DNA from: Marinicrinis sediminis
Lineage (GTDB): Bacteria; Bacillota; Bacilli; Paenibacillales; KCTC-33676
DNA length: 64,000 nucleotides
Assembly: GCF_042685085.1 (NCBI RefSeq)
Contig: NZ_JBHUMM010000007.1
Location: 177,846 to 241,845 of the forward strand
Direction: 5' to 3'
The notes below the pieces were generated by a model, which worked only from the letters and a program-made list of their open reading frames with translations, was not told where the DNA came from and made no database searches. Each line of letters begins with the position of its first letter. Within the stretch, counting starts at the first letter, position 1. Made by a program: the position numbers and the translations under genes. Positions 1 to 64,000 of the stretch are shown piece by piece.

Positions 1-220
1 TCACGATCGGGTAGTTTGAGCCCATCCCCATAATTAGCGTCCCGATGATACTGGCGAATATGGTCGCCATAAACACCCCTTCAAAATCCATGCCTGCCTG
101 ACCTAGTACACCCGGGTTTACGATAACGATATACACCATGGTAAAAAAGGTTGTAATCCCGGCCATCACTTCCGTCTGTACGGTCGTGCCGCGCTCCTTC
201 AGTGCAAACCATCTGTTCAT
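1..220 (-). CDS. NCS2-family purine permease (PbuG/AzgA-like), N-terminal 73 codons; gene runs off the window start
   Basis: Minus-strand translation from an ATG near 220 gives MNRWFALKERGTTVQTEVMAGITTFFTMVYIVIVNPGVLGQAGMDFEGVFMATIFASIIG..., typical of hypoxanthine/guanine permeases. A GGGAGG RBS sits about 8 nt upstream. It is absent from the ORF track because it is truncated by the window edge. Confidence 0.6.
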   Translation of the reverse strand, partial: MNRWFALKERGTTVQTEVMAGITTFFTMVYIVIVNPGVLGQAGMDFEGVFMATIFASIIGTLIMGMGSNYPIV

Positions 221-234
221 AAGATGCTGCCTCC

Positions 235-390
235 CTTGCCTTTCTTTCTATTGTTTTCTGTTCAAACAAATAAATCCTACCTATTCGTACAGGAGCCGTT
301 TTAGATAGACGGATCCCGTACTCGTAGTTAGGATCGCTTGGCTCCTTGTAGAAACCCTCAAACCATCTTTATGAGGATATACGAGTGAAT
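235..390 (-). promoter_or_regulatory. Candidate purine (G-box) riboswitch in the 5' leader of the permease gene
   Basis: Minus-strand RNA reads CUCGUAUAUCCUCAUAAAGAUGGUUUGAGGGUUUCUACAAGGAGCC...GAUCCUAACUACGAG. It has P1 pairing (CUCGUA/UACGAG), an L2-like GAUGG loop and the conserved J2/3 GUUUCUAC. A C immediately precedes the 3' strand of P1, which suggests the guanine type. The context is classic: upstream of a pbuG-like gene. Confidence 0.5.
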
Positions 391-609
391 GTTCTATGCG
401 TGATGATAGGTGATGATACGTGCGTGATTCATTTTGCCTTTCATAGATTATCTGAACACGGTGGAAAAGTCAATCCGTTTTTCGTGGATTTCTCTCTTCT
501 TTCCGAACAATTGCATTTTATGTACCGACATCGTTCGTTTATGATAGATATCGGTGCAAATGAAAGACCCCTTTTCACAAGGGGCCTTTCACCTTCGGAT
601 ACAGTTTGC

Positions 610-3600
610 TTAGATCAAGTTGGCTTTACTTAGCAGCTGCCGAATCATCACGGCTGCTTCTGCACGGGTTACCATCGCTTTTGGAGCCAGTTCATGCTTG
701 GATCTGCCAGCAATCACGCCGGCCTGCAAGCTGTTGGACACACTTTGCCATGCCCAATCGGACACCGCCTTCCCATCCTCGAAGACAGCCAGCATACGCT
801 CCGCATCAGCCGCAGCGACTTCTATCTGCAGGTCGGTCAGCTTCATCGCTCCATTCAGCATGACCATCGCCTGCTCTCTCGTTACCGGTTCACCGGGACG
901 GAAGGTCTCGTCTTCAAATCCCTGCACCAGCCCTTTCTGATAGGCGGTTTCGATTCCATCCTGATACCATCTGTCCGCTGTGACATCCGTAAAGGAGGAA
1001 TCCGCTTCACGCTCCAGCCTCATGCCAAGGGCTCGAACGAGCATCGCTGTGAATTCAGCACGGGTGACAGATTGGTCAGGTCGATAAGTCTGATCTTCAA
1101 ATCCGCTTGTCACCAGTCTGCCGCCTAGATCCTCAACCGATTCCTTCGCCCAATGATTCTCCATATCCTCAAATTCGGTCGAATGCCAGATCAAGCCATA
1201 GGTGCTATTGGTAAGACTGTGAATGACGGCGACCATTTCACCCTCCACCTGGGTGATCTGGGTTGGTACATGTCGAAGCAGTCCATCATTATCCATAACC
1301 ACAGCTGTAGAAACCTGATTATTGCTAAAATCTAATGGCATGGGGATGCTTCTCGATACGAAGCGACTGAAATCTGTAATGGAGTTCATCCGGTCTCCCA
1401 CCGAGGCCGTAATCGTAAAATCAACAGGATTGGCGGCCAGCGAAACCCCTTGCTGAGCAACCGCCAGTTCCAGAAGCTGAATGGTCTGCTCCTCCGGTTT
1501 TGAAATTTGAAGTTCAATCTTTACCTCAGACGGACTCACTTCAGTGCCAAACTGTTTCATCAACGTCTCTATATTCAATTGCTGAGCGGGAAGGGTATAT
1601 TGGGCCTGATTCGTTTGAACATCCAGCACAGCCGTTCTGGCGCTCATGTTCTGCACCATCTGCCCATTTAACTGCGCAACCGTCCGATCAGCATCTTGAT
1701 CCATCACGACAGAAATACGGGCTCCATCTCCCTCTTCCTGCAGACGCTTATCCAGCACCTGCTGGTCTAAAATGAGTGTAGCGGTCGTTCTTCCTGAATG
1801 GTTCTCTAGCTTGACTTTCCCTGCTTGAATCGGCTTGCCGTTCACGAGCACTTCTGCACGTTCGTCCGCAGGCACATTCACACTTCCAGCCGGATCACGC
1901 GGAATGACGGATTGAGATGGCGAGGAAGCCAGGCCCGTCCCCGCTTCATTGATGGCGCGAACGGTAAAGGAATAACTCTGAAAAACATCCAGGTTCTCTA
2001 CGACAATCGGACTGCTCGTTCCTGTCGCCTGCAGCCCTCCTGGCGAAGCGGTCACTTCATAACCCGTAATCGGTCTTCCTCCATCATCCTCCGGTGCGGT
2101 GAAATACACCGTCGCTTTGCGATGCGCCGCATTCGCTCTTACCTCAGTCGGGGCGCCTGGAACAGCCTTGGGTGAGGCACTCACCTGAGTCGCATAGGGG
2201 CTGTCTCCCATCTGATTGGATGCGACGACCGTATAATAATACGTCGATCCATTGGTTAATCCGCTAGCCTCATACGCATACACCGATCCGGTCACAGTCG
2301 CAATGGCGTCCCCGTAGGTCGCTTCTGTGACACTTTGATAGATCTGATAGCGATCCGCTCCATATACCGGATTCCAGCGCACCGTCACCTGACGGTCTGC
2401 TTCCTCCGCGGCTGTGATCACCGGTTTATTCGGAGCTTCATACCATTGGGTGATCCCCAGAAAGAGATTGCCGCTCTCATCTTCAAATGCCTGCGCGTCT
2501 ATATCGAGATAATACACCTCTCCATCCTCAAGCGGGACATCCAGCGTGACGGTCACGATCAGCCCTGTTGCCACGATACGCGGGTCCGTAAGCTCCAGCT
2601 GCTGATGCACCGACTGATCGCTTGCCTTTCGAATGGTCAAATAGGTGCCCGCAACAGGCGTCACATACTCATCCATGACGATTTGAACCTGATTTCTCAT
2701 CGCAGCATGTCCGTCCGTTTGAAAGTGCAGACTTTCCACCGCTGGCGTTGAGATATCTGCGGGCTGAATTTTACGAATGACATCATTCGTCTTGTCCGCG
2801 ACATACATGATCCCCTTGCTGTTAAACGCAACGCCTGTCGGATAATTAAACGTGGCATCCTTGGCATTGTTGCCGTCTCCACTGTATCCATTTACCCCTG
2901 TTCCAGCCACATGGGTGATATAGCCGGATTGCATATCGATCTTACGGATCATAAAGCCGTCTCTCTCCACAACATACAGGTCTCCCTGTGCATCAAACTC
3001 AACAGACCACGGCCGGTTTATAGCCGCATCGATTGCCAATCCGTCGGTGCCGCTTGTCATTTTCACGCCCGTTCCGGCAATAGTCGTGATGATACCGGTG
3101 TTCACATCGACCTTGCGAATCTGGTTACCCGTTTCCTCCGCAATATAGATATGTCCATCGGGTCCCACTTCCACATCATAGGTTCCTCTTAACAAAGCCT
3201 CTACCGCAGGCCCATTGTCTGCATCCGTACCCACCAGGCTGCCACCGCCCGCAAAGGTCTCGATGTTGCCCGTCTGTGCATCCACTTTGCGGATTCGACC
3301 GTTCATGCCATCTGCGATGTACATATCCCCATTGGCGGCAAAATCAACCGCATAAGGAAGAGCCATCCGCGCTTCCGTGGCCGGTCCTCCGTCTCCATCA
3401 AAGCCCCAGCCTGTGACACTTCCAGCTACGGTCTGGATGATGCCGGTATTTGCATCAATTTTCCGAATGCGATCATTATAGGAATCGACCACGTACAGAT
3501 TGCCTTGCGGATCAAATTGAAGATTTCCAGGGTTGTTCAGTTGCGCTTGTATAGCCGGTCCTCCATCTCCACTAAAACCTGGCGTGCCCGTACCCGCGAT

Positions 3601-3903
3601 GGTGGTTATGATCCCCGTCCGGTAATTCAATTTGCGAATTCGGTGATTTTGTTGATCGGCAATATAGAGATTGTCTTCTCCATCTATCACCATATTAAAT
3701 GGATTGGCCAGTCCGGCTGACTTCGCCGAAATGCCGTCCCCGATATAGCTAGCAAAGCCCGTTCCTGCAACGTGATGAATGGTCAGTGGCTCAGCTGGAC
3801 CTGGCAAGATATCGATCGCCATCGCCCTGCCCGGCAGCCCTGTACTGATCGCCATGATCACGAGTAATAAAATAGAAAGTCCTTTCTTGTAGATACGTGT
3901 CAT
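610..3903 (-). CDS. Large cell-surface protein: signal peptide, NHL-repeat beta-propeller region, Fn3-like domains, C-terminal triple SLH (S-layer homology) domains
   Basis: 1097-aa ORF. N-terminal signal MTRIYKKGLSILLLVIMAISTGLPGRAMA. Repeated NHL-like motifs (YIAD/YVVD...IRKI/IRKV). Fn3-like segments (YTVVASN, FTVRAIN). C-terminal SLH-like repeats (FEDQTYRPDQSVTRAEFTAMLVRALG..., FEDETFRPGEPVTREQAMVML...). Confidence 0.85.
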   Translation of the reverse strand: MTRIYKKGLSILLLVIMAISTGLPGRAMAIDILPGPAEPLTIHHVAGTGFASYIGDGISAKSAGLANPFNMVIDGEDNLYIADQQNHRIRKLNYRTGIITTIAGTGTPGFSGDGGPAIQAQLNNPGNLQFDPQGNLYVVDSYNDRIRKIDANTGIIQTVAGSVTGWGFDGDGGPATEARMALPYAVDFAANGDMYIADGMNGRIRKVDAQTGNIETFAGGGSLVGTDADNGPAVEALLRGTYDVEVGPDGHIYIAEETGNQIRKVDVNTGIITTIAGTGVKMTSGTDGLAIDAAINRPWSVEFDAQGDLYVVERDGFMIRKIDMQSGYITHVAGTGVNGYSGDGNNAKDATFNYPTGVAFNSKGIMYVADKTNDVIRKIQPADISTPAVESLHFQTDGHAAMRNQVQIVMDEYVTPVAGTYLTIRKASDQSVHQQLELTDPRIVATGLIVTVTLDVPLEDGEVYYLDIDAQAFEDESGNLFLGITQWYEAPNKPVITAAEEADRQVTVRWNPVYGADRYQIYQSVTEATYGDAIATVTGSVYAYEASGLTNGSTYYYTVVASNQMGDSPYATQVSASPKAVPGAPTEVRANAAHRKATVYFTAPEDDGGRPITGYEVTASPGGLQATGTSSPIVVENLDVFQSYSFTVRAINEAGTGLASSPSQSVIPRDPAGSVNVPADERAEVLVNGKPIQAGKVKLENHSGRTTATLILDQQVLDKRLQEEGDGARISVVMDQDADRTVAQLNGQMVQNMSARTAVLDVQTNQAQYTLPAQQLNIETLMKQFGTEVSPSEVKIELQISKPEEQTIQLLELAVAQQGVSLAANPVDFTITASVGDRMNSITDFSRFVSRSIPMPLDFSNNQVSTAVVMDNDGLLRHVPTQITQVEGEMVAVIHSLTNSTYGLIWHSTEFEDMENHWAKESVEDLGGRLVTSGFEDQTYRPDQSVTRAEFTAMLVRALGMRLEREADSSFTDVTADRWYQDGIETAYQKGLVQGFEDETFRPGEPVTREQAMVMLNGAMKLTDLQIEVAAADAERMLAVFEDGKAVSDWAWQSVSNSLQAGVIAGRSKHELAPKAMVTRAEAAVMIRQLLSKANLI

Positions 3904-4071
3904 TCTTTACCCTCCTGTAGTTGGCATTTATCCTGTGATGTGGCTCATGATGCGTTCGTCATGTTGGTTATGTATGGGATTGCATATATTCCACACTTGG
4001 TAAAAAATTCGACAAATTGTACGGAACTCCTTGTTTATTATCACAGTCCGTTCCCGCGACTTGCCGACAAA

Positions 4072-4106
4072 TAAACCCCTCTGTCAGCTTTCCGACAGAG
4101 GGGTTT
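4072..4106 (-). terminator. Rho-independent terminator hairpin at the 3' end of the DUF1232 gene
   Basis: The stem CCCCTCTGTC/GACAGAGGGG has an AGCTTTCC loop. It is followed on the minus strand by a U-rich tract (UUUAUUUGUC). Confidence 0.45.
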
Positions 4107-4611
4107 CGTCTTCACCGATATGTTCCGCGTCTCCAAATAATTCATCTACTCTCTGCCTGGCCTTGTCTTTCATCTCCTGACTGATATTCATAGCGACCAT
4201 CCCGATTGCCCAGGCAAGAGCTGACAAATCATCGGTGTAGCCGACCGCAGGAATCAAATCCGGAATGAGATCGAGCGGGAGAATAAAGTAGCCGAGCGCG
4301 CCATAAATTTGAATCTTGGCTTTCAGCGGTGTATGGGGGCTTTGCAGAGCGTAATAGAGCAACAGTCCGCTGTATACGGTTTTCTTACCGGCCTTTTTGC
4401 CTTTCTTCCGTACTTTGCGCCAGAACCCTTCATCGGAATAATAGGCCTGATAGCTTTCTGACTCTTCATTCATATGGGATCTTACTTCCAGCTCCTTGCC
4501 CATGTTGGATGTTAGTTCATGATGCTTTTTTGTGTTGGATGTTCCTTCCTGCTGCTTGTCGGTGTTGTTGTTGTGTTCCTCATCTATATTCGACTGGCTT
4601 GTCATTTCCAT
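4084..4611 (-). CDS. DUF1232 (YkvA-like) membrane protein
   Basis: 175 aa. The motif GALGYFILPLDLIPDLIPAVGYTDDLSALAWAIGMV is characteristic of DUF1232. The N-terminal part is charged and low-complexity. Confidence 0.7.
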   Translation of the reverse strand: MEMTSQSNIDEEHNNNTDKQQEGTSNTKKHHELTSNMGKELEVRSHMNEESESYQAYYSDEGFWRKVRKKGKKAGKKTVYSGLLLYYALQSPHTPLKAKIQIYGALGYFILPLDLIPDLIPAVGYTDDLSALAWAIGMVAMNISQEMKDKARQRVDELFGDAEHIGEDETPLSES

Positions 4612-4774
4612 TCCTCCTTGCGCGTTTGTGCCTTCTTTATACCCTCATTTCTTCGCGCTGACACCCGTAATCTCCTCTTCCCCAATTCTGGATGATTGCA
4701 TAACTTTCATCCAAGGAGAGGGAGGAATTTCCTTTCTTCTGGCGTATTCATTATATTTGGCAAAAAAATCGAAA

Positions 4775-6418
4775 ATGGATGGTGAACCCACATTGCGCAA
4801 AACCATGACCGCAAGCTTTATGACATTCGTATTATGGGTCAGTATGATTGGCATGGCCGTCACACCGGCCGCCGCGACCGCTCATGCTGACCAGACAGCT
4901 CAACCCGTAGTAGCCGATGAGAAATTGGCGGAGTGGATACACAGCGAGCTTTTACTCCCTGCAGACGCACCGGTTACGACAGATGATATCGCGATTTTGA
5001 CGGAGCTTCATATCGACGAGACGATGAACGTTGCCTCGTTGTCTGGGCTGGAGAACGCTACATTTCTGCAAGAACTGACCGTGCGTGGAAATAGGATCAG
5101 CCGTCTCACACCCCTAGCCCATCTGACAAATCTGCGTGTGCTGGATGTATCCGATAATCCGGTTCAGGATCTGAGTCCGCTATTGCAAATGCCCGCGCTG
5201 GAAACGGTACATATGAGCAGCGATATGATCTCTGATTCAGCTGACACGGTCAAACAATTGAGAGACAAGGGCATTCGGATTGTGGAACCTGTTAACGAAC
5301 CTGAGCATCCTTCCCGTCCCGCAATCCAGGTTTTCAACAATACCGAACCTGTTTCCTTCACCAAAGATCCTGTCATCATGAAGGGGACCACGATGGTGCA
5401 GTTCCGTCCTTTGTTTGAAACCTTCGGGATGGACGTTGAATGGGACGCTGCAACCCGCACCGTAACCGGAAAAAAGGAACAGCTCCTGATTGAGCTCACC
5501 ATGGACAGTCGCACTGCGAAAGTTAATGGCCAGCTTGTCTCCCTGCCGGTTGCCCCCCTTCTTCTTGACGGACATACGATGATTCCGCTTCGCTTCGTTG
5601 GAGAAGCAACGGGTCGCCGGGTGCTGTGGGACGGCGAGACGCAAACCATTGACATCTACACGAGCATTACCTCCATTAATCTCGAAATCCTGTACGCCGA
5701 TGATACCCGATACGAGGGTGAGAGACGGGACGGGGTTCCGCATGGGAAAGGAACCTTTACGCATAAAGGACAGATTTTCTATGAAGGCGAAGTCAGAGAC
5801 GGGATGATTGAAGGCCAAGGTAAAATGTATGATGTCATCTACCCCGCCTCCTACTATGAAGGAACTTTTGTGAACAACCGTTATCACGGTGAAGGGAAGC
5901 TCGTATACGGCAATGGACATTATTATATCGGTCCGTTTGTAGATGGAAACCGGGAAGGCGAAGGCAAGATGTATGACGATACGGACACCCTGCTCTATTC
6001 CGGCATGTTTCATGAAAATGCCTATAGTGGAAGCGGCATCGGTTATATGAACAACTACATGTATGAGGGAATGTATGCGAAAGGGACCTTCGAAGGATCA
6101 GGCAAGATGTATTATCAGGGGCGTCTGGTCTTTGAAGGAGAGTGGTCTCAGGGTGAGCGCAAGAACGGGAAGATGTATTTCTTCGGCAGCCTTATTTATG
6201 AAGGCAGCTTCGAAAATGATTACCAGCACGGCTTCGGTGTATTCTATGATGAGTCCGGCACCGTCCTCTATCGCGGACAAGTCGTACAAGGGGAGAAAAC
6301 CGGTGTTGGCATCCTTTATTATGAGAATAGGGACCGCTACATCGGCGAAGTCTTGAAGGGCGAACCCGTTGGACAAGGAGTACGGAAATCGGCAGATGGT
6401 ACGATCAAGTCACACTAG
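4775..6418 (+). CDS. Secreted multi-domain protein: signal peptide, leucine-rich repeats, copper-amine-oxidase-N-terminal-like domain, C-terminal MORN repeats
   Basis: The ORF track starts at 4532, but the plausible start is the internal ATG at 4775 (MDGEPTLRKTMTASFMTFVLWVSMIGMAVTPAAATAHA is a signal peptide). LRR (LTNLRVLDVSDNPVQDLSPL). CuAO-N-like stretch (KGTTMVQFRPLFETFGMDVEWDAATRTVTGKK...IPLRFV). Many MORN-like YEGE/YxGxxxxGxxxGxG repeats. Confidence 0.7.
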   Translation: MDGEPTLRKTMTASFMTFVLWVSMIGMAVTPAAATAHADQTAQPVVADEKLAEWIHSELLLPADAPVTTDDIAILTELHIDETMNVASLSGLENATFLQELTVRGNRISRLTPLAHLTNLRVLDVSDNPVQDLSPLLQMPALETVHMSSDMISDSADTVKQLRDKGIRIVEPVNEPEHPSRPAIQVFNNTEPVSFTKDPVIMKGTTMVQFRPLFETFGMDVEWDAATRTVTGKKEQLLIELTMDSRTAKVNGQLVSLPVAPLLLDGHTMIPLRFVGEATGRRVLWDGETQTIDIYTSITSINLEILYADDTRYEGERRDGVPHGKGTFTHKGQIFYEGEVRDGMIEGQGKMYDVIYPASYYEGTFVNNRYHGEGKLVYGNGHYYIGPFVDGNREGEGKMYDDTDTLLYSGMFHENAYSGSGIGYMNNYMYEGMYAKGTFEGSGKMYYQGRLVFEGEWSQGERKNGKMYFFGSLIYEGSFENDYQHGFGVFYDESGTVLYRGQVVQGEKTGVGILYYENRDRYIGEVLKGEPVGQGVRKSADGTIKSH

Positions 6419-6461
6419 AACGTTTAGAAGAGATCGACGTATTTAAGCGAATCTGCCATAA

Positions 6462-6499
6462 AACAAACCCGACCATGCGGTAGCTGGTCGGGTTTGTTC
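6462..6499. terminator. Bidirectional terminator between convergent genes
   Basis: A 13-bp stem AACAAACCCGACC/GGTCGGGTTTGTT with an 11-nt loop. T-rich on both sides. Confidence 0.55.
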
Positions 6500-6507
6500 G
6501 TTCCATG

Positions 6508-7863
6508 TTATTTATATTTATGCTGATCTTTCACACTGACTCTTCGTTGTCCGGCAAGTCGTCTTGCTGCCGGGACAATGATCGGTTCGGGTTCACCCGC
6601 TTCAGTCATCTTGGCTATCAGCCGTGTCCTCAGTTCTTCCAGTACGGGCTGATAAGGGTCCATGCCAATCAAATTCACCAACTCATACGGATCTGAATGA
6701 AGATCGTACAAGAATAACTCCTCATACTGATTCGATCCTGCATCCATGACGGGATCTTTGTCCGGCGCATGAACCGCATATTTCCAACGCTCTGTCCGGA
6801 TCGCTCGGCCAACTTGTGTTTCACTGATTTGAACCAGCACTTCTGATGGCCAGTCGCAGGACTTCCTTTGAACAAGGGGCAGCAGGGAGTGACCCTGCAT
6901 CTGCTCCGGAACGGGAATGCCCGCTGCATCCAGCAAAGTTGGGGGAAGATCAATCAGGCTGACCAGTTCATTGACCTGCCCTCCCCGATTAAAGACGGAG
7001 CCGCAAATCGCGGCAGGAATACGAATGGAGCTTTCATGACAGGAGCGTTTATACTCGGTATTTCTCGTCTTGAAATGACACCCGTGGTCCGATGTAAACA
7101 AGAGGATCGTGTTCTCCGACAATTGCAAGCTTTTCAGTGCATCTCGTATGCGGCCCAATGCTTCATCCAGTCTCTTCACCATGCCATAATAACCGCCCAA
7201 GTGCTGATGGCTGGTTCCTCCCAAAGCCGCCAGATCTGGCGGACACCAACGTCCGGTATACGACTCTTCATAACCCTCAGGAGCCGGATAATGATCGGAA
7301 TGATTCTGATGATGCGGCTCCAGATAGGATACCATGAGGAAAAACGGATCATCCTGATGCTGATCGATATATCGGATCGCTGCATCGGTCATCGCATCTA
7401 CCCGATAACCAGCCAATTTAATGGATTCGTTGCGATGATTGTATAGAACCGTATCATATGCATCCGATGAAAACTCCAACACGTTGGCCGCCAGCCAATC
7501 CTCGTATCCCCCTCGCTTTCGCTCAGGAACAGGTTCCTCATCTGCCAGGTGCCACTTGCCAATATAGCCCGTCCGATAACCCGCTTCCTTGAAATAGTGG
7601 GCCATCGTCTTGCTTTCTTTTGGCAACGGAATCGCGTTGCGATAGCAGCCTGTGGTGGTGGCATACTGTCCCGTTTGCAGACAGGACCTGGCGGGGCCAC
7701 AGACGGGCTGACTGGTGAAGGTATGGGCAAGATGCGTCCCCTGCCGGGCCATGCGGTCAAAGTTCGGTGTCAGATTCAACGGGTTGCCATGTACACCCGT
7801 TGTGTCCCACCGCTGCTGATCGGTAAAAAATACGATCACGTTTGGTTGCTGCTGTTTATTCAA
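6508..7863 (-). CDS. Formylglycine-dependent sulfatase (arylsulfatase family)
   Basis: 451 aa. N-terminal NVIVFFTDQQRWD. The CxPxR signature is at PVCGPARSCLQTGQY. GTHLAHTFTS is also present. Confidence 0.85.
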   Translation of the reverse strand: MNKQQQPNVIVFFTDQQRWDTTGVHGNPLNLTPNFDRMARQGTHLAHTFTSQPVCGPARSCLQTGQYATTTGCYRNAIPLPKESKTMAHYFKEAGYRTGYIGKWHLADEEPVPERKRGGYEDWLAANVLEFSSDAYDTVLYNHRNESIKLAGYRVDAMTDAAIRYIDQHQDDPFFLMVSYLEPHHQNHSDHYPAPEGYEESYTGRWCPPDLAALGGTSHQHLGGYYGMVKRLDEALGRIRDALKSLQLSENTILLFTSDHGCHFKTRNTEYKRSCHESSIRIPAAICGSVFNRGGQVNELVSLIDLPPTLLDAAGIPVPEQMQGHSLLPLVQRKSCDWPSEVLVQISETQVGRAIRTERWKYAVHAPDKDPVMDAGSNQYEELFLYDLHSDPYELVNLIGMDPYQPVLEELRTRLIAKMTEAGEPEPIIVPAARRLAGQRRVSVKDQHKYK

Positions 7864-7974
7864 GCTGATCCTCTCCTCTACTGCCTCTCTTATCCACGGG
7901 ATTGCGATCCTGATCCCAGGGTCTGTCTGGTTATTGCACCTGCATGGTCATGGCTTCCATGCCATTCATGCGTT

Positions 7975-9429
7975 CTATGGGCTCAGCGTCCACTGTACAT
8001 TGGACCCGACCCAGCCCGTGGAGCCCAGGTCTACATTGCCCGTAACAGGGTCGTAATGCAGTCTTCCACTCGAACCTGCTCCGAGATTGTCGATGTAATA
8101 TTTGCCGTTCCCTGCGGCATACAGTCTCCACTTGACGTTATTGCCGGTTTTGGTCGTTGAAACGGTGTCTACATTGCCCGTAGCAGGGTCGTAATGCAAA
8201 CGTCCTGACGTACCACCAGCATCATTATCAAGATAGAAATACATATCGTGTTCGGTGCTTTTCAGCTTCCAGGTCACCTGAGTACCTGACATCGTAACGG
8301 AAACGGTATCGACATTTCCTGTCCCGGCATCCCGGTTCATTCGTCCATTCGCTGCGCCGCCTACACTATCTACGGTCTTGGAACTTTGTCCGGTACTCCA
8401 TTGTCCAGTCGCCGCATCTAGTTGGAAAGAATCATAGTAATCCAGATAGATGGAGCTGCCACTGAATTGAATCGGCAGCCATACGTACGTGGAATCTCCC
8501 AGATAATTGGAATCGTGACGGTCGCCCACATAAATGTAAGAGGTCGTGGCACTGCCGTTCACGACAAGAATGTCGCTAGGCTGGGACTCATACGTAACTG
8601 AATTTCCGATATTTTGCATGGCACTCCAGCCACTCTGCACCGAACTGGAGGTCGCATATTTCATTTGATTGGCATTCCAGCCTGTCACACCCGATGTAAG
8701 CAGATAGTAGGTGGAGTTGGCTTTGAACATGACCGGTGCTTCTCTTCCTTCCAAGGCACGCGAACCACTTACAGAGCTTAGATAATCACTGGATAATTGA
8801 TCGATACAGATCGAACGTCCGGAATGGCCGTTTGCATTGACATTTTCTGCATAGACGAGGTAGGCCGTTCCGTCATCGTCCTGGAACAACGATAAATCTG
8901 CCGCTTCTCCACCCCACGGGGTCAGGTATTTCTCAAATGTAAAGTGCCCATCGATCGTATCGCTCGTCGCGATGGCAGCATATTTGGCGCCATTGACTTT
9001 GCGTTTCATGTACATGACGTATTTGCCGGTGCTCTGATTATAAATAACACTTGGTCTGGAGCCCGTTCCTCCGCTCGCAGCATCCGGCATGTCGTTGATA
9101 GTCAGTGCATCATTTACGTATTCCCAGTTCTTCAAAACGGTAGATCGATAGCTTTTGATCGTCCGGAAGACATTGTCATATACCCCTGTGCCATTCTCTC
9201 TCTGAGTACCAAATACATAATAATAACTGCCTACCTTGATGAAGCTCATCCCATGTGCGTCGATCGTATTGTTCGTGGTGTCATACCATGGAATGCCATT
9301 CGTCTTTGTTTCCACCTGGGCGGCCTGTACCATCAACGTACCAAACAGGGACATCACCAGCAGTAGCGACAGCACGACTTTGAATCCTTTTCTGGTTGTC
9401 GTTGTTTTGCTTGCATTGTGCAACATCAA
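7975..9429 (-). CDS. Secreted glycoside hydrolase, GH43-like five-bladed propeller (family uncertain), with C-terminal ricin-B/CBM13-like QxW repeats
   Basis: 484 aa. Signal peptide (KVVLSLLLVMSLFGTLMVQAAQV). N-terminal furanosidase-propeller-like motifs (DAHGMSFIKVGSYYYVFGT). Three C-terminal repeats of GRLHYDP(A/V)TGNVD...(QVTW/NVKW/NVQW). Confidence 0.65.
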   Translation of the reverse strand: MMLHNASKTTTTRKGFKVVLSLLLVMSLFGTLMVQAAQVETKTNGIPWYDTTNNTIDAHGMSFIKVGSYYYVFGTQRENGTGVYDNVFRTIKSYRSTVLKNWEYVNDALTINDMPDAASGGTGSRPSVIYNQSTGKYVMYMKRKVNGAKYAAIATSDTIDGHFTFEKYLTPWGGEAADLSLFQDDDGTAYLVYAENVNANGHSGRSICIDQLSSDYLSSVSGSRALEGREAPVMFKANSTYYLLTSGVTGWNANQMKYATSSSVQSGWSAMQNIGNSVTYESQPSDILVVNGSATTSYIYVGDRHDSNYLGDSTYVWLPIQFSGSSIYLDYYDSFQLDAATGQWSTGQSSKTVDSVGGAANGRMNRDAGTGNVDTVSVTMSGTQVTWKLKSTEHDMYFYLDNDAGGTSGRLHYDPATGNVDTVSTTKTGNNVKWRLYAAGNGKYYIDNLGAGSSGRLHYDPVTGNVDLGSTGWVGSNVQWTLSP

Positions 9430-9476
9430 CTCATCACCTCTTCATTAAAATTCGTGACGCCTCATGCAATCCTCTA

Positions 9477-10955
9477 TTATGCATGCGAAAGCTGTTCGGG
9501 CTTCTTGTTCTCTGTCAGGATGACTTCACAGAGCAACTGATGCCTCAGGCTTTCGATCACGGCTTGGTTTTCAGGAAGGCAACTTCTGTTTTGCCTTTCC
9601 TCAGGGTCGAGCTTCAGATCTGTCAATTCACAGGCCCCATGGCCATACTGGACGAGCTTCCAGCGGTCGGTCACAATCGCTTTGGAATCGGTATCGGTCT
9701 GCCCGAATCCCGGTCTGTATTCGATGATGCAGCGATCCCGTACGACCTCATCCGGTTCGATCAAGTGTCTGTTTAAGGAAAGGCCATCGATATCGTCTGG
9801 CGGAGAAATACCTGCCAACTCACATAAAGTAGGGAAAATATCGACGGAGGAAGCCAGGTGATTAGTGACGCGGGCACCCAGGGTGCCTTTGGCTGAAACA
9901 AGCAGCGGAACATTCATCAGTCCTTCATAGAAGAAAGGCCCCTTGTACCATAGACCATGATCCCCCAGCAATTCGCCATGATCGGAGGTAAAGACGATCA
10001 CCGTGTCCTCCGCCAGCCCCGATTCCTCGAGTGAATCCAGCATTCTCCCGATGTTCTGATCGATAAGTTCCACCATGGCATACGTATTTCGAATGCGTTC
10101 CTTGATCTGTGTATCTGTCATTTCATCGGGGTAGTCCGGTTCAATCTCTCCCTTGCGATGCCATCTTCCTTCATAATGCATCTGGTAATGATCCGGTCTT
10201 GTTTGCAGGTCCTGTTTGCTTCCAACAGGTTCCTTGACCGGCTTGTCCCGATAGCGAGCGGCGGTCTCTTCTGGCGGATCAAATGGATGATGGGGATCAG
10301 GAAAGCTGGCAACGAGGAAAAAGGGCTTGTCCTCTTGCCGCTGTGTCTTCAAATACTGAATCGTCCGGTCTGCGATAAAGGTCGAATCATGTAATTTCTC
10401 TGGCAATCCGCGTGCTCCCGTATCCGCAATCCCGGACAAGGGGGTTCGGCTTAACATCTCAGGCGTTCCGCCGTTTTCACGAAACCAGCGCCCATAATGA
10501 GCAATGGGATTGGTGTGGCCAATGGTCAGTTCGACATGATCGAATCCGCAATAGGGCCCATTCCAGTCGAAATCGTCCGAAAACGATCTCCACCTGTCTG
10601 CTGACTCCAGGCTCCCACTGTCTGCCTTTGCGCTATACGGAGCAAAATGCAATTTTCCAATCGAAGCCGTCTGATAGCCGGCCTGGGCAAACCAGTCTGC
10701 GGCTGTAGCTGGTTGCCGATCCAGCAGCAGCCCATTCGTCCACATGCCATGACTGCGCGGATATCTCCCGGTAAAGATAGACATGCGGTTGGGCATGCAT
10801 ATCGGATTGGCTACATAGCACCGTTCAAATTTTACACTTTGTGCGGCAAGCCGATCGAGATGAGGAGTATGGGCATACGGATTCCCATAACAGCCCATGG
10901 AATCTTTTCGCTGCTGGTCGGTCAAAATCAGGAGTACGTTTTTGTGAGTGGTCAT
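9477..10955 (-). CDS. Formylglycine-dependent sulfatase
   Basis: The ORF track starts at 10991. The internal ATG at 10955 (MTTHKNVLLILTDQQRKDSMG) has an AAGGAGGAG RBS 9 nt upstream. CxPxR signature at PICMPNRMSIFTGRYP. Confidence 0.85.
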   Translation of the reverse strand: MTTHKNVLLILTDQQRKDSMGCYGNPYAHTPHLDRLAAQSVKFERCYVANPICMPNRMSIFTGRYPRSHGMWTNGLLLDRQPATAADWFAQAGYQTASIGKLHFAPYSAKADSGSLESADRWRSFSDDFDWNGPYCGFDHVELTIGHTNPIAHYGRWFRENGGTPEMLSRTPLSGIADTGARGLPEKLHDSTFIADRTIQYLKTQRQEDKPFFLVASFPDPHHPFDPPEETAARYRDKPVKEPVGSKQDLQTRPDHYQMHYEGRWHRKGEIEPDYPDEMTDTQIKERIRNTYAMVELIDQNIGRMLDSLEESGLAEDTVIVFTSDHGELLGDHGLWYKGPFFYEGLMNVPLLVSAKGTLGARVTNHLASSVDIFPTLCELAGISPPDDIDGLSLNRHLIEPDEVVRDRCIIEYRPGFGQTDTDSKAIVTDRWKLVQYGHGACELTDLKLDPEERQNRSCLPENQAVIESLRHQLLCEVILTENKKPEQLSHA

Positions 10956-11050
10956 GGATCCATTCTCCTCCTTGAAAAAAGGTTCGCCCATTGATTTATC
11001 ATAATGTGATGTGCTAGGATAACATCACACGAAGTTCAAGGGGGCTCTAT

Positions 11051-12505
11051 ATGCATAAGGGATTAAGTGAATATGCCGGCGAATACTCGACCCGCTGGTT
11101 TTTGAATCCGTCTTCCTTTGACAAACAGGGGGGCATCTGGATTATGCGCGCGGGTAAAAAGATAGCCAAACCTCATTTTCGCATTCCACCTCGCATGCTG
11201 GCCTATTACAGTCTTCATTTCGTGTTTGAAGGACAAGGAACTTTTCGATTTGATTCCGAATCCTATAGGTTGGAGAAAGGGGATATTTTCGCCGTCTTTC
11301 CTCATCACATTCATAGTGTGGAGACAAGTCCAGACGCTCCGATTCAAACGTTCTGGATTTCTTTTGGCGGCATGCAGTCCGAAAGCCTGCTTCAGCAGAT
11401 TGGACTTACCCCATTTCAACCATTCCAGGCCACTCGCATGAATGAAAGCGTTGTCAAGCGTGTGGAGGAGTTTGAGGAGATCGTCAGCACGCGGGAACGC
11501 CATTCTCATCTGTCGGCTCTCGGCATCTTCTTCCTCCTCATGGCCGAGCTCAGGAAAGAGACTGAAGATCATCCTCATCAAGTGGTGGGTGAAGTCGGCT
11601 GGCTGCGCAAGGCCGTGGAATTTATGAATACGCATTACCTGAATATTTCGGTACAGGATGTGGCCGACTTTCTGGGCATCAGCCGCTCTCACTTCTCCAA
11701 CACATTCAGTCAATCGCTATCCATGAGCCCCAAAAAATACCTGGACAGCATCAAGATGAAAAAAGCAGCTTCCATGCTTGAACATGCGGATCTTTCCATT
11801 TCGGATATCGCCCTTTTTTTAACCAAGGATATATTTGCGTTTTCCAGAGCCTTCAAAAATCATTTCGGCATGTCGCCCAGCGAGTATCGGAAAAACCTTG
11901 TTTCAGGTATATCTCAGGCGACAACCCAGACCCCTCTCAAATTTGGTGCCCTGATCATCAACGATACGTTTGACGATCAGCCTGCTGGTGGCACGCCTCG
12001 GGATTATGCGATTTTCGGATCTGAGATTACGGTGGAGAAAGCGCCTGATCTGATTGGACATGCCCTGTTTTTCTCCAAGCAGGACACGGGCTCCCTGTTC
12101 GCGGAAAGAACATTTTCACCGGTGACGGGTCGCCTGCGACTAACGTTTCGGGTCATGGTCCAGCAAACCACTTCACCGATGGCCATTCATTTCATCAATG
12201 TCTTAAATGCGCCCGTCATGCGTATCAGTCTGAATCACTCCGGCACGCTTTCCTATACGGAAGCCAGCATCTGGACGCAATCCAGGATCGAATATCAAAC
12301 AGACATCTGGCATCATGTTGAAATAGAGCTGGATTTGGATACCGAGCGCTACTCCGTTCATTTCAACCATGTTCTCGCGGTCCATCATGCCCGGATTGAA
12401 TCCTCTTCTCATCCGGTTTCCAAGTTGAGAATCGGGATGCAAGGAACGGGTTCTGCCTATTTTGACGATCTTTCCCTCATGTGGATGATGAACGAATGGG
12501 GATAG
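11051..12505 (+). CDS. AraC-family transcriptional regulator with N-terminal cupin-like sensor, central HTH_AraC, and an extra ~200-aa C-terminal domain
   Basis: 484 aa. AAGGGGG RBS. AraC HTH (VQDVADFLGISRSHFSNTFSQSLSMSPKKYLDSIKMKKAASML...FKNHFGMSPSEYRKN). The C-terminal half has no HTH motif and is predicted to be beta-rich. Confidence 0.8.
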   Translation: MHKGLSEYAGEYSTRWFLNPSSFDKQGGIWIMRAGKKIAKPHFRIPPRMLAYYSLHFVFEGQGTFRFDSESYRLEKGDIFAVFPHHIHSVETSPDAPIQTFWISFGGMQSESLLQQIGLTPFQPFQATRMNESVVKRVEEFEEIVSTRERHSHLSALGIFFLLMAELRKETEDHPHQVVGEVGWLRKAVEFMNTHYLNISVQDVADFLGISRSHFSNTFSQSLSMSPKKYLDSIKMKKAASMLEHADLSISDIALFLTKDIFAFSRAFKNHFGMSPSEYRKNLVSGISQATTQTPLKFGALIINDTFDDQPAGGTPRDYAIFGSEITVEKAPDLIGHALFFSKQDTGSLFAERTFSPVTGRLRLTFRVMVQQTTSPMAIHFINVLNAPVMRISLNHSGTLSYTEASIWTQSRIEYQTDIWHHVEIELDLDTERYSVHFNHVLAVHHARIESSSHPVSKLRIGMQGTGSAYFDDLSLMWMMNEWG

Positions 12506-12517
12506 ACCGTTGCCTCG

Positions 12518-14029
12518 TTATGAGTCGGTTCCTGCCGGCTTCATCCGTTTTTGTGATTTGCGGTGCATGTTGATGGTGAGATAGATGAAAAAGACGGCGG
12601 CAATCAAAATGCCGAGTGTAATAGGACGGGTGTACAGGAATGACAGATCGCCACCCGTGGTCGCCACCGATCTCAGGAAATTCCGTTCAATGATGGGGCC
12701 CAGAATCAATCCGAGAAGCAGCGGTGGAACGGGATAGCCAAAACGGTGCATGGCAAAACCGATCAATCCAAACAGCAGCGTGACCCAAACGGTAAAGATG
12801 CTGTTTTGCAGCGCAAAGGTTCCGGTTACGATCAGAACGATAATGATCGGAAACAAGAATTGGGTGGGCACCTTGGCGATTTTCGCAATGTAAATGGAAC
12901 CATACCAGCCTACAATGAGCACGATAATCTCCAGGATCAGAATGCCCAGGAAAAGACTGCTCACCATTCCCCCGGAATGTTCAAACAGTTGGGGACCTAC
13001 CTGAATCCCATGCAGAATCATGGCACCCAGTATGATCGCGGTCGATACATCCCCCGGAATACCGAAGGTTAACAGCGGAATGACGGAGGATGCTTCAGTT
13101 CCACCTGCACCGGATTCGACGGCTGCGACGCCATCCAGCTCCCCTTTGCCGTAATTCTCAGGTGTTTTCGATGATCGAATCGCTTCATTGTAACTGAGAA
13201 AAGAGGCAATGACGGCGCCTGAACCAGGCAAGATGCCGATGAAAACCCCGATAAATCCACCCTTGATCATCGTTTTGAATGAACGTCTGAATTCTTTGAA
13301 AGTCAGGGCTTCGCCTGTGACCTCAATTTTCTGGTTCTGCTGTTGCGAGTGATGACCAGACAAAAATTTCTTCAGCACTTCTGAGATGGCGAATAATCCA
13401 ATGAGTGCGGCTACAAGGGGCACGCCATCTTCCAGGTACGGACTTCCGAAGGTAAAACGGGCTACACCGGTCACCGGATCTCGACCGATCAAGGAAATAA
13501 ATACACCGATCGCAGCAACAAAAAGCGCTTTGGATAATGATTTGCCTGCTACACTTGCCACGACTGACAAACCGAAGATCCCGAGGGCAAAGTACTCGCT
13601 GGGGCCAAAGTTCATGGCCACTTTTGACAGTAACGGCGCAAACAGAACCAGGGCAAGGACAGAAATGAAGGCACCGATAAATTCGGAGATGGCCGACATT
13701 TGCAAGGCTTTTCGAGATTGTCCTTTCAGGGTTAGCGGATATCCATCGAGCGCCGCTGCGGCACCGGCGTTCGTACCCGGTGTATTGATCATAATGGCGG
13801 TAATGGCGCCCGCATATACCGCCCCAAAATAAATCCCAAACAGCAGCAGAATAGCCTGCATCGGCTCCATGGTGAACGTAAGCGGAATGGCAATACCGAG
13901 GGCCATCGGTCCGGTCAGACCCGGTATGGCCCCTACAATGGTTCCGGTCAATACGCCCAGGATCATAAACAGAATCAGCGTTGGATCTGCTAGGGTTTGT
14001 ATGGCTGTGAGGATATCCACGTTGTTCAA
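12518..14029 (-). CDS. tctA: Tripartite tricarboxylate transporter large permease TctA
   Basis: 503 aa, polytopic. The N-terminus DILTAIQTLADPTLILFMILGVLTGTIVGAIPGLTGPMALGIAIPLTFTM is TctA-like. Confidence 0.85.
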   Translation of the reverse strand: MNNVDILTAIQTLADPTLILFMILGVLTGTIVGAIPGLTGPMALGIAIPLTFTMEPMQAILLLFGIYFGAVYAGAITAIMINTPGTNAGAAAALDGYPLTLKGQSRKALQMSAISEFIGAFISVLALVLFAPLLSKVAMNFGPSEYFALGIFGLSVVASVAGKSLSKALFVAAIGVFISLIGRDPVTGVARFTFGSPYLEDGVPLVAALIGLFAISEVLKKFLSGHHSQQQNQKIEVTGEALTFKEFRRSFKTMIKGGFIGVFIGILPGSGAVIASFLSYNEAIRSSKTPENYGKGELDGVAAVESGAGGTEASSVIPLLTFGIPGDVSTAIILGAMILHGIQVGPQLFEHSGGMVSSLFLGILILEIIVLIVGWYGSIYIAKIAKVPTQFLFPIIIVLIVTGTFALQNSIFTVWVTLLFGLIGFAMHRFGYPVPPLLLGLILGPIIERNFLRSVATTGGDLSFLYTRPITLGILIAAVFFIYLTINMHRKSQKRMKPAGTDS

Positions 14030-14035
14030 CTCCTT

Positions 14036-14524
14036 TTATAAAAACCAGGGTAATGCCGGCAAATTCACATTCAGTACGACGGCAAAAGGATACCAGATGG
14101 CGAAGGTCACCAGAATCGAAAACAAGATGACCTTATATCCTTTTGCGCTCCCCAGCAAATAAGCAGCCACATTGATGACGATACACGTTGTAATCAGGTA
14201 ACCCAATCCTTGCATGCTCACCACGTAGAACAGCAGCAGCAAAATGCCGGCAATGAGATTCCGATTCATTTTTAGTGCAGGATTGGTCCCTGTCTCTTCT
14301 ACTTTCTTGGTGATCAAGAACATGACAATCCGAATGATCGTAATGCCAATCATGATACATGCAAGTAAACTGGGGAACAGCTTCGTGTTCTGCGGCTCAT
14401 TCAGCAGGGATCGTCCGGTTTCAACATGATATGGAATCATGATCCAGAGGATGATCCCTACGAGCGCCGGAAACACATAATGCAAAACTGTGTAGATTTG
14501 CTTGGCTTCTATTTTCTTATGCAT
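14036..14524 (-). CDS. tctB: TctB-like small membrane subunit
   Basis: The track ORF starts at 14620 and overlaps tctC. The internal ATG at 14524 (MHKKIEAKQIYTVLHYVFP...) has an AGGTG RBS. About 160 aa with 4 TM segments, immediately upstream of tctA. Confidence 0.65.
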   Translation of the reverse strand: MHKKIEAKQIYTVLHYVFPALVGIILWIMIPYHVETGRSLLNEPQNTKLFPSLLACIMIGITIIRIVMFLITKKVEETGTNPALKMNRNLIAGILLLLFYVVSMQGLGYLITTCIVINVAAYLLGSAKGYKVILFSILVTFAIWYPFAVVLNVNLPALPWFL

Positions 14525-14600
14525 GATAACCACACCTGTCTCATTATGGTTGTAAGCCCTGTTCGAGGGATGAAGGAAAGAGGATCTTTTCTCGTTGCTT

Positions 14601-15665
14601 TTAGTTCTGCAACTCGCCAATCACGGACTTGGCATTGGTCACATCGGATTGAATTTCTGCAGAGATTTCCTCCGGTGTCATTCTGGCCTCTAGCAGATTG
14701 GATTTGGTTGCGAAATCCTGGAATTTATCCGAATCCATCACTTGATGAAAGACTTCATTCAGTTTGGTCTGAAGCTCTGCCGGCATTTGTCCAGGTCCAT
14801 AGATCGAAAAGGTGGAACGCAATGCAACATCTATTCCTTGTTCTTTCAACGTCGGCGCATCCGGCAAATTGCTGTAGCGTTCATTGGCTGGCACCCCTAA
14901 TATTTTGAGATTGCCCGCTTCCAGCTGAGCGGAAACATTCGTCAAATTGACAATGGCAAGGTCAAGATTCCCTCCCATTAAAGCCAGTGTCGCTTCATTG
15001 CCTCCATCGAAGGAAACGTGATTGATCTTGATACCCGTTTTCTGTGACGTCAGCACTGCATTCATGTGGGCAAAGTTGTTTGCACCCGGTGTTCCGACAC
15101 GGATCGGGTCTTCCAGATCCGCATAGTGATCTGCCATCTCTTTCATGGTGTTGTACGGCGCATCTGATTTTACGGCGAATACCATTTCAAAATCCCCAAC
15201 GCCAATGATGGGCTTGAAGTCGTCCGGATACGTAAAGGCTACATCCATGAAGATAGGACGCAAGCTCATCACTCCGCTGGCAATCATGCCGATGGTATAC
15301 CCGTCAGAATCAGATTCCACCAGTTTTTGTGTACCAATGACCGCCGCCCCGCCTGGATGATTCTCTACAACGAGTGGCTGTCCGGTAATCTCACGAAAAG
15401 CCGGCTGCATCGCTCTGGCAACGAGATCAAGTACTGAACCGGGCGGATTCGGAATAATCATGGTGACGGGCCCTTCCGGATAGGTATCGGCCATTCCTTC
15501 TGATCCTTGGTCATTAGACGAACCGGCTTGATTGGATGATTGGTTTGCCTCTTTGTTCGAATTGGCCTGATTATCGGAAGCGCTTCCACAACCGGCAAGA
15601 GAAATAGCAAGCAATACGATCAACAGGCAAGTGAAGCCCTTCCATTTTACTGATTTGTTTAGCAT
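14601..15665 (-). CDS. tctC: TctC/Bug-family tricarboxylate-binding lipoprotein
   Basis: The internal start MLNKSVKWKGFTCLLIVLLAISLAGCGS is a lipoprotein signal with a lipobox. An AAAAGGGG RBS is present. The body matches the Bug/TctC periplasmic-binding fold (GGNLDLAIVNL, PDAPTLKEQGIDV). Confidence 0.75.
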   Translation of the reverse strand: MLNKSVKWKGFTCLLIVLLAISLAGCGSASDNQANSNKEANQSSNQAGSSNDQGSEGMADTYPEGPVTMIIPNPPGSVLDLVARAMQPAFREITGQPLVVENHPGGAAVIGTQKLVESDSDGYTIGMIASGVMSLRPIFMDVAFTYPDDFKPIIGVGDFEMVFAVKSDAPYNTMKEMADHYADLEDPIRVGTPGANNFAHMNAVLTSQKTGIKINHVSFDGGNEATLALMGGNLDLAIVNLTNVSAQLEAGNLKILGVPANERYSNLPDAPTLKEQGIDVALRSTFSIYGPGQMPAELQTKLNEVFHQVMDSDKFQDFATKSNLLEARMTPEEISAEIQSDVTNAKSVIGELQN

Positions 15666-15814
15666 ATGATCAGCCCCTTTTTTCATTTGTTTGGATGCTC
15701 TATCCTGATCATAGGTCAATGAAGGAGTTTGTCCCATACCATATTGTATGAAATTCATTTATCATTTTGTGTGATGGATCTCATAGCGATCTTCCGCAAG
15801 TTTCATTACCCCGA

Positions 15815-15848
15815 ATGAAAAAAGGTTTCGCCCGAGGAGCGAAACCTC
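15815..15848 (-). terminator. Rho-independent terminator after the NUDIX gene
   Basis: Stem AGGTTTCGC/GCGAAACCT with loop CCGAGGA. It is followed on the minus strand by UUUUUUCAUUC. Confidence 0.6.
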
Positions 15849-15861
15849 TATTTTTCATAAA

Positions 15862-16266
15862 TCAGGCTTCTGGCAACCGGCTCTGACTTGCAGCGAGCGC
15901 CGATACAAATGGACGATCCGCCGGGGCAAACAGATAGTGAGTCAGCGCTATGGGTTCTACCCAATCACACGCATCATGATCAACTAACTCTATTTCTCCC
16001 GCTATATATTTGGCCGTGTATGCGATCAGGCGTATGGCTGTATCCCCTTCCGCATGCTTCTGCATCCCGAAAAAAGCAACAGGTTCAATCTGTATATTCA
16101 TTTCTTCTAGCAGTTCTCTCTTCAAGCAAGCCTCTACCGATTCCCCCTGCTCGATCTTCCCGCCAGGAAATTCCCATAGCCCCCCCTGCGCCTTTCCTGC
16201 CTTTCGCCTCGCAATCAGCACGTCTCCTTGTTCATTCGTAACAATGGCTGCCGCTACATCGATCAT
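15862..16266 (-). CDS. NUDIX hydrolase (MutT-like)
   Basis: 134 aa. Nudix box GGKIEQGESVEACLKRELLEEMNI. Confidence 0.8.
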   Translation of the reverse strand: MIDVAAAIVTNEQGDVLIARRKAGKAQGGLWEFPGGKIEQGESVEACLKRELLEEMNIQIEPVAFFGMQKHAEGDTAIRLIAYTAKYIAGEIELVDHDACDWVEPIALTHYLFAPADRPFVSALAASQSRLPEA

Positions 16267-16278
16267 AACCGATCCTCC

Positions 16279-19200
16279 CTATATGATTGCCTTATTTGCA
16301 GCAGGCAACATCGCAGGAGGCATCTCTTCCTTGAGTCTCCATACGAAGTTGACTGGTTTATTTCCATCGTGTTGCACGTATTCCGCTTCTCCCAAAAAGA
16401 CATAGGGAGCGGTGAACTTGTTCTCTTCCTTATAGGCTCTCACAAATAGCGCTACTCCTGTTCCCCTCTCTTGATGATGAATATATCTCTGAGCGGTGTT
16501 GGACTCTACAGATGTTCGACTCTGCGTTTGCCAATGAAACAAATGTTCATTTATCGCATAATCTTCATATTGTGTCGATGGTGAAAAATCCTTGTCCGAT
16601 TTATTCAAGGTAATGAAGAATAGATCCGTTTTTTTATCCGCCATGTACTTCACTCCTTCCCGAAAAGCAGGCGCACGCTCCTCATTCCAATATCCAAATG
16701 CAGCCAGAATCTGATCGACGGAATACGTGCAGTGCACTTCCAAAGGACAAGTGTACGGAAATTCATTTGGTTTACTTACGAAGTCAAGCTTTGACAATGT
16801 ATAAGAAAAAATATCGATGATTTCCTGTTTGAATGATTCTGCATCGAATATATGTTTCAAGGCCTCTTCTACATGGCTGTATCCTAGCTTGGCAGGCTCT
16901 GTGCGATAAAATGTATAATACAATATCTGTAGCATTAGCTGCTGTTCTTCCGTTGCTGGTTTTGTTCCCTGCTTCAAGTAGGACAGCAAGAATTGAAGGA
17001 GTCTTCTGGAGTTAAGATGTAGCAGAGCAGGGATTCGTTTAACCAAATCTGGACGGGTTTGTTCTGGTGTGGCCAACTCATAGAGCCCTGCTTCCGCTTT
17101 CAATCCATAAAAACTTCGTTGACCCATACGACCACCATAAAATTCATGCACACTTATCGCTTCGACTTGCAAAAAATGAGCCAACGTCAACGTAAAACCC
17201 GTATCGGACTCGAAATATTTCATTCTCTGAATCAGATTTCGACGTGTGATGGCGGCTCCTTGTACATTCGCCAGGATATACTGCCTCGCTTGCTTCTCCA
17301 GTTGAATAAAACTACCCCGAGGAAGATGAAAAAAGCCATGTTGAACATAATGTTTAATAGAGTGCCTCGTTTTTCCGGTTAAGGCCCTGAATTTATCCTG
17401 GAAGCGATACTTGTGATGAGCCTGTCCAATAAAATCAAGAACCGTTAAGCACTCCTTGTCCTCATGTAGACGCAGACCTCTGCCGAGCTGTTGCAGGAAG
17501 ACGGTCAAACTGTCCGTCGGGCGTAAAAATAAAAGTGTATTTACGCTTGGAATATCTATGCCTTCGTTATATAGATCAACGACGAAAATCATGCGTAATG
17601 CTCCATTTTCCAGCCTCGTTTTCGCCTGATGACGCTCTACTGCCGTTGAGTTTCCGTGCAATGCCACAGAAGGGATATCTGCTTCATTAAACATTTTCGC
17701 CATATACTTAGCATGATCTACCCCTACACAAAAACCTAATCCCTTCACCTGCTGCATATCGGTCGCATATTTTTCCATACTCTTTATAATTTGTATGACT
17801 CTTCGCTTGTTACGGGTGTATACATTCTCAAGCTCATTTAAATCGTAACCTTTTCTTGTCCACTTTATTTTGGATAAATCTACTTCATCCGTGACTGCAA
17901 AGTATTGAAAAGGGCAAAGCAACTTGCGATCAATCGCATCCGTTAGACGGATTTCTGCTGCAAAACTATCTCCAAAATAGGACAAAATTTCTTTACCATC
18001 CATTCGTTCAGGTGTAGCCGTTAGCCCTAGTAAAATGCTGGGTTGAACGAAAGCAAGCAGCTTTTGATAGGAAGGAGCAGCCGCATGATGAAACTCATCG
18101 ACAACGATGTAATCGTAAAAGGTCGGGGAGATTTTCTCTGTGAGATTCAGTGCGTTCATGCTTTGGATACTTATAAAAAGATGATCTATCGAATCGGCTT
18201 GATACTGGCCAACATGAAGTTCTCCAAAATTCAGGTCTTTCAATATGTAGCGAAAAGTATCTAAACTCTGTCTTAAAATCTCTTCTCGGTGAGCAACAAA
18301 CAGTAGTTTAGCATGAGGCTTTTGTTGGATAAAACGCTTATAATCAAAGGCAGAAACGACCGTCTTCCCTACTCCTGTTGCGGCAACGACGAGATTTCTG
18401 TTACGACCGTATATCTCCCGTTCCGCTTGCAACTTATCTAATATCTCTTTCTGATAGTCATAGGGCTTAATATCAAAAGGGAAAATCTTTGAGGAAGAAT
18501 CTATGGAATGGTCACACTGTAGGGCACTGCGTAGCTTATGATGTTCAGTCTCGTCTGCGGCACGAAATAATTTAAATTCACGGTCATTCCAATAACTTTC
18601 AAATGATGCCTCCATTTTCTTTAGAACATCACAAGCATCCTTTTCCGTTACTTTCAAATTCCATTCGAGTCCACTCGTCAGCGCAGGATTAGACAGATTT
18701 GATGAACCCACGTAAGCTGTGCTGAACCCCGTTTCCCTGTAAAACAAATAGGCTTTCGCATGCAACCTTGTGCGTTTTGTATCGTAAGAAATTTTCAATT
18801 CCGTATTGGACAACTTGCTTAACTCCATAATCGCCTTATAATCTGAAGCGTTCATGTAAGTCGTCGTAATCACTCTCAGCTTGCCACCCTCTGATGTAAA
18901 GCTCTCCAATTGATCCATGAGACAGCGTAATCCACTCCACTTGATAAATGATATCAAAAAATCGATTCGATCTGATGTCATAATCTCTCTCTTTAATTCA
19001 AACAGCATATTGGGTTCATAGTGAGATCCTGTAAATAAGGAGCTTTGAGAAAGTGGCGTGGTAGGACGAATAACCTCTTCATCCCGTACGGATCGAATAT
19101 GATTCAGTCTTGTATAAATATATGTGAGGATTTCTCCCTGTTCATCAAGTCTTAATTGCTCACATTCCTCTGGCCCAAGTGCATGCTTCAATGTCGCAAT

Positions 19201-19434
19201 CATGTCGTTGCAAGTTTGTACTTGAGCAAGCGTTAACGCTTCGTCACTACCGGGCTGTTCGCGAACCATCTTCAGGGCGCGTCGAGTCACAGTCGCAATG
19301 TAGTTGGACAAAAGTTTTCTTGCTTCCTCAACGTTCAATGGCTCTCTGCCAATCTGGTATTCATCTTCGTTTAGCATTAACAACTGCTGTGCGGTCAGTT
19401 TATTGATGACTTGCTCATAGATTCCTTGTTTCAT
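16279..19434 (-). CDS. PLD-family nuclease / SF2 DEAH helicase / C-terminal DUF3427 fusion protein
   Basis: 1051 aa. PLD HxK motif (HAKAYLF...YVGSSNLS). Helicase motif I VVAATGVGKTV, motif II VVDEFHHAAA, motif III GLTATPER. The helicase C-terminal region is followed by a ~300-aa C-terminal domain typical of DUF3427 helicases. Confidence 0.8.
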   Translation of the reverse strand: MKQGIYEQVINKLTAQQLLMLNEDEYQIGREPLNVEEARKLLSNYIATVTRRALKMVREQPGSDEALTLAQVQTCNDMIATLKHALGPEECEQLRLDEQGEILTYIYTRLNHIRSVRDEEVIRPTTPLSQSSLFTGSHYEPNMLFELKREIMTSDRIDFLISFIKWSGLRCLMDQLESFTSEGGKLRVITTTYMNASDYKAIMELSKLSNTELKISYDTKRTRLHAKAYLFYRETGFSTAYVGSSNLSNPALTSGLEWNLKVTEKDACDVLKKMEASFESYWNDREFKLFRAADETEHHKLRSALQCDHSIDSSSKIFPFDIKPYDYQKEILDKLQAEREIYGRNRNLVVAATGVGKTVVSAFDYKRFIQQKPHAKLLFVAHREEILRQSLDTFRYILKDLNFGELHVGQYQADSIDHLFISIQSMNALNLTEKISPTFYDYIVVDEFHHAAAPSYQKLLAFVQPSILLGLTATPERMDGKEILSYFGDSFAAEIRLTDAIDRKLLCPFQYFAVTDEVDLSKIKWTRKGYDLNELENVYTRNKRRVIQIIKSMEKYATDMQQVKGLGFCVGVDHAKYMAKMFNEADIPSVALHGNSTAVERHQAKTRLENGALRMIFVVDLYNEGIDIPSVNTLLFLRPTDSLTVFLQQLGRGLRLHEDKECLTVLDFIGQAHHKYRFQDKFRALTGKTRHSIKHYVQHGFFHLPRGSFIQLEKQARQYILANVQGAAITRRNLIQRMKYFESDTGFTLTLAHFLQVEAISVHEFYGGRMGQRSFYGLKAEAGLYELATPEQTRPDLVKRIPALLHLNSRRLLQFLLSYLKQGTKPATEEQQLMLQILYYTFYRTEPAKLGYSHVEEALKHIFDAESFKQEIIDIFSYTLSKLDFVSKPNEFPYTCPLEVHCTYSVDQILAAFGYWNEERAPAFREGVKYMADKKTDLFFITLNKSDKDFSPSTQYEDYAINEHLFHWQTQSRTSVESNTAQRYIHHQERGTGVALFVRAYKEENKFTAPYVFLGEAEYVQHDGNKPVNFVWRLKEEMPPAMLPAANKAII

Positions 19435-19470
19435 GTGATGCCTCCCCGACGAGATCCTTACCCCATCTCA

Positions 19471-20349
19471 TTATGCTTCATACCTGCGCGCATTTCCCCG
19501 AAACACTTCACGCACATGCCATTCCAGGTACAGATCTCCAGGTGCATACTCAGATCGAACCGGCTCCATGATGGCTTTTCCATGATAACGAAGAAGCCAC
19601 TCTTCAAAACCTCGGGTACCGTGCGCTTCCTCCGACACCCATAACCGATGTTGGTCTGTCACTGTAAATACACCGCGATCAAACAGTTTATGATGAAGCG
19701 AGCATAGTGCAAGACCGTTCTCTTCCCTGTCCGGTCCTCCCGATTGATGCCAGCGGATATGTGCCGCTTCCACGCCAACAAGTTGATGTCCCAGTCGCAC
19801 ATGAAACCCGCATACCGCGCAGGAATAAGCATACGCTCGAAGCACCCGCTCTCGAAATTTTGGATCTCGTGCCTTCTTCCGATAAGTATGGACGTGAAGG
19901 GCTAGACCGACAGCCTGTAAAATGTCTTCATGGATACTTTCAGGAAAATGATCCTCCAAAATATAGATAGCAGACTGACTAATCAGGGCCGGGTCTTGCT
20001 GCAACAACTCTTCAACCTCTGGCGTAAACTGTCCCTTGATGCCCTGATTTCGCAGTTGTTTATCCGTGAAGCTACTCCGATCCACTGTAGCACTAAGTTC
20101 CCAAATCCCATCCGTCGCAAGCCGAACAAAAGGCTCCTCAGGGTGATAGGAACGTCTTGGGGGGCCAAATTCTTTGAGCAATTGAGTCAGGGGCCCCTTT
20201 GCCTCTTCATAGGATACGACGATATTCTCTCCGCGTTGAAATCTGCCCAGTGCATAAAGGATGAACAGTGGCTTATGAGGAGCTCGCTGCCCATGTTTTT
20301 TCCATATCGATAAGTGTGACAGACGCCGCAACCATTCGTGTTTATCCAT
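19471..20349 (-). CDS. HNH endonuclease-family protein (predicted restriction-endonuclease-like, COG3440-type)
   Basis: 292 aa. C-terminal HNH (CAVCGFHVRLGHQLVGVEAAHIRWHQSGGPDREENGLALCSLHHKLFDRGVF). The N-terminal ~150 aa is a separate domain (QRAPHKPLFILYALGRFQRGE...). The gene lies 37 nt upstream of the helicase gene on the same strand. Confidence 0.7.
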   Translation of the reverse strand: MDKHEWLRRLSHLSIWKKHGQRAPHKPLFILYALGRFQRGENIVVSYEEAKGPLTQLLKEFGPPRRSYHPEEPFVRLATDGIWELSATVDRSSFTDKQLRNQGIKGQFTPEVEELLQQDPALISQSAIYILEDHFPESIHEDILQAVGLALHVHTYRKKARDPKFRERVLRAYAYSCAVCGFHVRLGHQLVGVEAAHIRWHQSGGPDREENGLALCSLHHKLFDRGVFTVTDQHRLWVSEEAHGTRGFEEWLLRYHGKAIMEPVRSEYAPGDLYLEWHVREVFRGNARRYEA

Positions 20350-20455
20350 GTTAATCCACTCAGCTGGAATTCAGTTCATTCAACCTACAACTGCATTCGC
20401 CATATCTTCCTCTATTTCCTTCTGCATCCATCATCCAGGCGGGTTATTCGATCCT

Positions 20456-21472
20456 TTACATGATGACATATACCATAAACGCGGCATATCCGATCACGAG
20501 CAAGATCCCTTCGATTCGTCCAACTTTGTACTGGGTTCTGGATACGATCAACAGCAGCAGCGTGAGAAAGATCAGCATCCACACATCGGTTCCGATCTTC
20601 GCCTCAGGCTCCATAGGTGTGATCATAGAGGAGACGCCGACGACGAATAAGAGGTTGAATATATTGCTCCCAACCACATTGCCTACCGCGATTTCATTCT
20701 GTTTCTTAAGCGCAGCGGCCACTGATGTCACCAGCTCCGGCAAGGAGGTACCCAGAGCGACGATGGTCAGGCCAACCATCGTTTGGGTCATACCTAATTC
20801 CAGGGCAATGGTCGTACTGTTCGTCACAACCAGCTGCCCACCGAAAATAATGGCAGCCAGTCCGACCACGCTGATCAGGGTATATTTCATCCAGGATGCC
20901 TTGGTTCCGGTCTCTTGCTCAACCGTATTGGCTTCACGGCTGTTCTTTGCCGCTTCGAAGATGTAATACATGAAGATGCTAAACAAGAGCAGCAACAGAA
21001 TCCCGTCTCCACGGGTAATGACATTGACATCGTGACCTTGCAGGGTTCTATCGCTAATCATGACAAGCAGAGCGGTCGTAGCCAGCAAAGTGAAGGGGAT
21101 CTCTTTCCTGATGGTCTCACTTTCCACCCGAATGGCCATGATGATTGCGGTCACGCCAATAACCAGGGTCGTGTTGAACACATTACTGCCAATCACATTC
21201 CCGAGTGACATCCCCGCATTTCCCTCAATCGCAGCCATAATACTCACCATTGCTTCAGGCGAACCGGTACCAAAAGCCACAATAGTAAGACCGATGAGAA
21301 TAGGAGGGACACGGAGAAACGCTGCAATTTTCGATGAACCGTCCACAAAATAATTGGCTCCAGCAATAAGCAAAATGAATCCGGCACTCAACCATATGTA
21401 TGCCATTCGATTCGTATAGCCTCCTCGCTCCTGTTTTTCATACCTTTTCCGAATTTCATCAAGCTGATACAA
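20456..21472 (-). CDS. Na+/Ca2+ exchanger (CaCA/YrbG family)
   Basis: 338 aa with two internal alpha-repeat halves (GSPEAMVSIMAA.. / GTSLPELVTSVAA). Confidence 0.85.
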   Translation of the reverse strand: MYQLDEIRKRYEKQERGGYTNRMAYIWLSAGFILLIAGANYFVDGSSKIAAFLRVPPILIGLTIVAFGTGSPEAMVSIMAAIEGNAGMSLGNVIGSNVFNTTLVIGVTAIIMAIRVESETIRKEIPFTLLATTALLVMISDRTLQGHDVNVITRGDGILLLLLFSIFMYYIFEAAKNSREANTVEQETGTKASWMKYTLISVVGLAAIIFGGQLVVTNSTTIALELGMTQTMVGLTIVALGTSLPELVTSVAAALKKQNEIAVGNVVGSNIFNLLFVVGVSSMITPMEPEAKIGTDVWMLIFLTLLLLIVSRTQYKVGRIEGILLVIGYAAFMVYVIM

Positions 21473-21619
21473 AGGTTCAGAAGGAAATGATCATTTGTAT
21501 GGTTTTATTCAGTATAACAAAAAAAGCACTTCGCTTATGAAGTGCTTACGTCGTTCATTTCAGTCCGTTTCACATTTTATATTACACGATTCACACTGCA
21601 TGGAAGGAAAGCATGCATG

Positions 21620-21976
21620 CTAGGTATACCAGGTATAGCCCTCTGCCTCCAGTCTCTCCTTCCATATCTCAAGCAGTAGTTCCAGTTCGGCTGAGTAATC
21701 TTCCTTGGTTTCGTCCTTGTCATACTCCAGCTTTTCCAGGATCACGATTTCGATTCCATCTTCTCCATATGTTGACCAATCCTGCTGCAAAGCCTGGTTA
21801 GGGTGCAGGTTCATTCCTAGGGTAAACGTTAATCTGTTTATCTTTCCCTTCAGGTTGGCTGATGCCTCAATGAATGCACGCTTCTCCGTCTTGGGACGGA
21901 TCATGTACACCCCCATATCCGGCTTCATGTTTTTATATTGCATCTGCAATTCCTTACGTCGATCCATGGTCCTCAC
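21620..21976 (-). CDS. Small hypothetical protein with a weak GIY-YIG-like N-terminal motif
   Basis: 118 aa. GVYMIRPKTEKRAFIEASANLKGKINR loosely fits GIY...YIG...R spacing. The C-terminus is acidic. The call is uncertain. Confidence 0.35.
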   Translation of the reverse strand: MRTMDRRKELQMQYKNMKPDMGVYMIRPKTEKRAFIEASANLKGKINRLTFTLGMNLHPNQALQQDWSTYGEDGIEIVILEKLEYDKDETKEDYSAELELLLEIWKERLEAEGYTWYT

Positions 21977-22001
21977 TCCTCTTCCTTCTTCACTTACCCG
22001 A

Positions 22002-22481
22002 TCAATAGCCCATTTCCCTTAAAATACCGGATAAGATGCGCAGACGTTCTGCAATAATTTCTCCATCCTCACTGAGCGCCTGATTAAACAACTGGATGTC
22101 CGATAAGATCTGTTCATTTTCTGTACAAACGGCTACATTCATCGCATCCCCTTGTAAACCCACCCGATCGATCGCCGGTTGCTCCGGATCATACAAGTTG
22201 TCATAGCGATAGGCCTCACGAAAATGTTGCAGGGTGCGACTGATTAAAATGGTCAGATCCAATACGCGATGCAACGGCAGTTCCTCAGACTGTCTGGACC
22301 ACTTTCCACCTGTATGACGCCATACCTTCGCAGAAATATCTACTCTTCCACGGTCATTCCACTGTGCCAGTCCAAGTGACAGGCCTTTGGCATCCGAATC
22401 CTGCGAGAATCGGCCATCTACTTTCTCATAGTCCTCCGATACGATCACAGGTTTATGCTTGAGGTTTGTTGGAATTTTCAT
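22002..22481 (-). CDS. Hypothetical protein
   Basis: 159-aa ORF with no recognisable motif. Same strand as, and downstream of, the small gene above. Confidence 0.45.
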   Translation of the reverse strand: MKIPTNLKHKPVIVSEDYEKVDGRFSQDSDAKGLSLGLAQWNDRGRVDISAKVWRHTGGKWSRQSEELPLHRVLDLTILISRTLQHFREAYRYDNLYDPEQPAIDRVGLQGDAMNVAVCTENEQILSDIQLFNQALSEDGEIIAERLRILSGILREMGY

Positions 22482-22595
22482 GAACTAATCGCCACCTTTT
22501 TATTTTAGTTGTTTACTCATTTACTAAATGACTAGATTCAGTGATCCCTTGGTCACATGCATTCCATGATCCTCAGATCACATGGTCCATTGATT

Positions 22596-22668
22596 CACCG
22601 GTTTTTGAGCTGGTCATCTTTCACTTACTCATTTACTAATTTACTAATTTACTAATTTACTAAATTCA
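22596..22668. repeat. Short tandem repeat (ATTTACTAA-like 8-9-mer, about 5 copies)
   Basis: TCACTTACTCATTTACTAATTTACTAATTTACTAATTTACTAAATTC. A related copy GTTTACTCATTTACTAAATGACTAG lies at 22511-22535. Confidence 0.8.
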
Positions 22669-22728
22669 ATTATATACATTCTACACTCCTGTATGGAACG
22701 ATGTCAACTTCCCCCTGATACCTCTATG

Positions 22729-23148
22729 TCATACAAGCATTATGACCAAAATAGAAAGGCCGATAAATAGACAGAGTGGCGTGAACAGATTGGTATCCCA
22801 CTTGGCAAACAGGGTGCCGTGCTGTTTTTTAAACAATCCCATGAATTTTCCGTCACCTATCGCACGAAGAAGAAACAAAAGCACCAGCAGCCAACCTCCG
22901 TACACATGAAGCCTTTCTGGAATCCAAAGCGCGTCTTCCCTCTTTCCGAGTTCCAGCACAAATACACTGGCAAGCAGCAATCCGACCGCTACTGCACCCG
23001 TCGCCATTTTTCCAGGACGAAAGAGAGGGGTTGTATCCTGACTGGGGATGGCCGCTGCTACCCCACGTGTACCTCCACACAGCCAATAAACATGTACCAA
23101 ACCAAGCAAACCTAATAATCCACTTATCGTCCAGGTCCATATCATCAT
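22729..23148 (-). CDS. Small integral membrane protein (4 TM)
   Basis: 139 aa, hydrophobic, no catalytic motifs. Confidence 0.5.
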   Translation of the reverse strand: MMIWTWTISGLLGLLGLVHVYWLCGGTRGVAAAIPSQDTTPLFRPGKMATGAVAVGLLLASVFVLELGKREDALWIPERLHVYGGWLLVLLFLLRAIGDGKFMGLFKKQHGTLFAKWDTNLFTPLCLFIGLSILVIMLV

Positions 23149-23164
23149 CGTTGATTTCCTCCTG

Positions 23165-23330
23165 TGGCTTCTGTCATGTTACTTATTTCTCTCTTCTCTA
23201 TGATCTCTATCTTCATTATCTTCTCTAGCTTCTTGAACTTCACTATCTTCTATGTATTTTTTGTGTCTTTGTATTCACTATCTTCTCTGTGTTCACTATC
23301 TTCTCTATTAGTCTATCGCTGCTGGGCATA
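23165..23330. repeat. CT-rich low-complexity region with reiterated CACTATCTTCTCT-like units
   Basis: Direct inspection shows tatcttctct / cactatcttctat / cactatcttctctgtgttcactatcttctctatt repeats. Non-coding. Confidence 0.6.
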
Positions 23331-23655
23331 GCGCCCTCTCGCGCCTATCCTCTAGGCGAACCTTTCCGCTTCCCGTCAGTTCAGCGGAACATGGATTCGA
23401 TTGGCAATCTGCCTGCATTTAGTATAGCGGATAATGCCTTGCCTTGTCCAAGCATTTGACACGATGAAGCTACAGCACGCTTTTCCTCGGTCAGGATCAT
23501 ACGCACTTCGACTCTGACTGACAACATCTCTTATATTTCGCTATGGAGAGGTCATGTAAAATATGGTAACATTAGCAAAGATCATCAACTAAAGGAGGAA
23601 TAGACTTTTGCCGGGTTCATCCCGGTGCACGAAGAAAAAATGAAAATGAGGTGAA

Positions 23656-24813
23656 ATGATGAAGAATATCGCCCTGTATCCATTCAACAAAATTACGAAG
23701 GGTTTGATCAAATTCAGAGATTTGATCGATGCACGAATTGGTGCGGTCATCGACTTTACGATTGATTCTCGCGATCATGTGGAATGGAAACTATTACAAG
23801 AAGATAGTCTTGGTATTTTCCTTACGAACAATCTGGAGGAAGGACTGGAAGGGATCGATACCCTGATTTTGAATGATACGGGTACCCCTTTTGGCAATAG
23901 CCAATCTGCCTATCAGAAATTTGACCTGACCCAGATGTGGAGAAAGCTGGTCCTATACGCTGCCCATCGCGGCATTACCGTCATCAGCGTGCATGAAATT
24001 ACGGATGCGGATACCCGGCGCTGGCTGCAAGCACATGATATTGAACTGCATGTGGATCAGCAACTGAATGCAGACATGTTAAGTGAAATGAGCCAACATT
24101 ATAACCTGCAGGATGATACAGAAATCGGTACCTATCTCAAACACTTTGAGCTTGATCAACGACTGCTGGACAGCTCCCCTTCCATTTTAAAAGTAGCCAT
24201 TTTCGCAACGAGAGGTTGTTTAGGCAAATTCACGACCCAGATGAGCATATACCGGGAATTAACCCACAGGGGCAGGGCGACTACCGCGATTATCACGGAA
24301 CCGACTGCCTTTTTATTTCAGCAGCCCGGAGCAGATATTATGAAGTTTCTGTCTCAGCAAACCCTGGCCCAATACCCCTACTACATTCATGCACTCGTGC
24401 AAAAAGCCGAGCAAGCCGGAGCGGAGATTGTCCTGATGGCCGGACAGGGATCGTTGCTGCCAAACCATAACTTTATCATTGCTTCTACCAAACTCGCATA
24501 TCTGAGTGCCTATCAGCCGGATGTTACCTTGCTTGTCGTTGGCTATGATGACGACGATCGAATACAAGATTGCCTCGACGTGTTGCGAATCTATGGCAAT
24601 CAGAAAAAACCGCACAGGCTGCTGCTGCCTAATCGAATTGAAATTGGATTCGGGGAGTACGATATCCGATCTGAGGCAGAAATGAACGAACGGAAACAGG
24701 AACTTGAACGCAAATTCAATATAGAGGTGGAATTTGTCCTGCATGCAGACAAGGTTGTCGATGAGATGGAGGCATTAATCGATGAAAAAAAGATCACGGT
24801 CTCCGTTTCATAG
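23656..24813 (+). CDS. Uncharacterised-family protein, paralog A (tentatively DUF1611/DgcN-like; Rossmann-like N-terminal domain plus degenerate P-loop-like C-terminal domain)
   Basis: 385 aa. GAGGTG RBS. Conserved blocks shared with the downstream paralog: ALYPFNKITKGLIKFRDL, IFATRGCLGKFTTQMSIYRELTHRGR, ITEPTAFLFQQPGADIMKFL. Confidence 0.7.
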   Translation: MMKNIALYPFNKITKGLIKFRDLIDARIGAVIDFTIDSRDHVEWKLLQEDSLGIFLTNNLEEGLEGIDTLILNDTGTPFGNSQSAYQKFDLTQMWRKLVLYAAHRGITVISVHEITDADTRRWLQAHDIELHVDQQLNADMLSEMSQHYNLQDDTEIGTYLKHFELDQRLLDSSPSILKVAIFATRGCLGKFTTQMSIYRELTHRGRATTAIITEPTAFLFQQPGADIMKFLSQQTLAQYPYYIHALVQKAEQAGAEIVLMAGQGSLLPNHNFIIASTKLAYLSAYQPDVTLLVVGYDDDDRIQDCLDVLRIYGNQKKPHRLLLPNRIEIGFGEYDIRSEAEMNERKQELERKFNIEVEFVLHADKVVDEMEALIDEKKITVSVS

Positions 24814-24879
24814 CGATTTCCATGCGATCGTCTGCGCTCACATGACAATGCCGTCACCTAATTCAGGAAAAAGAGGTGA

Positions 24880-26025
24880 ATGCAAGGGATGTTGAATCAG
24901 GTTGCCTTGTACCCGTTTGATAAAATTACGCGTGGTCTCATCCGGTTTCGCGATTTGTTGCAGGTCGAGATTCGTTCCGTTATCGATTTTACATGTGACC
25001 ACACAGAGGATATTGGATCACGGCTAGGCGGTGAAACGACCGGCATTCCGATGACGAACGACATCGAAAAAGGCTTACAGCAAGTCGATATCCTGATTGT
25101 AAATGATCTGGGGAACAACCCTTTTGCCGATCCTGCCCATAACCTGGCGGAAAAATGGCGAACACTCGTCAAATGTGCGTATGAAAAAGGCATAACCATC
25201 ATCAGCCTGCATGAGATTGTGGAACCGGGAACGAAGCAATGGCTGCGTGCCCATGAGATTTCCCTTCAATTTGATGACCAGCTGGATCATGAGCTGCTGG
25301 CGGATATGGACATGCATCCTCTGCGTGGCAAGACAGAACTGGAAAGGTACTTTCGGCATTTGGAAGCGGATCATACGGGTTACACCTCGTCTCCTTCTTC
25401 CCTGCGTGTCGGAATTTTTGCCACCCGAGGTTGTTTGGGCAAATTCACGACTCAGATGAGTCTGTTTCGCCAATTGAAAAAAAGAGGAAGATCCGCTACC
25501 TCTATCATTACAGAACCGACCGCCTTTCTGTTCCAGCAGCCGAGTGCAGATATTTTCAAGTTCTTGGCTACCCAGACCATAGACCAATATCCCTATTATA
25601 TTCAAACCGTTGCGAAAAAAGCTGAGCAAGCCGGTTCGCCATATATTCTACTGGCCGGACAGGGCGCGCTGCTGCCTCACCATGACTTCCTGATTACCTC
25701 TAATCAGGTTGCTTATCTGAAAGCTTTCGATCCAGACGCCATATTGCTAGTGGTCGAATATGAGGATGATCAGAAAATTCGGGACAGTCTCGATTTCTTG
25801 CGTATATATGGCTATGAAAAGCCGATTCAACTGCTTCTTCCTGATCGAATGGAAACCGGTTTATCTGAGATTGTCTTTAAGACCCCCGCAGAGATGGCGC
25901 AGCGAAAACAGCAATTGGAAAGCCAGTTTGACATTCCCGTCGTTTATATCAAGCAGCCGGATCAAATAGCAGACCGTCTGGAACAATTGCGGGAACAGAA
26001 AGAACATGCCGCTGTCATGCTCTAG
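24880..26025 (+). CDS. Uncharacterised-family protein, paralog B of the upstream gene
   Basis: 381 aa. About 50-60% identical to paralog A by eye (ALYPFDKITRGLIRFRDL, IFATRGCLGKFTTQMSLFRQLKKRGR, ITEPTAFLFQQPSADIFKFL). The start may be the ATG at 24889. Confidence 0.7.
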   Translation: MQGMLNQVALYPFDKITRGLIRFRDLLQVEIRSVIDFTCDHTEDIGSRLGGETTGIPMTNDIEKGLQQVDILIVNDLGNNPFADPAHNLAEKWRTLVKCAYEKGITIISLHEIVEPGTKQWLRAHEISLQFDDQLDHELLADMDMHPLRGKTELERYFRHLEADHTGYTSSPSSLRVGIFATRGCLGKFTTQMSLFRQLKKRGRSATSIITEPTAFLFQQPSADIFKFLATQTIDQYPYYIQTVAKKAEQAGSPYILLAGQGALLPHHDFLITSNQVAYLKAFDPDAILLVVEYEDDQKIRDSLDFLRIYGYEKPIQLLLPDRMETGLSEIVFKTPAEMAQRKQQLESQFDIPVVYIKQPDQIADRLEQLREQKEHAAVML

Positions 26026-26104
26026 GAGCGTACAAGTTGCGATCTTGCCATGTATCGATTCGCACATCTCATGAAGGGATAGGAGAAGGAAGAGGTGAAG
26101 ATGA

Positions 26105-27322
26105 ATGTCTTTTATGACCTTGTACAGGGATATTATTGAGCCTGACTTATGCACATCTTGCGGTTTATGTGAAGCAGTCTGTCCGAAAGACGTGGTAGGC
26201 TTTCATGCAACAGATTCCATTCCCCTTCCCTGGTTCAAGGGGGAGATGAATGAAGTGCTGGACGTCTGTCAGGACTGCACCCTTTGTTCAGACATTTGTC
26301 CAGGCTATGATACCGGTGTGCCGCAGACGGAAGAGCGGATGTTTGCGCGCACCCGATCGGAAGAGGAACGATGGACCGGCATCTATCGTTATGCCTGCCA
26401 ACTTACAGCGTCTTCGCCGGACATTTTGCAAAAAGCTTCGGCAGGAGGGGCTGGCACAACCCTTGCCATCACAGCCCTGACGGAAGGCTTGGCTGATGCC
26501 GTTATTGTGGTGGGCAGAGATGAGGAAGAGCCCTGGAGACCCCGTGCCTTTCTAGCGGACTCTGTCGATCAGATCATAGAGAGTGCGCAGTCCAGCTATT
26601 GCATTACCCCAAATCTGCATCTGTTAAAAGAAACTCACTATGAGAAAATCGGCTTGATCGGGGTGCCCTGCCAAATTCAGGGAATTCAAAAGTTGCTGAA
26701 CCATGGCGAGCAGGAAGCACTGAAAACACTCGCCGATCGCATTCAGTTTACGATTGAACTCGGCTGTGCTTCTAGTACCGCCATTGCAGGCACCGAGCAT
26801 ATCATTACCGATCTGCTGCATCTCTCCCTCGACGAGGTGCAAGAGATGAAGTATCGGGACGGGGGCTACCCGGGTGAATTCAAGGTCATAACGAAAGCCG
26901 GCGAAGAACACCGCCTGCCGTTCTTCAGGCTGGTCGAGGAGTTCAAGGCGCACAAGACGTTCCGCTGTCTCACGTGCCCAGACTGGTGGTCCGGTGTGGC
27001 TGACATCTCCATTTCGGACGGAGATCCCAACATATTCGAATCCAGTAAATTCGGTGGCAATCACGCTCCTTCCTCCACAGTGCTGGTGCGAACCGAGATG
27101 GGGGAACAACTCATGAACCTGGGCCTTGCAAAGGGGCATTTCACGTTAAAGGACTATACCTTTATCAACAATCTTGGCCTGGAGAGAAAGAGACAGCGTT
27201 ACCGCCACTATGAAACAAATTCAGCACGGAAAATCCCCTTGCCACCTGTACATGAATCATTTAGCGGAGATATTTTATCTGACGATGAGGTGATCGCGGT
27301 TGGAATCCGTAATAAGACATAA
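26105..27322 (+). CDS. FrhB/FdhB-like Fe-S flavoprotein (coenzyme F420 hydrogenase beta-subunit family) with an N-terminal 2x[4Fe-4S] ferredoxin domain
   Basis: 405 aa. CTSCGLCEAVCP and CQDCTLCSDICP ferredoxin motifs. FrhB-type blocks (ASAGGAGTTLAI, IGLIGVPCQIQGIQKL). Confidence 0.75.
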   Translation: MSFMTLYRDIIEPDLCTSCGLCEAVCPKDVVGFHATDSIPLPWFKGEMNEVLDVCQDCTLCSDICPGYDTGVPQTEERMFARTRSEEERWTGIYRYACQLTASSPDILQKASAGGAGTTLAITALTEGLADAVIVVGRDEEEPWRPRAFLADSVDQIIESAQSSYCITPNLHLLKETHYEKIGLIGVPCQIQGIQKLLNHGEQEALKTLADRIQFTIELGCASSTAIAGTEHIITDLLHLSLDEVQEMKYRDGGYPGEFKVITKAGEEHRLPFFRLVEEFKAHKTFRCLTCPDWWSGVADISISDGDPNIFESSKFGGNHAPSSTVLVRTEMGEQLMNLGLAKGHFTLKDYTFINNLGLERKRQRYRHYETNSARKIPLPPVHESFSGDILSDDEVIAVGIRNKT

Positions 27323-27383
27323 TACGGCATCTGTTTCCAGTTTGCCTGAACAATTTGATCTGGCTATCCGGCGAAAGCCGCTG

Positions 27384-28679
27384 ATGAGCCAAACGGTATT
27401 TGAACAGATATCGACAGACAAATCCATCTCGCAAAGAGCAATCGTATGGAGCGCACTCACAGAAGGCACTTCGAGAATCTGCGGAGTATTGCAATCGGAC
27501 GACATTTTCCACTGTATCGAGGCTTTGAAGCAGCTCGGTGTACATATCGAGTGGGATCAGGCTGATGTCATCGTGAAAGGGGTGGGGCTGACGGGATTGA
27601 AACAGCCCCGCTCTGACCTCTATATCGGAAATTCGGCGACTGCGACAAGGCTGATCATGAGCCTGATCGCAGGCAGTTCGCTGGATGTGGTCATCAGAGG
27701 AAATGCCTTGCTTTCCAGACGACCGATGGATTGGGTGGTAGAGCCGCTCCGTCAAATGGGCGCCGCGATTACGTATTTGGGCGAGGAAGGTTTTCTGCCT
27801 GTGCGAGTACAAGGGGCATTTCCGCTAAAGCCCATCCACTGGAACGCCACCGTTGCCAGTGCCCAGCAAAAATCGGCCGTATTGACAGCCGCCTTGTTTG
27901 CGAATGGGGTCACCGCTTTCCGGCAGCAATGTCAGAGCCGCAATCATACAGAACTCATGCTCCAAGACATGGGGGCTCACGTTAAGATGGTAAGCGAGCA
28001 GGTGACTGAGCTTCAAGGGTGTATGCCGCTGAAAGCGCAAGACAGGCATGTCCCGGGCGACATATCCTCTGCCGCATTTTTGATGGCTGCCTATTTGCTT
28101 CGCGGGGAGGAGATGCCGCCTCTCGTCCTGAAAAAAGTGGGGGTCAATCCGACCCGCACCGGGTTTGTGCAAGTGTTGCAGGCCATGGGAGCGGATATCA
28201 GCTATAGCGAGGAAACTTTATGGGGGAGTGAACCGGTAGCGGACCTTCATATTCAACCTGCTCGTCATCTGCAGCCTGTCCGGATCGAAGGGATGGCCTT
28301 TGTGCAAAGCTTGATTGATGAAATCCCCCTGCTTGCTGCCATCAGCACGGTAATCCATGGAGATACGACCATCATCGATTGCATGGAGTTGAAGGACAAG
28401 GATACGAATAGGATCGATACGACAGCGGATGTGCTGAGGCGATTCGGAGCGGAGCTGCGAACTTGTTCAAAGGGAATGATCATCATCGGGGGCAAGTCGT
28501 TGCAGGCGTGCCACACGCATAGCCATGGCGACCATCGCATTGCTATGACCGCCGCGATTCTGGCAAGCAGCCTGCCTGAGGCGTCGGTTATTGAGGATGC
28601 GGCATGTCTCAAAGTCTCTTATCCGACCTTTTTGGAGGATCTGGCTCATTTTGCGGATATTCGCATCATACCGAAATAA
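27384..28679 (+). CDS. EPSP-synthase-family enolpyruvyl transferase (AroA-like)
   Basis: The ORF track starts at 27300, but that is a TTG start overlapping the upstream gene. The ATG at 27384 is the likely start. EPSPS motifs: DKSISQRAIVWSALTEGTS, GNSATATRLI (GNAGTAxRxL), RRPMDWVVEPLRQMGAAI, HVPGDISSAAFLMAAYLL, DHRIAMTAAILAS. Confidence 0.75.
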   Translation: MSQTVFEQISTDKSISQRAIVWSALTEGTSRICGVLQSDDIFHCIEALKQLGVHIEWDQADVIVKGVGLTGLKQPRSDLYIGNSATATRLIMSLIAGSSLDVVIRGNALLSRRPMDWVVEPLRQMGAAITYLGEEGFLPVRVQGAFPLKPIHWNATVASAQQKSAVLTAALFANGVTAFRQQCQSRNHTELMLQDMGAHVKMVSEQVTELQGCMPLKAQDRHVPGDISSAAFLMAAYLLRGEEMPPLVLKKVGVNPTRTGFVQVLQAMGADISYSEETLWGSEPVADLHIQPARHLQPVRIEGMAFVQSLIDEIPLLAAISTVIHGDTTIIDCMELKDKDTNRIDTTADVLRRFGAELRTCSKGMIIIGGKSLQACHTHSHGDHRIAMTAAILASSLPEASVIEDAACLKVSYPTFLEDLAHFADIRIIPK

Positions 28680-28729
28680 ACTGTAAGAGGATGGTTCATC
28701 ATTTGCATGTTCATCAAAGGGAGTGAGCG

Positions 28730-29992
28730 TTGTTGGAAGCCAACTTGTCTATGCAGCCTAATCGCCAGGTGCTGTCACATCCATCATTGTGGAAAAACAA
28801 GACATTCAAGTGGATTTTGCTCGGATATATTTTCTCTGTGCTCGGAGACCGGTTCCATAGCGTCGCCATCAGTTTTTGGGTGTTGAAGGAAACCGGAAGC
28901 GCCAGGCTGATGTCCATTGTGCTGCTCATTCATATATCAATGAGCCTTTTTTTCGGAGCGTTTGCGGGCACAATTGCAGACCGAACGGATCGCAGAAAAC
29001 TGATGTACCGGATGGACTTTATTCGCGTTCTGTTTGTTGTCGGGATCGCTTGCATGCTGCTGTTTCCATTTCAAGAATTCCGGTTTGGTGTGATCATCCT
29101 CCTGATTAGCCTCACCGCTTTTGCAGGCTTGTTCCAGGCCCCCGCTTCACAGGCTTCTCTCATCAATATCGTGGGAAAAGACCAAATTCAAAAAGCGACC
29201 GGCGCACTCAGCTTTGCAGACAATATTGCCGGTATTACAGGCTTGTCTATGGCTGGCTTTGTCGTGGCTGCATTAGGCGGGGCTTCCGCGATCTTTATCG
29301 ATGCGCTTACGTTTCTGATCTCGGGATTGTGCGTGCTGGCTGCCGGAAAATTCCCGAGTCCCATTCATCAAAACAAGGAACGCAAGTCTTTTCTGTCCGA
29401 TTTAAAAGAAGGCATCCAGTACATTTTCAAAAATCGTTTTGTCAGATGTGTAGCTTTGATCAACCCGCTGCTGATCTTGTTTTATCTCACTTCTCTGCTG
29501 CTCATTCAGGTGCTGGCGGTCAAGGAATGGCGAGTCAGTTCCATTGAATTCGGTATGCTTGAAGCTTGTGTACCGCTCGGATACATGCTGGGGGCATTCA
29601 TGATTATGCGTATCGATCAGAGGCTTAGAAAACGGGGCTGGTTGATTCTCGGCAGTATGGCCTTGCTCGGCCCTCTCTTTATCGCGATTTCTTTCGTTCA
29701 ATCTGTTTGGGTGGGATTGTTTTTTGTCCTGTGCCACGGCTTTATTTTTTCCTATTGTACGTTGCTCGTTATGGTCATCATTCGCTTGAAGGTCGAAGAG
29801 AGCATCCAGGGCAGAGTGTTTGCCACTCTGGGATCGATCACCTCGGTTGTTCCGCCCCTCGGTCTGATCATTGCCCCTTTCTTCGCGGATGCCTACAGTG
29901 CATCTTCGGTATTGGGTGTGACCGGTATCTTGTTCTTCATCGTGGCGCTCTGCTTCCTGTTATGGCTGAAACCCGTCCGGCAATTTGAATGA
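28730..29992 (+). CDS. MFS transporter (12 TM, efflux type)
   Basis: 420 aa with an MFS-type hydrophobicity pattern. Probable TTG start with an AGGGAG RBS. Confidence 0.75.
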   Translation: MLEANLSMQPNRQVLSHPSLWKNKTFKWILLGYIFSVLGDRFHSVAISFWVLKETGSARLMSIVLLIHISMSLFFGAFAGTIADRTDRRKLMYRMDFIRVLFVVGIACMLLFPFQEFRFGVIILLISLTAFAGLFQAPASQASLINIVGKDQIQKATGALSFADNIAGITGLSMAGFVVAALGGASAIFIDALTFLISGLCVLAAGKFPSPIHQNKERKSFLSDLKEGIQYIFKNRFVRCVALINPLLILFYLTSLLLIQVLAVKEWRVSSIEFGMLEACVPLGYMLGAFMIMRIDQRLRKRGWLILGSMALLGPLFIAISFVQSVWVGLFFVLCHGFIFSYCTLLVMVIIRLKVEESIQGRVFATLGSITSVVPPLGLIIAPFFADAYSASSVLGVTGILFFIVALCFLLWLKPVRQFE

Positions 29993-30016
29993 CGATCCCT
30001 GCTGCTTCATTCGGCT

Positions 30017-31075
30017 TCAACCCAGTTCCACCCGATTTCGCCCCTGCTCCTTGCTCGTATACAGCGCTTGGTCCGCCCGTTGCAGCAGAGTATTCGCATC
30101 ATCGCCTTCCTTGTACTCGGCAATTCCGAAACTGGCCGTGACGGGACCGGAAGGAAGATCATGGGCCTCCAGCCTGCTGCGTATCTGTTCTGCCCACGCA
30201 TTGGCCTGTTCCGCATGGAGTGGCATCACAATCAGAAATTCCTCTCCACCCCACCGGCCAAATGAAATGGGCTCCCGCAGCAGTTCCCGTAACAGCAGGG
30301 AGATTTCGATCAGGACCGCATCTCCCGCCTGATGTCCATAAGTATCATTGATTTGTTTGAAATGATCGATATCCATCATCATCACACTGAGATGGTTCCC
30401 GCTCTGCTGTGCCTCCGACAGTTGTTTGGTGAATTGCAGTTCGATGGCTCTGCGATTCGGAATGTTCAGTAAAAAGTCCGTACTCGCCATCTGTTCCATG
30501 TCTCCCGCGGACTTCTGCGCATCGAGATAATACCGTTTCAGTCTGGCATACAGCGCCATGAATACAATCAGAATCCCCTGTGCCACATACGTCTGAATGA
30601 ATACACTCAGCAGTTCACTTTTCTCTGCCAGTTCCTGGTCATGCTGTATGATCACATAGATGCCACTTTGCAGGACCCATCCGGAAAACACGACCGAAGA
30701 GACCACCGTTGCCTTTCGGTGGCCGCCATAGATGAGGAATGGTAGTACGTACTGGATATACATCCAGGGCGAAAGCTGAACGAACTGACTGTACAACCGA
30801 TCATCACTGACAAACAGGACATAGCCGAGCTTTACACTAATGCCAACGGTCATGAACCAGTACATGCCCTGTAATACCCTGCCAATCACATGAGGCTTTC
30901 GCCATAAAGTCACTGCCAGAAAAACCTCTACACAGATGGCAATGGGGCCTCCGTAGTACTCGATCACGTCACCAGTTCCATTGGAAACCGCCAATATCCA
31001 GCGAGCCGTCGTCGCCATCGCTCCCACGCACAAACTGAACCATACAAATCGATACACATATTTTTCCCACGTCAT
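30017..31075 (-). CDS. Membrane-anchored GGDEF diguanylate cyclase
   Basis: 352 aa. N-terminal ~190-aa polytopic domain. GGDEF domain with an RWGGEEF active site. Confidence 0.8.
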   Translation of the reverse strand: MTWEKYVYRFVWFSLCVGAMATTARWILAVSNGTGDVIEYYGGPIAICVEVFLAVTLWRKPHVIGRVLQGMYWFMTVGISVKLGYVLFVSDDRLYSQFVQLSPWMYIQYVLPFLIYGGHRKATVVSSVVFSGWVLQSGIYVIIQHDQELAEKSELLSVFIQTYVAQGILIVFMALYARLKRYYLDAQKSAGDMEQMASTDFLLNIPNRRAIELQFTKQLSEAQQSGNHLSVMMMDIDHFKQINDTYGHQAGDAVLIEISLLLRELLREPISFGRWGGEEFLIVMPLHAEQANAWAEQIRSRLEAHDLPSGPVTASFGIAEYKEGDDANTLLQRADQALYTSKEQGRNRVELG

Positions 31076-31442
31076 GCCGTTTCCCCTCTCGGTGTCCCCG
31101 TTCCTTCAAGGGCGTTCCGATCCCACACCAGCGCTATTCTCCAAATGGCAAGAATACGCTGATTGATGGTGTATATAAGTAGATTCCGCAATCTGTGATC
31201 AAATTCCTGCTTATCTGGATGTTCGATCTGTATGGAAACGAAAGGACAATCTTCACCGCACTTGTCATTTGTCTAAGTTTAAATGGCTGGCCATTCAATA
31301 GGAATACAAGCAGGCAGAGGATTTATTTCACTGTAGACAGAGTACATCACGTATATCCTTTTGAGCCATTGATTTGACAGATAGAGATTCACTCTGCTTC
31401 GAAGGAAGGCTGCATCGGTTTAACGAAGAGAAAAGAAGCGCG

Positions 31443-32558
31443 CTATTTACGCGCCGCTTTCTTCTCCCCAATGAGAGAGTCTAGCCGATCCAGGAGATCT
31501 CCACCGCCTGTCAGGGAGATGGAACCGATTTTCTCACATATTTTCTCGAGGAATTCCAGCTCCTTCAGACGGAACAACGTCGGATTGTCTTCCATGAGTT
31601 TGGCCGTGTTTAGTAGACTTCGGGTTGAAGCTGTTTCCTCCCGGCGGGTAATCAGGTTCGCTTGCGCCTTCTTCTCTGCCAGCAGGACCGTATTCAGAAT
31701 ATCCTTCATCTCTCCTGGGAGAATGACATCCTTCACGCCCGCACTGAGGAAGTGTATCCCGAACGCTTCCCCCTTCTCTTGGAGGCGGGACAGTACAAAC
31801 GAAGCGATGTCCTCTTTTCGTTTCAACAGTTCGTCTAGTTTAAGCGTTCCAACATACTCCCGTAGAATGAGCTGAAGCTGGATGTGGATCTGCTCATCAA
31901 AGGATTTCATCTCCAGAGAGCGTATCGGATTCACAATCTTGTATTGGCAGACGAAATTCAAGCGCAGGGAGATCTTGTCTTCTGTCATGATTTCTTGCCC
32001 GCTCAGTTCCATTTGCTGCTGCCTTCCATCCACTGGCTTGACCATGACCGAGACAGGCCCCTTCCAGAAGTAGTACTTGCCAGGAGCAAGCTCCCGCTGC
32101 AGGACATGATCATAAAATACATAACCGGTCTCATAGCTGGCAATCTCCCAAGCCTGCACATGTACAGCAAGCCTCGGCAGGATTGAGCGGTCTATCTCCG
32201 CAGGCAGCTCCGGATTCCTGACGTCCGCATGCAAGAACGTATGGTTTTTCAGGATGTTCCAGTAAGCATATGTACCCGGCTTGAGCAGCTGTATAAATTG
32301 TCCGTCCTCGTAATGTAGGACATATTCGTGGTCTCGTACTTGTACGATTTCAAGTTCCCGTACAAGGTCTTCATCATGCAGAAACAATTGCAGCTCTCTT
32401 CCCTCTACGAGGAAAGGCTTCGCCATATCCATGACGACTACGGTCGTTTGCAAGCCGCTCCAATAACGATAGGTGCCCGGTTGCAGCTTTTTCATATAAC
32501 TTCCTTTTCGAAACAGCAATCCGCGCTGGTCTGCCTGTATCGTCACTTGTTTAAACAT
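31443..32558 (-). CDS. SPFH/band-7 (slipin-like) domain protein
   Basis: 371 aa. The C-terminal band-7 block is VKDVILPGEMKDILNTVLLAEKKAQANLITRREETASTRSLLNTAKLM. Confidence 0.6.
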   Translation of the reverse strand: MFKQVTIQADQRGLLFRKGSYMKKLQPGTYRYWSGLQTTVVVMDMAKPFLVEGRELQLFLHDEDLVRELEIVQVRDHEYVLHYEDGQFIQLLKPGTYAYWNILKNHTFLHADVRNPELPAEIDRSILPRLAVHVQAWEIASYETGYVFYDHVLQRELAPGKYYFWKGPVSVMVKPVDGRQQQMELSGQEIMTEDKISLRLNFVCQYKIVNPIRSLEMKSFDEQIHIQLQLILREYVGTLKLDELLKRKEDIASFVLSRLQEKGEAFGIHFLSAGVKDVILPGEMKDILNTVLLAEKKAQANLITRREETASTRSLLNTAKLMEDNPTLFRLKELEFLEKICEKIGSISLTGGGDLLDRLDSLIGEKKAARK

Positions 32559-32884
32559 GTTTGTTCCCCCTTCATATTTCGACCAGTCGATCAGAATCCT
32601 CCTGCAGCTTAGGCGGAATCACGTTTTAGACAAGCCGTTTACCAGTGTTTATGTTGGACTTGGATTCAAAGGATGACCTCGAATGTCCTCGGATATGCTC
32701 GCTACTTTCACCCTTTTGCTTCCTCTGTCCGATCACAACAACCGGATTTCCGCTTATCGGTATCCACGGATTTCATGGCCTTCCTGCAGTGTGCACGAAC
32801 GAGCCACTGAGGATTCTGTTTCTGGTCTTTCATTTAGAAGTTGTCGCTCGATCCACAGTCGAGTTTCCAAAATCGCTCCCTAGG

Positions 32885-32915
32885 CGATTGGGGAATCGAA
32901 CCCCAGTGGCGGATC
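32885..32915 (-). other. Orphan tRNA/tmRNA T-arm-like fragment (possible relic attachment site)
   Basis: The minus strand reads CUGGGGUUCGAUUCCCCAAUCGCCUA, a perfect T-stem/T-loop (GGGG-UUCGAUU-CCCC) followed by a UCGCCU string. It resembles the ssrA 3' end in this window (GGGGUUCGACUCCCCUCGCCUCCA). No complementary 5' acceptor strand or anticodon arm could be found. Confidence 0.3.
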
Positions 32916-33164
32916 TTACCGACGAGATCGTACAGGATACCATCATCCAATTGGCATGGCACTGCGGGATACTTCGACATCCCAGCCTCGTTACGACCGT
33001 CTGCATAAGAACCGATGTGTCTTACAGGTTCTATCATCACACTTTTCATTCGAATCGAACATGGCGAAAGTATTACAAGACCAAATAAAAAAACACCTCA
33101 TCGGGTGTCCTTTTCGTTACAGAAACTCAGGATTCAACTTGTACTTTTCTCGAAACGAGTGACT

Positions 33165-33965
33165 CTACTCTCGCGCTCGGGGTCGATTGTTGCTATAAGG
33201 AATACACATGGGGAACCCGTAGACGGGGTCCTGGACGATCTTGCTCTCCAAATGAAACACGTCATGGACTAATCTTTCCGTAATCACCGCTTTCGGATCA
33301 CCCTGCTCATATACCCCCTGATCTTTGATCGCAACAATATGGTCTGCATAGCGACAAGCCATATTGAGATCATGCAAAACCATCACAATCGTTCGTTGCT
33401 CTTTCTGATTCAACTGAGCGAGCAGGTCCAATATTTCGATTTGATGCGTCATATCCAGGAACGTCGTGGGTTCATCCAATAAGATCGTATCGGTATTTTG
33501 CGCCAACGTCATCGCGATCCAGGCCCGTTGCCGCTGCCCCCCGGACAATGAATCAACCGCTTGATCCGCATATTCCGTTAAATGAGTGCTCGCCAGAGCC
33601 ATTTGCACCTGCTGCTCATCCTTTTTTGACCATTGCTGTAGCCAGCTCTGATGGGGATAGCGTCCTTGTTTGACAAGCTGAAACACTGTCATGCCTTCAG
33701 GTGTAATGGGACCTTGGGGGAGTATAGCCAGTTGTTTGGCCAGCTCCTTGGTAACCATGGAAGAAATCTTTTTTCCATCCAGCATGATTGCCCCATTGCT
33801 CGGCTTCATTAAACGGGCAAGAGATCGAAGCAAGGTGGATTTCCCACAACCATTACTCCCCACAAAAACGGTTATTTTTCCTTTGGGAAGCTCTATATCC
33901 AGGTTATGAATGATTTGTTTTTCTCCATAAGTTAACGTTAATTTTTTTGTTTCCAAAGCAATCAT
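33165..33965 (-). CDS. Iron-siderophore ABC transporter ATP-binding protein (FepC/FecE-like)
   Basis: 266 aa. Walker A GSNGCGKST, signature LSGGQRQRAWIAMTLAQ, Walker B ILLDEPT. Confidence 0.85.
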   Translation of the reverse strand: MIALETKKLTLTYGEKQIIHNLDIELPKGKITVFVGSNGCGKSTLLRSLARLMKPSNGAIMLDGKKISSMVTKELAKQLAILPQGPITPEGMTVFQLVKQGRYPHQSWLQQWSKKDEQQVQMALASTHLTEYADQAVDSLSGGQRQRAWIAMTLAQNTDTILLDEPTTFLDMTHQIEILDLLAQLNQKEQRTIVMVLHDLNMACRYADHIVAIKDQGVYEQGDPKAVITERLVHDVFHLESKIVQDPVYGFPMCIPYSNNRPRARE

Positions 33966-33982
33966 GCGGCTTCACTCCTTTA

Positions 33983-35020
33983 TTAGGCATAACGATTACG
34001 ATACAGTAAATATATAAAAAATGGAGCACCGATTCCGGATACAAAAACTCCAGCAGGCAAATCTAGCGGAAGAAATGCGGTTCTCGCCACCGTATCCGCC
34101 AGGACGACGATTAGACCCCCAAGCAATGCAGATACAGGGAGCAGACTCGCAAACGATCGTCCTACCAACTTTCTAGCGATATGTGGCGCGATCAATCCTA
34201 CGAATCCAATGCCTCCTGCAAACGCTACCGCTGATCCTGCCAGTGCTACACTAATAAAAAGCAATACAAATCGATTCACTTGCACTTTAGAACCTAGACT
34301 GAGCGCCAAGTCATCTCCAAGTTCCTGCACATTTACTTTGCGAGATAACAGGAGGGATAGCGGGACGAATACAATGACCCATGGCAACATCGCATAGACA
34401 TCGTTCCAATTGGCCCCATATACGCTTCCTGTTAACCATATATAGGCCTCACTCGTGGAGTAAGTGGGACTTAGCACAATCATCATAGTCACAAGCCCTC
34501 CAGCAGCGGATTGAACCCCAATTCCGATAAGGACAAGCCTGATTGGAGAAATACCATTTTTCCATGACAAGGAATAGATGATGACAAAGACGATCCCTGC
34601 TCCTGCTATCGCGGCCACGGGTATCCACTTTAAGCTTATATCTGAAAAAAACGTCATACAACTAACCGCAGCAACTGAAGCTCCTCCCGTGATCCCGATA
34701 ATATCTGGAGAAGCCAGTGGATTGCGGACAACTCCTTGCAAGATTAATCCTGAAATAGCCAGTGATGTCCCAACAAGAAAGGCAAGCACAATTCTAGGCA
34801 GTCTGAGTGTATCGAGAATAAAGGTATATTCTCCATTTCCCAAACCAATCAAATGCTTGAGGACATCCAGGGGATTTATCCACGTACTTCCAGCGGATAG
34901 ACTGATCATAATCAGGACACCCGTGCAACATAACAAGGCTAGGAACATTTTTATCGCGAAATGATCCAGCAAAATCGATACGGTATCCGTCCGATTACGC
35001 AGGATCGTATATTTTTTCAT
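33983..35020 (-). CDS. FecCD-family ABC permease
   Basis: 345 aa, polytopic, FecCD-like. Overlaps the upstream permease gene by 4 nt. Confidence 0.85.
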   Translation of the reverse strand: MKKYTILRNRTDTVSILLDHFAIKMFLALLCCTGVLIMISLSAGSTWINPLDVLKHLIGLGNGEYTFILDTLRLPRIVLAFLVGTSLAISGLILQGVVRNPLASPDIIGITGGASVAAVSCMTFFSDISLKWIPVAAIAGAGIVFVIIYSLSWKNGISPIRLVLIGIGVQSAAGGLVTMMIVLSPTYSTSEAYIWLTGSVYGANWNDVYAMLPWVIVFVPLSLLLSRKVNVQELGDDLALSLGSKVQVNRFVLLFISVALAGSAVAFAGGIGFVGLIAPHIARKLVGRSFASLLPVSALLGGLIVVLADTVARTAFLPLDLPAGVFVSGIGAPFFIYLLYRNRYA

Positions 35021-36039
35021 TTTTGATTAACCCCCCTGCGTGCGAGATAAATAAAAAAGGGTGCGCCGATCATAGCAGTCATAACCCCAATTGGCATTTC
35101 TTCAGGCATAATGATAAACCTTGCTCCTATATCAGCCAGTAGTAACAAGCTTGCACCACAAATTGCACTATAGGGGAGGATCCAGCGATAATCGGTTCCT
35201 ACCATAGAACGAACGATGTGAGGGACAATAAGTCCCACAAAGCCAATCGAACCGCCCACAGCCACAGAGCCTCCAGCTAATATAACAATGGAAATCGACA
35301 TCCCTATTTTTACTGAGATGACTTTTTGGCCAAGTCCTTTCGCGATGTCTTCACCAGAAGTCAGTATATTAATCGAACGCGCAAGAAAAAAAGACAGTAC
35401 GCCGGCTCCCAGCATCAATGGCCAGATTGGCTGAAGCATCTCGATACTTCTGCCAGAGACTGAGCCTCCTATCCAAAATAGTACGCCCTCTAGGCTCTGC
35501 TCATTTAGCACTAATAAACCTTGTGTAAAAGAGCTGAATAATGCGGTCAATGCCGTCCCCGCTAATATGATTTTGATAGGAGACAATCTCTCTCTTCCCA
35601 ACGATCCCAGCGTAAAGACCATAACCGCCGCGATTGCCGCTCCCAGAAAAGCAAACCACATTAATTGAATCAAGGAATGAAAGGAGAAAAAAACGGTCGC
35701 AAACACAACAAAAAATAACGCACCTGCGTTAATTCCAAAGATACTTGGCGATGCAATCGGATTCCTCGTTAATGCCTGCATCAGCGCCCCTGCCACTGCA
35801 AGGCTCGCACCAATCGTTACGGCTATAACAGCTCTGGAAAGACGGCTGGTCATCATGATGATATGTTCGGTGGAATTGTCATCATAATGGAAAATGGCCT
35901 CCAAGACGGTCGCAGGAGAGGTCGTCGTCTGACCAAAAGCCATGCTGCTCCAAAAAGCGAGGAACAAGAAGCCCATTCCTAACCAAATGCCGACAATTTT
36001 ATGAGATGTTCGGATGAAGATAGGATTCATATGTATCAC
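35017..36039 (-). CDS. FecCD-family ABC permease
   Basis: 340 aa, polytopic, FecCD-like. Confidence 0.85.
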   Translation of the reverse strand: MIHMNPIFIRTSHKIVGIWLGMGFLFLAFWSSMAFGQTTTSPATVLEAIFHYDDNSTEHIIMMTSRLSRAVIAVTIGASLAVAGALMQALTRNPIASPSIFGINAGALFFVVFATVFFSFHSLIQLMWFAFLGAAIAAVMVFTLGSLGRERLSPIKIILAGTALTALFSSFTQGLLVLNEQSLEGVLFWIGGSVSGRSIEMLQPIWPLMLGAGVLSFFLARSINILTSGEDIAKGLGQKVISVKIGMSISIVILAGGSVAVGGSIGFVGLIVPHIVRSMVGTDYRWILPYSAICGASLLLLADIGARFIIMPEEMPIGVMTAMIGAPFFIYLARRGVNQK

Positions 36040-36119
36040 TCTTTTCCATCAACTTGCATGCTATGTAATCCCTAGATGCTAAAAATAGGGGGATGACTCC
36101 CCCTATGCACTTTCTACTC

Positions 36120-37166
36120 TTATTTTAATTCGTAATGTTCATAGATTTGATCGAGCATCTGATTTGCAGAGATATATCCTCCGCCCATATTCCATGCTAC
36201 CTCATCTACGATCGTGACCTGATCATTCTGAACCGCATTCAAGTTCTTCCAAAGTGGATGATTGGTCCACTCTTTATAAGTTTGCTCAATCATGGCTGCA
36301 TCCGGACTATGACCGTCCGCGTTGAAAATAAAGAATACATCTGCATCCATCGAAGGAATACTTTCTTTATCCGTTAATTTCAATACGACATTGCCATCAT
36401 CCGCTGCCTTTTGTTGCACTTCAGAACGGACAAAGCCTAGTTCACTCAGGATATCTCCGGCAAAACCAGTTACATAAATCCGCGCATGATCCGTTCTGAA
36501 ATTGAGGACGGATACTTCTAACGGCCAATTCTCACCAAGCTTGGTTGCGATTTTTGTTTTAAAATCTTCTGTCCGCTCATTCCAGTTAGACAGCAATTCA
36601 TCTGCCTTTTCCTTCTGATTGGTTGCTTGTCCAATTAACTGTACCGTATCTTTGAATTTATATACCGTTTCATGCGTCACGGTAGGTGCGATCTGTGAGA
36701 GCTGTTCATACACTTTTTCATGACGCAGCTTGGAAGCAATAATCAAATCCGGATTCAGTTTGGATATCTCCTCCAGGTTTGGTTGTGTTTCCAAGCCAAC
36801 GATAGGAACATCTTTTAGTTCATCACGCAAGTATTCATACATCGGCTGCTGTGTCCAGGACTCCACCACTCCCACTGGAATTACCCCTAAGGCTACGGCT
36901 ACATCTGTCGCCCCCTGGTAAAGGGTTACTACTCTCACTAGTGTTCCTTCCACGGTTGTTTCACCCATGGCGTGCTGGATAACGCGCACATCCTTGTTAT
37001 CACTCGTATTATTGGCAGCTGTATCATTGCTGGAACCTTCGTTATTCGTTTGATTAGTATGATTTGCAGCATGATTGGAATGGTTATTCTCCCCTGCTCC
37101 CCCACATCCTGCGATCATGACAAGCACCACCATCATCATACTCACGATCATTAACGTTTTCTTCAT
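36120..37166 (-). CDS. Siderophore/iron-complex substrate-binding lipoprotein (FhuD/FecB family)
   Basis: 348 aa. Lipoprotein signal MKKTLMIVSMMMVVLVMIAGCGG. Asn/Ser-rich linker followed by a class III SBP body. Confidence 0.85.
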   Translation of the reverse strand: MKKTLMIVSMMMVVLVMIAGCGGAGENNHSNHAANHTNQTNNEGSSNDTAANNTSDNKDVRVIQHAMGETTVEGTLVRVVTLYQGATDVAVALGVIPVGVVESWTQQPMYEYLRDELKDVPIVGLETQPNLEEISKLNPDLIIASKLRHEKVYEQLSQIAPTVTHETVYKFKDTVQLIGQATNQKEKADELLSNWNERTEDFKTKIATKLGENWPLEVSVLNFRTDHARIYVTGFAGDILSELGFVRSEVQQKAADDGNVVLKLTDKESIPSMDADVFFIFNADGHSPDAAMIEQTYKEWTNHPLWKNLNAVQNDQVTIVDEVAWNMGGGYISANQMLDQIYEHYELK

Positions 37167-37232
37167 CTTCGTGGTTTTCCTCCCTATATATGTAATGTAA
37201 TGTTATCTGTCTCTGTGAGACTTATCATTGTC

Positions 37233-37272
37233 GAAAATGATTATCATTACCTATGAAATGATAATCATTTTC
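37233..37272. promoter_or_regulatory. Palindromic Fur-box-like operator upstream of the siderophore uptake operon
   Basis: GAAAATGATTATCATTacctatgAAATGATAATCATTTTC is a perfect 16-nt inverted repeat containing TGATAATCATT. It lies 65-105 bp upstream of the SBP start codon. Confidence 0.55.
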
Positions 37273-37410
37273 AACTGAATTGTCAATCATATATTTGTTT
37301 TGTCACAATAAAGACACCCTTTCGGGTGTCTTTAGGTTATGGAACTGACCCTCGTCTGTATCATCGAGAGACCACCTGCCATAGTGCAGGCGCGAACAAA
37401 GATGCTACTC

Positions 37411-37570
37411 TAAAGTGGTTCCTTTCTTTCATGATGCGTACAGCACACAAGTAATCATCGCTAAACGCCCAGACATACCTTGCAATATCCGCTAGTATTC
37501 ACGTTCTAGCGCACGTAGGACAAGTTCCAACCGTTGAGTATGGTGTTCATTTGTTTTTATACCTCTTATC
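37411..37570 (-). pseudogene. Degenerate copy of a CMP/dCMP-type deaminase gene fragment (direct repeat of 41978-42136)
   Basis: About 80% nucleotide identity over ~160 bp with the deaminase fragment at 41978-42136. The reading frame is broken (MNTILNGWNLSYVR-stop). Confidence 0.35.
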
Positions 37571-37980
37571 TATTCGCAGCTGACCTGCTTAACGATTCAC
37601 ATCTTTTATAGTAACGTTAGGGCGGCTGGTATGTTTTAATTTAGCGTTAAGCAAATATATCGAAAATATTTTTTTAATCTGAAGATCAAATATCAAGCTA
37701 TAGATGATCCTATTTCAATTTTTGTGATTCTAATGATCTATATACAACAATATTAAAAGGTGGTATTATTTTCATGTGATTGTAACTGGGATATATACCC
37801 TATTATAATTATTTATTAAAAAAATATAAAAGAAAGGATGCGTGCTTTTCTTCGTCCATAGAAATCAACTCTTAAAATACCCTTTTTAAAAGAGCATCTT
37901 TCTAAAAAATCATCTGTAAAAAGTCAGATAGTTGAAGCATTTTTGTTCTAAAAAAGTAGGTAGATTTATAACTTCTATAG

Positions 37981-38910
37981 GTGGTGAGTGAAGTGTTTTC
38001 AAGAAAGAACGTATTATTTACCGTTGTATTGATTCTGTTATGTAGTTCATCTTATTTAATTATTAATCAAACTAAATCACACGCAGCTACTACAGTAGGA
38101 ATTACTTTATCGTATGCTTATGAATCAATTCCATCTTCTTCAGTTAATGGTTGGAATATTGTAGATTCTAATGCTCAAGTTTTATATAAAGTAACGGTCA
38201 AAGCAACAGTGTCTGGTGGCGGTTATGGTATCATCGGTAAATATCTAACATTCAGCAACCCTAATACATCTAGTATTAAAAAAATTGGCACTGAATCTTC
38301 TATCAATACTAGTTATGCTACATATGCTACTTACGAAGTTCGCGGAGTGCAGACTTTTTCTGTAACAGCTTCAATTAACGATGGGACATATATCGGTTCT
38401 GGAACAAACAACATTACCAATGTACTAACAGCAAATTATCAATCTACCTTTTATTGCACATGTTATAACACGCCAGATGAAAAAGATTTCTCAGGAAATC
38501 GAACTGCAACTGCAACTGGTATTACAGGAAAGTACAAACAATCCTTTTTAGATGCAGTAAAATTAAATGGATCTGGTTGGTCTCAGGACAGCACTTGGAT
38601 TCGCTATAATGCCTCGACCAGCAATTACTCTTTTACAGCACCTACTACTGCTTCTGGAACAACACCAGTAAAAAATAAAACGATTGCGGTAGACAGATAC
38701 TACATTCCAAGATGGGCACCAAGTGGAACATGGCAAAGAGGAACTGTTGATATAAGTGGCGTTGGAAAACGACTTGCAGAAGACGCAGGTGGTGCCATAA
38801 ATCAATACGATATCGATATTTATATGGGTGTAGGGAATGCATGGAAAACAGATCCGATCTGTAATAATAGTAATCGTTCTGTCACCTATCTTGGCAACAA
38901 CAAATGGTAA
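37981..38910 (+). CDS. Secreted 3D-domain protein (MltA-like fold; YuiC/YabE type)
   Basis: Low GC. GTG start region with a GGTGGTGA RBS. Signal peptide. The C-terminus VDRYYIPRWAPSGTWQRGTVDISGVGKRLAEDAGGAINQYDIDIYMG matches the 3D domain with its three Asp residues. Confidence 0.65.
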   Translation: MVSEVFSRKNVLFTVVLILLCSSSYLIINQTKSHAATTVGITLSYAYESIPSSSVNGWNIVDSNAQVLYKVTVKATVSGGGYGIIGKYLTFSNPNTSSIKKIGTESSINTSYATYATYEVRGVQTFSVTASINDGTYIGSGTNNITNVLTANYQSTFYCTCYNTPDEKDFSGNRTATATGITGKYKQSFLDAVKLNGSGWSQDSTWIRYNASTSNYSFTAPTTASGTTPVKNKTIAVDRYYIPRWAPSGTWQRGTVDISGVGKRLAEDAGGAINQYDIDIYMGVGNAWKTDPICNNSNRSVTYLGNNKW

Positions 38911-38925
38911 TGGAGGTTTGTTGAT

Positions 38926-39873
38926 ATGGTAAATTTCAAATCAAAAACATTATTATATTGGATAATAATTTGCTTCATATTAGCTACTTGTTCTGCGGTT
39001 ACCGTCAGTGCAATAAGTACTGATAATCTATCATTTTTCGAAATGAATTCAACAGAAGTTAATCAAAATTCTGGCACATCTAATCCATCTATCATTAATA
39101 ATCAAATTCATTTTCAAAGTAAAAAATTAACCTCCTCCAAACAGGAGAAGCTTCTTCCCGTTACTTCACCAGATGGAAATATGGTGGCGTTTGCTTATAA
39201 CTTATTTGCTAGTTCAAATCAAGATCCAAAAATCGGATTTGTAGATATTAAATCAGGAGAAACAATAGACATTCCAATTATTGATCATTTAGCAACGAGC
39301 TGGTTAAAAGTCGGATGGTTTGATAATAAAAGATTTGGTGTAGTTGGACAAATCAATCCTAGCCTTGAAGTTATAGAGATAGTAAACATTGAAAGCAAAA
39401 AAATTGAAAATACTTATTACGGTTTAGGGTTTACTTGGGATGACAAACATAACCGATTACTTTTCAATGTTCCACAACCTCACTTTGGTGAAGGAGAAAA
39501 AGGGAAAAATAAGATTGTAGATGACTTGGGTAACATTTATTATGAATCCCCAATAGATGTAGTCATTTATGGAGGTCCAAACATTGATAAAACAGGTCAA
39601 AACATCGCTTTTTTTGAAGGTAATATGACTACCAATGATATCTTTCTTGTAACAGCTACCAAATCGAATAATAAGGGATCAGTTAGCAATATAAAGAAAT
39701 CAATATGGGAACATGACATAGGTAAAATTGAGTGGAAAGATCATAAATCAATTAAAATAAATGGTCGATATAGTATTCTTGAATATGACTTAAATCAACA
39801 AGCTCTACTAACAAGAACGGACACCCCTGAAAAAATAGAATTAGATTTAAAGTTCCAAGAAAAAAATAATTGA
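38926..39873 (+). CDS. Secreted hypothetical protein
   Basis: 315 aa. GGAGGT RBS. Signal peptide (LLYWIIICFILATCSAVTVSA). Low GC. Confidence 0.5.
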   Translation: MVNFKSKTLLYWIIICFILATCSAVTVSAISTDNLSFFEMNSTEVNQNSGTSNPSIINNQIHFQSKKLTSSKQEKLLPVTSPDGNMVAFAYNLFASSNQDPKIGFVDIKSGETIDIPIIDHLATSWLKVGWFDNKRFGVVGQINPSLEVIEIVNIESKKIENTYYGLGFTWDDKHNRLLFNVPQPHFGEGEKGKNKIVDDLGNIYYESPIDVVIYGGPNIDKTGQNIAFFEGNMTTNDIFLVTATKSNNKGSVSNIKKSIWEHDIGKIEWKDHKSIKINGRYSILEYDLNQQALLTRTDTPEKIELDLKFQEKNN

Positions 39874-40008
39874 GCATTAAGTCATCAGAGAGATATGAAT
39901 TGTTGATTTTCATTCATATCTCTCCTTCTATGGTTCTATGACTGATGACCTTTCGAAACCTAACTGTTTTCAAGTGAATAATATAATTCATATAGGTGGT
40001 GAATATTT

Positions 40009-40860
40009 ATGTCAGGAAAGGTGTATTTGATAATAACGTTACTAATGATTATCCTTGTTGGTTGCGGTCAGGAAATGAATAACGATCCAGGTCAAGAGGA
40101 AAGGATACCTAATGACATTCAACAAGGAAATTTGTCTACTGTTGAAGAAATTAGTTCTCAGAAGGAATATTTAAATCTTTCTACATTACAGGTACAATGG
40201 TATGCAGACGAAGATCCTGAGCAGTTAGACATTAGCTATCGACTAAGTGATATACTTCAATTGAAAATAAAAACAACTAATGAAGAATGGGATTTGGATC
40301 TCCCTGAACTTGCTTACCCCGAGGATGTTCAAGTGATTCAATTGGAAGAAGGACAATCTGCTTTATCAATAAAACTAAATTACTATGAGCCAGAAGCAAC
40401 TATTCAAAACCCCGTCGATGAACGATGGGCTTACTTGATTTTGAGATCGCAAAACAATCGTTTTATGACATTACTAAATACGATGACGGACCAATCTCAT
40501 ACTGAAAACAATTTTAAAATTAGTTTCACCTCACCAGATCATTTCAATATTTTAGATCACAGCACCAATTTCACTGTTGATTTTAAATCTGATCTCTATT
40601 CTGAAAATCCCAATCTATCTTTGTTCAAGCCTTCGAACTGGTTTACTCAAGTGAATCTTACAACTTCACAGACAGGAAATGCTGAAATTAGTTGTACAAA
40701 AATGATTCCTGGCCTTAATAAGGAAAGTCCACTAGGGTTCTTTAAATATAATTACATTTGGATAAATGATGCATTTGTGTTAACAAAAGAGTCATTTTTC
40801 ACTTCGCCTGGTGTGTTTATGGAAAATCCGACAATCGTAAAAGAGACTTCTTACGAATAA
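40009..40860 (+). CDS. Hypothetical lipoprotein
   Basis: 283 aa. AGGTGGTGA RBS. Lipobox LIITLLMIILVGCGQ. Low GC. Confidence 0.5.
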   Translation: MSGKVYLIITLLMIILVGCGQEMNNDPGQEERIPNDIQQGNLSTVEEISSQKEYLNLSTLQVQWYADEDPEQLDISYRLSDILQLKIKTTNEEWDLDLPELAYPEDVQVIQLEEGQSALSIKLNYYEPEATIQNPVDERWAYLILRSQNNRFMTLLNTMTDQSHTENNFKISFTSPDHFNILDHSTNFTVDFKSDLYSENPNLSLFKPSNWFTQVNLTTSQTGNAEISCTKMIPGLNKESPLGFFKYNYIWINDAFVLTKESFFTSPGVFMENPTIVKETSYE

Positions 40861-40953
40861 TCCTACGAATAGGGATGCCATCCTCACATTTTTACAAAGC
40901 AATGGCTCCGACCATATGGTTGAGGTGCATTTCTGGGGTCTGTCAAGTGACAT

Positions 40954-41800
40954 TCATGGTGATGAGATAAAGCATCTATAGAAGAGCGTCATCTGTCGGT
41001 AAGATGCTCTTCCCTTGGTCACCTTCCGTAATTGGCGATGATAGCTTTCGATGATATTGGTGGTGTAGATCAGCTTTCGGATCTCGGATGGATACTTGAA
41101 GAAGGTGGCAAGCTCCTCACAGTTGTTGCACCAGGAGCGAATGATGAGGGAATGCTTGCTTCCCCAGGTTTCTTCAAACAGATCCAGTTCCATCAAAGCC
41201 ATTTCCTCTGTCGCGGCTTTATAAATGGGCTTTAGATCTGCTTCACCTTTTTCAAATCCTTGTAGGAGACATAACGGGTGGAATTGCGAATCTGGTGAAT
41301 GATGCACTTACGCCTCGGTTCTTCAAATCATTCAGTACGCTCAGCCACAACTTTGCAGATTCATTTTCGCCAATCCACATGCCCAGTACGTCCTTGATCC
41401 CATCGAGATCAATCCCGATGACCATGTAAGCTGCTTTGTTGATGATCGCGCCATCTTGCTTCACTTTAAAGTGAATGGCATCTAAATAGACCACCGCATA
41501 GATGCCCTGGAGTGGTCGGTTCTGCCATTCTTTCACTAGGGGCAGAATTTTGTTCTTGACGTTGGAAATGAAGGTGGGAGAGACTTCTACACCGTACAAT
41601 TGCTGCAAATGATCCTGAATCTCGCGGTTGTTGACTCCTTCTTTGGCATATAGGGCAACGATTTGATCTTCGATTCCGGTATGTCTTTGTAAAAACTTAC
41701 ATCGATTACTATTAAAGATTCCACTCTTATACCCAGTATTTACTACTAAGCATTCGGCTCCAAATCAGATAAGTTGCGAAATGGCTCAGTGGTCTAATTG
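40954..41800 (-). mobile_element. IS256-family (mutator-type) transposase pseudogene, frameshifted and truncated
   Basis: Two overlapping ORF fragments (41252-41608 and 40954-41307) carry IS256 transposase blocks (VYLDAIHFKV..., YTTNIIESYHRQLRKVTKG). Further N-terminal similarity (ALYAKEGVNNREIQDHLQQLYGVEVS) continues in-frame upstream to about 41800. No intact ORF and no obvious terminal inverted repeats were found. Confidence 0.7.
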
Positions 41801-41829
41801 TAATAATGATATTGGAGATCTACCATCGC

Positions 41830-42138
41830 TCAATCCGCCCAGGTATTCTCTGAGACATCGCTTACTCTATACTTAACCCCGCGTCGTTCACCCCATAGTC
41901 GATGCAGTTTCTGTGACCATATTGCCAAATCCTTATACGGCATTGCTGTTACGCATATCTTATCGAACTTATGTCTAAAATGGTTCCCTGCCTTCATGAT
42001 TCGTACAGCACCCAAGTAATCATCACTTAGAGCCCAGACGGATCTTGCTATATCCGCAAGTATTAGCGCACCTGCACACATCGGGCAAGGTTCAACTGTT
42101 GAGTACAATGTGCATTTGTTTTTGTACTTCTTGTCCAT
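41830..42138 (-). pseudogene. Truncated CMP/dCMP-type zinc deaminase (TadA-like), C-terminal two-thirds only
   Basis: 102-aa ORF containing a TLYSTVEPCPMCAGALI (PCxxC) motif. The HAE-containing N-terminal ~60 aa are missing. It abuts the IS256 fragment. Confidence 0.55.
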
Positions 42139-42394
42139 AAGTAATTGCCCAGCTTGTCTGATGACATCTATTTCAAAAATCCTTCTTCCACTAAATTGCC
42201 CAATAGCTTAGCAAGATTCACTTCATGTTACGGCCAGGTTGGTTGCTCGCCCCGTCTCTGACAGGTTCTTTCGTTGATACGCTTTACGCACAGACTTTGC
42301 CATACGCAAGTATCCAAGCTATACGGGGACTTGATTCCTCCGGCGATCGAACTTTCACCTGCTAGAAGATGCGTGCCTCTAGGCACGCATCCTA

Positions 42395-42475
42395 TAAAAA
42401 GACGCCATACCATCAAGTCTAATGGGAAAGTTCCTTCCTCATCGACGTGAACGGTATGGCGTTTTTTTGTTTTGT
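42395..42475. terminator. Long hairpin with flanking T-tracts (bidirectional terminator) downstream of the dehydrogenase gene
   Basis: AAAAAGACGCCATACC...GGTATGGCGTTTTTTTG. An inverted repeat of about 10 bp arms is flanked by A- and T-runs. Confidence 0.5.
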
Positions 42476-42487
42476 GCTACTGAAGGT

Positions 42488-43447
42488 CTAGTACCCTTTT
42501 CGATAATCCAAGGCATTTTTCATTGCATGCTCTTCGCCGTTTAGATAACGCTCTAAATTCATCACAAACAAGTTTACAAGACGCTCCCTGTTTTTCATCG
42601 TGTTTCCGCCTGAATTATGAGGTGTGAGTATGACATTCGATAGTAACCATAAAGAATGTTCTGCAGGGAGCGGTTCCTCCTCAAAAACATCCAGGCCAGC
42701 GCCTGCTATCCGACCTTCTTTAAGAGCTTTGACCAAATCTTCCGTCTTCACAGTAGAGCCTCGTCCAACATTAATAAAATATGCGCTTTTCTTCATTTGA
42801 CTAAATTTCTCGAAGTCAAACAGATAGTGCGTTTCTTCTGTCAATGGCAGAATATTAATGACGAAGTCACTTTCTTTAAGCGCATTATTTAGCGAACTCG
42901 TTGGATAAGTTAGATCTGCTTCTGGAATAGGTTCTCCGGAACGTCGAACTGCAATGACTTGCATTCCGAATGCACGACATAATCGAGCAGCCTCTTTCCC
43001 TATTTCACCTGTCCCAATGATTGATACTGTGCAGCCGTTCATTTCGGCCAATGTTACTGGACTCTCCCATTTTGCGCATTCCTGATTATGCAGTGCTGAC
43101 ACAATCCCTCTGGAAAAACCCAGCATCATCGCTAATATAGTTTCTGAAACGGATTTGGCATGGACTCCACTCGCATCGGTTACATGTATATTCCGTTCCT
43201 CAAGGAGCGAAAGAGGCAAGTATTCGATACCTGAAGACCAGCTTTGCAGCCATTTCAGCTTGGAGGGTTTGCAAAGCGTCTCGGTTTCTATTCGTGTATC
43301 CCAGCCGAAAATGATCTCTGCCTCCAAAAAAAGTCTATCCTCTATGCTTGAAGCAGTGCCGAAATGAATCTCAAGATTCGGCGCTTGTTTCCTTATCCGC
43401 TCTTTTTGTGAATCTGTCATATCTAAAAGACAAATCATCTTTCTCAT
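42488..43447 (-). CDS. D-isomer-specific 2-hydroxyacid dehydrogenase (NAD-binding)
   Basis: 319 aa. Rossmann motif IIGTGEIGKEAARLCRAFGMQV. Catalytic region (RGSTVKTEDLVKAL..., PHNSG). Confidence 0.85.
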   Translation of the reverse strand: MRKMICLLDMTDSQKERIRKQAPNLEIHFGTASSIEDRLFLEAEIIFGWDTRIETETLCKPSKLKWLQSWSSGIEYLPLSLLEERNIHVTDASGVHAKSVSETILAMMLGFSRGIVSALHNQECAKWESPVTLAEMNGCTVSIIGTGEIGKEAARLCRAFGMQVIAVRRSGEPIPEADLTYPTSSLNNALKESDFVINILPLTEETHYLFDFEKFSQMKKSAYFINVGRGSTVKTEDLVKALKEGRIAGAGLDVFEEEPLPAEHSLWLLSNVILTPHNSGGNTMKNRERLVNLFVMNLERYLNGEEHAMKNALDYRKGY

Positions 43448-44149
43448 ATATATGTCCCTCTTTTCTGGTCATTTCATCATTCAATCCGTCTTGTAATCTG
43501 AGAGCTTGCATTCCTGACCTTCAAGCCACCTATCTATTGGTTCCTGTATGCCGATAATACTCTCCGATCAGCTACATACAAGTCCTGTTGTAAACGCTAA
43601 CACTAGTTTACATGATACGCCACATTCAATCTTTATATCAACCTTACTATGTGGTACGTGCTTAAATATATTGTTTGAAAGCATTTTATTATGGCGATAC
43701 ATCAGATCCTGTGAGGATGCAATCTCAGTACATTCAGATCGTTTGACAATCCTGAAGTTTCAGCCTCCACAATGTATTTAACTGGTGAGAATGTCTATTT
43801 GCGTCAGCGCTAGCAGCATTCGCATTGCACCGTAATTTTGATTATATTCATGTTCACTGATAATTGCTTTTATGTTGACCAGAAGTCATTACTGTCTCTC
43901 CTGCATGGGTGAGGACCTTTGGCTACACCTTGACTAAAAAAAACGAGGGGCGTTTGGGGTATTCTGGGGTGAAATTTTATCTCAATATGTGCTTCCGTGT
44001 TTCAGGATGTACCACATGCGGGAACATGTGGTAGTTATTTTGGTCCTGTATTAGTTGGATAAAACCCTTGATGTATAAGGATTTTATCCAACGCATATTG
44101 TTCTATTTGTTTGAGTTTTATTGGTTGTTGATGATGTTCGTCAACAGAA

Positions 44150-45040
44150 TCAAACAGTTGTTTTGAACCAAAGTAACAAATCAAATAATGAATACACCAT
44201 TGCTTGTACAGTAAATGAGGTTGGCTGATATGCTGGATTAAGGTATGGATTATGAGCTCCGTTATCACTTGACACTTTATATACGCATTCAGAAAACACT
44301 TTAATTACTCCAGAATAATATTCAGTTTGGGTAGGTTGATGATTATTTCTCCGGTGTTTGTTTCCACCTAAATGTTTGTGAGCATCCCAAAATTTCACGT
44401 CATTATTTGGCTTGAAACAACTGTCAGGAACTATACTTTTATCTAATTTATTTATTGTCTGGAGAATTGATTCTTGAACTCTACGGATTGTTACTAAATT
44501 ACTTTTTATTTGGGATAAATCATCACTATGCATATTTTTTATTAAGTTTACTAATTCATTCTCTATCGATATATCGACATGACCTCTCTCAAAAATCTGA
44601 AATACATTAAAATACTTATTTTTTATTTTAATATTCTCAAGTTCAAGACCCTTTTGAGTAATATAATTAAATAATGCTTCGATATCTCCCGGTATTTTTT
44701 TATATAGCTTCTCCTGAGGAAACCACGTTTTCACAGTCGAGAATCCTTCTGCATCGGCTGTTAAAATTGCTCGTGGAAGTTCTTTATATTTTTCATCAAG
44801 TAATGACAAAGCTATCGTTAGAAAATCTTCACCTTCTATCGGCTGATTTGGCTCTTTCAAACACTTTATATCAAGAACAATAAGCGTTAGCTTTGATGCA
44901 ATGGATGGTAATATTACTTCCATATCTCTAAAATTGGTTTTGTGTACTATATCAATATTATGGGGGCGGGCGGATCTCTTTAGTTCTTCTGCAAATCCTA
45001 TTTTATCATCTACTAATAACACATAATTTTTAGAGGACAT
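44150..45040 (-). CDS. Response-regulator receiver (REC) domain protein with an uncharacterised ~170-aa C-terminal domain
   Basis: 296 aa. REC signature residues: VLLVDD, phospho-acceptor-like LIVLDI, AILTADA (Thr), KLYKK (Lys). No recognisable HTH. Its start abuts the stop of the upstream kinase-like gene (45040/45041). Confidence 0.55.
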   Translation of the reverse strand: MSSKNYVLLVDDKIGFAEELKRSARPHNIDIVHKTNFRDMEVILPSIASKLTLIVLDIKCLKEPNQPIEGEDFLTIALSLLDEKYKELPRAILTADAEGFSTVKTWFPQEKLYKKIPGDIEALFNYITQKGLELENIKIKNKYFNVFQIFERGHVDISIENELVNLIKNMHSDDLSQIKSNLVTIRRVQESILQTINKLDKSIVPDSCFKPNNDVKFWDAHKHLGGNKHRRNNHQPTQTEYYSGVIKVFSECVYKVSSDNGAHNPYLNPAYQPTSFTVQAMVYSLFDLLLWFKTTV

Positions 45041-47686
45041 CTACAAGTTCTCCTTTAGGGGTAAAATAAAGTGAAGTTCCATTCCACTGTCTCTTTGATT
45101 AATTTCAAGCCTGCCTGAATGTGCACCTATTACTTTGTTTATATATGCCCCACCCAAGCCCTGTCCGTTGCTTTCTCTACCTTTTTTCAAAGGTGATATA
45201 TAATCGTTTTTTGACAAATCAAATGGTCTTCCATTATTTGTGTAGATAATATTTAAAAAATCCCCGTTCTCAGTGACTTTAATTCTGATTGTATTCTTAT
45301 TTTTTTTATTATTTTTCATATCAAATGCATGCATCTCTGCATTTCTAAATAGCTGGTTAAATAGCTCACGAAAAGACACTTCATGCATGTTCAAATATAT
45401 ATTTTTCAAACAATCGACTGATATTTGATACTTGTCTTTTATCTCTCTTCTATGAATATCCACTAGTTCATTCAAAAAATCGCATAAATTCACTATTTTA
45501 AAATCACTCTTTTTTAAATCTAATTTAATAATTTTATTGGTACGATCAATATATTCCTCGAGAGTCTTTGTATATACCTCTAATCTATCAAATATACCTC
45601 TTATACTATCTCGAACAAGGCTACTCTCACTAGCAATTAATAATTCTATATCAATATCTTTAGTATTCTGTATAGGGTTTTCTACAAATTCATCTAACAT
45701 ACCTTTAGAATATAAAAATTTTCTTAAAATACTTATATTACTATGAATATAAAAAATATATGGTAATGCATTATGAGAAAGAGTACTAATTATTTCTTTT
45801 TGAGCGTCTTGTGCTGTTCTCTCTAGCTCGTTTTCTTTTTCAATACTGAAATCTCGTAGACTCTCTATCTCTATTAGGGATAACTTTTGCTCCTTTATGT
45901 ATTCCTCTTGGGACTTTAGGTCTGGAACGTTAATCACAATGTTTAAAAAATCATTTTTTTTAATTCTAGGGATGGTACCTGCTCTTAGTTTTGCTATTTG
46001 ATTTAAAACTCTCGGACTATAAAGTTGATAGTATAAATACTCAATATTAATCAACCTTACTCTGGGTACTAGTGCCAATAGGTTTTGACCTATAATTATC
46101 TCTTTTGTAGGAGAATGTTCAGTATCATAAATAGTCGGCTTTAATTTTTCTCCAAGTAATGATATAATTATTGCTTGTTTGGATAAGACTTCCTTATTTA
46201 TCAACATCCTTCTTCTTTCAATTTCATTTGTATTAATATATTTTTCTTTTATCGATTCGTTTAAGTCTCTAATTCTTACATAAGGTAATCCATGCTCATC
46301 TTCTTCTGTTTGTCTTATAAAAACATCACTTACTATCTCAAAAACATCCCTTAATTTCTTCCCTATTCCTTTTTTTAAAAGAACCTCATTTTCAATAAAA
46401 ATACTGTCATATCTATTTACATTGAGACTAAAATTGTTTTCCTGTATTTCAATTAACGAAACAACTCTTGAAGTTCCCTCTACTTCATCGTATTTCTTTA
46501 ATATTTCTGCAACTGTATCCAAACTTACATTTGACATATGTCTCTTACCATCAAAATCGGAATACCATAGGCCATTTATAAATAACACTTTGCCCGTTTT
46601 ATAAGATTCTTTATTTTTTTTCAACACTAATAATGAGAATGATTTTTTTGAAAAAGAACTTACTTTCATCGGTATTGATACTACAGCTTCTATTAAATCA
46701 TTCTCGATAATACGCCGTCTTATTTCCCTCTCATTTCCTTCACTTGCAAGAAGCCTATCATCAACAACAACAATTGCCCTACCATTTTGTTTCAAGCTCG
46801 ATATAATATGCTGTATGAATGCATAATCAGACGATTTCCGTGGTGCTAAACCATATTGAAATCTGCCATATCTGTCATGAACATACTCACTGTAGTAGTT
46901 ATCACTGCGCACTGAAAATGGAATACGGGTAATTATTTTATCGAATTGAGTTATTTGATTATCATGGATATTCCCAGGATGTAATAGTGTATCACCAAAA
47001 AAAATGTTTACATCATATTCTCCATGCATAATAAAATTCATTATGCAGATACTATGATTTTTACTGTCCTTTTCCTGTCCAAATATTGATATTCTTTTTG
47101 ATTCCACAGAGTATTCCCTTGCATTTGTAATAATTTCGGTTAAAAAACCCCCAGTACCACAAAACGGGTCATAAACTCTCTCATTTTGTTTTACATCTAG
47201 TAAATTCACAAGTAATTTTTTTATTTCATCTGGGTAAGGCCTAACTCCTAAGGAATAGAAACGTAGTCTTTGAATTAAATATTCAAAAGCAACCCCCATA
47301 TCATGATCAGAAATTTCATCTGATGAAAGTGATAGACTATCAAGGTAAGCGATTATCGCATAAATACTAGTCATGAAATTACAGTTTTCAAACTTAATTC
47401 CATGAAATAAATTATTATACTTACCTAGATATTCATCCAATTCAGAAAAAGTTTTATCTAATTCTGAAGCTACAATACGAGACTCTCTTAGGTGGGTAGC
47501 ATTATTTCTAATATGTTTCCATAATCTTTGAATATGTGGTGTATTGTCAGCAACACGTTTTAAGAAAACTAAACTCAAGACATACAAATCAAGATCATAA
47601 TTTCTTACAGAGATATCACTTCTAACGATATCAAGAATACGAGAGAGCCTATGTTTGAAGATCTCTATTTTATCATAATCATACAT
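45041..47686 (-). CDS. Fusion protein: HsdM-like N6-adenine methyltransferase-fold domain (degenerate catalytic motif) plus C-terminal histidine-kinase/GHKL ATPase domain
   Basis: 881 aa. Motif I VYDPFCGTGGFL. HsdM-like blocks (ICIMNFIMHGEY, FIQHIISSLKQNGRAIVVVDDRLL...EIRRRIIENDLIEAVVSIP). The position equivalent to NPPF reads FDKIITRIPFSV. The C-terminus has HATPase_c N/G1/G2 boxes (RNAEMHA, NNGRPF, GQGLGGAYI) and a possible H-box (ISTLSHNALPY). Confidence 0.65.
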   Translation of the reverse strand: MYDYDKIEIFKHRLSRILDIVRSDISVRNYDLDLYVLSLVFLKRVADNTPHIQRLWKHIRNNATHLRESRIVASELDKTFSELDEYLGKYNNLFHGIKFENCNFMTSIYAIIAYLDSLSLSSDEISDHDMGVAFEYLIQRLRFYSLGVRPYPDEIKKLLVNLLDVKQNERVYDPFCGTGGFLTEIITNAREYSVESKRISIFGQEKDSKNHSICIMNFIMHGEYDVNIFFGDTLLHPGNIHDNQITQFDKIITRIPFSVRSDNYYSEYVHDRYGRFQYGLAPRKSSDYAFIQHIISSLKQNGRAIVVVDDRLLASEGNEREIRRRIIENDLIEAVVSIPMKVSSFSKKSFSLLVLKKNKESYKTGKVLFINGLWYSDFDGKRHMSNVSLDTVAEILKKYDEVEGTSRVVSLIEIQENNFSLNVNRYDSIFIENEVLLKKGIGKKLRDVFEIVSDVFIRQTEEDEHGLPYVRIRDLNESIKEKYINTNEIERRRMLINKEVLSKQAIIISLLGEKLKPTIYDTEHSPTKEIIIGQNLLALVPRVRLINIEYLYYQLYSPRVLNQIAKLRAGTIPRIKKNDFLNIVINVPDLKSQEEYIKEQKLSLIEIESLRDFSIEKENELERTAQDAQKEIISTLSHNALPYIFYIHSNISILRKFLYSKGMLDEFVENPIQNTKDIDIELLIASESSLVRDSIRGIFDRLEVYTKTLEEYIDRTNKIIKLDLKKSDFKIVNLCDFLNELVDIHRREIKDKYQISVDCLKNIYLNMHEVSFRELFNQLFRNAEMHAFDMKNNKKNKNTIRIKVTENGDFLNIIYTNNGRPFDLSKNDYISPLKKGRESNGQGLGGAYINKVIGAHSGRLEINQRDSGMELHFILPLKENL

Positions 47687-47762
47687 TACTTAACCTCCAA
47701 TCTTTTATATATTTAGTAATAGAGGCTAGTTTGTAACATTTCGAAACAAACTAGCCTATAAT

Positions 47763-50700
47763 TTAGTTATGGTTAGATATTAATCCAGTCACATTATTTA
47801 AATTCTCGATTGATAAAAAAGGTACTTGCCCAAATATTAACCCACTTTCCCCTTGAAGCCTTGCAGCCAAATGTCCCTTTCCGAGTAGCTTCTCCGCACC
47901 TTTTTCCCCAAGGGAAATCTCAGAGGTTCCTACGCTCTCAACCCGCAGGATTAGTCGATTACCTAAGTTATCCCTCAATTGGACCGGTAAAACATTTGCA
48001 TCTGGCCGTTGAGCTGCAAAGATCAAATGAATTCCTGCCGCACGTGCCTTTACCCCGAGCCGCTGTACGATGGAAGAAACAGCACTCTTGTATTCATCGA
48101 CAAGCATCCATTCAGCGAATTCATCGTGTATTAAAAATATTAGGGGAAGCTTCTCAGCATCAGCCACCTTAGAATTATAATCCTTTAAGTTGTTTACTTT
48201 GAACTCTTTAAACTTAAGGTACCTATCGTTCATTTCACCGACAAGATCCTCTAGTATCTGGGTTGCTTTATTCTGGTCATCGATAATACCTTCAACAAGA
48301 TGTGGTATATCCTCAAGATGCATATAATCGACACCATATTTAGGGTCAATTAAGTAAATATGCGCCAGATTCTTGCTATTCGTTACGCAGATATCAAGTA
48401 TTAGATTTTGTAGTAAGACGGATTTTCCACTTCCGGTAGCACCCGCAATAAGTGTATGTGGAGCATGCTGAGCCCCGCCTTCGAACTCGCCACCTAAATT
48501 TAGATAGAGCAGTTCCCCATCGATTTCTTTGACACCGATAACAAAGCTCATGTTTAACCCAGATGCATTGTTTTGGACCTTCCTTACCTTCCATACATCT
48601 GCTAATGATATGCTCTGCCTATGCGGGCGTGCTAAGGAAACAATTATTTCTCCAGGCCGAGCCATGATGTTTATGACATCAAGAGCATGTGTCGTAAGAA
48701 GGATGGATCTCCTCTTATCGATATCATCAACTTTTAACTGGTCCGATCCCTTAAGCCTTATGACAACAGCATTAGGCGTCAATCGATGGCCAATTACTTT
48801 CGCCTGCAAGTTATAGCTAATCAAAGCCATTCTGAGTTTATTTACTATTTCACTAACCCACGATTGATCTTCACTGGTTTCTTCAGTACTTTGAGCATTC
48901 TGTAATATCCACGTTGCTAACTGAGCATTCGCCCAAGGAATTTCACCGCTCATTTTGACGATGGCTTCCATTCCCTCTGGGTCTACCGATTCTGTTGCTT
49001 TCCCCTTGTTCAAGGGATCAGCTCCCTCATTCTCTCCTTGAGTTTCATCTCTCACAAAGTTCAACTCAATTTGATCGTCATCGGAATTATTAGGGGTATT
49101 ACTTTGTCCCGTAGCAAGTCCATTATTGCTCGCAGCAACAAAATTAATTCTTGGAGCGGGTAATGTAGCATCGCTTAATTCCCATGGCTTACTATCATCA
49201 AGCTTCTCTCTGATTTCGATGATGGATTTTCCCTGATGATAGGCTAAGACTAATTCTCTCACAAGATCCCTAGTAAAAACTTCCTGATGAGAATTCTTAG
49301 CATTTGTAATAGGATTTCTTTCACTGTCTAAAGATGTATCGGGAAACGTTGATATAAATACATGGGAATATCCCTTAATTTCAATTGGAATTTCCCCTGC
49401 CCGAATCCCCTCTCGCAACTCTTCAACAGTGAACGGAGAATTCGGGGCTAATTCAATACCATCATTTAACATATCACTAAATCTAGATAGCCATAGGTCA
49501 CGGTCAAGTCTACCAGGATCGCCAAAAAGTGCATTATGCATTCTCGAGACGGTATCGCGCAGCTGCTTTGAAGAATTCTTTCTCGCCTCGGACACACCTT
49601 TGGCATCAACATACTTAGCTTCAGAAACAAATACTTGTAGACGCGGCTTGTTTTCAACCATTTTGGGTGCAAGCGCTAATATATCTGCGATCTGCTCTTC
49701 CTTTTGTCCAAGCCAACTTGCGTAATCATCAAGGAAAAACCACCCTACAGCCTGTTCTGTTTCCATCTCGGATTGAAGGATCATCTTACTTAGTACAACA
49801 CCTATCAATTCACCAGCAAACACACCGCGTTTCGCAGCACGAAGAACGATGTCGCCTGATATTGCATTGGCATCCTCAATATACCGCTCCGTTAGCTGCA
49901 CTAATTCCGATTCAGATAATCCCAGACCTAAAGCATTCAACCTTCTTTTGACGAGGACATGTAACAAATTTAATTGAGATTTAGACGAAACAACAACGTT
50001 TGAGCCATGGGACTTATTGTGTTGGTACTTTATCACCTTTACCCCAAGGTTCCTAAGTTGTCTACGTTCTAACAATTCATCATAGTTGACTACCCACTCG
50101 CCGAGCTTGTGTGCCTCATCAAAAATGGCCTTCACTTTGTCATTCTGGAACGAAATTTGTCTTGCTGGTAAATAAAAAGCACCTGGGTTAACGTCTTTCC
50201 CCTTAACAACTGAATAAACGGACGTTAAGTAAGCCCAACCCACAGAAGGTTGACTTGGGCATGTCAAGTACACAGTAGATTTAAGTTCGTCCTTCGCCGT
50301 CGATCTTCTTTTAGCCCACCGCGGAGGATAATGGTTAAGCAATTCTGGCATCTGCCTCACTTGAACCTCATCCCATTCAAGATTGGCTTGCCTCGAGATG
50401 ACATCTTGTAAAAATACAATATCAGCTAGTTTTCCCTCTTTGGGGTCAGTTACAGTAGCCTCATGCGCCATCACTCCTACTCGAAGGCGTGCCATAAAAT
50501 CACGGGTGACCTCACTCGCAACAAAGGAGTCGGCGTCGCTATCTGCACTCTCTATCATCTTCATATATAATTCATTCAACTTATTCGTATCACGATGCCT
50601 TAGAATCACCTGACAGCGAATTTCATCTTCAATTTCATGCATTGCTGCTAGCGAGTTTACAATTGTCTCCGGAAGTCTAGTGGAATCACAGTTGTACAAA

Positions 50701-53105
50701 ACAAGGCTTAAGTTCGTTTTTTCATGAGGTTGAAGATCCAAATAACGTTCTACCAGACTGAGAAGTTTACTACTTGCTTCTTTCGGGTCTTCATTCGTCT
50801 GCACTTCTTCTTCAGTACGTACCGGACTTTCCATTAAGGTGTAATCATTCTTAGCATCTGTAATTGAAAGAAGCACCGGTTCAAGCCCCTTATACCCTAT
50901 AGCAACTTCTGGATAGTATGGGCTTACTATTTCTTCTTTGAGATCCGTAAAGAACAAACGCTGATCGCCAAAATCAATTTGGTCCGATGTTAATAGATAG
51001 TTTATTAAACCAATGACTTGTCTCGCCTTAACTACCTTTGCCGCCATTCGCATGGGGTGCCAAGGAGTCACAATAGTCATGGGTTTATTCTTTTCTCCAT
51101 CTACCCTGACATTCCCGATATCCATAACAGGCTGGGCAATCTGGACTCTATTCATATCGCCCAAGGCATGCTCTTGGAGAACTCGTAAAAACTTATCGTA
51201 CAGCTCGCTTTGTTCAATCATTGAATCTGAACTGATTCCATCTATTAGCCAATCATTGATAGATTGTTTATATTTAGTTGAAAAATTAGCCCATGCTTCT
51301 TTTAGAGTTTCATAGTCGTTCTGAGTTAGTCTTGCATCCTCAAGCAACTTCTTCAGATTATTTAAGACTGTTTTCTGTAAATCAGTGGTTTTTGCATAGA
51401 CACCGACTAGAGACCCTCTATCTTGTCCGAATACTGCTTGGATTGTACCGACATCGCTCAATGATAATCCCTGTAGCTTACCTTTCTTACTAACAGGATT
51501 TTGTGAAACACTGGAGTAAGAGAAAGGGTTATCAGCAAGTCTCCTTAAATCATCATGAAGTTCTAGTCCAATCTCATTAGGATTACCTTGCCATACCAGT
51601 TTCACTTCATTTTTTTGCTTTGACCCCTGTAAATCAAGGTAACTAAGCTCGATATAGAATGCGATTTGAATGGCCGCTTTGGCCGTTGATGTATTCTTTT
51701 TGAAGCCTTTCTTCTGTCTAGATTCTAATACTAACTGATCGTATTTAAACAAATGGTAAGTTTCCCAGTTTACTTGCCAATTGGTTAACTTCTCAAGCCC
51801 CCTGTAAGCATTACAGAAAGCTAGCCCCACATCTTCATTTATATCCAACCAAGCTTTTTTACTAGTGGTCTTCTGAGTGCGAATCCTAAGAGTCTTCTTT
51901 CCAATGAAACTATCACATTGGGCAAATAGACGCTCTGTTGCCTCTAATAAACCAACCAAAAAGTCTGTGCATTCAATTGCCTTACCATAAACAAAACGAT
52001 CCCACTCTGCTTTAAGAGCCTTCTCTGTCTCTAGATTGTGACGGTGCTTGTCGTAAAATTCTTTATCTTCTTCCGTGGCTTCCTTTGCTTTCTTCTTTTT
52101 AAAGAGTTCATTTAAATTATCAAGATAGATAATTTCCTCATCCATTAGAGTATCTGGAAACTCGTCATCAAATAACTGCCTAGTTTTTTCTGCTAGGTTT
52201 ATTTTCATTGGCTTCAATTCAAAAAATAGAAGGTTGACTTTATCTGTTTCCCATTCTAGTTCTGAAAGATTATCCGAAGCCGTGGACCAACTCACATTGG
52301 ATTCAATGAACAATTCCATGATTGGCTGAACAGAAGGATCAATTTGACTTTTCACTTTATCGTAAGAATCCCGAATTTCATTGTTTTCAATGATTTGACG
52401 ATTCGGATGCTGCTTATATAGATAACAAGCACGTTTATTATATGCATCTGTAAAAAACTTCTTCCATTTGCTTGCATGGCCCAAAGCATTCTCTGGGATT
52501 CCATCAAAAAAATAAGAATCACGTGGAATGCGAAGTGCTGGTAGCGCCCAGCCAAGTGCTCTAACAACCGGAATACCATTCTCTGCAATTGTTTCACGCA
52601 CTTTAACAGTAAATTCACTGAACTCTTCAAGGCTGCATTCATTTGCCTCTTGCAAACCTTTTAACGCTTGCTGCCAATGTCTTTTTTGATCATCACTTAG
52701 AGGAAGATCACTACTAGCCACTTGAACCCATATATCAGGTTGACTTTTCAGATCCGCTGCACCAACCCTTGCGATATCTCTTAACGATTGTCCTTGATCA
52801 TCATTCGTGTTCGCCAGTAAGATAGCGGGCTTATCACAAGAAGCATTCCTCCAATATGTTGTCTTTTCATCAGTAACCATATCAGAAGATAGCCCGCCTC
52901 CCTCAACTAATTTCCGAGGAACCTTAATGACCATTGTGGAAACTAACGTCGTATCTTGGCTTATCGTTTTACATATATAAGTGACCTGATCCCCAGTAAG
53001 ACGATCCAATAAAAAACGGGCAATCCCCTCCTCAGACTGGCTATTCTGTAATTGCCGACGAAGATATTCAGTTGCTACCCTTCCTATTAACTCTAGTTGA
53101 TTCAT
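47763..53105 (-). CDS. Giant (~1780 aa) protein with C-terminal FtsK/HerA-like P-loop ATPase; DndH/DptH-like by size and position
   Basis: The track ORF starts at 53153. The start at 53105 (MNQLELIGR...) gives an ATGA overlap with the upstream gene. The C-terminal FtsK-like Walker A is LIAGATGSGKSVLLQNLILDIC, with Walker B LIFLIHDEFAE. The ~1300-aa N-terminal region has no recognisable motifs. Confidence 0.65.
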   Translation of the reverse strand: MNQLELIGRVATEYLRRQLQNSQSEEGIARFLLDRLTGDQVTYICKTISQDTTLVSTMVIKVPRKLVEGGGLSSDMVTDEKTTYWRNASCDKPAILLANTNDDQGQSLRDIARVGAADLKSQPDIWVQVASSDLPLSDDQKRHWQQALKGLQEANECSLEEFSEFTVKVRETIAENGIPVVRALGWALPALRIPRDSYFFDGIPENALGHASKWKKFFTDAYNKRACYLYKQHPNRQIIENNEIRDSYDKVKSQIDPSVQPIMELFIESNVSWSTASDNLSELEWETDKVNLLFFELKPMKINLAEKTRQLFDDEFPDTLMDEEIIYLDNLNELFKKKKAKEATEEDKEFYDKHRHNLETEKALKAEWDRFVYGKAIECTDFLVGLLEATERLFAQCDSFIGKKTLRIRTQKTTSKKAWLDINEDVGLAFCNAYRGLEKLTNWQVNWETYHLFKYDQLVLESRQKKGFKKNTSTAKAAIQIAFYIELSYLDLQGSKQKNEVKLVWQGNPNEIGLELHDDLRRLADNPFSYSSVSQNPVSKKGKLQGLSLSDVGTIQAVFGQDRGSLVGVYAKTTDLQKTVLNNLKKLLEDARLTQNDYETLKEAWANFSTKYKQSINDWLIDGISSDSMIEQSELYDKFLRVLQEHALGDMNRVQIAQPVMDIGNVRVDGEKNKPMTIVTPWHPMRMAAKVVKARQVIGLINYLLTSDQIDFGDQRLFFTDLKEEIVSPYYPEVAIGYKGLEPVLLSITDAKNDYTLMESPVRTEEEVQTNEDPKEASSKLLSLVERYLDLQPHEKTNLSLVLYNCDSTRLPETIVNSLAAMHEIEDEIRCQVILRHRDTNKLNELYMKMIESADSDADSFVASEVTRDFMARLRVGVMAHEATVTDPKEGKLADIVFLQDVISRQANLEWDEVQVRQMPELLNHYPPRWAKRRSTAKDELKSTVYLTCPSQPSVGWAYLTSVYSVVKGKDVNPGAFYLPARQISFQNDKVKAIFDEAHKLGEWVVNYDELLERRQLRNLGVKVIKYQHNKSHGSNVVVSSKSQLNLLHVLVKRRLNALGLGLSESELVQLTERYIEDANAISGDIVLRAAKRGVFAGELIGVVLSKMILQSEMETEQAVGWFFLDDYASWLGQKEEQIADILALAPKMVENKPRLQVFVSEAKYVDAKGVSEARKNSSKQLRDTVSRMHNALFGDPGRLDRDLWLSRFSDMLNDGIELAPNSPFTVEELREGIRAGEIPIEIKGYSHVFISTFPDTSLDSERNPITNAKNSHQEVFTRDLVRELVLAYHQGKSIIEIREKLDDSKPWELSDATLPAPRINFVAASNNGLATGQSNTPNNSDDDQIELNFVRDETQGENEGADPLNKGKATESVDPEGMEAIVKMSGEIPWANAQLATWILQNAQSTEETSEDQSWVSEIVNKLRMALISYNLQAKVIGHRLTPNAVVIRLKGSDQLKVDDIDKRRSILLTTHALDVINIMARPGEIIVSLARPHRQSISLADVWKVRKVQNNASGLNMSFVIGVKEIDGELLYLNLGGEFEGGAQHAPHTLIAGATGSGKSVLLQNLILDICVTNSKNLAHIYLIDPKYGVDYMHLEDIPHLVEGIIDDQNKATQILEDLVGEMNDRYLKFKEFKVNNLKDYNSKVADAEKLPLIFLIHDEFAEWMLVDEYKSAVSSIVQRLGVKARAAGIHLIFAAQRPDANVLPVQLRDNLGNRLILRVESVGTSEISLGEKGAEKLLGKGHLAARLQGESGLIFGQVPFLSIENLNNVTGLISNHN

Positions 53106-54646
53106 GATAAAGTTTCCTCCTGAATCCCAAAGGGATTTTCTACATATGCACATGCATCAGATAATCTACGTAGTAACCCCATACTTGCCAATCTTTGCTC
53201 AAGGCGCCTTGCATTATCTGAGAATGCTTCTAAATCTGCTCTTCCTGCCTCCGTCAATTCTAGAGCCTGTTTATCTCCTATAATAAAGCCGTATTTCTCA
53301 TATAGTTTGTCTAAGAAGTCTTGGAATTCCATTCTTTCCGGAACAACGCACAATACTAAAGATTTCAAAAGCATGTCTTGAGGAGCATAGCGAAGTCTAC
53401 GAGCGCCTCTTCTTGACGAAAGGCCAATTTCCTTTCCCCAAACACCGTGAAACTTATCTACGTGCTGCTTATGTCTATTCATTGCTGCATTAACAAACTT
53501 ATTAATTAAATCATCCGGTGAATTTGCTGATTCTGCTTCACTCTCTTTGTTATCTCTTGGCCAAGCATATTCATGTTGTAGTAATGCTATTGCCTCATGT
53601 ATGTCCGTAACTTGTTTCCATGCCTCAGTGTTAACAACCTGTCTAATATATGCCTCTACTGCTCTCCGAGACATATTGTTGTGCTCAATAAAAGATCCAG
53701 AAGAAAGATCCCTGATAATTGTCTTCTTTGGAGAAACAATTTCTAATATAAAGGTTAATTTATTCGTATCACCTAAAATGAACTTTGCTCGATTTAAACT
53801 GTACATGAGCAAATGAAGTCCGGTCATGTTCACTAGATGCGGGATGACATCGTAATTCGGAATATTACTTTTTAACAATCGCAACCAATCATCTGCAAGC
53901 AGTTTGTAGTCATTCAACTTTTGGTAAGGCAAATAAACACCTGTTCGAATAGGGGATGAGCTTAGAGCGTCTTTCGGTTCTAGTGCTGCAACTAAACGAT
54001 TAAACTTATTCAATGGATTTAAAACACTCTTCTGAAGACTTGAGATTATCTGACTTCCTTTGCCGCTTCTAGTCAACATTAAATATAACAATTCACCTGT
54101 TCTACCAAAAAACCTTCGGTCATTAGTAAAGCCATTATCTTTCACTTTAAGGTCTTCATACAAACAGTCCGGACCGTATGGAAAAATAAATTGTGAACTC
54201 CAACGTTTATTATTCTCCCCCTCTATTGTCGTTTCTCGAAGAAACTGAACTACTGACGCAAAATCAACAAAATTCGCAAATCGCCCCTCTAAATAGTTGA
54301 AGTCTGCATTGATGATACCCGCTTGTCCCTTGCCCATAACTTCGTACCACTGCAGCCAAGCTTCTTTATCATCGTATCTATACTTACTTGATATAAGTGT
54401 TAATTGTGGGTTGTTAAATAAGATGTTTCTTAGATAAAGTCTTGACTTGGGTGAATAGGCCAGTTTATTAGGTTCCGTTTCACTAAATGCCCTGCCTTCT
54501 TCAAATTCAGACTGAAGAACATTTAAAAATTCCATAAAACAAAGCCATGGTGTTTGCTCATCATACAACCTGTGCCCCCAAATAGCCTCATCAACCCACA
54601 TGTCTGCGTCAATCTTTGTCGGACGCGGAAGTCTTTCATTATTCAT
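53102..54646 (-). CDS. Hypothetical protein, DndG/DptG-like by position
   Basis: The ATG at 54646 (MNNERLPRP...) has a perfect GGAGGT RBS and an 8-nt overlap with the upstream gene. 514 aa, no obvious catalytic motif. Confidence 0.5.
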   Translation of the reverse strand: MNNERLPRPTKIDADMWVDEAIWGHRLYDEQTPWLCFMEFLNVLQSEFEEGRAFSETEPNKLAYSPKSRLYLRNILFNNPQLTLISSKYRYDDKEAWLQWYEVMGKGQAGIINADFNYLEGRFANFVDFASVVQFLRETTIEGENNKRWSSQFIFPYGPDCLYEDLKVKDNGFTNDRRFFGRTGELLYLMLTRSGKGSQIISSLQKSVLNPLNKFNRLVAALEPKDALSSSPIRTGVYLPYQKLNDYKLLADDWLRLLKSNIPNYDVIPHLVNMTGLHLLMYSLNRAKFILGDTNKLTFILEIVSPKKTIIRDLSSGSFIEHNNMSRRAVEAYIRQVVNTEAWKQVTDIHEAIALLQHEYAWPRDNKESEAESANSPDDLINKFVNAAMNRHKQHVDKFHGVWGKEIGLSSRRGARRLRYAPQDMLLKSLVLCVVPERMEFQDFLDKLYEKYGFIIGDKQALELTEAGRADLEAFSDNARRLEQRLASMGLLRRLSDACAYVENPFGIQEETLS

Positions 54647-56477
54647 CGTAGTTAACCTCCACGATTCTGTCGTCAATTAGACCATCTTGATTAAGACGAA
54701 TGATTCTAAAGGATAAATCACCTTCATCATCCGGATCTTCTTCATCTATTCTACGGCGTTTCTCTAGTTGTTTAAGGAGTTTGCTTTTAAAACCCAAGAT
54801 ATCTTCGTAACATTCCCTAGAAAAACTCCCCGGTAACGCACCCTCGGCTACCCGCGAAAGAAATTCATAGCGAACTAATTGTAGTGGCAATTCAACTGTA
54901 GTTACTGAAGTTGACAGTTTCACTTCAATTACAAGCTTGTCGTTTGCATTCATTCGTATTTGCATGCTTTCACCACGCTTTTTCGGTACAGAAATACTCT
55001 CCTCAAAAATTCTACTAACTTTAGCCTGAGAGTGACTTCCAGACGTAGCCAAGATTAATTCAGCGTTGTTCTTTGCTAGAAGTCCCGTAAAAATGCGGTT
55101 TAATCCTTGGGCAATACGCGAAGTAATTTGAGTGGCTACTTTACCATCTTTAGCAATTCTGTAAACGTTAGATAAAAATTCTCCAGCATATTGGAATGTT
55201 GTAAGATGCCAAAATTTAAGCTCATCCTCTTTTTCCCTAGGGATTACGAAAAACAGCCTTTGTCTTTGGGATCGAAGAGATTCTAAAAAGTTTTCACCAC
55301 TATCCATTAAACCCTCTAAGTATTCTTTTTGATTTGCACGAAAATTCTGATCAGCACCGTAGTATGTATCACTTAGCACAAGCTCTTCGTACAAAGGACG
55401 AAGCTCAGGGTCATCCTCACCAAAAATTAGAACGTTATCGATCGTATTGCTTGTCTCGTAACCTATTCCAAATTTACCAAGTGCAGCGAATACATCAGTA
55501 GACTCACGTCGCCTTTCCGTGAGGTTCTCACCCAAAACATTTCGGTAAATACTTGCGAAGAATGTTTTATTCTCCTCAGCTAATTTGGTAGCATCAGAAC
55601 AGGACATAAGTCGATCTTTAGCTTCTGGATGGCCAAGTAGCATATTTGATACTAATAGAAGTAATTGCCTTATTGGAAGGTGAAGACCATTTAATTCACA
55701 CAACTCCAAAAGATCAGTGACTCTTGATCGAATCAGTTGTCCATCTTTATTCCCTTCAAGACGATTTCGGTTCTCCCATATAGGACATATCTTGCCCGTT
55801 TGATCATTTTCTCTCAGAGAGCATTGATTACAATCATTCCACCCTGGATGCTGCAATACAACATCCACAATCTGAGGAAATAGTCTAGCTGCACTTATTT
55901 GACTTAAATTATATAATCTAAGATTGAATCCGCTCTTTTCTTTAATCTCAGTAACCAACAAATCTTCAATGCACTGTTTAACTAAAACAGTCTGTGAGTC
56001 AGTACCAATGTTCTTCCATGCCTCAATCAGCTGCCCGTCGTTTGCTGCAATTAAAAATACATTGTTATCATTTGGAGTAAGGACCGAGTTAACGAACTTA
56101 CTTAAAATGGCCCTCTCCTCATCCCTCAGCTCACTTAAATCTTTAATAACATATAGTTTCTTAGAATTGGGCAAATCCAATTCCTTTACCTTATCATCAC
56201 TCTGCCATACCTGTAGCGAACCGTTTAATGCTAACCAAACTTCTCTACAGTTATATGTCTTACCGTCCCCAGCCGTTCCCGTCAGTATTACAGATTTAGG
56301 ACTAGGAGATTTAAAATTTTCAAGTAGTTCCTCTAAATAAACCGAATCGACAATTATGGGTTGGATATTTTTCCGCTTTATGATTCTATGAATTGCTTCA
56401 TCATACATGTTATCGTTACGAGGAATTGGTCCATACTGTCGTAGAAAACTAATCCATTGCGATTGAACTGTAGTCAT
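54639..56477 (-). CDS. P-loop NTPase, DndF/DptF-like by position
   Basis: 612 aa. Walker A VILTGTAGDGKT. Walker-B-like LYVIKDLSE. CNQCSLRENDQTGKICP is a possible metal-binding cluster. Confidence 0.5.
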   Translation of the reverse strand: MTTVQSQWISFLRQYGPIPRNDNMYDEAIHRIIKRKNIQPIIVDSVYLEELLENFKSPSPKSVILTGTAGDGKTYNCREVWLALNGSLQVWQSDDKVKELDLPNSKKLYVIKDLSELRDEERAILSKFVNSVLTPNDNNVFLIAANDGQLIEAWKNIGTDSQTVLVKQCIEDLLVTEIKEKSGFNLRLYNLSQISAARLFPQIVDVVLQHPGWNDCNQCSLRENDQTGKICPIWENRNRLEGNKDGQLIRSRVTDLLELCELNGLHLPIRQLLLLVSNMLLGHPEAKDRLMSCSDATKLAEENKTFFASIYRNVLGENLTERRRESTDVFAALGKFGIGYETSNTIDNVLIFGEDDPELRPLYEELVLSDTYYGADQNFRANQKEYLEGLMDSGENFLESLRSQRQRLFFVIPREKEDELKFWHLTTFQYAGEFLSNVYRIAKDGKVATQITSRIAQGLNRIFTGLLAKNNAELILATSGSHSQAKVSRIFEESISVPKKRGESMQIRMNANDKLVIEVKLSTSVTTVELPLQLVRYEFLSRVAEGALPGSFSRECYEDILGFKSKLLKQLEKRRRIDEEDPDDEGDLSFRIIRLNQDGLIDDRIVEVNYDE

Positions 56478-56571
56478 TATGTACTACCACCTTTTCAGGA
56501 AATGGTCCCTCTGATTCATTCGACATCTTCCAACTATTTTCCTGTTTATTATCAATTTCAACATTTTATTG

Positions 56572-57471
56572 TTAATCAACATTAAGGAAACTATCACTAT
56601 TATTCGACAAATTAAGAATTAAGTGTGTGTATTTACTCATTACTAATTCATTATAAGCTACAGTATAAATTCTTGGGTCCGGAATACTGCACTCTACAAT
56701 ATGGTAATGGATCCCGCGGCACGAAGTTCTTATTTTTATGTATACAGGAACTATTTCAATGTTCTTTGGGACACTACTTGCAATCCCTAATACAGGATAC
56801 AGCAGCTTATGCTTAGCCAATGACTTATGACTAGTATCGCTTTTTGCTTCTAGAACAAATAACGTCTCCTTATTATTCCGTTTTTCTATAAACATAGCAT
56901 CTATTTCGACTTGACCTCTGTTGTGAATAAACACATCACTTATCGAACTATGTGGCCTAAATTCAAAGGTGTATGTCGAGTTACAACTTGCTGGTGGGAA
57001 TATCGGTTTTATATGATCTATACCAAGAGCATAACTTATTAAACCGGACGAGAATCCTAAATTAACATAAGACTTCTCAGTTAAAGATGGCAAAATAGAA
57101 AAGATCTTTAATTGCTCAACATTAACTGCAGGGACATACTCCGTTCCTACGGAATTAAAAATCATATCATCTATTAAGAAGAAATCATCGAGTTTATCCT
57201 GGACCTTTACTAATGCAAATTGAGTTCCCGAACCACCTTTCGTTTGCCCTAATCTCATTACCATTGCAGAATTACTTTTGATAGATTGATGTAATCGTTC
57301 ATACGAATCAATAGATATTGCGGCGGCCGCACCCATCTTGGGATATCCGTTACTTTTTAAGTAATCTATGAATGAAATTGGTCCAAAGGTAGCAACTGGC
57401 TTGTCCTTTATTGTGCTAAGGGCTGCTTCAAACACCTCACTGATTCCTTCCTGCTTGTCATTTTTCCTCAT
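56572..57471 (-). CDS. Hypothetical protein with a possible PD-(D/E)xK nuclease motif
   Basis: 299 aa. VEIDAMFIEKRNNKETLFVLEAKSD gives D...ExK spacing compatible with a restriction-endonuclease-like fold. Weak evidence. Confidence 0.4.
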   Translation of the reverse strand: MRKNDKQEGISEVFEAALSTIKDKPVATFGPISFIDYLKSNGYPKMGAAAAISIDSYERLHQSIKSNSAMVMRLGQTKGGSGTQFALVKVQDKLDDFFLIDDMIFNSVGTEYVPAVNVEQLKIFSILPSLTEKSYVNLGFSSGLISYALGIDHIKPIFPPASCNSTYTFEFRPHSSISDVFIHNRGQVEIDAMFIEKRNNKETLFVLEAKSDTSHKSLAKHKLLYPVLGIASSVPKNIEIVPVYIKIRTSCRGIHYHIVECSIPDPRIYTVAYNELVMSKYTHLILNLSNNSDSFLNVD

Positions 57472-57550
57472 GATTCCCCCTACTTTCTTACAAATATCTT
57501 AACAAAAACGCAAAATCGCCGGAATATCTCCGGCGAAAATGAAAGTTATT

Positions 57551-58426
57551 TTATGAAAATGAACACACACAAGGAATATCTGCATCTGCTTTGAATAAAA
57601 ACTTTTCAAAACCCTCCGCTTCCATCACTTGGCGAAACTGTTTCATCGTATAGGACCCACCGTTCTTTTTCAGAATCGAAACATCCTTTTGAAGGCTAGT
57701 CCTGAATCTCTCTTCCATCTCTTCTTGTTCACGATAACGTTCTGGCCATATTGCATATAGTAGAGCATAATGCTGGTAACCTCCACGCACACACCTTCCC
57801 GCACAGTTTGCGTGGGAAAATCCTTTAATCCCATTCCTTAAAGCAATCTGGGCATTTTCATTTCCTTCATCCGCTAGCTGTTCAGCAATATTATACATTC
57901 GAGGCAATTCAATACCCCATTCATCACGTATGATTCCCTTGGCGTCCAGATCCTCCCTGAACAAATCGATCAGTGGAAACCGAGTCTCAATTGTTTCTAA
58001 TGGAAAATGAGCATAAAAGTCCTTTAAGTTGTCAGCCCGATGCTTCTCATGAGGACCAATCCCAAAATACAAAATAGGCTCTAGGTTTCTCTCATTTCTT
58101 AATTCTTCTTCCAAAAAGATAATGGTTTGTCTCACTTTCAGCTCTTCCGAGCACTTGGCCAAACGTGCATTTCCCAGAAATCGCTCATCGTAAAACACTT
58201 CTTCAGGAGTTCTTCCATCAAGTCTTTCTGTAATTTCCAAACCAATATGATTTGAAACCTCCTCCATAAACCGGTAATTATCTTCATCTTCCCATAAAGT
58301 GTTTGTAAAAAACAAAATGCAGTTATCTTTCCCATACGTTTGCACCATATGGTAAGCAACATAAGCACTTCCAGCTCCACCGCTAAACATTGCTACATGT
58401 ACAACCTTTTTATCTTGGGTGCTCAT
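57551..58426 (-). CDS. PAPS-reductase-family PP-loop ATP pyrophosphatase (DndC/SspD/BrxP-like)
   Basis: 291 aa. PP-loop HVAMFSGGAGSAYVAY near the N-terminus. Confidence 0.7.
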   Translation of the reverse strand: MSTQDKKVVHVAMFSGGAGSAYVAYHMVQTYGKDNCILFFTNTLWEDEDNYRFMEEVSNHIGLEITERLDGRTPEEVFYDERFLGNARLAKCSEELKVRQTIIFLEEELRNERNLEPILYFGIGPHEKHRADNLKDFYAHFPLETIETRFPLIDLFREDLDAKGIIRDEWGIELPRMYNIAEQLADEGNENAQIALRNGIKGFSHANCAGRCVRGGYQHYALLYAIWPERYREQEEMEERFRTSLQKDVSILKKNGGSYTMKQFRQVMEAEGFEKFLFKADADIPCVCSFS

Positions 58427-58430
58427 CTAA

Positions 58431-61400
58431 TCACTCCGCTTTTATTACGTAATTTTCAAATAACTGATAGATAAGGTACTCGAGTTCTTGCCGAGGTACA
58501 TTCTTACCTGCCGCATTGATCATTCTTTCTAAATTTGAATAGACCGTCGCCGACTTAACAGACAGATCGACCTTATTAATCAATTTCCTGCTATTGTTCA
58601 GTTGAACTGAAACCATATTCAAGTTGTTTTGTTCAATTTCCTGTTCAGTAAGCCTTAGCTCCTCTAGATCGTGATTTAGTTGCGAAAAGAATAAATCATA
58701 AGTGGTATCAGACCAATCCTCCACTCTGACCCCTACGTATTCTTTAGCAAATTGCTCTATCCATAAATCTCCTTTCTCACTAGATAGCGAATTTTTAATT
58801 CTTTCCGACAGCTTATTAACCGAATAAGACCCGTTGGCCCGCTGTTCTTCAACCCAATTGTTTAAGTTTTTGTAATTGCTGAGTTCCATAACCTGTAACA
58901 ATTTCTCTGCTAGTTCGTTCTTTAGCAATACAGTGAAATTCTCTGCGTATTGCTTAATACCTATCAACTTATCTATATTATTTTGGTAGAGTCTTATTAG
59001 CTGTGCGACCGATTGTTGAGGATCTACCTCTGACCTTTTTATGAGATCCCTAAACTCGCCAAATTCCTTATCTACGTTAATAGAAGTTTGCGCAATCCTA
59101 GGAAGCGACCGCAGCCACTTCAATAAAGTGCCGCAAATAAATATTAGTCTAGATTGGTTGTTCAAACGCGTTTCAAGTGAATCAACAAAGCACTTCTCAA
59201 TACTATTAAAAAATTCAACATAGCTATCACTAATGTGCTCATAAGCGTACTGATAGTAATCCGCTCCAGTCTCCACTATGATTTCGAAAAGCGTAGATCC
59301 ATCTATGCCTGGAACAAACATACCATTGCGGTACAGCATAAACTCGTTCCAACGATCCCTAAGCAATGCAACAAATAGTATAGGGATCAACGGCTTCCTA
59401 ATTCCAAACGGCGGAGCCGAGCACAGCTCTACTAAATCTTTGAAATTACCCTTCGGGTTACTCTCTAAAACCTCGATTAATCTTGCTCTAAGAGCAGCAA
59501 ATGACTCGTTTAATATGTTTGAGTAGTCTAAATTATTGACATTCACATCAAGCCTGCCATTGTTTTTGAAGATAGTAGCAAACAATGCATAATCAGGACC
59601 ATTTCCTTCAATGCCAAACTGCTGTGTGCTTGGCTCCTCAATCATTTTATCAATAAGCTTAATCGCCGCATTTCTTTGCACTCTCGAAACCGTATTCCTA
59701 TTGAAGGAGTCATTCAAGATCACAGGTGTGCACTTAAACAGTTCATAGCATTTATCAGATAATTTTTCTGATACCTCAAGTTCGGAGTGCATCGTCATTT
59801 TATTGCCATCAATATACCAGGTCTTCTGATCTTCATATGAGATTATTTCGGATAGATACTGAGAGATTCTGTATCTAGTCTCATTGAATAAGACCTCTAG
59901 TTCTTCCTTAATTCCCTTATCTTCCGCAAGTAGAGCCTTGTTTCTTCTTAGTGAGTCCAAACCTAAATAATTATAAACATCTGGTATAATTTCCAGTAGA
60001 GGTTTGGAGTGTAAGAAAAATAGCTTTCTATCATATTCCTTACTCAAACTTCGTAAAATGAGATCAAGTGAATCGTATGACTCTAAATTTTCTGCTAAAA
60101 CATAATAGACTGTTAGATCAGACTGTTTATTCTCCTGAATCATTTTCCGATCCATTATTTCTTTTCCATACACAATTCTCACTTCAGAGAATCTTGTCAT
60201 TCCCTTGTCATCATTGTACCGTTCAGGAAAATAAAATTTCTTAACGAGATTATTGTGTAGAACTTCTATTTCCTTAGCTTGATCTGCTTTTATTACATGC
60301 TTTTCATGTTCTAGGCGTTCATGCATATCGACTGAACTGCCTGCAAATAACTCCCAGTAATCATTCACTCTATTAAACCTAATTACTTTATGTTTGCTGA
60401 GTACAGGTAAAATATCTGAGAGTTCATCTTCTGTAATTTGTGTTGCAAACCGTAAGAAATCTGAATTAAGCTTCTGTTCGTTTTGTACCGAGCACAAGTT
60501 CCAAAGAGTTATGAACTTCACTAGGTTCGTTGCCGACTGGTTATTTAGAAGTTCCTCAGGAAAACGGGCCATTGCTTTTTTATATAAAAGGATATGTTCG
60601 GATACATCATCATTCCCAAAATCATTCGAGTAGGAAAAGAAAAAATCAAACAGCTGGTAGCCTAAATAATATTCGTTACATTTGCTTATATGATTTAACA
60701 ACCCACCCGTTTCTTGACTTTCTAGAAAAGTAAATAACGTTCTCTCATTTTGTCCAAACACTCGGGTTAGATGTGGCAGAAGGAAAATCGAAACCGGATG
60801 AAGCGGGTACATACCTCGAACTACCAACTCATCTCGTTCCGTCTGATTGATACTCGGAAAGAGCGGGTACTTTCTCAGCATTTTACGTGTTGTAGAGAAA
60901 GCTACCTCACTAATAATTGGCTTCTGGTCAATATTCTCTGTAAGAATTAACTCCGAGATTCTGAGAAAGGTCGCTTGATCACTTTTCACCAAGTATTGAT
61001 TAAACCTCTTCTCAATACGTTGAAATTCCCTAGCTATCTCTTCATTCGAAGCATTAAAATAGGAACGCAAACTTCTATGGGTAATTAACAATAAGTGTAT
61101 TGAACTCATTCTGTTTGCAAGTTCCGCAAGATCTTGCATATCTTGCATAGCCTCATTAAATTCATTCGCATTCAGGCCCTGCAAAAACCTAGCAAATTCA
61201 TCATACACGATAAATATCCCCAAGTTGTTATCTTGTAGGATTGCTGCCAGATATTCCATCTGTGATAAAAAACTATAGTCATAATCAATATCAAACGATG
61301 CACCAGCGGTCATAAGGGGGTAGATTTCCGAAAAATACTTTATCTCGGTTTCATTCTGCTTTTTAATTTCTTCAACCCACCGCTTCAGCTCTTTTCCATC

Positions 61401-61907
61401 TTTATCTAATTGGACACAAAACTTGTCATACGTATCTTGGAAATCTTTCTCCCATAATTTTATGGAACTAATTATTTTTGCTGCCAATCCGGGTAATACA
61501 ACATCAATGCCATTTTCTTTAAGTATCTTTACAACACTAGCTATAATTGAGTGTCTAAACCTGCCTGCGTTACCACTTAACAAAATTGGCAGGTAAGGTA
61601 TCGGTAGTTCACTTGCATTTTTTATCATTCCTGGAATGTAATCATCGACTTGTTCAAACTTTTCAGCTAACGTATGAACTTCAGAAAGAGTACTCATTTT
61701 TGATACAATACTCCCAATTATATTGGCCAAAAACGATTTCCCAGTACCATATGGACCTATAATAATATGAGATCGGTTAGACCCTACAGCAAATCCATCC
61801 ATTATTCCTTTCATAGCTTCAGCGTGAGAAGGCGTAGGAATATAGCTTTTAAACAACTCTGCATTTCCAATATCTAATTTGATGTTAACACTTGATTTGA
61901 ATGCCAT
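58431..61907 (-). CDS. Large P-loop ATPase (SspC/BrxC-like candidate)
   Basis: 1158 aa. Walker A IIIGPYGTGKSFLANII at the N-terminus. Walker-B-like GIFIVYDEFARF. Long helical C-terminal region. Confidence 0.65.
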   Translation of the reverse strand: MAFKSSVNIKLDIGNAELFKSYIPTPSHAEAMKGIMDGFAVGSNRSHIIIGPYGTGKSFLANIIGSIVSKMSTLSEVHTLAEKFEQVDDYIPGMIKNASELPIPYLPILLSGNAGRFRHSIIASVVKILKENGIDVVLPGLAAKIISSIKLWEKDFQDTYDKFCVQLDKDGKELKRWVEEIKKQNETEIKYFSEIYPLMTAGASFDIDYDYSFLSQMEYLAAILQDNNLGIFIVYDEFARFLQGLNANEFNEAMQDMQDLAELANRMSSIHLLLITHRSLRSYFNASNEEIAREFQRIEKRFNQYLVKSDQATFLRISELILTENIDQKPIISEVAFSTTRKMLRKYPLFPSINQTERDELVVRGMYPLHPVSIFLLPHLTRVFGQNERTLFTFLESQETGGLLNHISKCNEYYLGYQLFDFFFSYSNDFGNDDVSEHILLYKKAMARFPEELLNNQSATNLVKFITLWNLCSVQNEQKLNSDFLRFATQITEDELSDILPVLSKHKVIRFNRVNDYWELFAGSSVDMHERLEHEKHVIKADQAKEIEVLHNNLVKKFYFPERYNDDKGMTRFSEVRIVYGKEIMDRKMIQENKQSDLTVYYVLAENLESYDSLDLILRSLSKEYDRKLFFLHSKPLLEIIPDVYNYLGLDSLRRNKALLAEDKGIKEELEVLFNETRYRISQYLSEIISYEDQKTWYIDGNKMTMHSELEVSEKLSDKCYELFKCTPVILNDSFNRNTVSRVQRNAAIKLIDKMIEEPSTQQFGIEGNGPDYALFATIFKNNGRLDVNVNNLDYSNILNESFAALRARLIEVLESNPKGNFKDLVELCSAPPFGIRKPLIPILFVALLRDRWNEFMLYRNGMFVPGIDGSTLFEIIVETGADYYQYAYEHISDSYVEFFNSIEKCFVDSLETRLNNQSRLIFICGTLLKWLRSLPRIAQTSINVDKEFGEFRDLIKRSEVDPQQSVAQLIRLYQNNIDKLIGIKQYAENFTVLLKNELAEKLLQVMELSNYKNLNNWVEEQRANGSYSVNKLSERIKNSLSSEKGDLWIEQFAKEYVGVRVEDWSDTTYDLFFSQLNHDLEELRLTEQEIEQNNLNMVSVQLNNSRKLINKVDLSVKSATVYSNLERMINAAGKNVPRQELEYLIYQLFENYVIKAE

Positions 61908-61909
61908 CT

Positions 61910-62797
61910 TTAGTAGGTCATCCTTTCAAAAAACTCGCCTTTTATATAATCAATAGATGAAACCATCGGCAATCTAATATAGTCTAAATTATTTGTTCTA
62001 ATATACTCAATCGGGTACTTGTCATGGGTCGTTAGAATATTTAAGGCTTCGACAACCTTATTTCGAGTTAAATTAAATATTCTTCCCCATAGATTTTCTG
62101 CATTCACAATCTCATCGACACCAATAAGTCGATCCTCTGATATCTGGTCATAATCGAGTAGAACGTAATAAAGAGCCGGGATACCTATCGTAGAGATTTT
62201 AGAAGCCACTTTTCTGATTGTGTCATCCCGTTCTCCCGAATGTTCACTTTTCATTAATGATAATCTTGAAAAAGGACAGAATAAAACGTCTTCCGGATCA
62301 TTCACATCAGGTACCTTCGTATAAAATTGAATCAAACAATCAATGTCTCTTTTGAGAGAATTCTTCGATACTGCTTTCGCTTCATTTTGGCTTACCCAAG
62401 TGATAAATGAATTGAATAAATCGCGTTTACCAACTATCGTTTCTCTATATTTATTAAAGTACCAATCGAAAACAGTCGAAAGATCATTCCCATTTCTTAC
62501 CAAATGGTAGTGAAGTATGGACAGTGATTCATTCCTTTGAAGGAGTCGATCACTCTCGAACAAAATATCTCCTATTTCAGATAACGCATGTACACGCTGA
62601 CCATCTTCTGTTCTTTCTTCAAGTACGTTGAAAGCAAGTAACCAATATTTTAAGGACTCAAGCATGTTTTTGCCCAAGCCAACTGTTTCAAAAGCATATT
62701 CATCAAAAAAGAATCTTTTATCTTGCTTTACTGCCCTTAACCCCTTACTAAACCATTTATCTCTTATATAAAAGCTTTGATGTCTAGCATAGGCCAT
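61910..62797 (-). CDS. DUF4007-like protein (SspB-like candidate, DNA-phosphorothioation-associated family)
   Basis: 295 aa. The N-terminus MAYARHQSFYIRDKWFSKGL matches the ARHE(S/T)F..R.GWL.KG opening recalled for DUF4007 proteins. It is tightly coupled (2-nt gap) to the large ATPase gene. Confidence 0.55.
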   Translation of the reverse strand: MAYARHQSFYIRDKWFSKGLRAVKQDKRFFFDEYAFETVGLGKNMLESLKYWLLAFNVLEERTEDGQRVHALSEIGDILFESDRLLQRNESLSILHYHLVRNGNDLSTVFDWYFNKYRETIVGKRDLFNSFITWVSQNEAKAVSKNSLKRDIDCLIQFYTKVPDVNDPEDVLFCPFSRLSLMKSEHSGERDDTIRKVASKISTIGIPALYYVLLDYDQISEDRLIGVDEIVNAENLWGRIFNLTRNKVVEALNILTTHDKYPIEYIRTNNLDYIRLPMVSSIDYIKGEFFERMTY

Positions 62798-62936
62798 ATA
62801 TAGATCTTCCTCTCTTGAAATGAAAAATTACTCCTGGAGAGATACCTCCAGCAGTAATTATACATCAGTGCGCCAAAAAAAAACACCCTATTATCGGAAC
62901 GCACGTTCCTATTATTTTAGTTCATTTCCTCTTAAG

Positions 62937-63598
62937 ATGCATTAGGATAAGATCGAATCTTTATTTAACTTGCCTGCGAAAGCTATCCTTGATGACTACC
63001 TTAGTGGTGGATTATGATGCCGTGCTCCTTCGCTCCGCTTCGTCCGCGCGGGACTGAACCCCTACCGTCCGTTTTTCGGACTCCCTATTGATTCCACTCC
63101 ATTCAACTTCTGTAGCAATAAAAAAGACACCCTTACGGGCGCCTTTTTTATTCCTATGGAGACGAGGGGAGTATCACAATCTTTATTTAATCTGCCTGCG
63201 GAAGTCTATCCTCGATGACTACTTTAGCGGTAGATTATGATGCCGTGCTCCTTCGCTCCGCTTCGTCCGCGCGGGACTGAACCCCAGGGTTCGCCTCCCT
63301 TCTTCACACCTTTACAAGACAAGAGCCCCGACCTATTAGGCCGGAGCTCTTGTCTTGTATGGAGGCGAGGGGAGTATCACAATCTTTATTTAATCTGCCT
63401 ACGGAAGTCTATCCTCGATGACTACCTTAGCGGTGGATTATGATGCCGTGCTCCTTCGCTCCGCTTCGTCCGCGCGGGACTGAACCCCTACCATCCGATT
63501 TTCGGACTCCCGATTGATTCCACTCCATTCAACTTCTGTAGCAATAAAAAAGACACCCTTACGGGCGCCTTTTTTATTCCTATGGAGGCGAGGGGAGT
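62937..63598. repeat. Three tandem ~200-230-bp modules, each a conserved ~110-bp element plus a terminator-containing spacer plus an 18-nt copy of the ssrA 3' end (att-core duplications)
   Basis: The core tatggag(a/g)cgaggggagt occurs at 63155-63172 (1 mismatch), 63358-63375 and 63581-63598. The last copy is the authentic 3' end of tmRNA. The conserved ~110-bp element (atcacaatctttatttaatctgcctgcggaagtctatcctcgatgactac...gggactgaacccc) occurs at 62941-63060 (diverged), 63173-63286 and 63376-63490. Spacers 1 and 3 are identical in layout, and spacer 2 differs. Confidence 0.8.
63546..63578 (-). terminator. ssrA rho-independent terminator (a duplicate copy lies at 63125-63153)
   Basis: The minus strand reads AAGGCGCCCGUAAGGGUGUCUUUUUUAUUGC immediately after the tmRNA 3' end. 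Confidence 0.7.
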
Positions 63599-63946
63599 CG
63601 AACCCCTGTCCGAAGATATCGCCACACCAGCTTCTACGGGTGTAGTGACTTGTGGGTGTTTCGCCTAAGCTGCTGCCAAGTCACCCACCACAGCCTAGAC
63701 TAGTCTGATTGTCTTCTTCCGTTAGCCCCAGACGGAGACTAAACGGCGTATCCCACTAAATGTGAGCCCCTGTCTCGGCACATGGGCGATGCAGAGGAGG
63801 AGCACGCTAGCAGGTTATTAAGCTGCTAAAGCGTAGTTAGTTTGTTGTTTGCCAGTTATTATTGGCTTTAGCGTTTTAGAGTGGACGCGTCCCCACTACC
63901 CGCTACTCATGCTCGAACTATCCCCGTCGAATCCATAAACGCCCCC
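63583..63946 (-). ncRNA. ssrA: tmRNA (SsrA), 364 nt
   Basis: On the minus strand the 5' end reads GGGGGCGUUUAUGGAUUCGACGGGGAUAG and the 3' end reads GGACAGGGGUUCGACUCCCCUCGCCUCCA (tRNA-like domain, discriminator A). The internal tag ORF GGC AAA CAA CAA ACU AAC UAC GCU UUA GCA GCU UAA UAA encodes (A)GKQQTNYALAA with a double stop. Confidence 0.85.
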
Positions 63947-64000
63947 GTGTTTGGAAGAGCCGCGAACGACTCTTCTCTATCATCAGCGCTCCCTGATTAA

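Follow-up and report, generated by a model that had tools for sequence, protein, structure and literature searches.

Two adjoining genes of Marinicrinis sediminis encode a sensor histidine kinase whose input domain is a predicted dead DNA methylase and a response regulator with a divergent HEPN-fold output, and together they look like an undescribed two-component phage-defense module. We read the pair, found in a 64,000-nucleotide stretch of genomic DNA (the window), as a self-contained His-Asp phosphorelay, an anti-phage or anti-foreign-DNA module similar to Detocs, in which a pseudo-methylase sensor would control a phospho-activated RNase effector, and we put the probability of this reading at about one half. 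The combination of a methyltransferase-kinase with a receiver protein, which the original prediction had called undescribed, returned no description in Pfam, NCBIfam, PADLOC v2 or the full-text literature searched. The core of that prediction, a methyltransferase-fold module fused to a kinase and paired with a receiver carrying a non-DNA-binding output inside a defense island, holds in the window and generalizes to its relatives.

The kinase gene (45041..47686, minus strand; 881 amino acids) combines an HsdM-like pseudo-methyltransferase, one target-recognition domain (TRD), a DHp region and an HATPase_c domain, as read from the ORF list, the translation, Pfam, PADLOC and NCBIfam, and the response-regulator gene (44150..45040, minus strand; 296 amino acids) joins a receiver (REC) domain to the divergent HEPN domain, as read from the ORF list, the translation and homologs. 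The partner gene begins at the nucleotide adjacent to the kinase gene, as predicted from the two ORFs: the kinase stop codon TAG directly abuts the ATG of the REC-HEPN gene, whose AGGAG Shine-Dalgarno sequence (45050..45054, minus strand) lies 9 nt upstream of that ATG, within the 3' end of the kinase gene. The strings quoted in support of the prediction (FCGTGG, MNFIMHGE, FIQHII, GRAIVVVDD, EIRRRIIENDLIEAVVSIP, RIPF and SHNALPY) are all present in the translations. Directly upstream on the same strand lie the genes of a phosphorothioate-based defense system, Ssp (SspB, SspC, SspD-like, DUF6997, SspF, SspG and SspH; 47763..62797, minus strand; PADLOC and Pfam), which agrees with the defense-island setting first proposed, and a tmRNA gene sits at the edge of the island; downstream of the pair, the next ORF encodes a 2-hydroxyacid dehydrogenase (ORF list and Pfam). 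Between the sspH stop codon (47763-47765) and the kinase gene, a perfect 12-bp hairpin followed by a GGAGG ribosome-binding site (47724..47756, minus strand; RNA fold -18.8 kcal/mol, z=-3.05) marks the junction of the Ssp cluster and the kinase-REC pair. At 47.8 kb the GC content jumps from 29% to 44%, and since the pair (24-33%) is unlike the Ssp genes (39-44%), we regard it as a separate module.

The input half of the kinase contains an N6_Mtase-fold domain (amino acids 127-428; 46403..47308, minus strand; Pfam PF02384, E=9e-63). Motif I, the glycine loop of the SAM pocket (YDPFCGTGGF, amino acids 172-181; 47144..47173, minus strand), is near-canonical, aligning with YDPACGTGGM of the HsdM controls and fitting the (D/E)PxxGxG pattern; its GxG is kept in most kinase relatives, and the motif II acid (GQE, amino acids 204-206) is present in all those aligned. 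The Asn/Asp and the aromatic residue of the motif IV tetrad, (N/D)PP(F/Y), are needed for N6-adenine methyl transfer. At this position the protein reads R254-I-P-F257 (46916..46927, minus strand), column for column opposite the NPPF of six of six bona fide HsdM controls; the initial reading of an HsdM-like domain with RIPF at the catalytic tetrad is upheld by this alignment and the Pfam match, and no true motif IV lies elsewhere. NPPF is likewise lost in 18 of the 19 kinase relatives that have the motif IV region. Because NPPF has become RIPF, the HsdM-like copy is predicted to be unable to methylate, and the alignments support a methyltransferase-fold module that is catalytically dead, its tetrad destroyed.

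This domain is followed by a single HsdS-type TRD (amino acids 443-596; 45899..46360, minus strand; Pfam Methylase_S E=1.6e-6, PADLOC Specificity_I E=1e-11), and PADLOC matches the one chain to both a Type I MTase and a specificity subunit. The original prediction had missed the TRD. Having an HsdS-type TRD besides its HsdM-like domain, the sensor would mimic a whole M+S unit; Methylase_S matches one stretch only, where HsdS has two TRDs with conserved helices between them, and such a half-S arrangement would require dimerization. A purpose-built TRD HMM matches every kinase relative, and across these relatives the TRD shows higher conservation than the MTase domain does. Genuine specificity subunits show the reverse pattern, and the conservation seen here argues against sequence-specific DNA sensing.

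The partner opens with a receiver domain (amino acids 1-116; 44693..45040, minus strand) of flavodoxin-like (beta-alpha)5 fold, in which D11, D12, D57 (codon 44870-44872), T94 and K115 are conserved in 98-100% of 139 representatives. Fold and residues bear out the receiver (DD, D, T, K) seen at the outset, for which Response_reg gives no Pfam match at E<=10 in the window protein and a weak one in 3 of 16 diverse relatives (best E=0.011). The REC-HEPN protein has 11 close homologs and 593 clusters at E<=1e-10. Its output, first described as an uncharacterized domain of ~170 amino acids with no HTH, indeed has none, Pfam detecting no HTH in either protein within the window's clade, but it can be characterized as a divergent HEPN fold whose active site is rearranged (amino acids 144-296; 44153..44611, minus strand). 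In the structure model (pLDDT 94), four helices form an up-down bundle, and an insert separates helix 2 from helix 3. Csm6 is one of the HEPN-domain fold matches, the top Foldseek matches are the same proteins at non-significant scores (best E=1.3), and one relative weakly matches the HEPN family DUF4145; four-helix bundles match promiscuously, which limits this fold evidence. In place of the canonical Rx4-6H motif, helix 3 ends in S258-D-N-G-A-H263 (S258-x4-H263; His codon 44252-44254), with Ser, Gly or Cys and never Arg at position 258. His263 is kept in 120 of the 139 representatives, and Arg186 (codon 44483-44485) on helix 2 (amino acids 175-199), an alternative to the canonical Arg, in 136; the conserved acidic residue of the same helix, Glu190, appears as Glu in 127 and as Asp in another 9. 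The near-invariance of these three residues suggests catalysis and a predicted RNase, a reading tempered by the existence of HEPN domains without catalysis, such as MtlR and sacsin. At two loci (L008 and L022), a REC-AlbA_2 (Schlafen-type) partner replaces the REC-HEPN protein.

We examined 23 loci (the window, L001-L019 and L020-L022), retrieved by similarity to the window's clade and spanning Bacillota, Bacteroidota, Ignavibacteria and Vulcanimicrobiota; a search for relatives on plasmids or viral contigs found none. At every one of the 23, the kinase gene adjoins or overlaps its partner. Of the two associations that the original prediction had raised for homologs of the fusion, the one with a REC partner is thus present at 23/23 loci. 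As to defense genes, hsdM/S/R adjoins the pair at 8 of the 13 distinct loci that are informative, a count rather than a statistical test because the loci were similarity-retrieved and only 13 are informative for context, and the usual neighbor is a Type I restriction-modification (R-M) system, not Ssp. Other neighbors elsewhere are McrBC/Mrr and a QatABCD-like cluster on a Tn7-like element.

This neighborhood permits a reading without killing, in which the pair is a regulatory two-component system: the pseudo-methylase would read how host DNA is methylated or how much SAM is available, and the phosphorylated REC-HEPN protein would tune neighboring restriction by binding RNA, DNA or protein, as in restriction alleviation or establishment control. 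We consider it a possible but doubtful account. It would explain why the pair and hsdM-hsdS-hsdR line up like a single operon in L002, L003/L007, L004 and L012 (in L007, hsdM/S/R is contiguous with the partner's stop codon), and it is consistent with the retained SAM-pocket motifs, with a TRD that is conserved rather than hypervariable and with a HEPN domain lacking the canonical Arg; MtlR is one known HEPN regulator that is not catalytic. Yet the pair also occurs without a Type I system beside it, in the window (Ssp), L001, L005 and L006, its base composition is unlike that of its neighbors, and in the window's clade both proteins lack an HTH; the output is exchangeable with Schlafen/AlbA_2, as effectors are, and the nearly invariant His263, Glu190 and Arg186 point to catalysis.

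A guard or decoy, which we hold to be rather unlikely, would be our preferred reading narrowed to one kind of trigger: the dead M+S-like module would mimic the DNA groove of a Type I methylase and be triggered by anti-restriction factors (Ocr, ArdA or SAM-degrading enzymes), not by DNA. A position in or beside hsdMSR at the same 8 of 13 informative loci, a TRD that is conserved and not diversifying, and SAM-pocket motifs kept though catalysis is lost would all be expected of such a device, and PrrC, which T4 Stp sets free by inhibiting the Type Ic R-M partner, provides a precedent (PMC3710099). Against this purely inferential proposal, some kinase relatives carry an N-terminal HARE-HTH DNA-binding domain, which points to a DNA ligand, and one relative keeps NPPF.

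The kinase half comprises a helical DHp region with approximate boundaries (~amino acids 600-725; 45512..45889, minus strand; family alignment) and an HATPase_c domain (amino acids 772-878; 45053..45373, minus strand; Pfam, family alignment and ZraS alignment). The putative phospho-acceptor His638 (codon 45773-45775) lies in the SHNALP motif of a helical segment upstream of the ATPase and is invariant in 20 relatives, in keeping with the H-box-like SHNALPY first noted. Close-clade kinases have the motif as SHNxLP and distant-clade kinases as VHELRP or THQLR, an Asn follows the His in the window's clade where Glu/Asp is usual, and the phospho-acceptor His of the outlier P0088 aligned only in A2 (LHDLRN). 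The N box (NAExH, here NAEMH) and G2 (GxG[LI]GG, here GQGLGG) are invariant across the kinase family, and HATPase_c scores 25.5 bits (E=1.9e-5) in the window protein against a Pfam gathering score of 26.4, and 27.0-35.7 bits, above that score, in nine relatives. What had been called a bona fide HATPase_c with N, G1 and G2 boxes retains its N box and its G2 and matches the Pfam model just below the gathering score, but its G1 is a non-canonical NNG (N817-N818-G819; 45230-45238, minus strand): the box reads T-N-N-G-R-P-F where kinases have D-x-G-x-G, Asn817 aligns with the ZraS Asp, NNG does not vary among 21 relatives and the second glycine is absent. The G1-box Asp contacts adenine in GHKL ATPases, and because it is here an invariant Asn and the second Gly is missing, ATP binding and kinase activity are not assured. 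The His, N box and G2 nevertheless suggest a sensor histidine kinase.

The variant G1, together with the window's score under the gathering threshold and a weak match of relatives to HATPase_c_5 ('GHKL domain'), could also denote a GHKL ATPase that acts as a clamp like MORC or MutL, a type known from some R-M systems, with a pseudo-receiver as partner and no phosphorelay. We find this highly improbable in view of the invariant His in an H-box-like motif on the upstream helical segment, the best NCBIfam family matches over amino acids 692-878 (EnvZ, PhoR and heavy-metal sensor kinases), and a partner whose five phospho-acceptor-site residues are kept in at least 98% of 139 representatives, as they typically are not in pseudo-receivers. 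We give least credence to the reading in which the 881-residue protein has remained a working DNA methyltransferase despite its unorthodox motif IV, with a kinase part that merely regulates it: the strong N6_Mtase similarity, the intact motifs I and II, the acidic first residue and third-position Pro of the distant clade ([D/E]LP[L/W]) and the NPPF of P0088, the only relative with a motif IV region to keep it, are set against a motif in the window's clade ([R/Q/A/H/L/E][I/V/L]P[F/L/T/V]) whose first position is unconstrained, whose second Pro is always lost and whose aromatic residue is often lost, the additional loss of the motif I glycine loop in L002 (FGVNH), an hsdM equivalog score of 104.6 bits against a cut-off of 242.75 (TIGR00497, NCBIfam), and the requirement for the tetrad residues exemplified by the inactive METTL14 (EPPL).

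In the defense phosphorelay that we prefer, the sensor would use as its input a version of the Type I methylase core. This version pairs the HsdM-like domain with a single HsdS-type TRD and keeps most SAM-pocket motifs and a DNA-recognition domain despite its predicted loss of methylation. The helix after the TRD may run on into the His638-bearing DHp helix, in which case a ligand that binds in the M+S-like groove of a presumed homodimer would signal directly to the kinase; the trigger may be DNA that is foreign or unmodified, anti-restriction proteins that mimic DNA, or a depletion of SAM. Phosphate would then pass from His638 to Asp57 of the translationally coupled partner, and receiver phosphorylation would lead to dimerization and bring two HEPN domains together, switching on a metal-independent RNase (His263, Glu190 and Arg186) that would stop translation or destroy phage transcripts. 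By analogy with PrrC, the pair probably serves as a second line of defense or a guard for restriction systems.

The sensor resembles the Type I core (HsdM2 HsdS1) in its N6_Mtase motifs I and II, its Methylase_S TRD followed by a long helix, and its frequent position in hsdMSR operons. Unlike that core, it fuses M and one TRD in a single chain with a C-terminal histidine kinase, and its TRD is not hypervariable; it agrees with HsdM in motif I and departs from it in the destroyed motif IV, the score below the hsdM cut-off and HsdM_N (PF12161), for which Pfam gives no match in the 881-residue protein and which is present in the neighboring true HsdMs of L003, L004 and L007, and we do not class it as a Type I HsdM. 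Weak PADLOC matches to the methylation-associated defense system MADS, an eight-gene locus (the methylase domain to mad2, SspH to mad8 and SspG to mad7), stem from shared N6_Mtase and FtsK-like folds, and we reject membership at 57.9 bits for the MAD2 model NF047738 against a cut-off of 720. METTL14, an inactive pseudo-methyltransferase subunit of the eukaryotic RNA m6A writer that acts as a nucleic-acid recognition scaffold, is an analogy only: its tetrad is lost with the acid kept and the aromatic residue gone, as in the [D/E]LPL clade, and it has no kinase and no defense role.

On the output side, the pair is comparable to PrrC, a HEPN RNase embedded in hsdMSR, and RloC, latent HEPN RNases wired to Type I R-M as a second defense line (PMC3710099). 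These keep Rx4-6H and are controlled by an N-terminal ABC ATPase and direct R-M contact, whereas here control is proposed to run through His-Asp phosphotransfer and the Arg sits on a different helix. Signaling domains also drive the dimerization that assembles the HEPN RNase site in RNase L and Ire1, whose kinase-extension nuclease (KEN) is a HEPN domain (PMC3710099), and in the CARF-HEPN proteins Csm6/Csx1, but these signal through a protein kinase or pseudokinase or through CARF, with no receiver and no separate sensor kinase.

Detocs, composed of the kinase DtcA, the buffer receiver DtcB and the receiver-PNP effector DtcC, provides the precedent that a kinase and a REC-effector can form a bona fide defense system (bioRxiv 10.1101/2023.01.24.525353). 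The pair shares with it a cytoplasmic histidine kinase, a receiver-effector and an exchangeable effector, and Detocs defends with no transcription switch (bioRxiv 10.1101/2023.01.24.525353). We reject membership in Detocs itself, as the pair has two genes against dtcA-dtcB-dtcC and the REC-HEPN partner has no PADLOC v2 match at E<=0.01; no Detocs model stands among the best 25 of 31 PADLOC v2 matches for the kinase. Detocs senses through TPRs, uses its third gene, a stand-alone receiver, to buffer leaky signaling and mostly deploys an ATP-nucleosidase effector, whereas the pair described here has a predicted dead methylase and TRD as sensor, no buffer gene seen, and a HEPN or AlbA_2 effector. 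The exchange of HEPN for AlbA_2 would represent the same modularity as that of the Detocs effectors.

The 881-aa gene (45041-47686, minus strand) is the upstream member of a pair whose downstream member is the 296-aa gene (44150-45040, minus strand), and the best-supported reading of this pair is a defensive phosphorelay. The fuller reading is a widespread anti-phage guard in which a dead methylase-specificity bait would signal through a His-Asp phosphorelay to a HEPN RNase with a rearranged site; we hold it tentatively, at a probability of roughly 0.3. As the original prediction stated, the second gene starts at the nucleotide adjacent to the first, zero bases lying between the two ORFs, and an AGGAG ribosome-binding site within the 881-aa gene, 9 nt ahead of the ATG of the 296-aa ORF, implies that the genes are translationally coupled. 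The GC content of the pair is 24-33%, against 39-44% for the Ssp genes that lie immediately upstream on the same strand and ~50% for the left third of the window, with an abrupt GC step at 47.8 kb. The 76-nt gap before the kinase gene holds, directly past the sspH stop and ahead of the GGAGG ribosome-binding site, a perfect 12-bp hairpin (GGCUAGUUUGUU...ACAAACUAGCC; 47724-47756, minus strand; -18.8 kcal/mol, z=-3.05), which lacks a U-tract and so could act as a terminator, as a processing site or as an operator. The GC contrast, the step and the hairpin in the gap argue that the pair is a separate module that landed beside Ssp and no Ssp component.

The two genes stay together across relatives. 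HMMs built for each of the four parts (methylase, recognition, kinase and partner), run on all ORFs of the window and of 19 loci, place a fusion with all three parts directly before every partner gene, abutting or overlapping it, wherever the contig permits. Three further loci, fetched for the relatives P0088 and P0008, preserve the pairing, so that the expected association of the fusion with a receiver protein holds in 23/23 loci (~20 distinct). Named sources are Marinicrinis (M. sediminis belongs to the Paenibacillaceae), Paenibacillus macquariensis subsp. defensor, Anaeromicrobium, Pedobacter superstes and MAGs of Ignavibacteria and Vulcanimicrobiota. Both proteins of the window match NCBI entries of M. 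sediminis at 100% identity. This is a biased sample of loci, retrieved by their similarity to the clade of the window. A pattern scan with one alignment of relatives (A1) yielded no more than 4 loci in genomes and 11 in metagenomes, and a word-indexed homolog search with the C-terminal 451 aa gave a single match. No relatives were found on plasmids by tblastn, nor on viral contigs. At two loci, in Pedobacter (L008, 9971-10903) and on a metagenome contig (L022, 2903-3841), a Schlafen/AlbA_2 domain replaces HEPN on the receiver, a case of effector swapping, and the kinases of both carry an N-terminal HARE-HTH domain.

Defense genes are frequent neighbors. The pair borders hsdM, hsdS and hsdR in 8 of the 13 distinct loci with sufficient flank (L002, L003/L007, L004, L008, L012, L013, L014 and L015); in five of these eight it lies immediately upstream in the same orientation, and at L007 the stop codon of the partner is followed at the very next base by the start of hsdM. 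Other neighbors include McrBC, Mrr and a PLD nuclease (L001), GmrSD (L002) and, in the window, Ssp. At L005 (83-6999) a Tn7-like TnsD/TniQ gene precedes a KAP NTPase, an unknown gene, a QueC-like gene and a TatD DNase, and this QatABCD-like set lies immediately upstream of the pair, an arrangement that points to carriage on a Tn7-like element. At L003 (5108-14210) and L007 (10898-20000) the pair is followed downstream by a Type I R-M operon with two tandem hsdM paralogs and, ahead of hsdS, a 658-aa ABC-type ATPase (AAA_15/AAA_21) in the position that PrrC takes in EcoprrI-type operons. The hsdMSR linkage would also fit a regulatory, non-lethal role of the pair on the adjacent R-M system, a main rival to the phosphorelay reading.

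[quoted passage not shown] Pfam places HATPase_c at aa 772-878 with 25.5 bits, short of the gathering score of 26.4, the same domain of nine relatives clears the threshold, and the NCBIfam models of the kinases EnvZ and PhoR align to aa 692-878; a phmmer search of PDB sequences with the kinase part returned marginal kinase matches only. In the family alignment the H-box His638 is invariant, its motif being SHNxLP here and a near-canonical VHELRP in the distant clade, as are the N box (NAExH) and G2 (GxG[LI]GG). G1 is an invariant N-N-G with Asn817 replacing the Asp that binds adenine and Pro replacing the second Gly. The domain was previously called a bona fide HATPase_c on the strength of its N, G1 and G2 boxes, a description that stands for the N box and G2 but not for the noncanonical G1; the invariant His638 favors a kinase, and the Asn in G1 leaves room for the ATPase.

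The partner belongs to a family of 593 clusters (50% identity), found at E<=1e-10 by searching a profile against 1.84 billion cluster representatives. Counted over 139 full-length representatives, the residues of the phospho-acceptor site hardly vary (D/E11 in 137/139, D12 in 136/139, D57 in 137/139, T/S94 and K115 each in 139/139), in agreement with the receiver first recognized from its DD, D, T and K residues. The output domain, predicted to be uncharacterised, has no name in Pfam, NCBIfam or PADLOC v2, but its modeled structure has a recognizable fold, with matches to RnlA (8.7), a sacsin HEPN (8.7), LsoA (8.6), the HepN toxin SO_3166 (8.5), Csm6 (8.1) and MNT-associated HEPN toxins (8.0-7.8). 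These HEPN proteins also take the top Foldseek ranks, without significance (best E=1.3); one relative weakly matches the HEPN family DUF4145, Pfam and PADLOC, run on 16 diverse partners, returned nothing stronger than weak Response_reg and DUF4145 matches, and a profile of the HEPN domain found noise only among PDB sequences (best E=0.15). We placed the conserved residues on the helices of the predicted model and judged them by the rules of Anantharaman et al. 2013 (PMC3710099). His263 (120/139) ends helix-3 within S258-D-N-G-A-H, and Glu190, acidic in 136/139, lies in helix-2. The Arg position of the HEPN motif is Ser, Gly or Cys, never Arg, among the 139 representatives, and an invariant Arg186 (136/139) lies one turn ahead of Glu190; some HEPN families retain the His without the Arg and have compensating basic residues elsewhere (PMC3710099). 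On this model we read the output domain as a divergent HEPN, probably catalytic, and the pair carries most, not all, of the features by which a kinase, a receiver and a HEPN domain are recognized. Five partner relatives of ~345-352 aa (P0199, P0211, P0218, P0225 and P0268) have an identical type of HEPN domain behind a longer, different receiver-like N-terminus (VEDD...IIDRNL...LTAN) with a large insertion.

The N-terminal half of the 881-aa protein comprises an N6_Mtase domain (aa 127-428; Pfam, E=9e-63) and a Methylase_S domain, the target-recognition domain of HsdS (aa 443-596; Pfam, E=1.6e-6), which was absent from the original prediction; PADLOC backs both the Type I methylase and the specificity-subunit assignments. 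Two independent MAFFT alignments set the protein against 20 relatives and six genuine HsdMs, and in both the NPPF of the six controls falls exactly over RIPF (aa 254-257). The proposed degeneration of motif IV is borne out, and an intact motif located elsewhere is ruled out, as the domain has no other (N/D)PP(F/Y). The tetrad is lost in all paired relatives except one outlier, P0088, with a consensus of [R/Q/A/H/L/E][I/V/L]P[F/L/T/V] in the clade of the window and [D/E]LP[L/W] in a more distant clade; the lack of constraint on the first position in the former is the signature of a catalytically dead site. Among relatives, motif I (DPxxGxG) and the acid of motif II (GQE) largely persist, so that a pocket for SAM or adenosine may remain. 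The third main rival, residual methylase activity, could draw on these motifs but fares poorly against the loss of the tetrad. P0088 (L020, 104-3977; also L021) keeps NPPF, has LHDLRN as its H box and neighbors a receiver-HEPN gene, which suggests descent from an active methylase-kinase fusion, of which P0088 may be the ancestral, catalytically active form. Its partner is 408 aa long, with an extra ~85-aa C-terminal tail that matches no Pfam family; we dropped an OB or cold-shock fold, proposed for the tail by eye, as Pfam support was absent. Identity is higher in the recognition domain than in the methylase domain, both to L001 (58% versus 39%) and to P0002 (83% versus 74%), the opposite of the hypervariability expected from HsdS: in genuine diversifying specificity subunits the recognition part is less conserved than the methylase.

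In the phosphorelay reading, the dead M+S-like module would act as a ligand sensor, the helix past the recognition domain would feed into the DHp helix that bears His638, phosphate would move to Asp57 of the partner, and dimerization of the receiver would put together an active HEPN RNase. In Detocs, defense fails when either the kinase His or the receiver Asp is mutated, and effector domains can be exchanged (bioRxiv 10.1101/2023.01.24.525353); PrrC is a HEPN RNase within hsdMSR that fires once phage T4 disables the R-M system (PMC3710099). By analogy, both precedents lend support to this logic. The bait of a guard would be aimed at phage DNA mimics, SAM destruction or unmodified invading DNA: a decoy for anti-restriction factors or a SAM sensor would fit the conserved recognition domain, the SAM-pocket motifs and the hsdMSR linkage, and DNA as the trigger would fit the HARE-HTH domains of some relatives. 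The main weaknesses of the phosphorelay reading are the Asn at G1, the lack of the HEPN Arg and the biased sample of loci.

The pair shares its island with a complete-looking phosphorothioate defense system, SspB-SspC-SspD-like plus SspF-SspG-SspH, encoded on the minus strand at 47763-62797 (SspB, SspC, an SspD-like PAPS-reductase, a DUF6997 protein, SspF, SspG and SspH; PADLOC, E down to 0). The DUF6997 gene (56572-57471) sits between the modification and restriction halves, and no sspA-like gene was seen up to the end of the window. tmRNA genes are classical attachment sites of islands, and the tmRNA gene (ssrA; 63583-63946, minus strand; tag peptide GKQQTNYALAA), which borders the low-GC region, is the probable site at which the island as a whole, Ssp and the pair included, is attached. 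A 102-aa ORF (41830-42138, minus strand) that matches only the C-terminal third of the tRNA adenosine deaminase TadA looks like a gene remnant close to the inner island border. Three successive plus-strand ORFs of 309, 315 and 283 aa (37981-40860) have ~34% GC, the lowest outside the pair, and gave no family assignment beyond a weak 3D domain match in the first. A second defense-like cluster (15862-20349, minus strand) comprises a NUDIX hydrolase (15862-16266), a 1051-aa protein with PLD-nuclease, SF2 helicase and DUF3427 domains (16279-19434) and an HNH endonuclease (19471-20349).

If the guard reading is true, the pair would provide the first restriction-enzyme pseudo-enzyme used as a two-component input domain and the first HEPN nuclease under receiver control, bringing to the response-regulator repertoire a new input class (a nucleic-acid/SAM-binding pseudo-methyltransferase) and a new output class (HEPN). 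Since Pfam, NCBIfam and PADLOC leave the 593 partner clusters without annotation, a sizeable share of "dark" defense-island content would be explained. The habitual fusion to hsdMSR would allow a direct test, by a two-gene construct plus four point mutants, of how restriction is backed up once phages disable it, and a DNA- or ligand-gated kinase that turns on an RNase could become a synthetic-biology part.

The arrangement is undescribed, as originally proposed, within Pfam, NCBIfam, PADLOC v2 and the literature searched: full-text searches returned no description of an MTase-TRD-kinase fusion or a receiver-HEPN protein, and DefensePredictor names HATPase and REC in a figure legend, its text holding no description of this system. 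The 881-aa protein departs from HsdM in motif IV, in its score with the hsdM equivalog model (104.6 bits versus 242.75) and in having no HsdM_N domain detectable by Pfam, and from HsdS in having one TRD only. Membership in MADS is ruled out (57.9 bits versus 720), and both the third gene of Detocs and a profile match to it are absent here. The pair would be a second example of two-component signaling in immunity, mechanistically distinct from Detocs. The kinds themselves, defensive two-component systems and R-M-linked HEPN back-ups, we rate as known, and the sensor class and the receiver output as new.

Follow-up and report, generated by a model that had tools for sequence, protein, structure and literature searches.

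Structured, gene-free cassettes behind tmRNA and tRNA-Ala(GGC) genes in Paenibacillaceae

The 3' end of ssrA and what lies beyond it

Near the end of the window (by which is meant the whole 64-kb stretch of DNA that was analysed) there is a tmRNA gene, ssrA, and beyond it, reading downstream in the sense of the gene, comes an array of repeats that contain copies of the gene's own 3' end. Both ARAGORN and Rfam find the gene to be intact and uninterrupted, with the tag GKQQTNYALAA. It does not encode CCA: the sequence reads CCTCCA and then TA. The features of the region are as follows, in the order in which they are met going downstream from the gene.

63583..63946, minus strand: tmRNA gene, ssrA (ARAGORN; Rfam RF00023, 198.9 bits)
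63581..63598, minus strand: core copy 1, the true 3' end of tmRNA from T-loop A58 to the discriminator, plus TA
63539..63582, minus strand: T1, a terminator hairpin with an A/U-tract extension (-27.1 kcal/mol, z -5.2; inverted repeat I4)
63348..63534, minus strand: folded domain of cassette 1, ending in core copy 2 (covariance-model match, 131.7 bits), with IR-L AATGGAG at 63523-63529, a small hairpin at 63493-63507, the 5' strand of PT, GGGG, at 63485-63488, helix P1 at 63472-63477 / 63446-63451, helix P2, and helix P3 at 63436-63444 / 63376-63384
63358..63375, minus strand: core copy 2, an exact match to the 18-mer described below
63313..63359, minus strand: T2, a 21-bp perfect palindrome (-45.3 kcal/mol, z -10.8; inverted repeat I2)
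63145..63323, minus strand: folded domain of cassette 2, ending in core copy 3 (covariance-model match, 145.8 bits), with P0 hairpin GGAG..CCCT at 63286-63298, PT GGGG at 63282-63285, P1 at 63269-63274 / 63243-63248, and P3 at 63233-63241 / 63173-63181
63155..63172, minus strand: core copy 3, with one mismatch, C to T at position 11
63113..63156, minus strand: T1', a second copy of T1 (repeat finder and fold energy)
62923..63105, minus strand: folded domain of cassette 3, 3'-truncated (covariance model, 90.6 bits; nhmmer, 62952-63066)
44150..62797, minus strand: low-GC cargo block, directly distal to the array

The last 18 nt of ssrA, ACTCCCCTCGCCTCCATA, find three matches where 0.02 would be expected, and a 53-nt block of the element that accompanies them is identical in all three modules (0 expected). 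The repeat finder, with which alignment agrees, gives one repeat family of 131 nt in three copies and another of 195 nt in two. The conserved element precedes or follows every core copy, and the starts of the cassettes are spaced 203-223 bp apart. An earlier note on this DNA, which described three ssrA 3'-end cores with a conserved arm, was thus describing something real, the third copy having its one mismatch. The length it gave for the arm, about 110 bp, does not hold, since the matches of the covariance model span 179-187 nt. Its three modules are three repeats indeed, but the third is incomplete: the element stops after AAATAAAGATT, at about 62952, five bases short of the position expected for a core, and there is no fourth core. 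This copy also lacks the 3' strand of P3. The covariance model makes exactly three matches in the 64 kb, and what the window contains is a non-coding cassette, twice in full and once truncated at the 3' end.

The hairpins T1 and T1' each fold at about -27 kcal/mol (z about -5 to -6). T2 has no U-tract, and its stem is prolonged into core 2 by flanking CGCCU/AGGUG pairs. As the earlier note had it, modules 1 and 3 have the same terminator hairpin and module 2 a different palindrome.

The low-GC block beyond the array is a phosphorothioate (Ssp) defence island, with genes for SspB, SspC, an SspD-like protein, DUF6997, SspF, SspG, SspH and a type I-like methyltransferase fused to a HATPase. Exact-protein look-ups of the window's SspB and dehydrogenase returned no record. 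Pfam and PADLOC find no integrase or recombinase domain in the island and, just as the earlier note had it, none in or beside the repeats. The suggestions made there as to the island's other end fared less well. There is no integrase at the distal boundary of the low-GC region inside the window, and the core-like string at 43955 is at the level of chance, its local score of 15 being equalled or exceeded in 108 of 159 control windows. No terminal repeats of the island were found, nor any ssrA fragment at its distal end. Fragments of IS256-type and IS3-type transposases lie just outside it. Judging only by their position, island and cassettes in the window would be linked, and by analogy with two other loci (L153 and L175; L-numbers denote loci used in the comparison) the array may form the border, on the side of ssrA, of a defence island that has no integrase. 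Where cassette 3 meets the Ssp island, its distal core and final few bases are gone.

A protein-less family specific to Paenibacillaceae

A scan with the ssrA 3' end gave 120 loci, which were then searched by BLAST for arm-like sequence. Such sequence lies directly behind ssrA in seven species of Paenibacillus and Cohnella, and a decayed remnant of it in an eighth locus. A gapped pattern drawn from those matches led to about 30 further metagenome loci, a profile and then a covariance model gave 55 matches, and 19 more (11 + 8) came from loci fetched by way of SmpB and NrdR homologues. The family amounts to more than 70 copies, all in Paenibacillaceae and all directly downstream of either tmRNA or an nrdR-linked tRNA-Ala(GGC). 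About half of the metagenomic copies stand not behind tmRNA but behind the tRNA-Ala(GGC) beside nrdR. The gene upstream of that tRNA was considered as SmpB, an identification that was rejected (it is NrdR), and at one tRNA-Ala locus the NrdR matches that of Paenibacillus vulneris with 100% identity.

Across the window and about 190 loci, every copy stands behind tmRNA or tRNA-Ala; beyond these two sites there is none in the 64 kb of the window or among the loci fetched, and there are no copies of the folded domain in the tmRNA loci from outside Paenibacillaceae. Within that family of bacteria, the element is carried by 7 of 34 species-level ssrA loci. The domain is co-oriented with the RNA gene and directly downstream of it, and in nearly all the cases read, the core that comes after the domain reproduces the 3' end of the gene at that locus, starting at T-loop A58: ACTCCCCTCGCCTCCA at tmRNA, and ATCCCCCTAGGCTCCA or ATCCCGCTAATCTCCA at the two types of tRNA-Ala. 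Copies that are distal or old show decay (L058, L172 and the second copy of L163).

No description of such a family was found in Rfam, in the phage, plasmid and viral collections or in the literature searched. The only significant matches to Rfam 15 in these regions (E below 1e-10) are to tmRNA and tRNA. BLAST of cassettes of the tmRNA type and the tRNA-Ala type against phage and plasmid collections gave no matches. Exact 22-26-mers of the arm gave none in viral contigs or one-genome-per-species contigs, because the family diverges too fast for exact words and the source species is absent from the collection. What emerges is a protein-less family of cassettes, specific to Paenibacillaceae and restricted to two alanine-type target genes.

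A cassette is about 200 bp long and comprises, in order, a copy of the gene's 3' end beginning at T-loop A58, a palindromic terminator and a folded domain of about 150-180 nt. The 3'-end copy runs from T-loop position 58 to the discriminator, with CCA usually missing. The stem of the terminator often runs on into the last bases of the core, and into the spacer by way of IR-L (TGGTGGAGCC or TATGGA, for example). After the terminator comes a small hairpin, P0, of the form GGGG-loop-CCCC, and after P0 a GGGG and a linker of 4-6 nt, often TTCAG, that resemble half a T-arm. The next helix, P1 (CCGCGC / GCACGG), encloses a hairpin of variable length, P2, and is followed by P3, whose 9-11 bp surround conserved sequence in which at least one hairpin (P4) forms. 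The pairing called PT joins the 5' GGGG to the CCCC of the next core, and the cassette boundary falls between ...GATTGTGAT and ACTCCCC.... There are no genes in the cassettes, and small ORFs on either strand are not conserved. Every copy stands behind a strong hairpin terminator with no space for a promoter, so an RNA form would need read-through.

Two ideas about parts of this structure were discarded. The GGAGGCG upstream of the element might be taken for the 5' strand of a tRNA acceptor, with possible mimicry for AlaRS. That stretch is the P0 hairpin, and the idea fails also in that the real complement, IR-L, pairs with the spacer after the upstream core too. A retroelement-like reading, with IR-L as primer-binding site and the cores as terminal repeats, was set aside, since CCA is missing from most cores and they have no reverse transcriptase associated with them.

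Some copies are placed differently. In L128 it is the T-loop of a tmRNA body, normal in other respects, that contains the element, and in L156 and the second copy in L163/L144 it is in the T-loop of tRNA-Ala 3' fragments. Placements of the L128, L156 and L163 types may be deletions between the T-arm of the gene and the GGGG-linker of the first cassette.

The structure of the domain is visible only by comparison across copies: single copies have fold energies no better than shuffled sequence (z -1.0 to +0.6). In a MAFFT alignment of 44 distinct copies, standard pairs occupy 88.6% of the cells of the proposed pairs, as opposed to 30-49% after a shift of the 3' partners by 1-3 columns, and the covariation score is 0.31, as opposed to at most 0.09, with none of 500 shuffles reaching it. 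P3 has changes on both sides in seven of nine pairs, giving variants such as ATCATAATC/GATTGTGAT, ATTGGAATC/GATTCCAAT and TATTGAAATGT/ACATTTCAATA. One pair of P2 reads C-G in 19 copies and the reverse, G-C, in another 19. The GGGG covaries with the core, as in the L144 type, where GCGGG is paired with CCCGC. A model-based alignment of 54 distinct copies, biased as it is towards the model, agrees, and the pairing found ranges from 88.6 to 90.6%, as opposed to 30-50% for shifted partners. The sequence of the domain is strongly conserved as well, with 20 invariant columns. Cells with G.U outnumber those with A.C on the gene-sense strand by 90 to 48, an excess that mildly favours that strand. The arm, then, is a conserved folded domain with covarying helices and not a decaying att arm. 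Such helices fit a domain that works as RNA or one that works as folded single-stranded DNA.

Variation of the arrays and how it may come about

Among eight loci with identical SmpB (P0004, about 83% identical to the query SmpB) the number of cassettes is 0, 0, 0, 1, 1, 2, 2 and 4. Among strains of one species, GCA_007679495.1 has four copies, GCA_051966115.1 bears cassettes too and GCA_900128845.1 has none. Two of these loci, cassette-free and with a single ssrA, end in CCACCA. Another cassette-free locus, L176, has a second ssrA in tandem and ends in CCATA, as do all the cassette-bearing loci. This ending by itself is not diagnostic, because many cassette-free Paenibacillus ssrA genes are also without an encoded CCA. 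In five arrays the CCA-bearing copy is distal and the TA-ending copy proximal, a pattern that is only supportive of core recombination. With copy number varying from 0 to 4 at identical SmpB, the array is not a fixed ancestral feature. The earlier note had said that its integration reading would fall if related genomes without the island had the same triple repeat, which would then be ancestral. On this the outcome is mixed: relatives do carry cassettes of the family, and the same triple repeat is not among them. As for the two loci whose tmRNA is most similar to that of the window, L013 has no cassette in the 227 nt examined, and L172, with the same tag, has a single decayed cassette of another type.

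The tRNA-Ala loci tell of similar changes. Those with NrdR of the P. vulneris type contain two types of cassette, with different terminators, in differing number and order, and eight loci of a related species (P0133 NrdR) contain none, their tRNA ending in CCACCA and followed by a simple terminator. L146 and L166 agree in the whole of the tRNA fragment (100% identity) and in 93% of the downstream flank, but in only 53% of the cassette between them. Here a cassette has been replaced, and the replacement is bounded exactly by the two cores. L173 and L177 have a common 3' half of the cassette and different 5' halves, hence cassettes recombine with one another. L175 has three successive units, each made up of an ssrA 3' end or fragment, one or two cassettes, a CCACCA core and an island, so that each island has cassettes on the side towards the gene. 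Either the functional gene took up cassettes again following the arrival of each island, or they came on islands with a crossover 50-85 nt upstream. No empty and filled pair of sites with identical flanks on both sides was found among the loci compared. It could be that the changes in the arrays come wholly from homologous or unequal exchange between cores and from hitch-hiking on islands, in which case one ancient insertion per lineage suffices.

In the reading that I propose, to which I would give a probability of about 0.58, the repeats are integrative cassettes, small and non-autonomous, whose insertion at the T-loop/3' end is carried out by an enzyme supplied in trans. The cassettes most likely enter the T-loop/3' end of ssrA or, in other genomes, of the nrdR-linked tRNA-Ala(GGC). 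Entry would be by conservative site-specific recombination within the 16-18-nt core, performed by a trans-acting recombinase encoded away from the cassettes. The target gene would be kept intact, with its old 3' end shifted distally. Repeated entry, together with exchange between cores, would build the arrays and reshuffle them, and islands with a crossover further upstream in the gene could carry cassettes along. The folded domain would be the part that acts in cis, whether as folded single-stranded DNA or as RNA. Conservative recombination at the core fits the direct repeats that bound the cassettes, the preservation of the gene and the CCA-distal, TA-proximal copies in the five arrays. Site-specific integration at the ssrA 3' end would be expected to leave repeats laid out in this way, which is how the earlier note explained them, and of the three options offered there, miniature integrative elements fit best. 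A degraded remnant of a large island does not fit a gene-free, minimal layout that recurs in more than 70 copies from many genomes.

Not everything falls into place. The T-loop placement in L128, L156 and the second copy of L163 is unpredicted by simple core-to-core integration, and the missing distal core of cassette 3 counts against the integrative-cassette reading. Helices that covary speak against an arm site of the conventional double-stranded kind, and a domain conserved in both sequence and structure fits a functional RNA at least as well as it fits a recombination site. As to the enzyme, no recurrent protein or recombinase family lies near or distal to the arrays among the loci compared. 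A large serine recombinase beside the L165 array was considered as the mobiliser and set aside, its other matches lying in cassette-free loci of Clostridia, except for a weak one about 4.5 kb upstream of ssrA in L026. L174 has a tyrosine integrase near its array; this enzyme and the serine recombinase of L165 belong to other elements. A 212-aa ORF in L152 was rejected as the tail of a recombinase, having no recombinase domain and no similarity to the L165 enzyme.

Must the cassettes move at all? An alternative view is that they are a resident non-coding RNA of the host, derived from the trailer at the 3' end of tmRNA or tRNA-Ala, and that the arrays arise only through tandem duplication and unequal crossing-over. 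Strongly covarying helices, the bias of G.U pairs to the gene-sense strand, highly conserved unpaired stretches and a domain always co-oriented with the RNA gene and directly downstream of it would all follow naturally from this. Against it stand the patchy spread, in 7 of 34 species and with 0 to 4 copies within one species, the swap between near-identical flanks (L146 and L166) and the presence at two unrelated loci with a locally matching core each time, as well as a strong terminator before every copy, the lack of room for a promoter and downstream genes that differ from locus to locus. I consider a resident RNA unlikely. Another idea, which takes up the main reading of the earlier note, is that they are scars of large integrase-bearing islands or prophages with the interior deleted, the arm being an ordinary attP arm. 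Direct repeats of a gene's 3' end are the classic signature of an integrase, to be sure, and ssrA is a busy site, as the 50-nt and 85-nt ssrA fragments of L175, the tyrosine integrase of L174 and the serine recombinase of L165 testify. The same minimal layout nonetheless recurs more than 70 times over. In none of the copies seen is there an integrase or other gene between terminator and folded domain, so that an autonomous form is lacking among them. Covariation of helices is unexpected in a double-stranded, protein-binding arm, and collections of phages, plasmids and viral contigs give no matches. I consider island scars very unlikely.

The other two possibilities put the T-loop itself at the center. 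The flanks GGGGTTC(A/G) on the left and A(C/T)(T/C)CCCC on the right are two halves of a T-arm, and the element interrupts the tmRNA body in L128 and tRNA-Ala 3' fragments in L156 and the second copy of L163; moreover, this loop of tmRNA is a known site of group I introns (PMC11915505). One might therefore see in it an insertion or intron-like element of about 120 nt between positions 57 and 58 of alanine-type T-arms, surviving in non-functional partial copies. That makes little of P0 and IR-L upstream, which are conserved too and not derived from tRNA, or of a TTC(A/G) linker that varies (GCGTC, TACGCT and others). The GGGG covaries with the core as its pairing partner (GCGGG/CCCGC in the L144 type), the group I signature is absent, and no copies occur outside these loci in the 64-kb window or the fetched loci, all of which renders such an element very unlikely. 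A self-contained, protein-less mobile unit is unlikely. Its folded domain, as RNA or folded single-stranded DNA, would direct the unit to insert into the T-loop of tRNA-like genes of the alanine type, GGGG and IR-L pairing with the core and so rebuilding the target duplex.

The cassettes are a structured, gene-free family tied to tmRNA and tRNA-Ala(GGC) in Paenibacillaceae, and not a simple scar; that a genuinely new mechanism is at work is an appreciable but unproven possibility. If they are indeed integrative cassettes moved in trans, then there exists in Paenibacillus a widespread family of small cassettes that remodels the 3' ends of two essential RNA genes, and an explanation is at hand for the integrase-less tandem fragments of ssrA that island finders treat as scars or noise. 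There would be a new family of structured nucleic acids, with a covariance model ready for use, and a tractable system for site-specific insertion directed by a folded domain with the enzyme in trans. Every cassette would be an extra attachment sequence of the kind used by ssrA islands, and cassettes would travel at the gene-proximal edge of defence islands, the Ssp island of the window included. If instead the unit is self-contained, the tmRNA and tRNA-Ala genes would be the platform of a cassette system, integron-like or guide-RNA-like, that some recombinase serves.

Relation to known mobile elements

Group I introns occur in the T-loop of tmRNA, mostly in Bacillota, and the smallest intron-bearing form of tmRNA is 545 bp in total (PMC11915505). 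The location in the tmRNA T-loop is what the cassettes have in common with them. The element differs in being about 120 nt long, in having no group I core and in sitting, in the window, within downstream partial copies. Intron_gpI gives no match at E-values up to 10 in one search or up to 1 in another.

Another comparison is with the cis-mobilizable elements (CIMEs) of streptococcal ICE/IME systems (e.g. PMC5704250). Like the cassettes, CIMEs are bounded by att sites, lack recombination genes of their own, are presumed to be moved in trans and may stand in tandem. They are kilobase-sized decay products of a known ICE or IME, whereas in the cassettes it is the minimal form itself that is conserved. 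The cassettes have att-like sites on both sides and no genes for recombination or transfer, and a search of phages, plasmids, viral contigs and the loci fetched turned up no autonomous relative. Transposase-dependent miniature elements (MITEs, PATEs) are typically dispersed, with terminal repeats or hairpins and target-site features; the cassettes of the window and of about 190 loci all stand behind tmRNA or tRNA-Ala. IS110-type elements with a bridge or seek RNA have a DEDD-type recombinase beside them and RNA loops matching target and donor. The cassettes have no adjacent recombinase; their PT and IR-L are complementary to the core.

Islands and prophages that integrate into tRNA and tmRNA genes use tyrosine integrases and target the T-loop/3' end. 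Genomic islands of this kind are gathered in the Islander database, and sublocation classes for tRNA/tmRNA integration were reportedly set out by Williams in 2002. The cassettes resemble such islands in supplying a replacement 3' end, in leaving the displaced 3' end as a direct repeat and in forming tandem arrays at ssrA. They differ in being about 200 bp long, in having no integrase or other gene and in possessing a folded domain in place of arm-type sites. In the window and in its relatives, the direct repeat of the target's 3' end is present and the internal integrase absent.

The pdif modules of Acinetobacter plasmids and IMEX elements such as the CTX phage are, like the cassettes, small and without a recombinase of their own. 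Both are moved by XerCD of the host, and the attP of the CTX phage is a folded single strand. The target of the cassettes, unlike theirs, is not dif, and no 28-bp site of the XerC/XerD type is evident.

The attC sites of integrons, and the CTX-phage attP as well, act as folded single strands in which the ends of the site pair and rebuild a duplex core. Arrays of cassettes in integrons and CALINs are like those described here in being made up of small units that all point in one direction, with a repeated core and no nearby integrase, and in being shuffled between strains. Like too is the structured site of 60-150 nt at the boundary, the ends of which pair into a duplex core. The cassettes behind tmRNA and tRNA-Ala have no GTTRRRY core and no R and L boxes, their sequence is conserved, and, unlike integron cassettes, most have no ORF. 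The platform of an integron is attI; that of the cassettes is a tRNA or tmRNA gene.

The Ssp island and its distal edge

The window carries a phosphorothioate defence island whose gene set comprises SspB, SspC, SspD-like, DUF6997, SspF, SspG, SspH and a HATPase-fused type I-like methyltransferase.

window 44150-62797 (-): phosphorothioate defence (Ssp) island
window 40954-41608 (-) and about 43650-43900: IS256-family and IS3-like transposase fragments

The GC content of the island is 30-42%, as against about 50% in its flanks, and the island lacks SspA, an integrase and terminal repeats. Immediately past its distal edge lie the transposase fragments. At about 37.9-40.9 kb stands a separate block of 33-36% GC, coding for three secreted or lipoprotein-like proteins.

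Other elements at ssrA and tRNA-Ala

Relatives show what else occupies these genes (coordinates with L-handles are internal to each fetched locus).

L165:3881-5638: large serine recombinase gene
L153:960-6300: integrase-less island, 5 kb
L013:1705-1769 and L176:7343-7702: second ssrA

The large serine recombinase is part of a separate integrative element that also uses ssrA; the end of its gene is followed, after 140 nt, by a 32-nt ssrA 3' fragment and then by a cassette. The 5-kb island, which has no integrase, contains a single cassette together with genes for a DEAD-box/ResIII helicase and a 296-aa protein; its distal boundary is a tRNA-Ala 3' half that has decayed and begins in the anticodon loop. 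Islands having an upstream crossover thus take cassettes with them.

Then there are the tandem tmRNA genes of L013 and L176, in which the resident gene is followed downstream, after 130-160 nt, by a second complete ssrA, presumably island-borne, that encodes a different tag peptide. Behind this second gene in L176 comes a Dnd island.

Folded elements in T-loops and insertions in cassettes

L128:1-314; L156:7054-7255; L163:6054-6227: folded element inside T-loop
L035:880-1080 (-): transposon-like end in cassette terminator hairpin

The T-loop that directly holds the folded element belongs to the tmRNA body in L128 and to tRNA-Ala 3' fragments in L156 and L163, and all three copies are without the usual upstream terminator and helix P0. 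Some tRNA-Ala-type cassettes (L131, L137, L140, L156, L160) carry about 35 nt of additional sequence (..CCCATGnnGGnTAGACGAGCTTGTGCGAG..), inserted between P3 and the core.

The transposon-like end in L035 interrupts the terminator hairpin of a cassette and bears four or five subterminal repeats (CGGCAAACTTTTGGTTTAAATGA). At the same junction in L150 (about 1090-1150) the motif occurs once, and in L167 (about 2130-2190) the left arm of the terminator is replaced by sequence lacking it. The subterminal repeats of L035 point to an element of Tn7-like or Mu-like type, with the sequence behind ssrA as its target.
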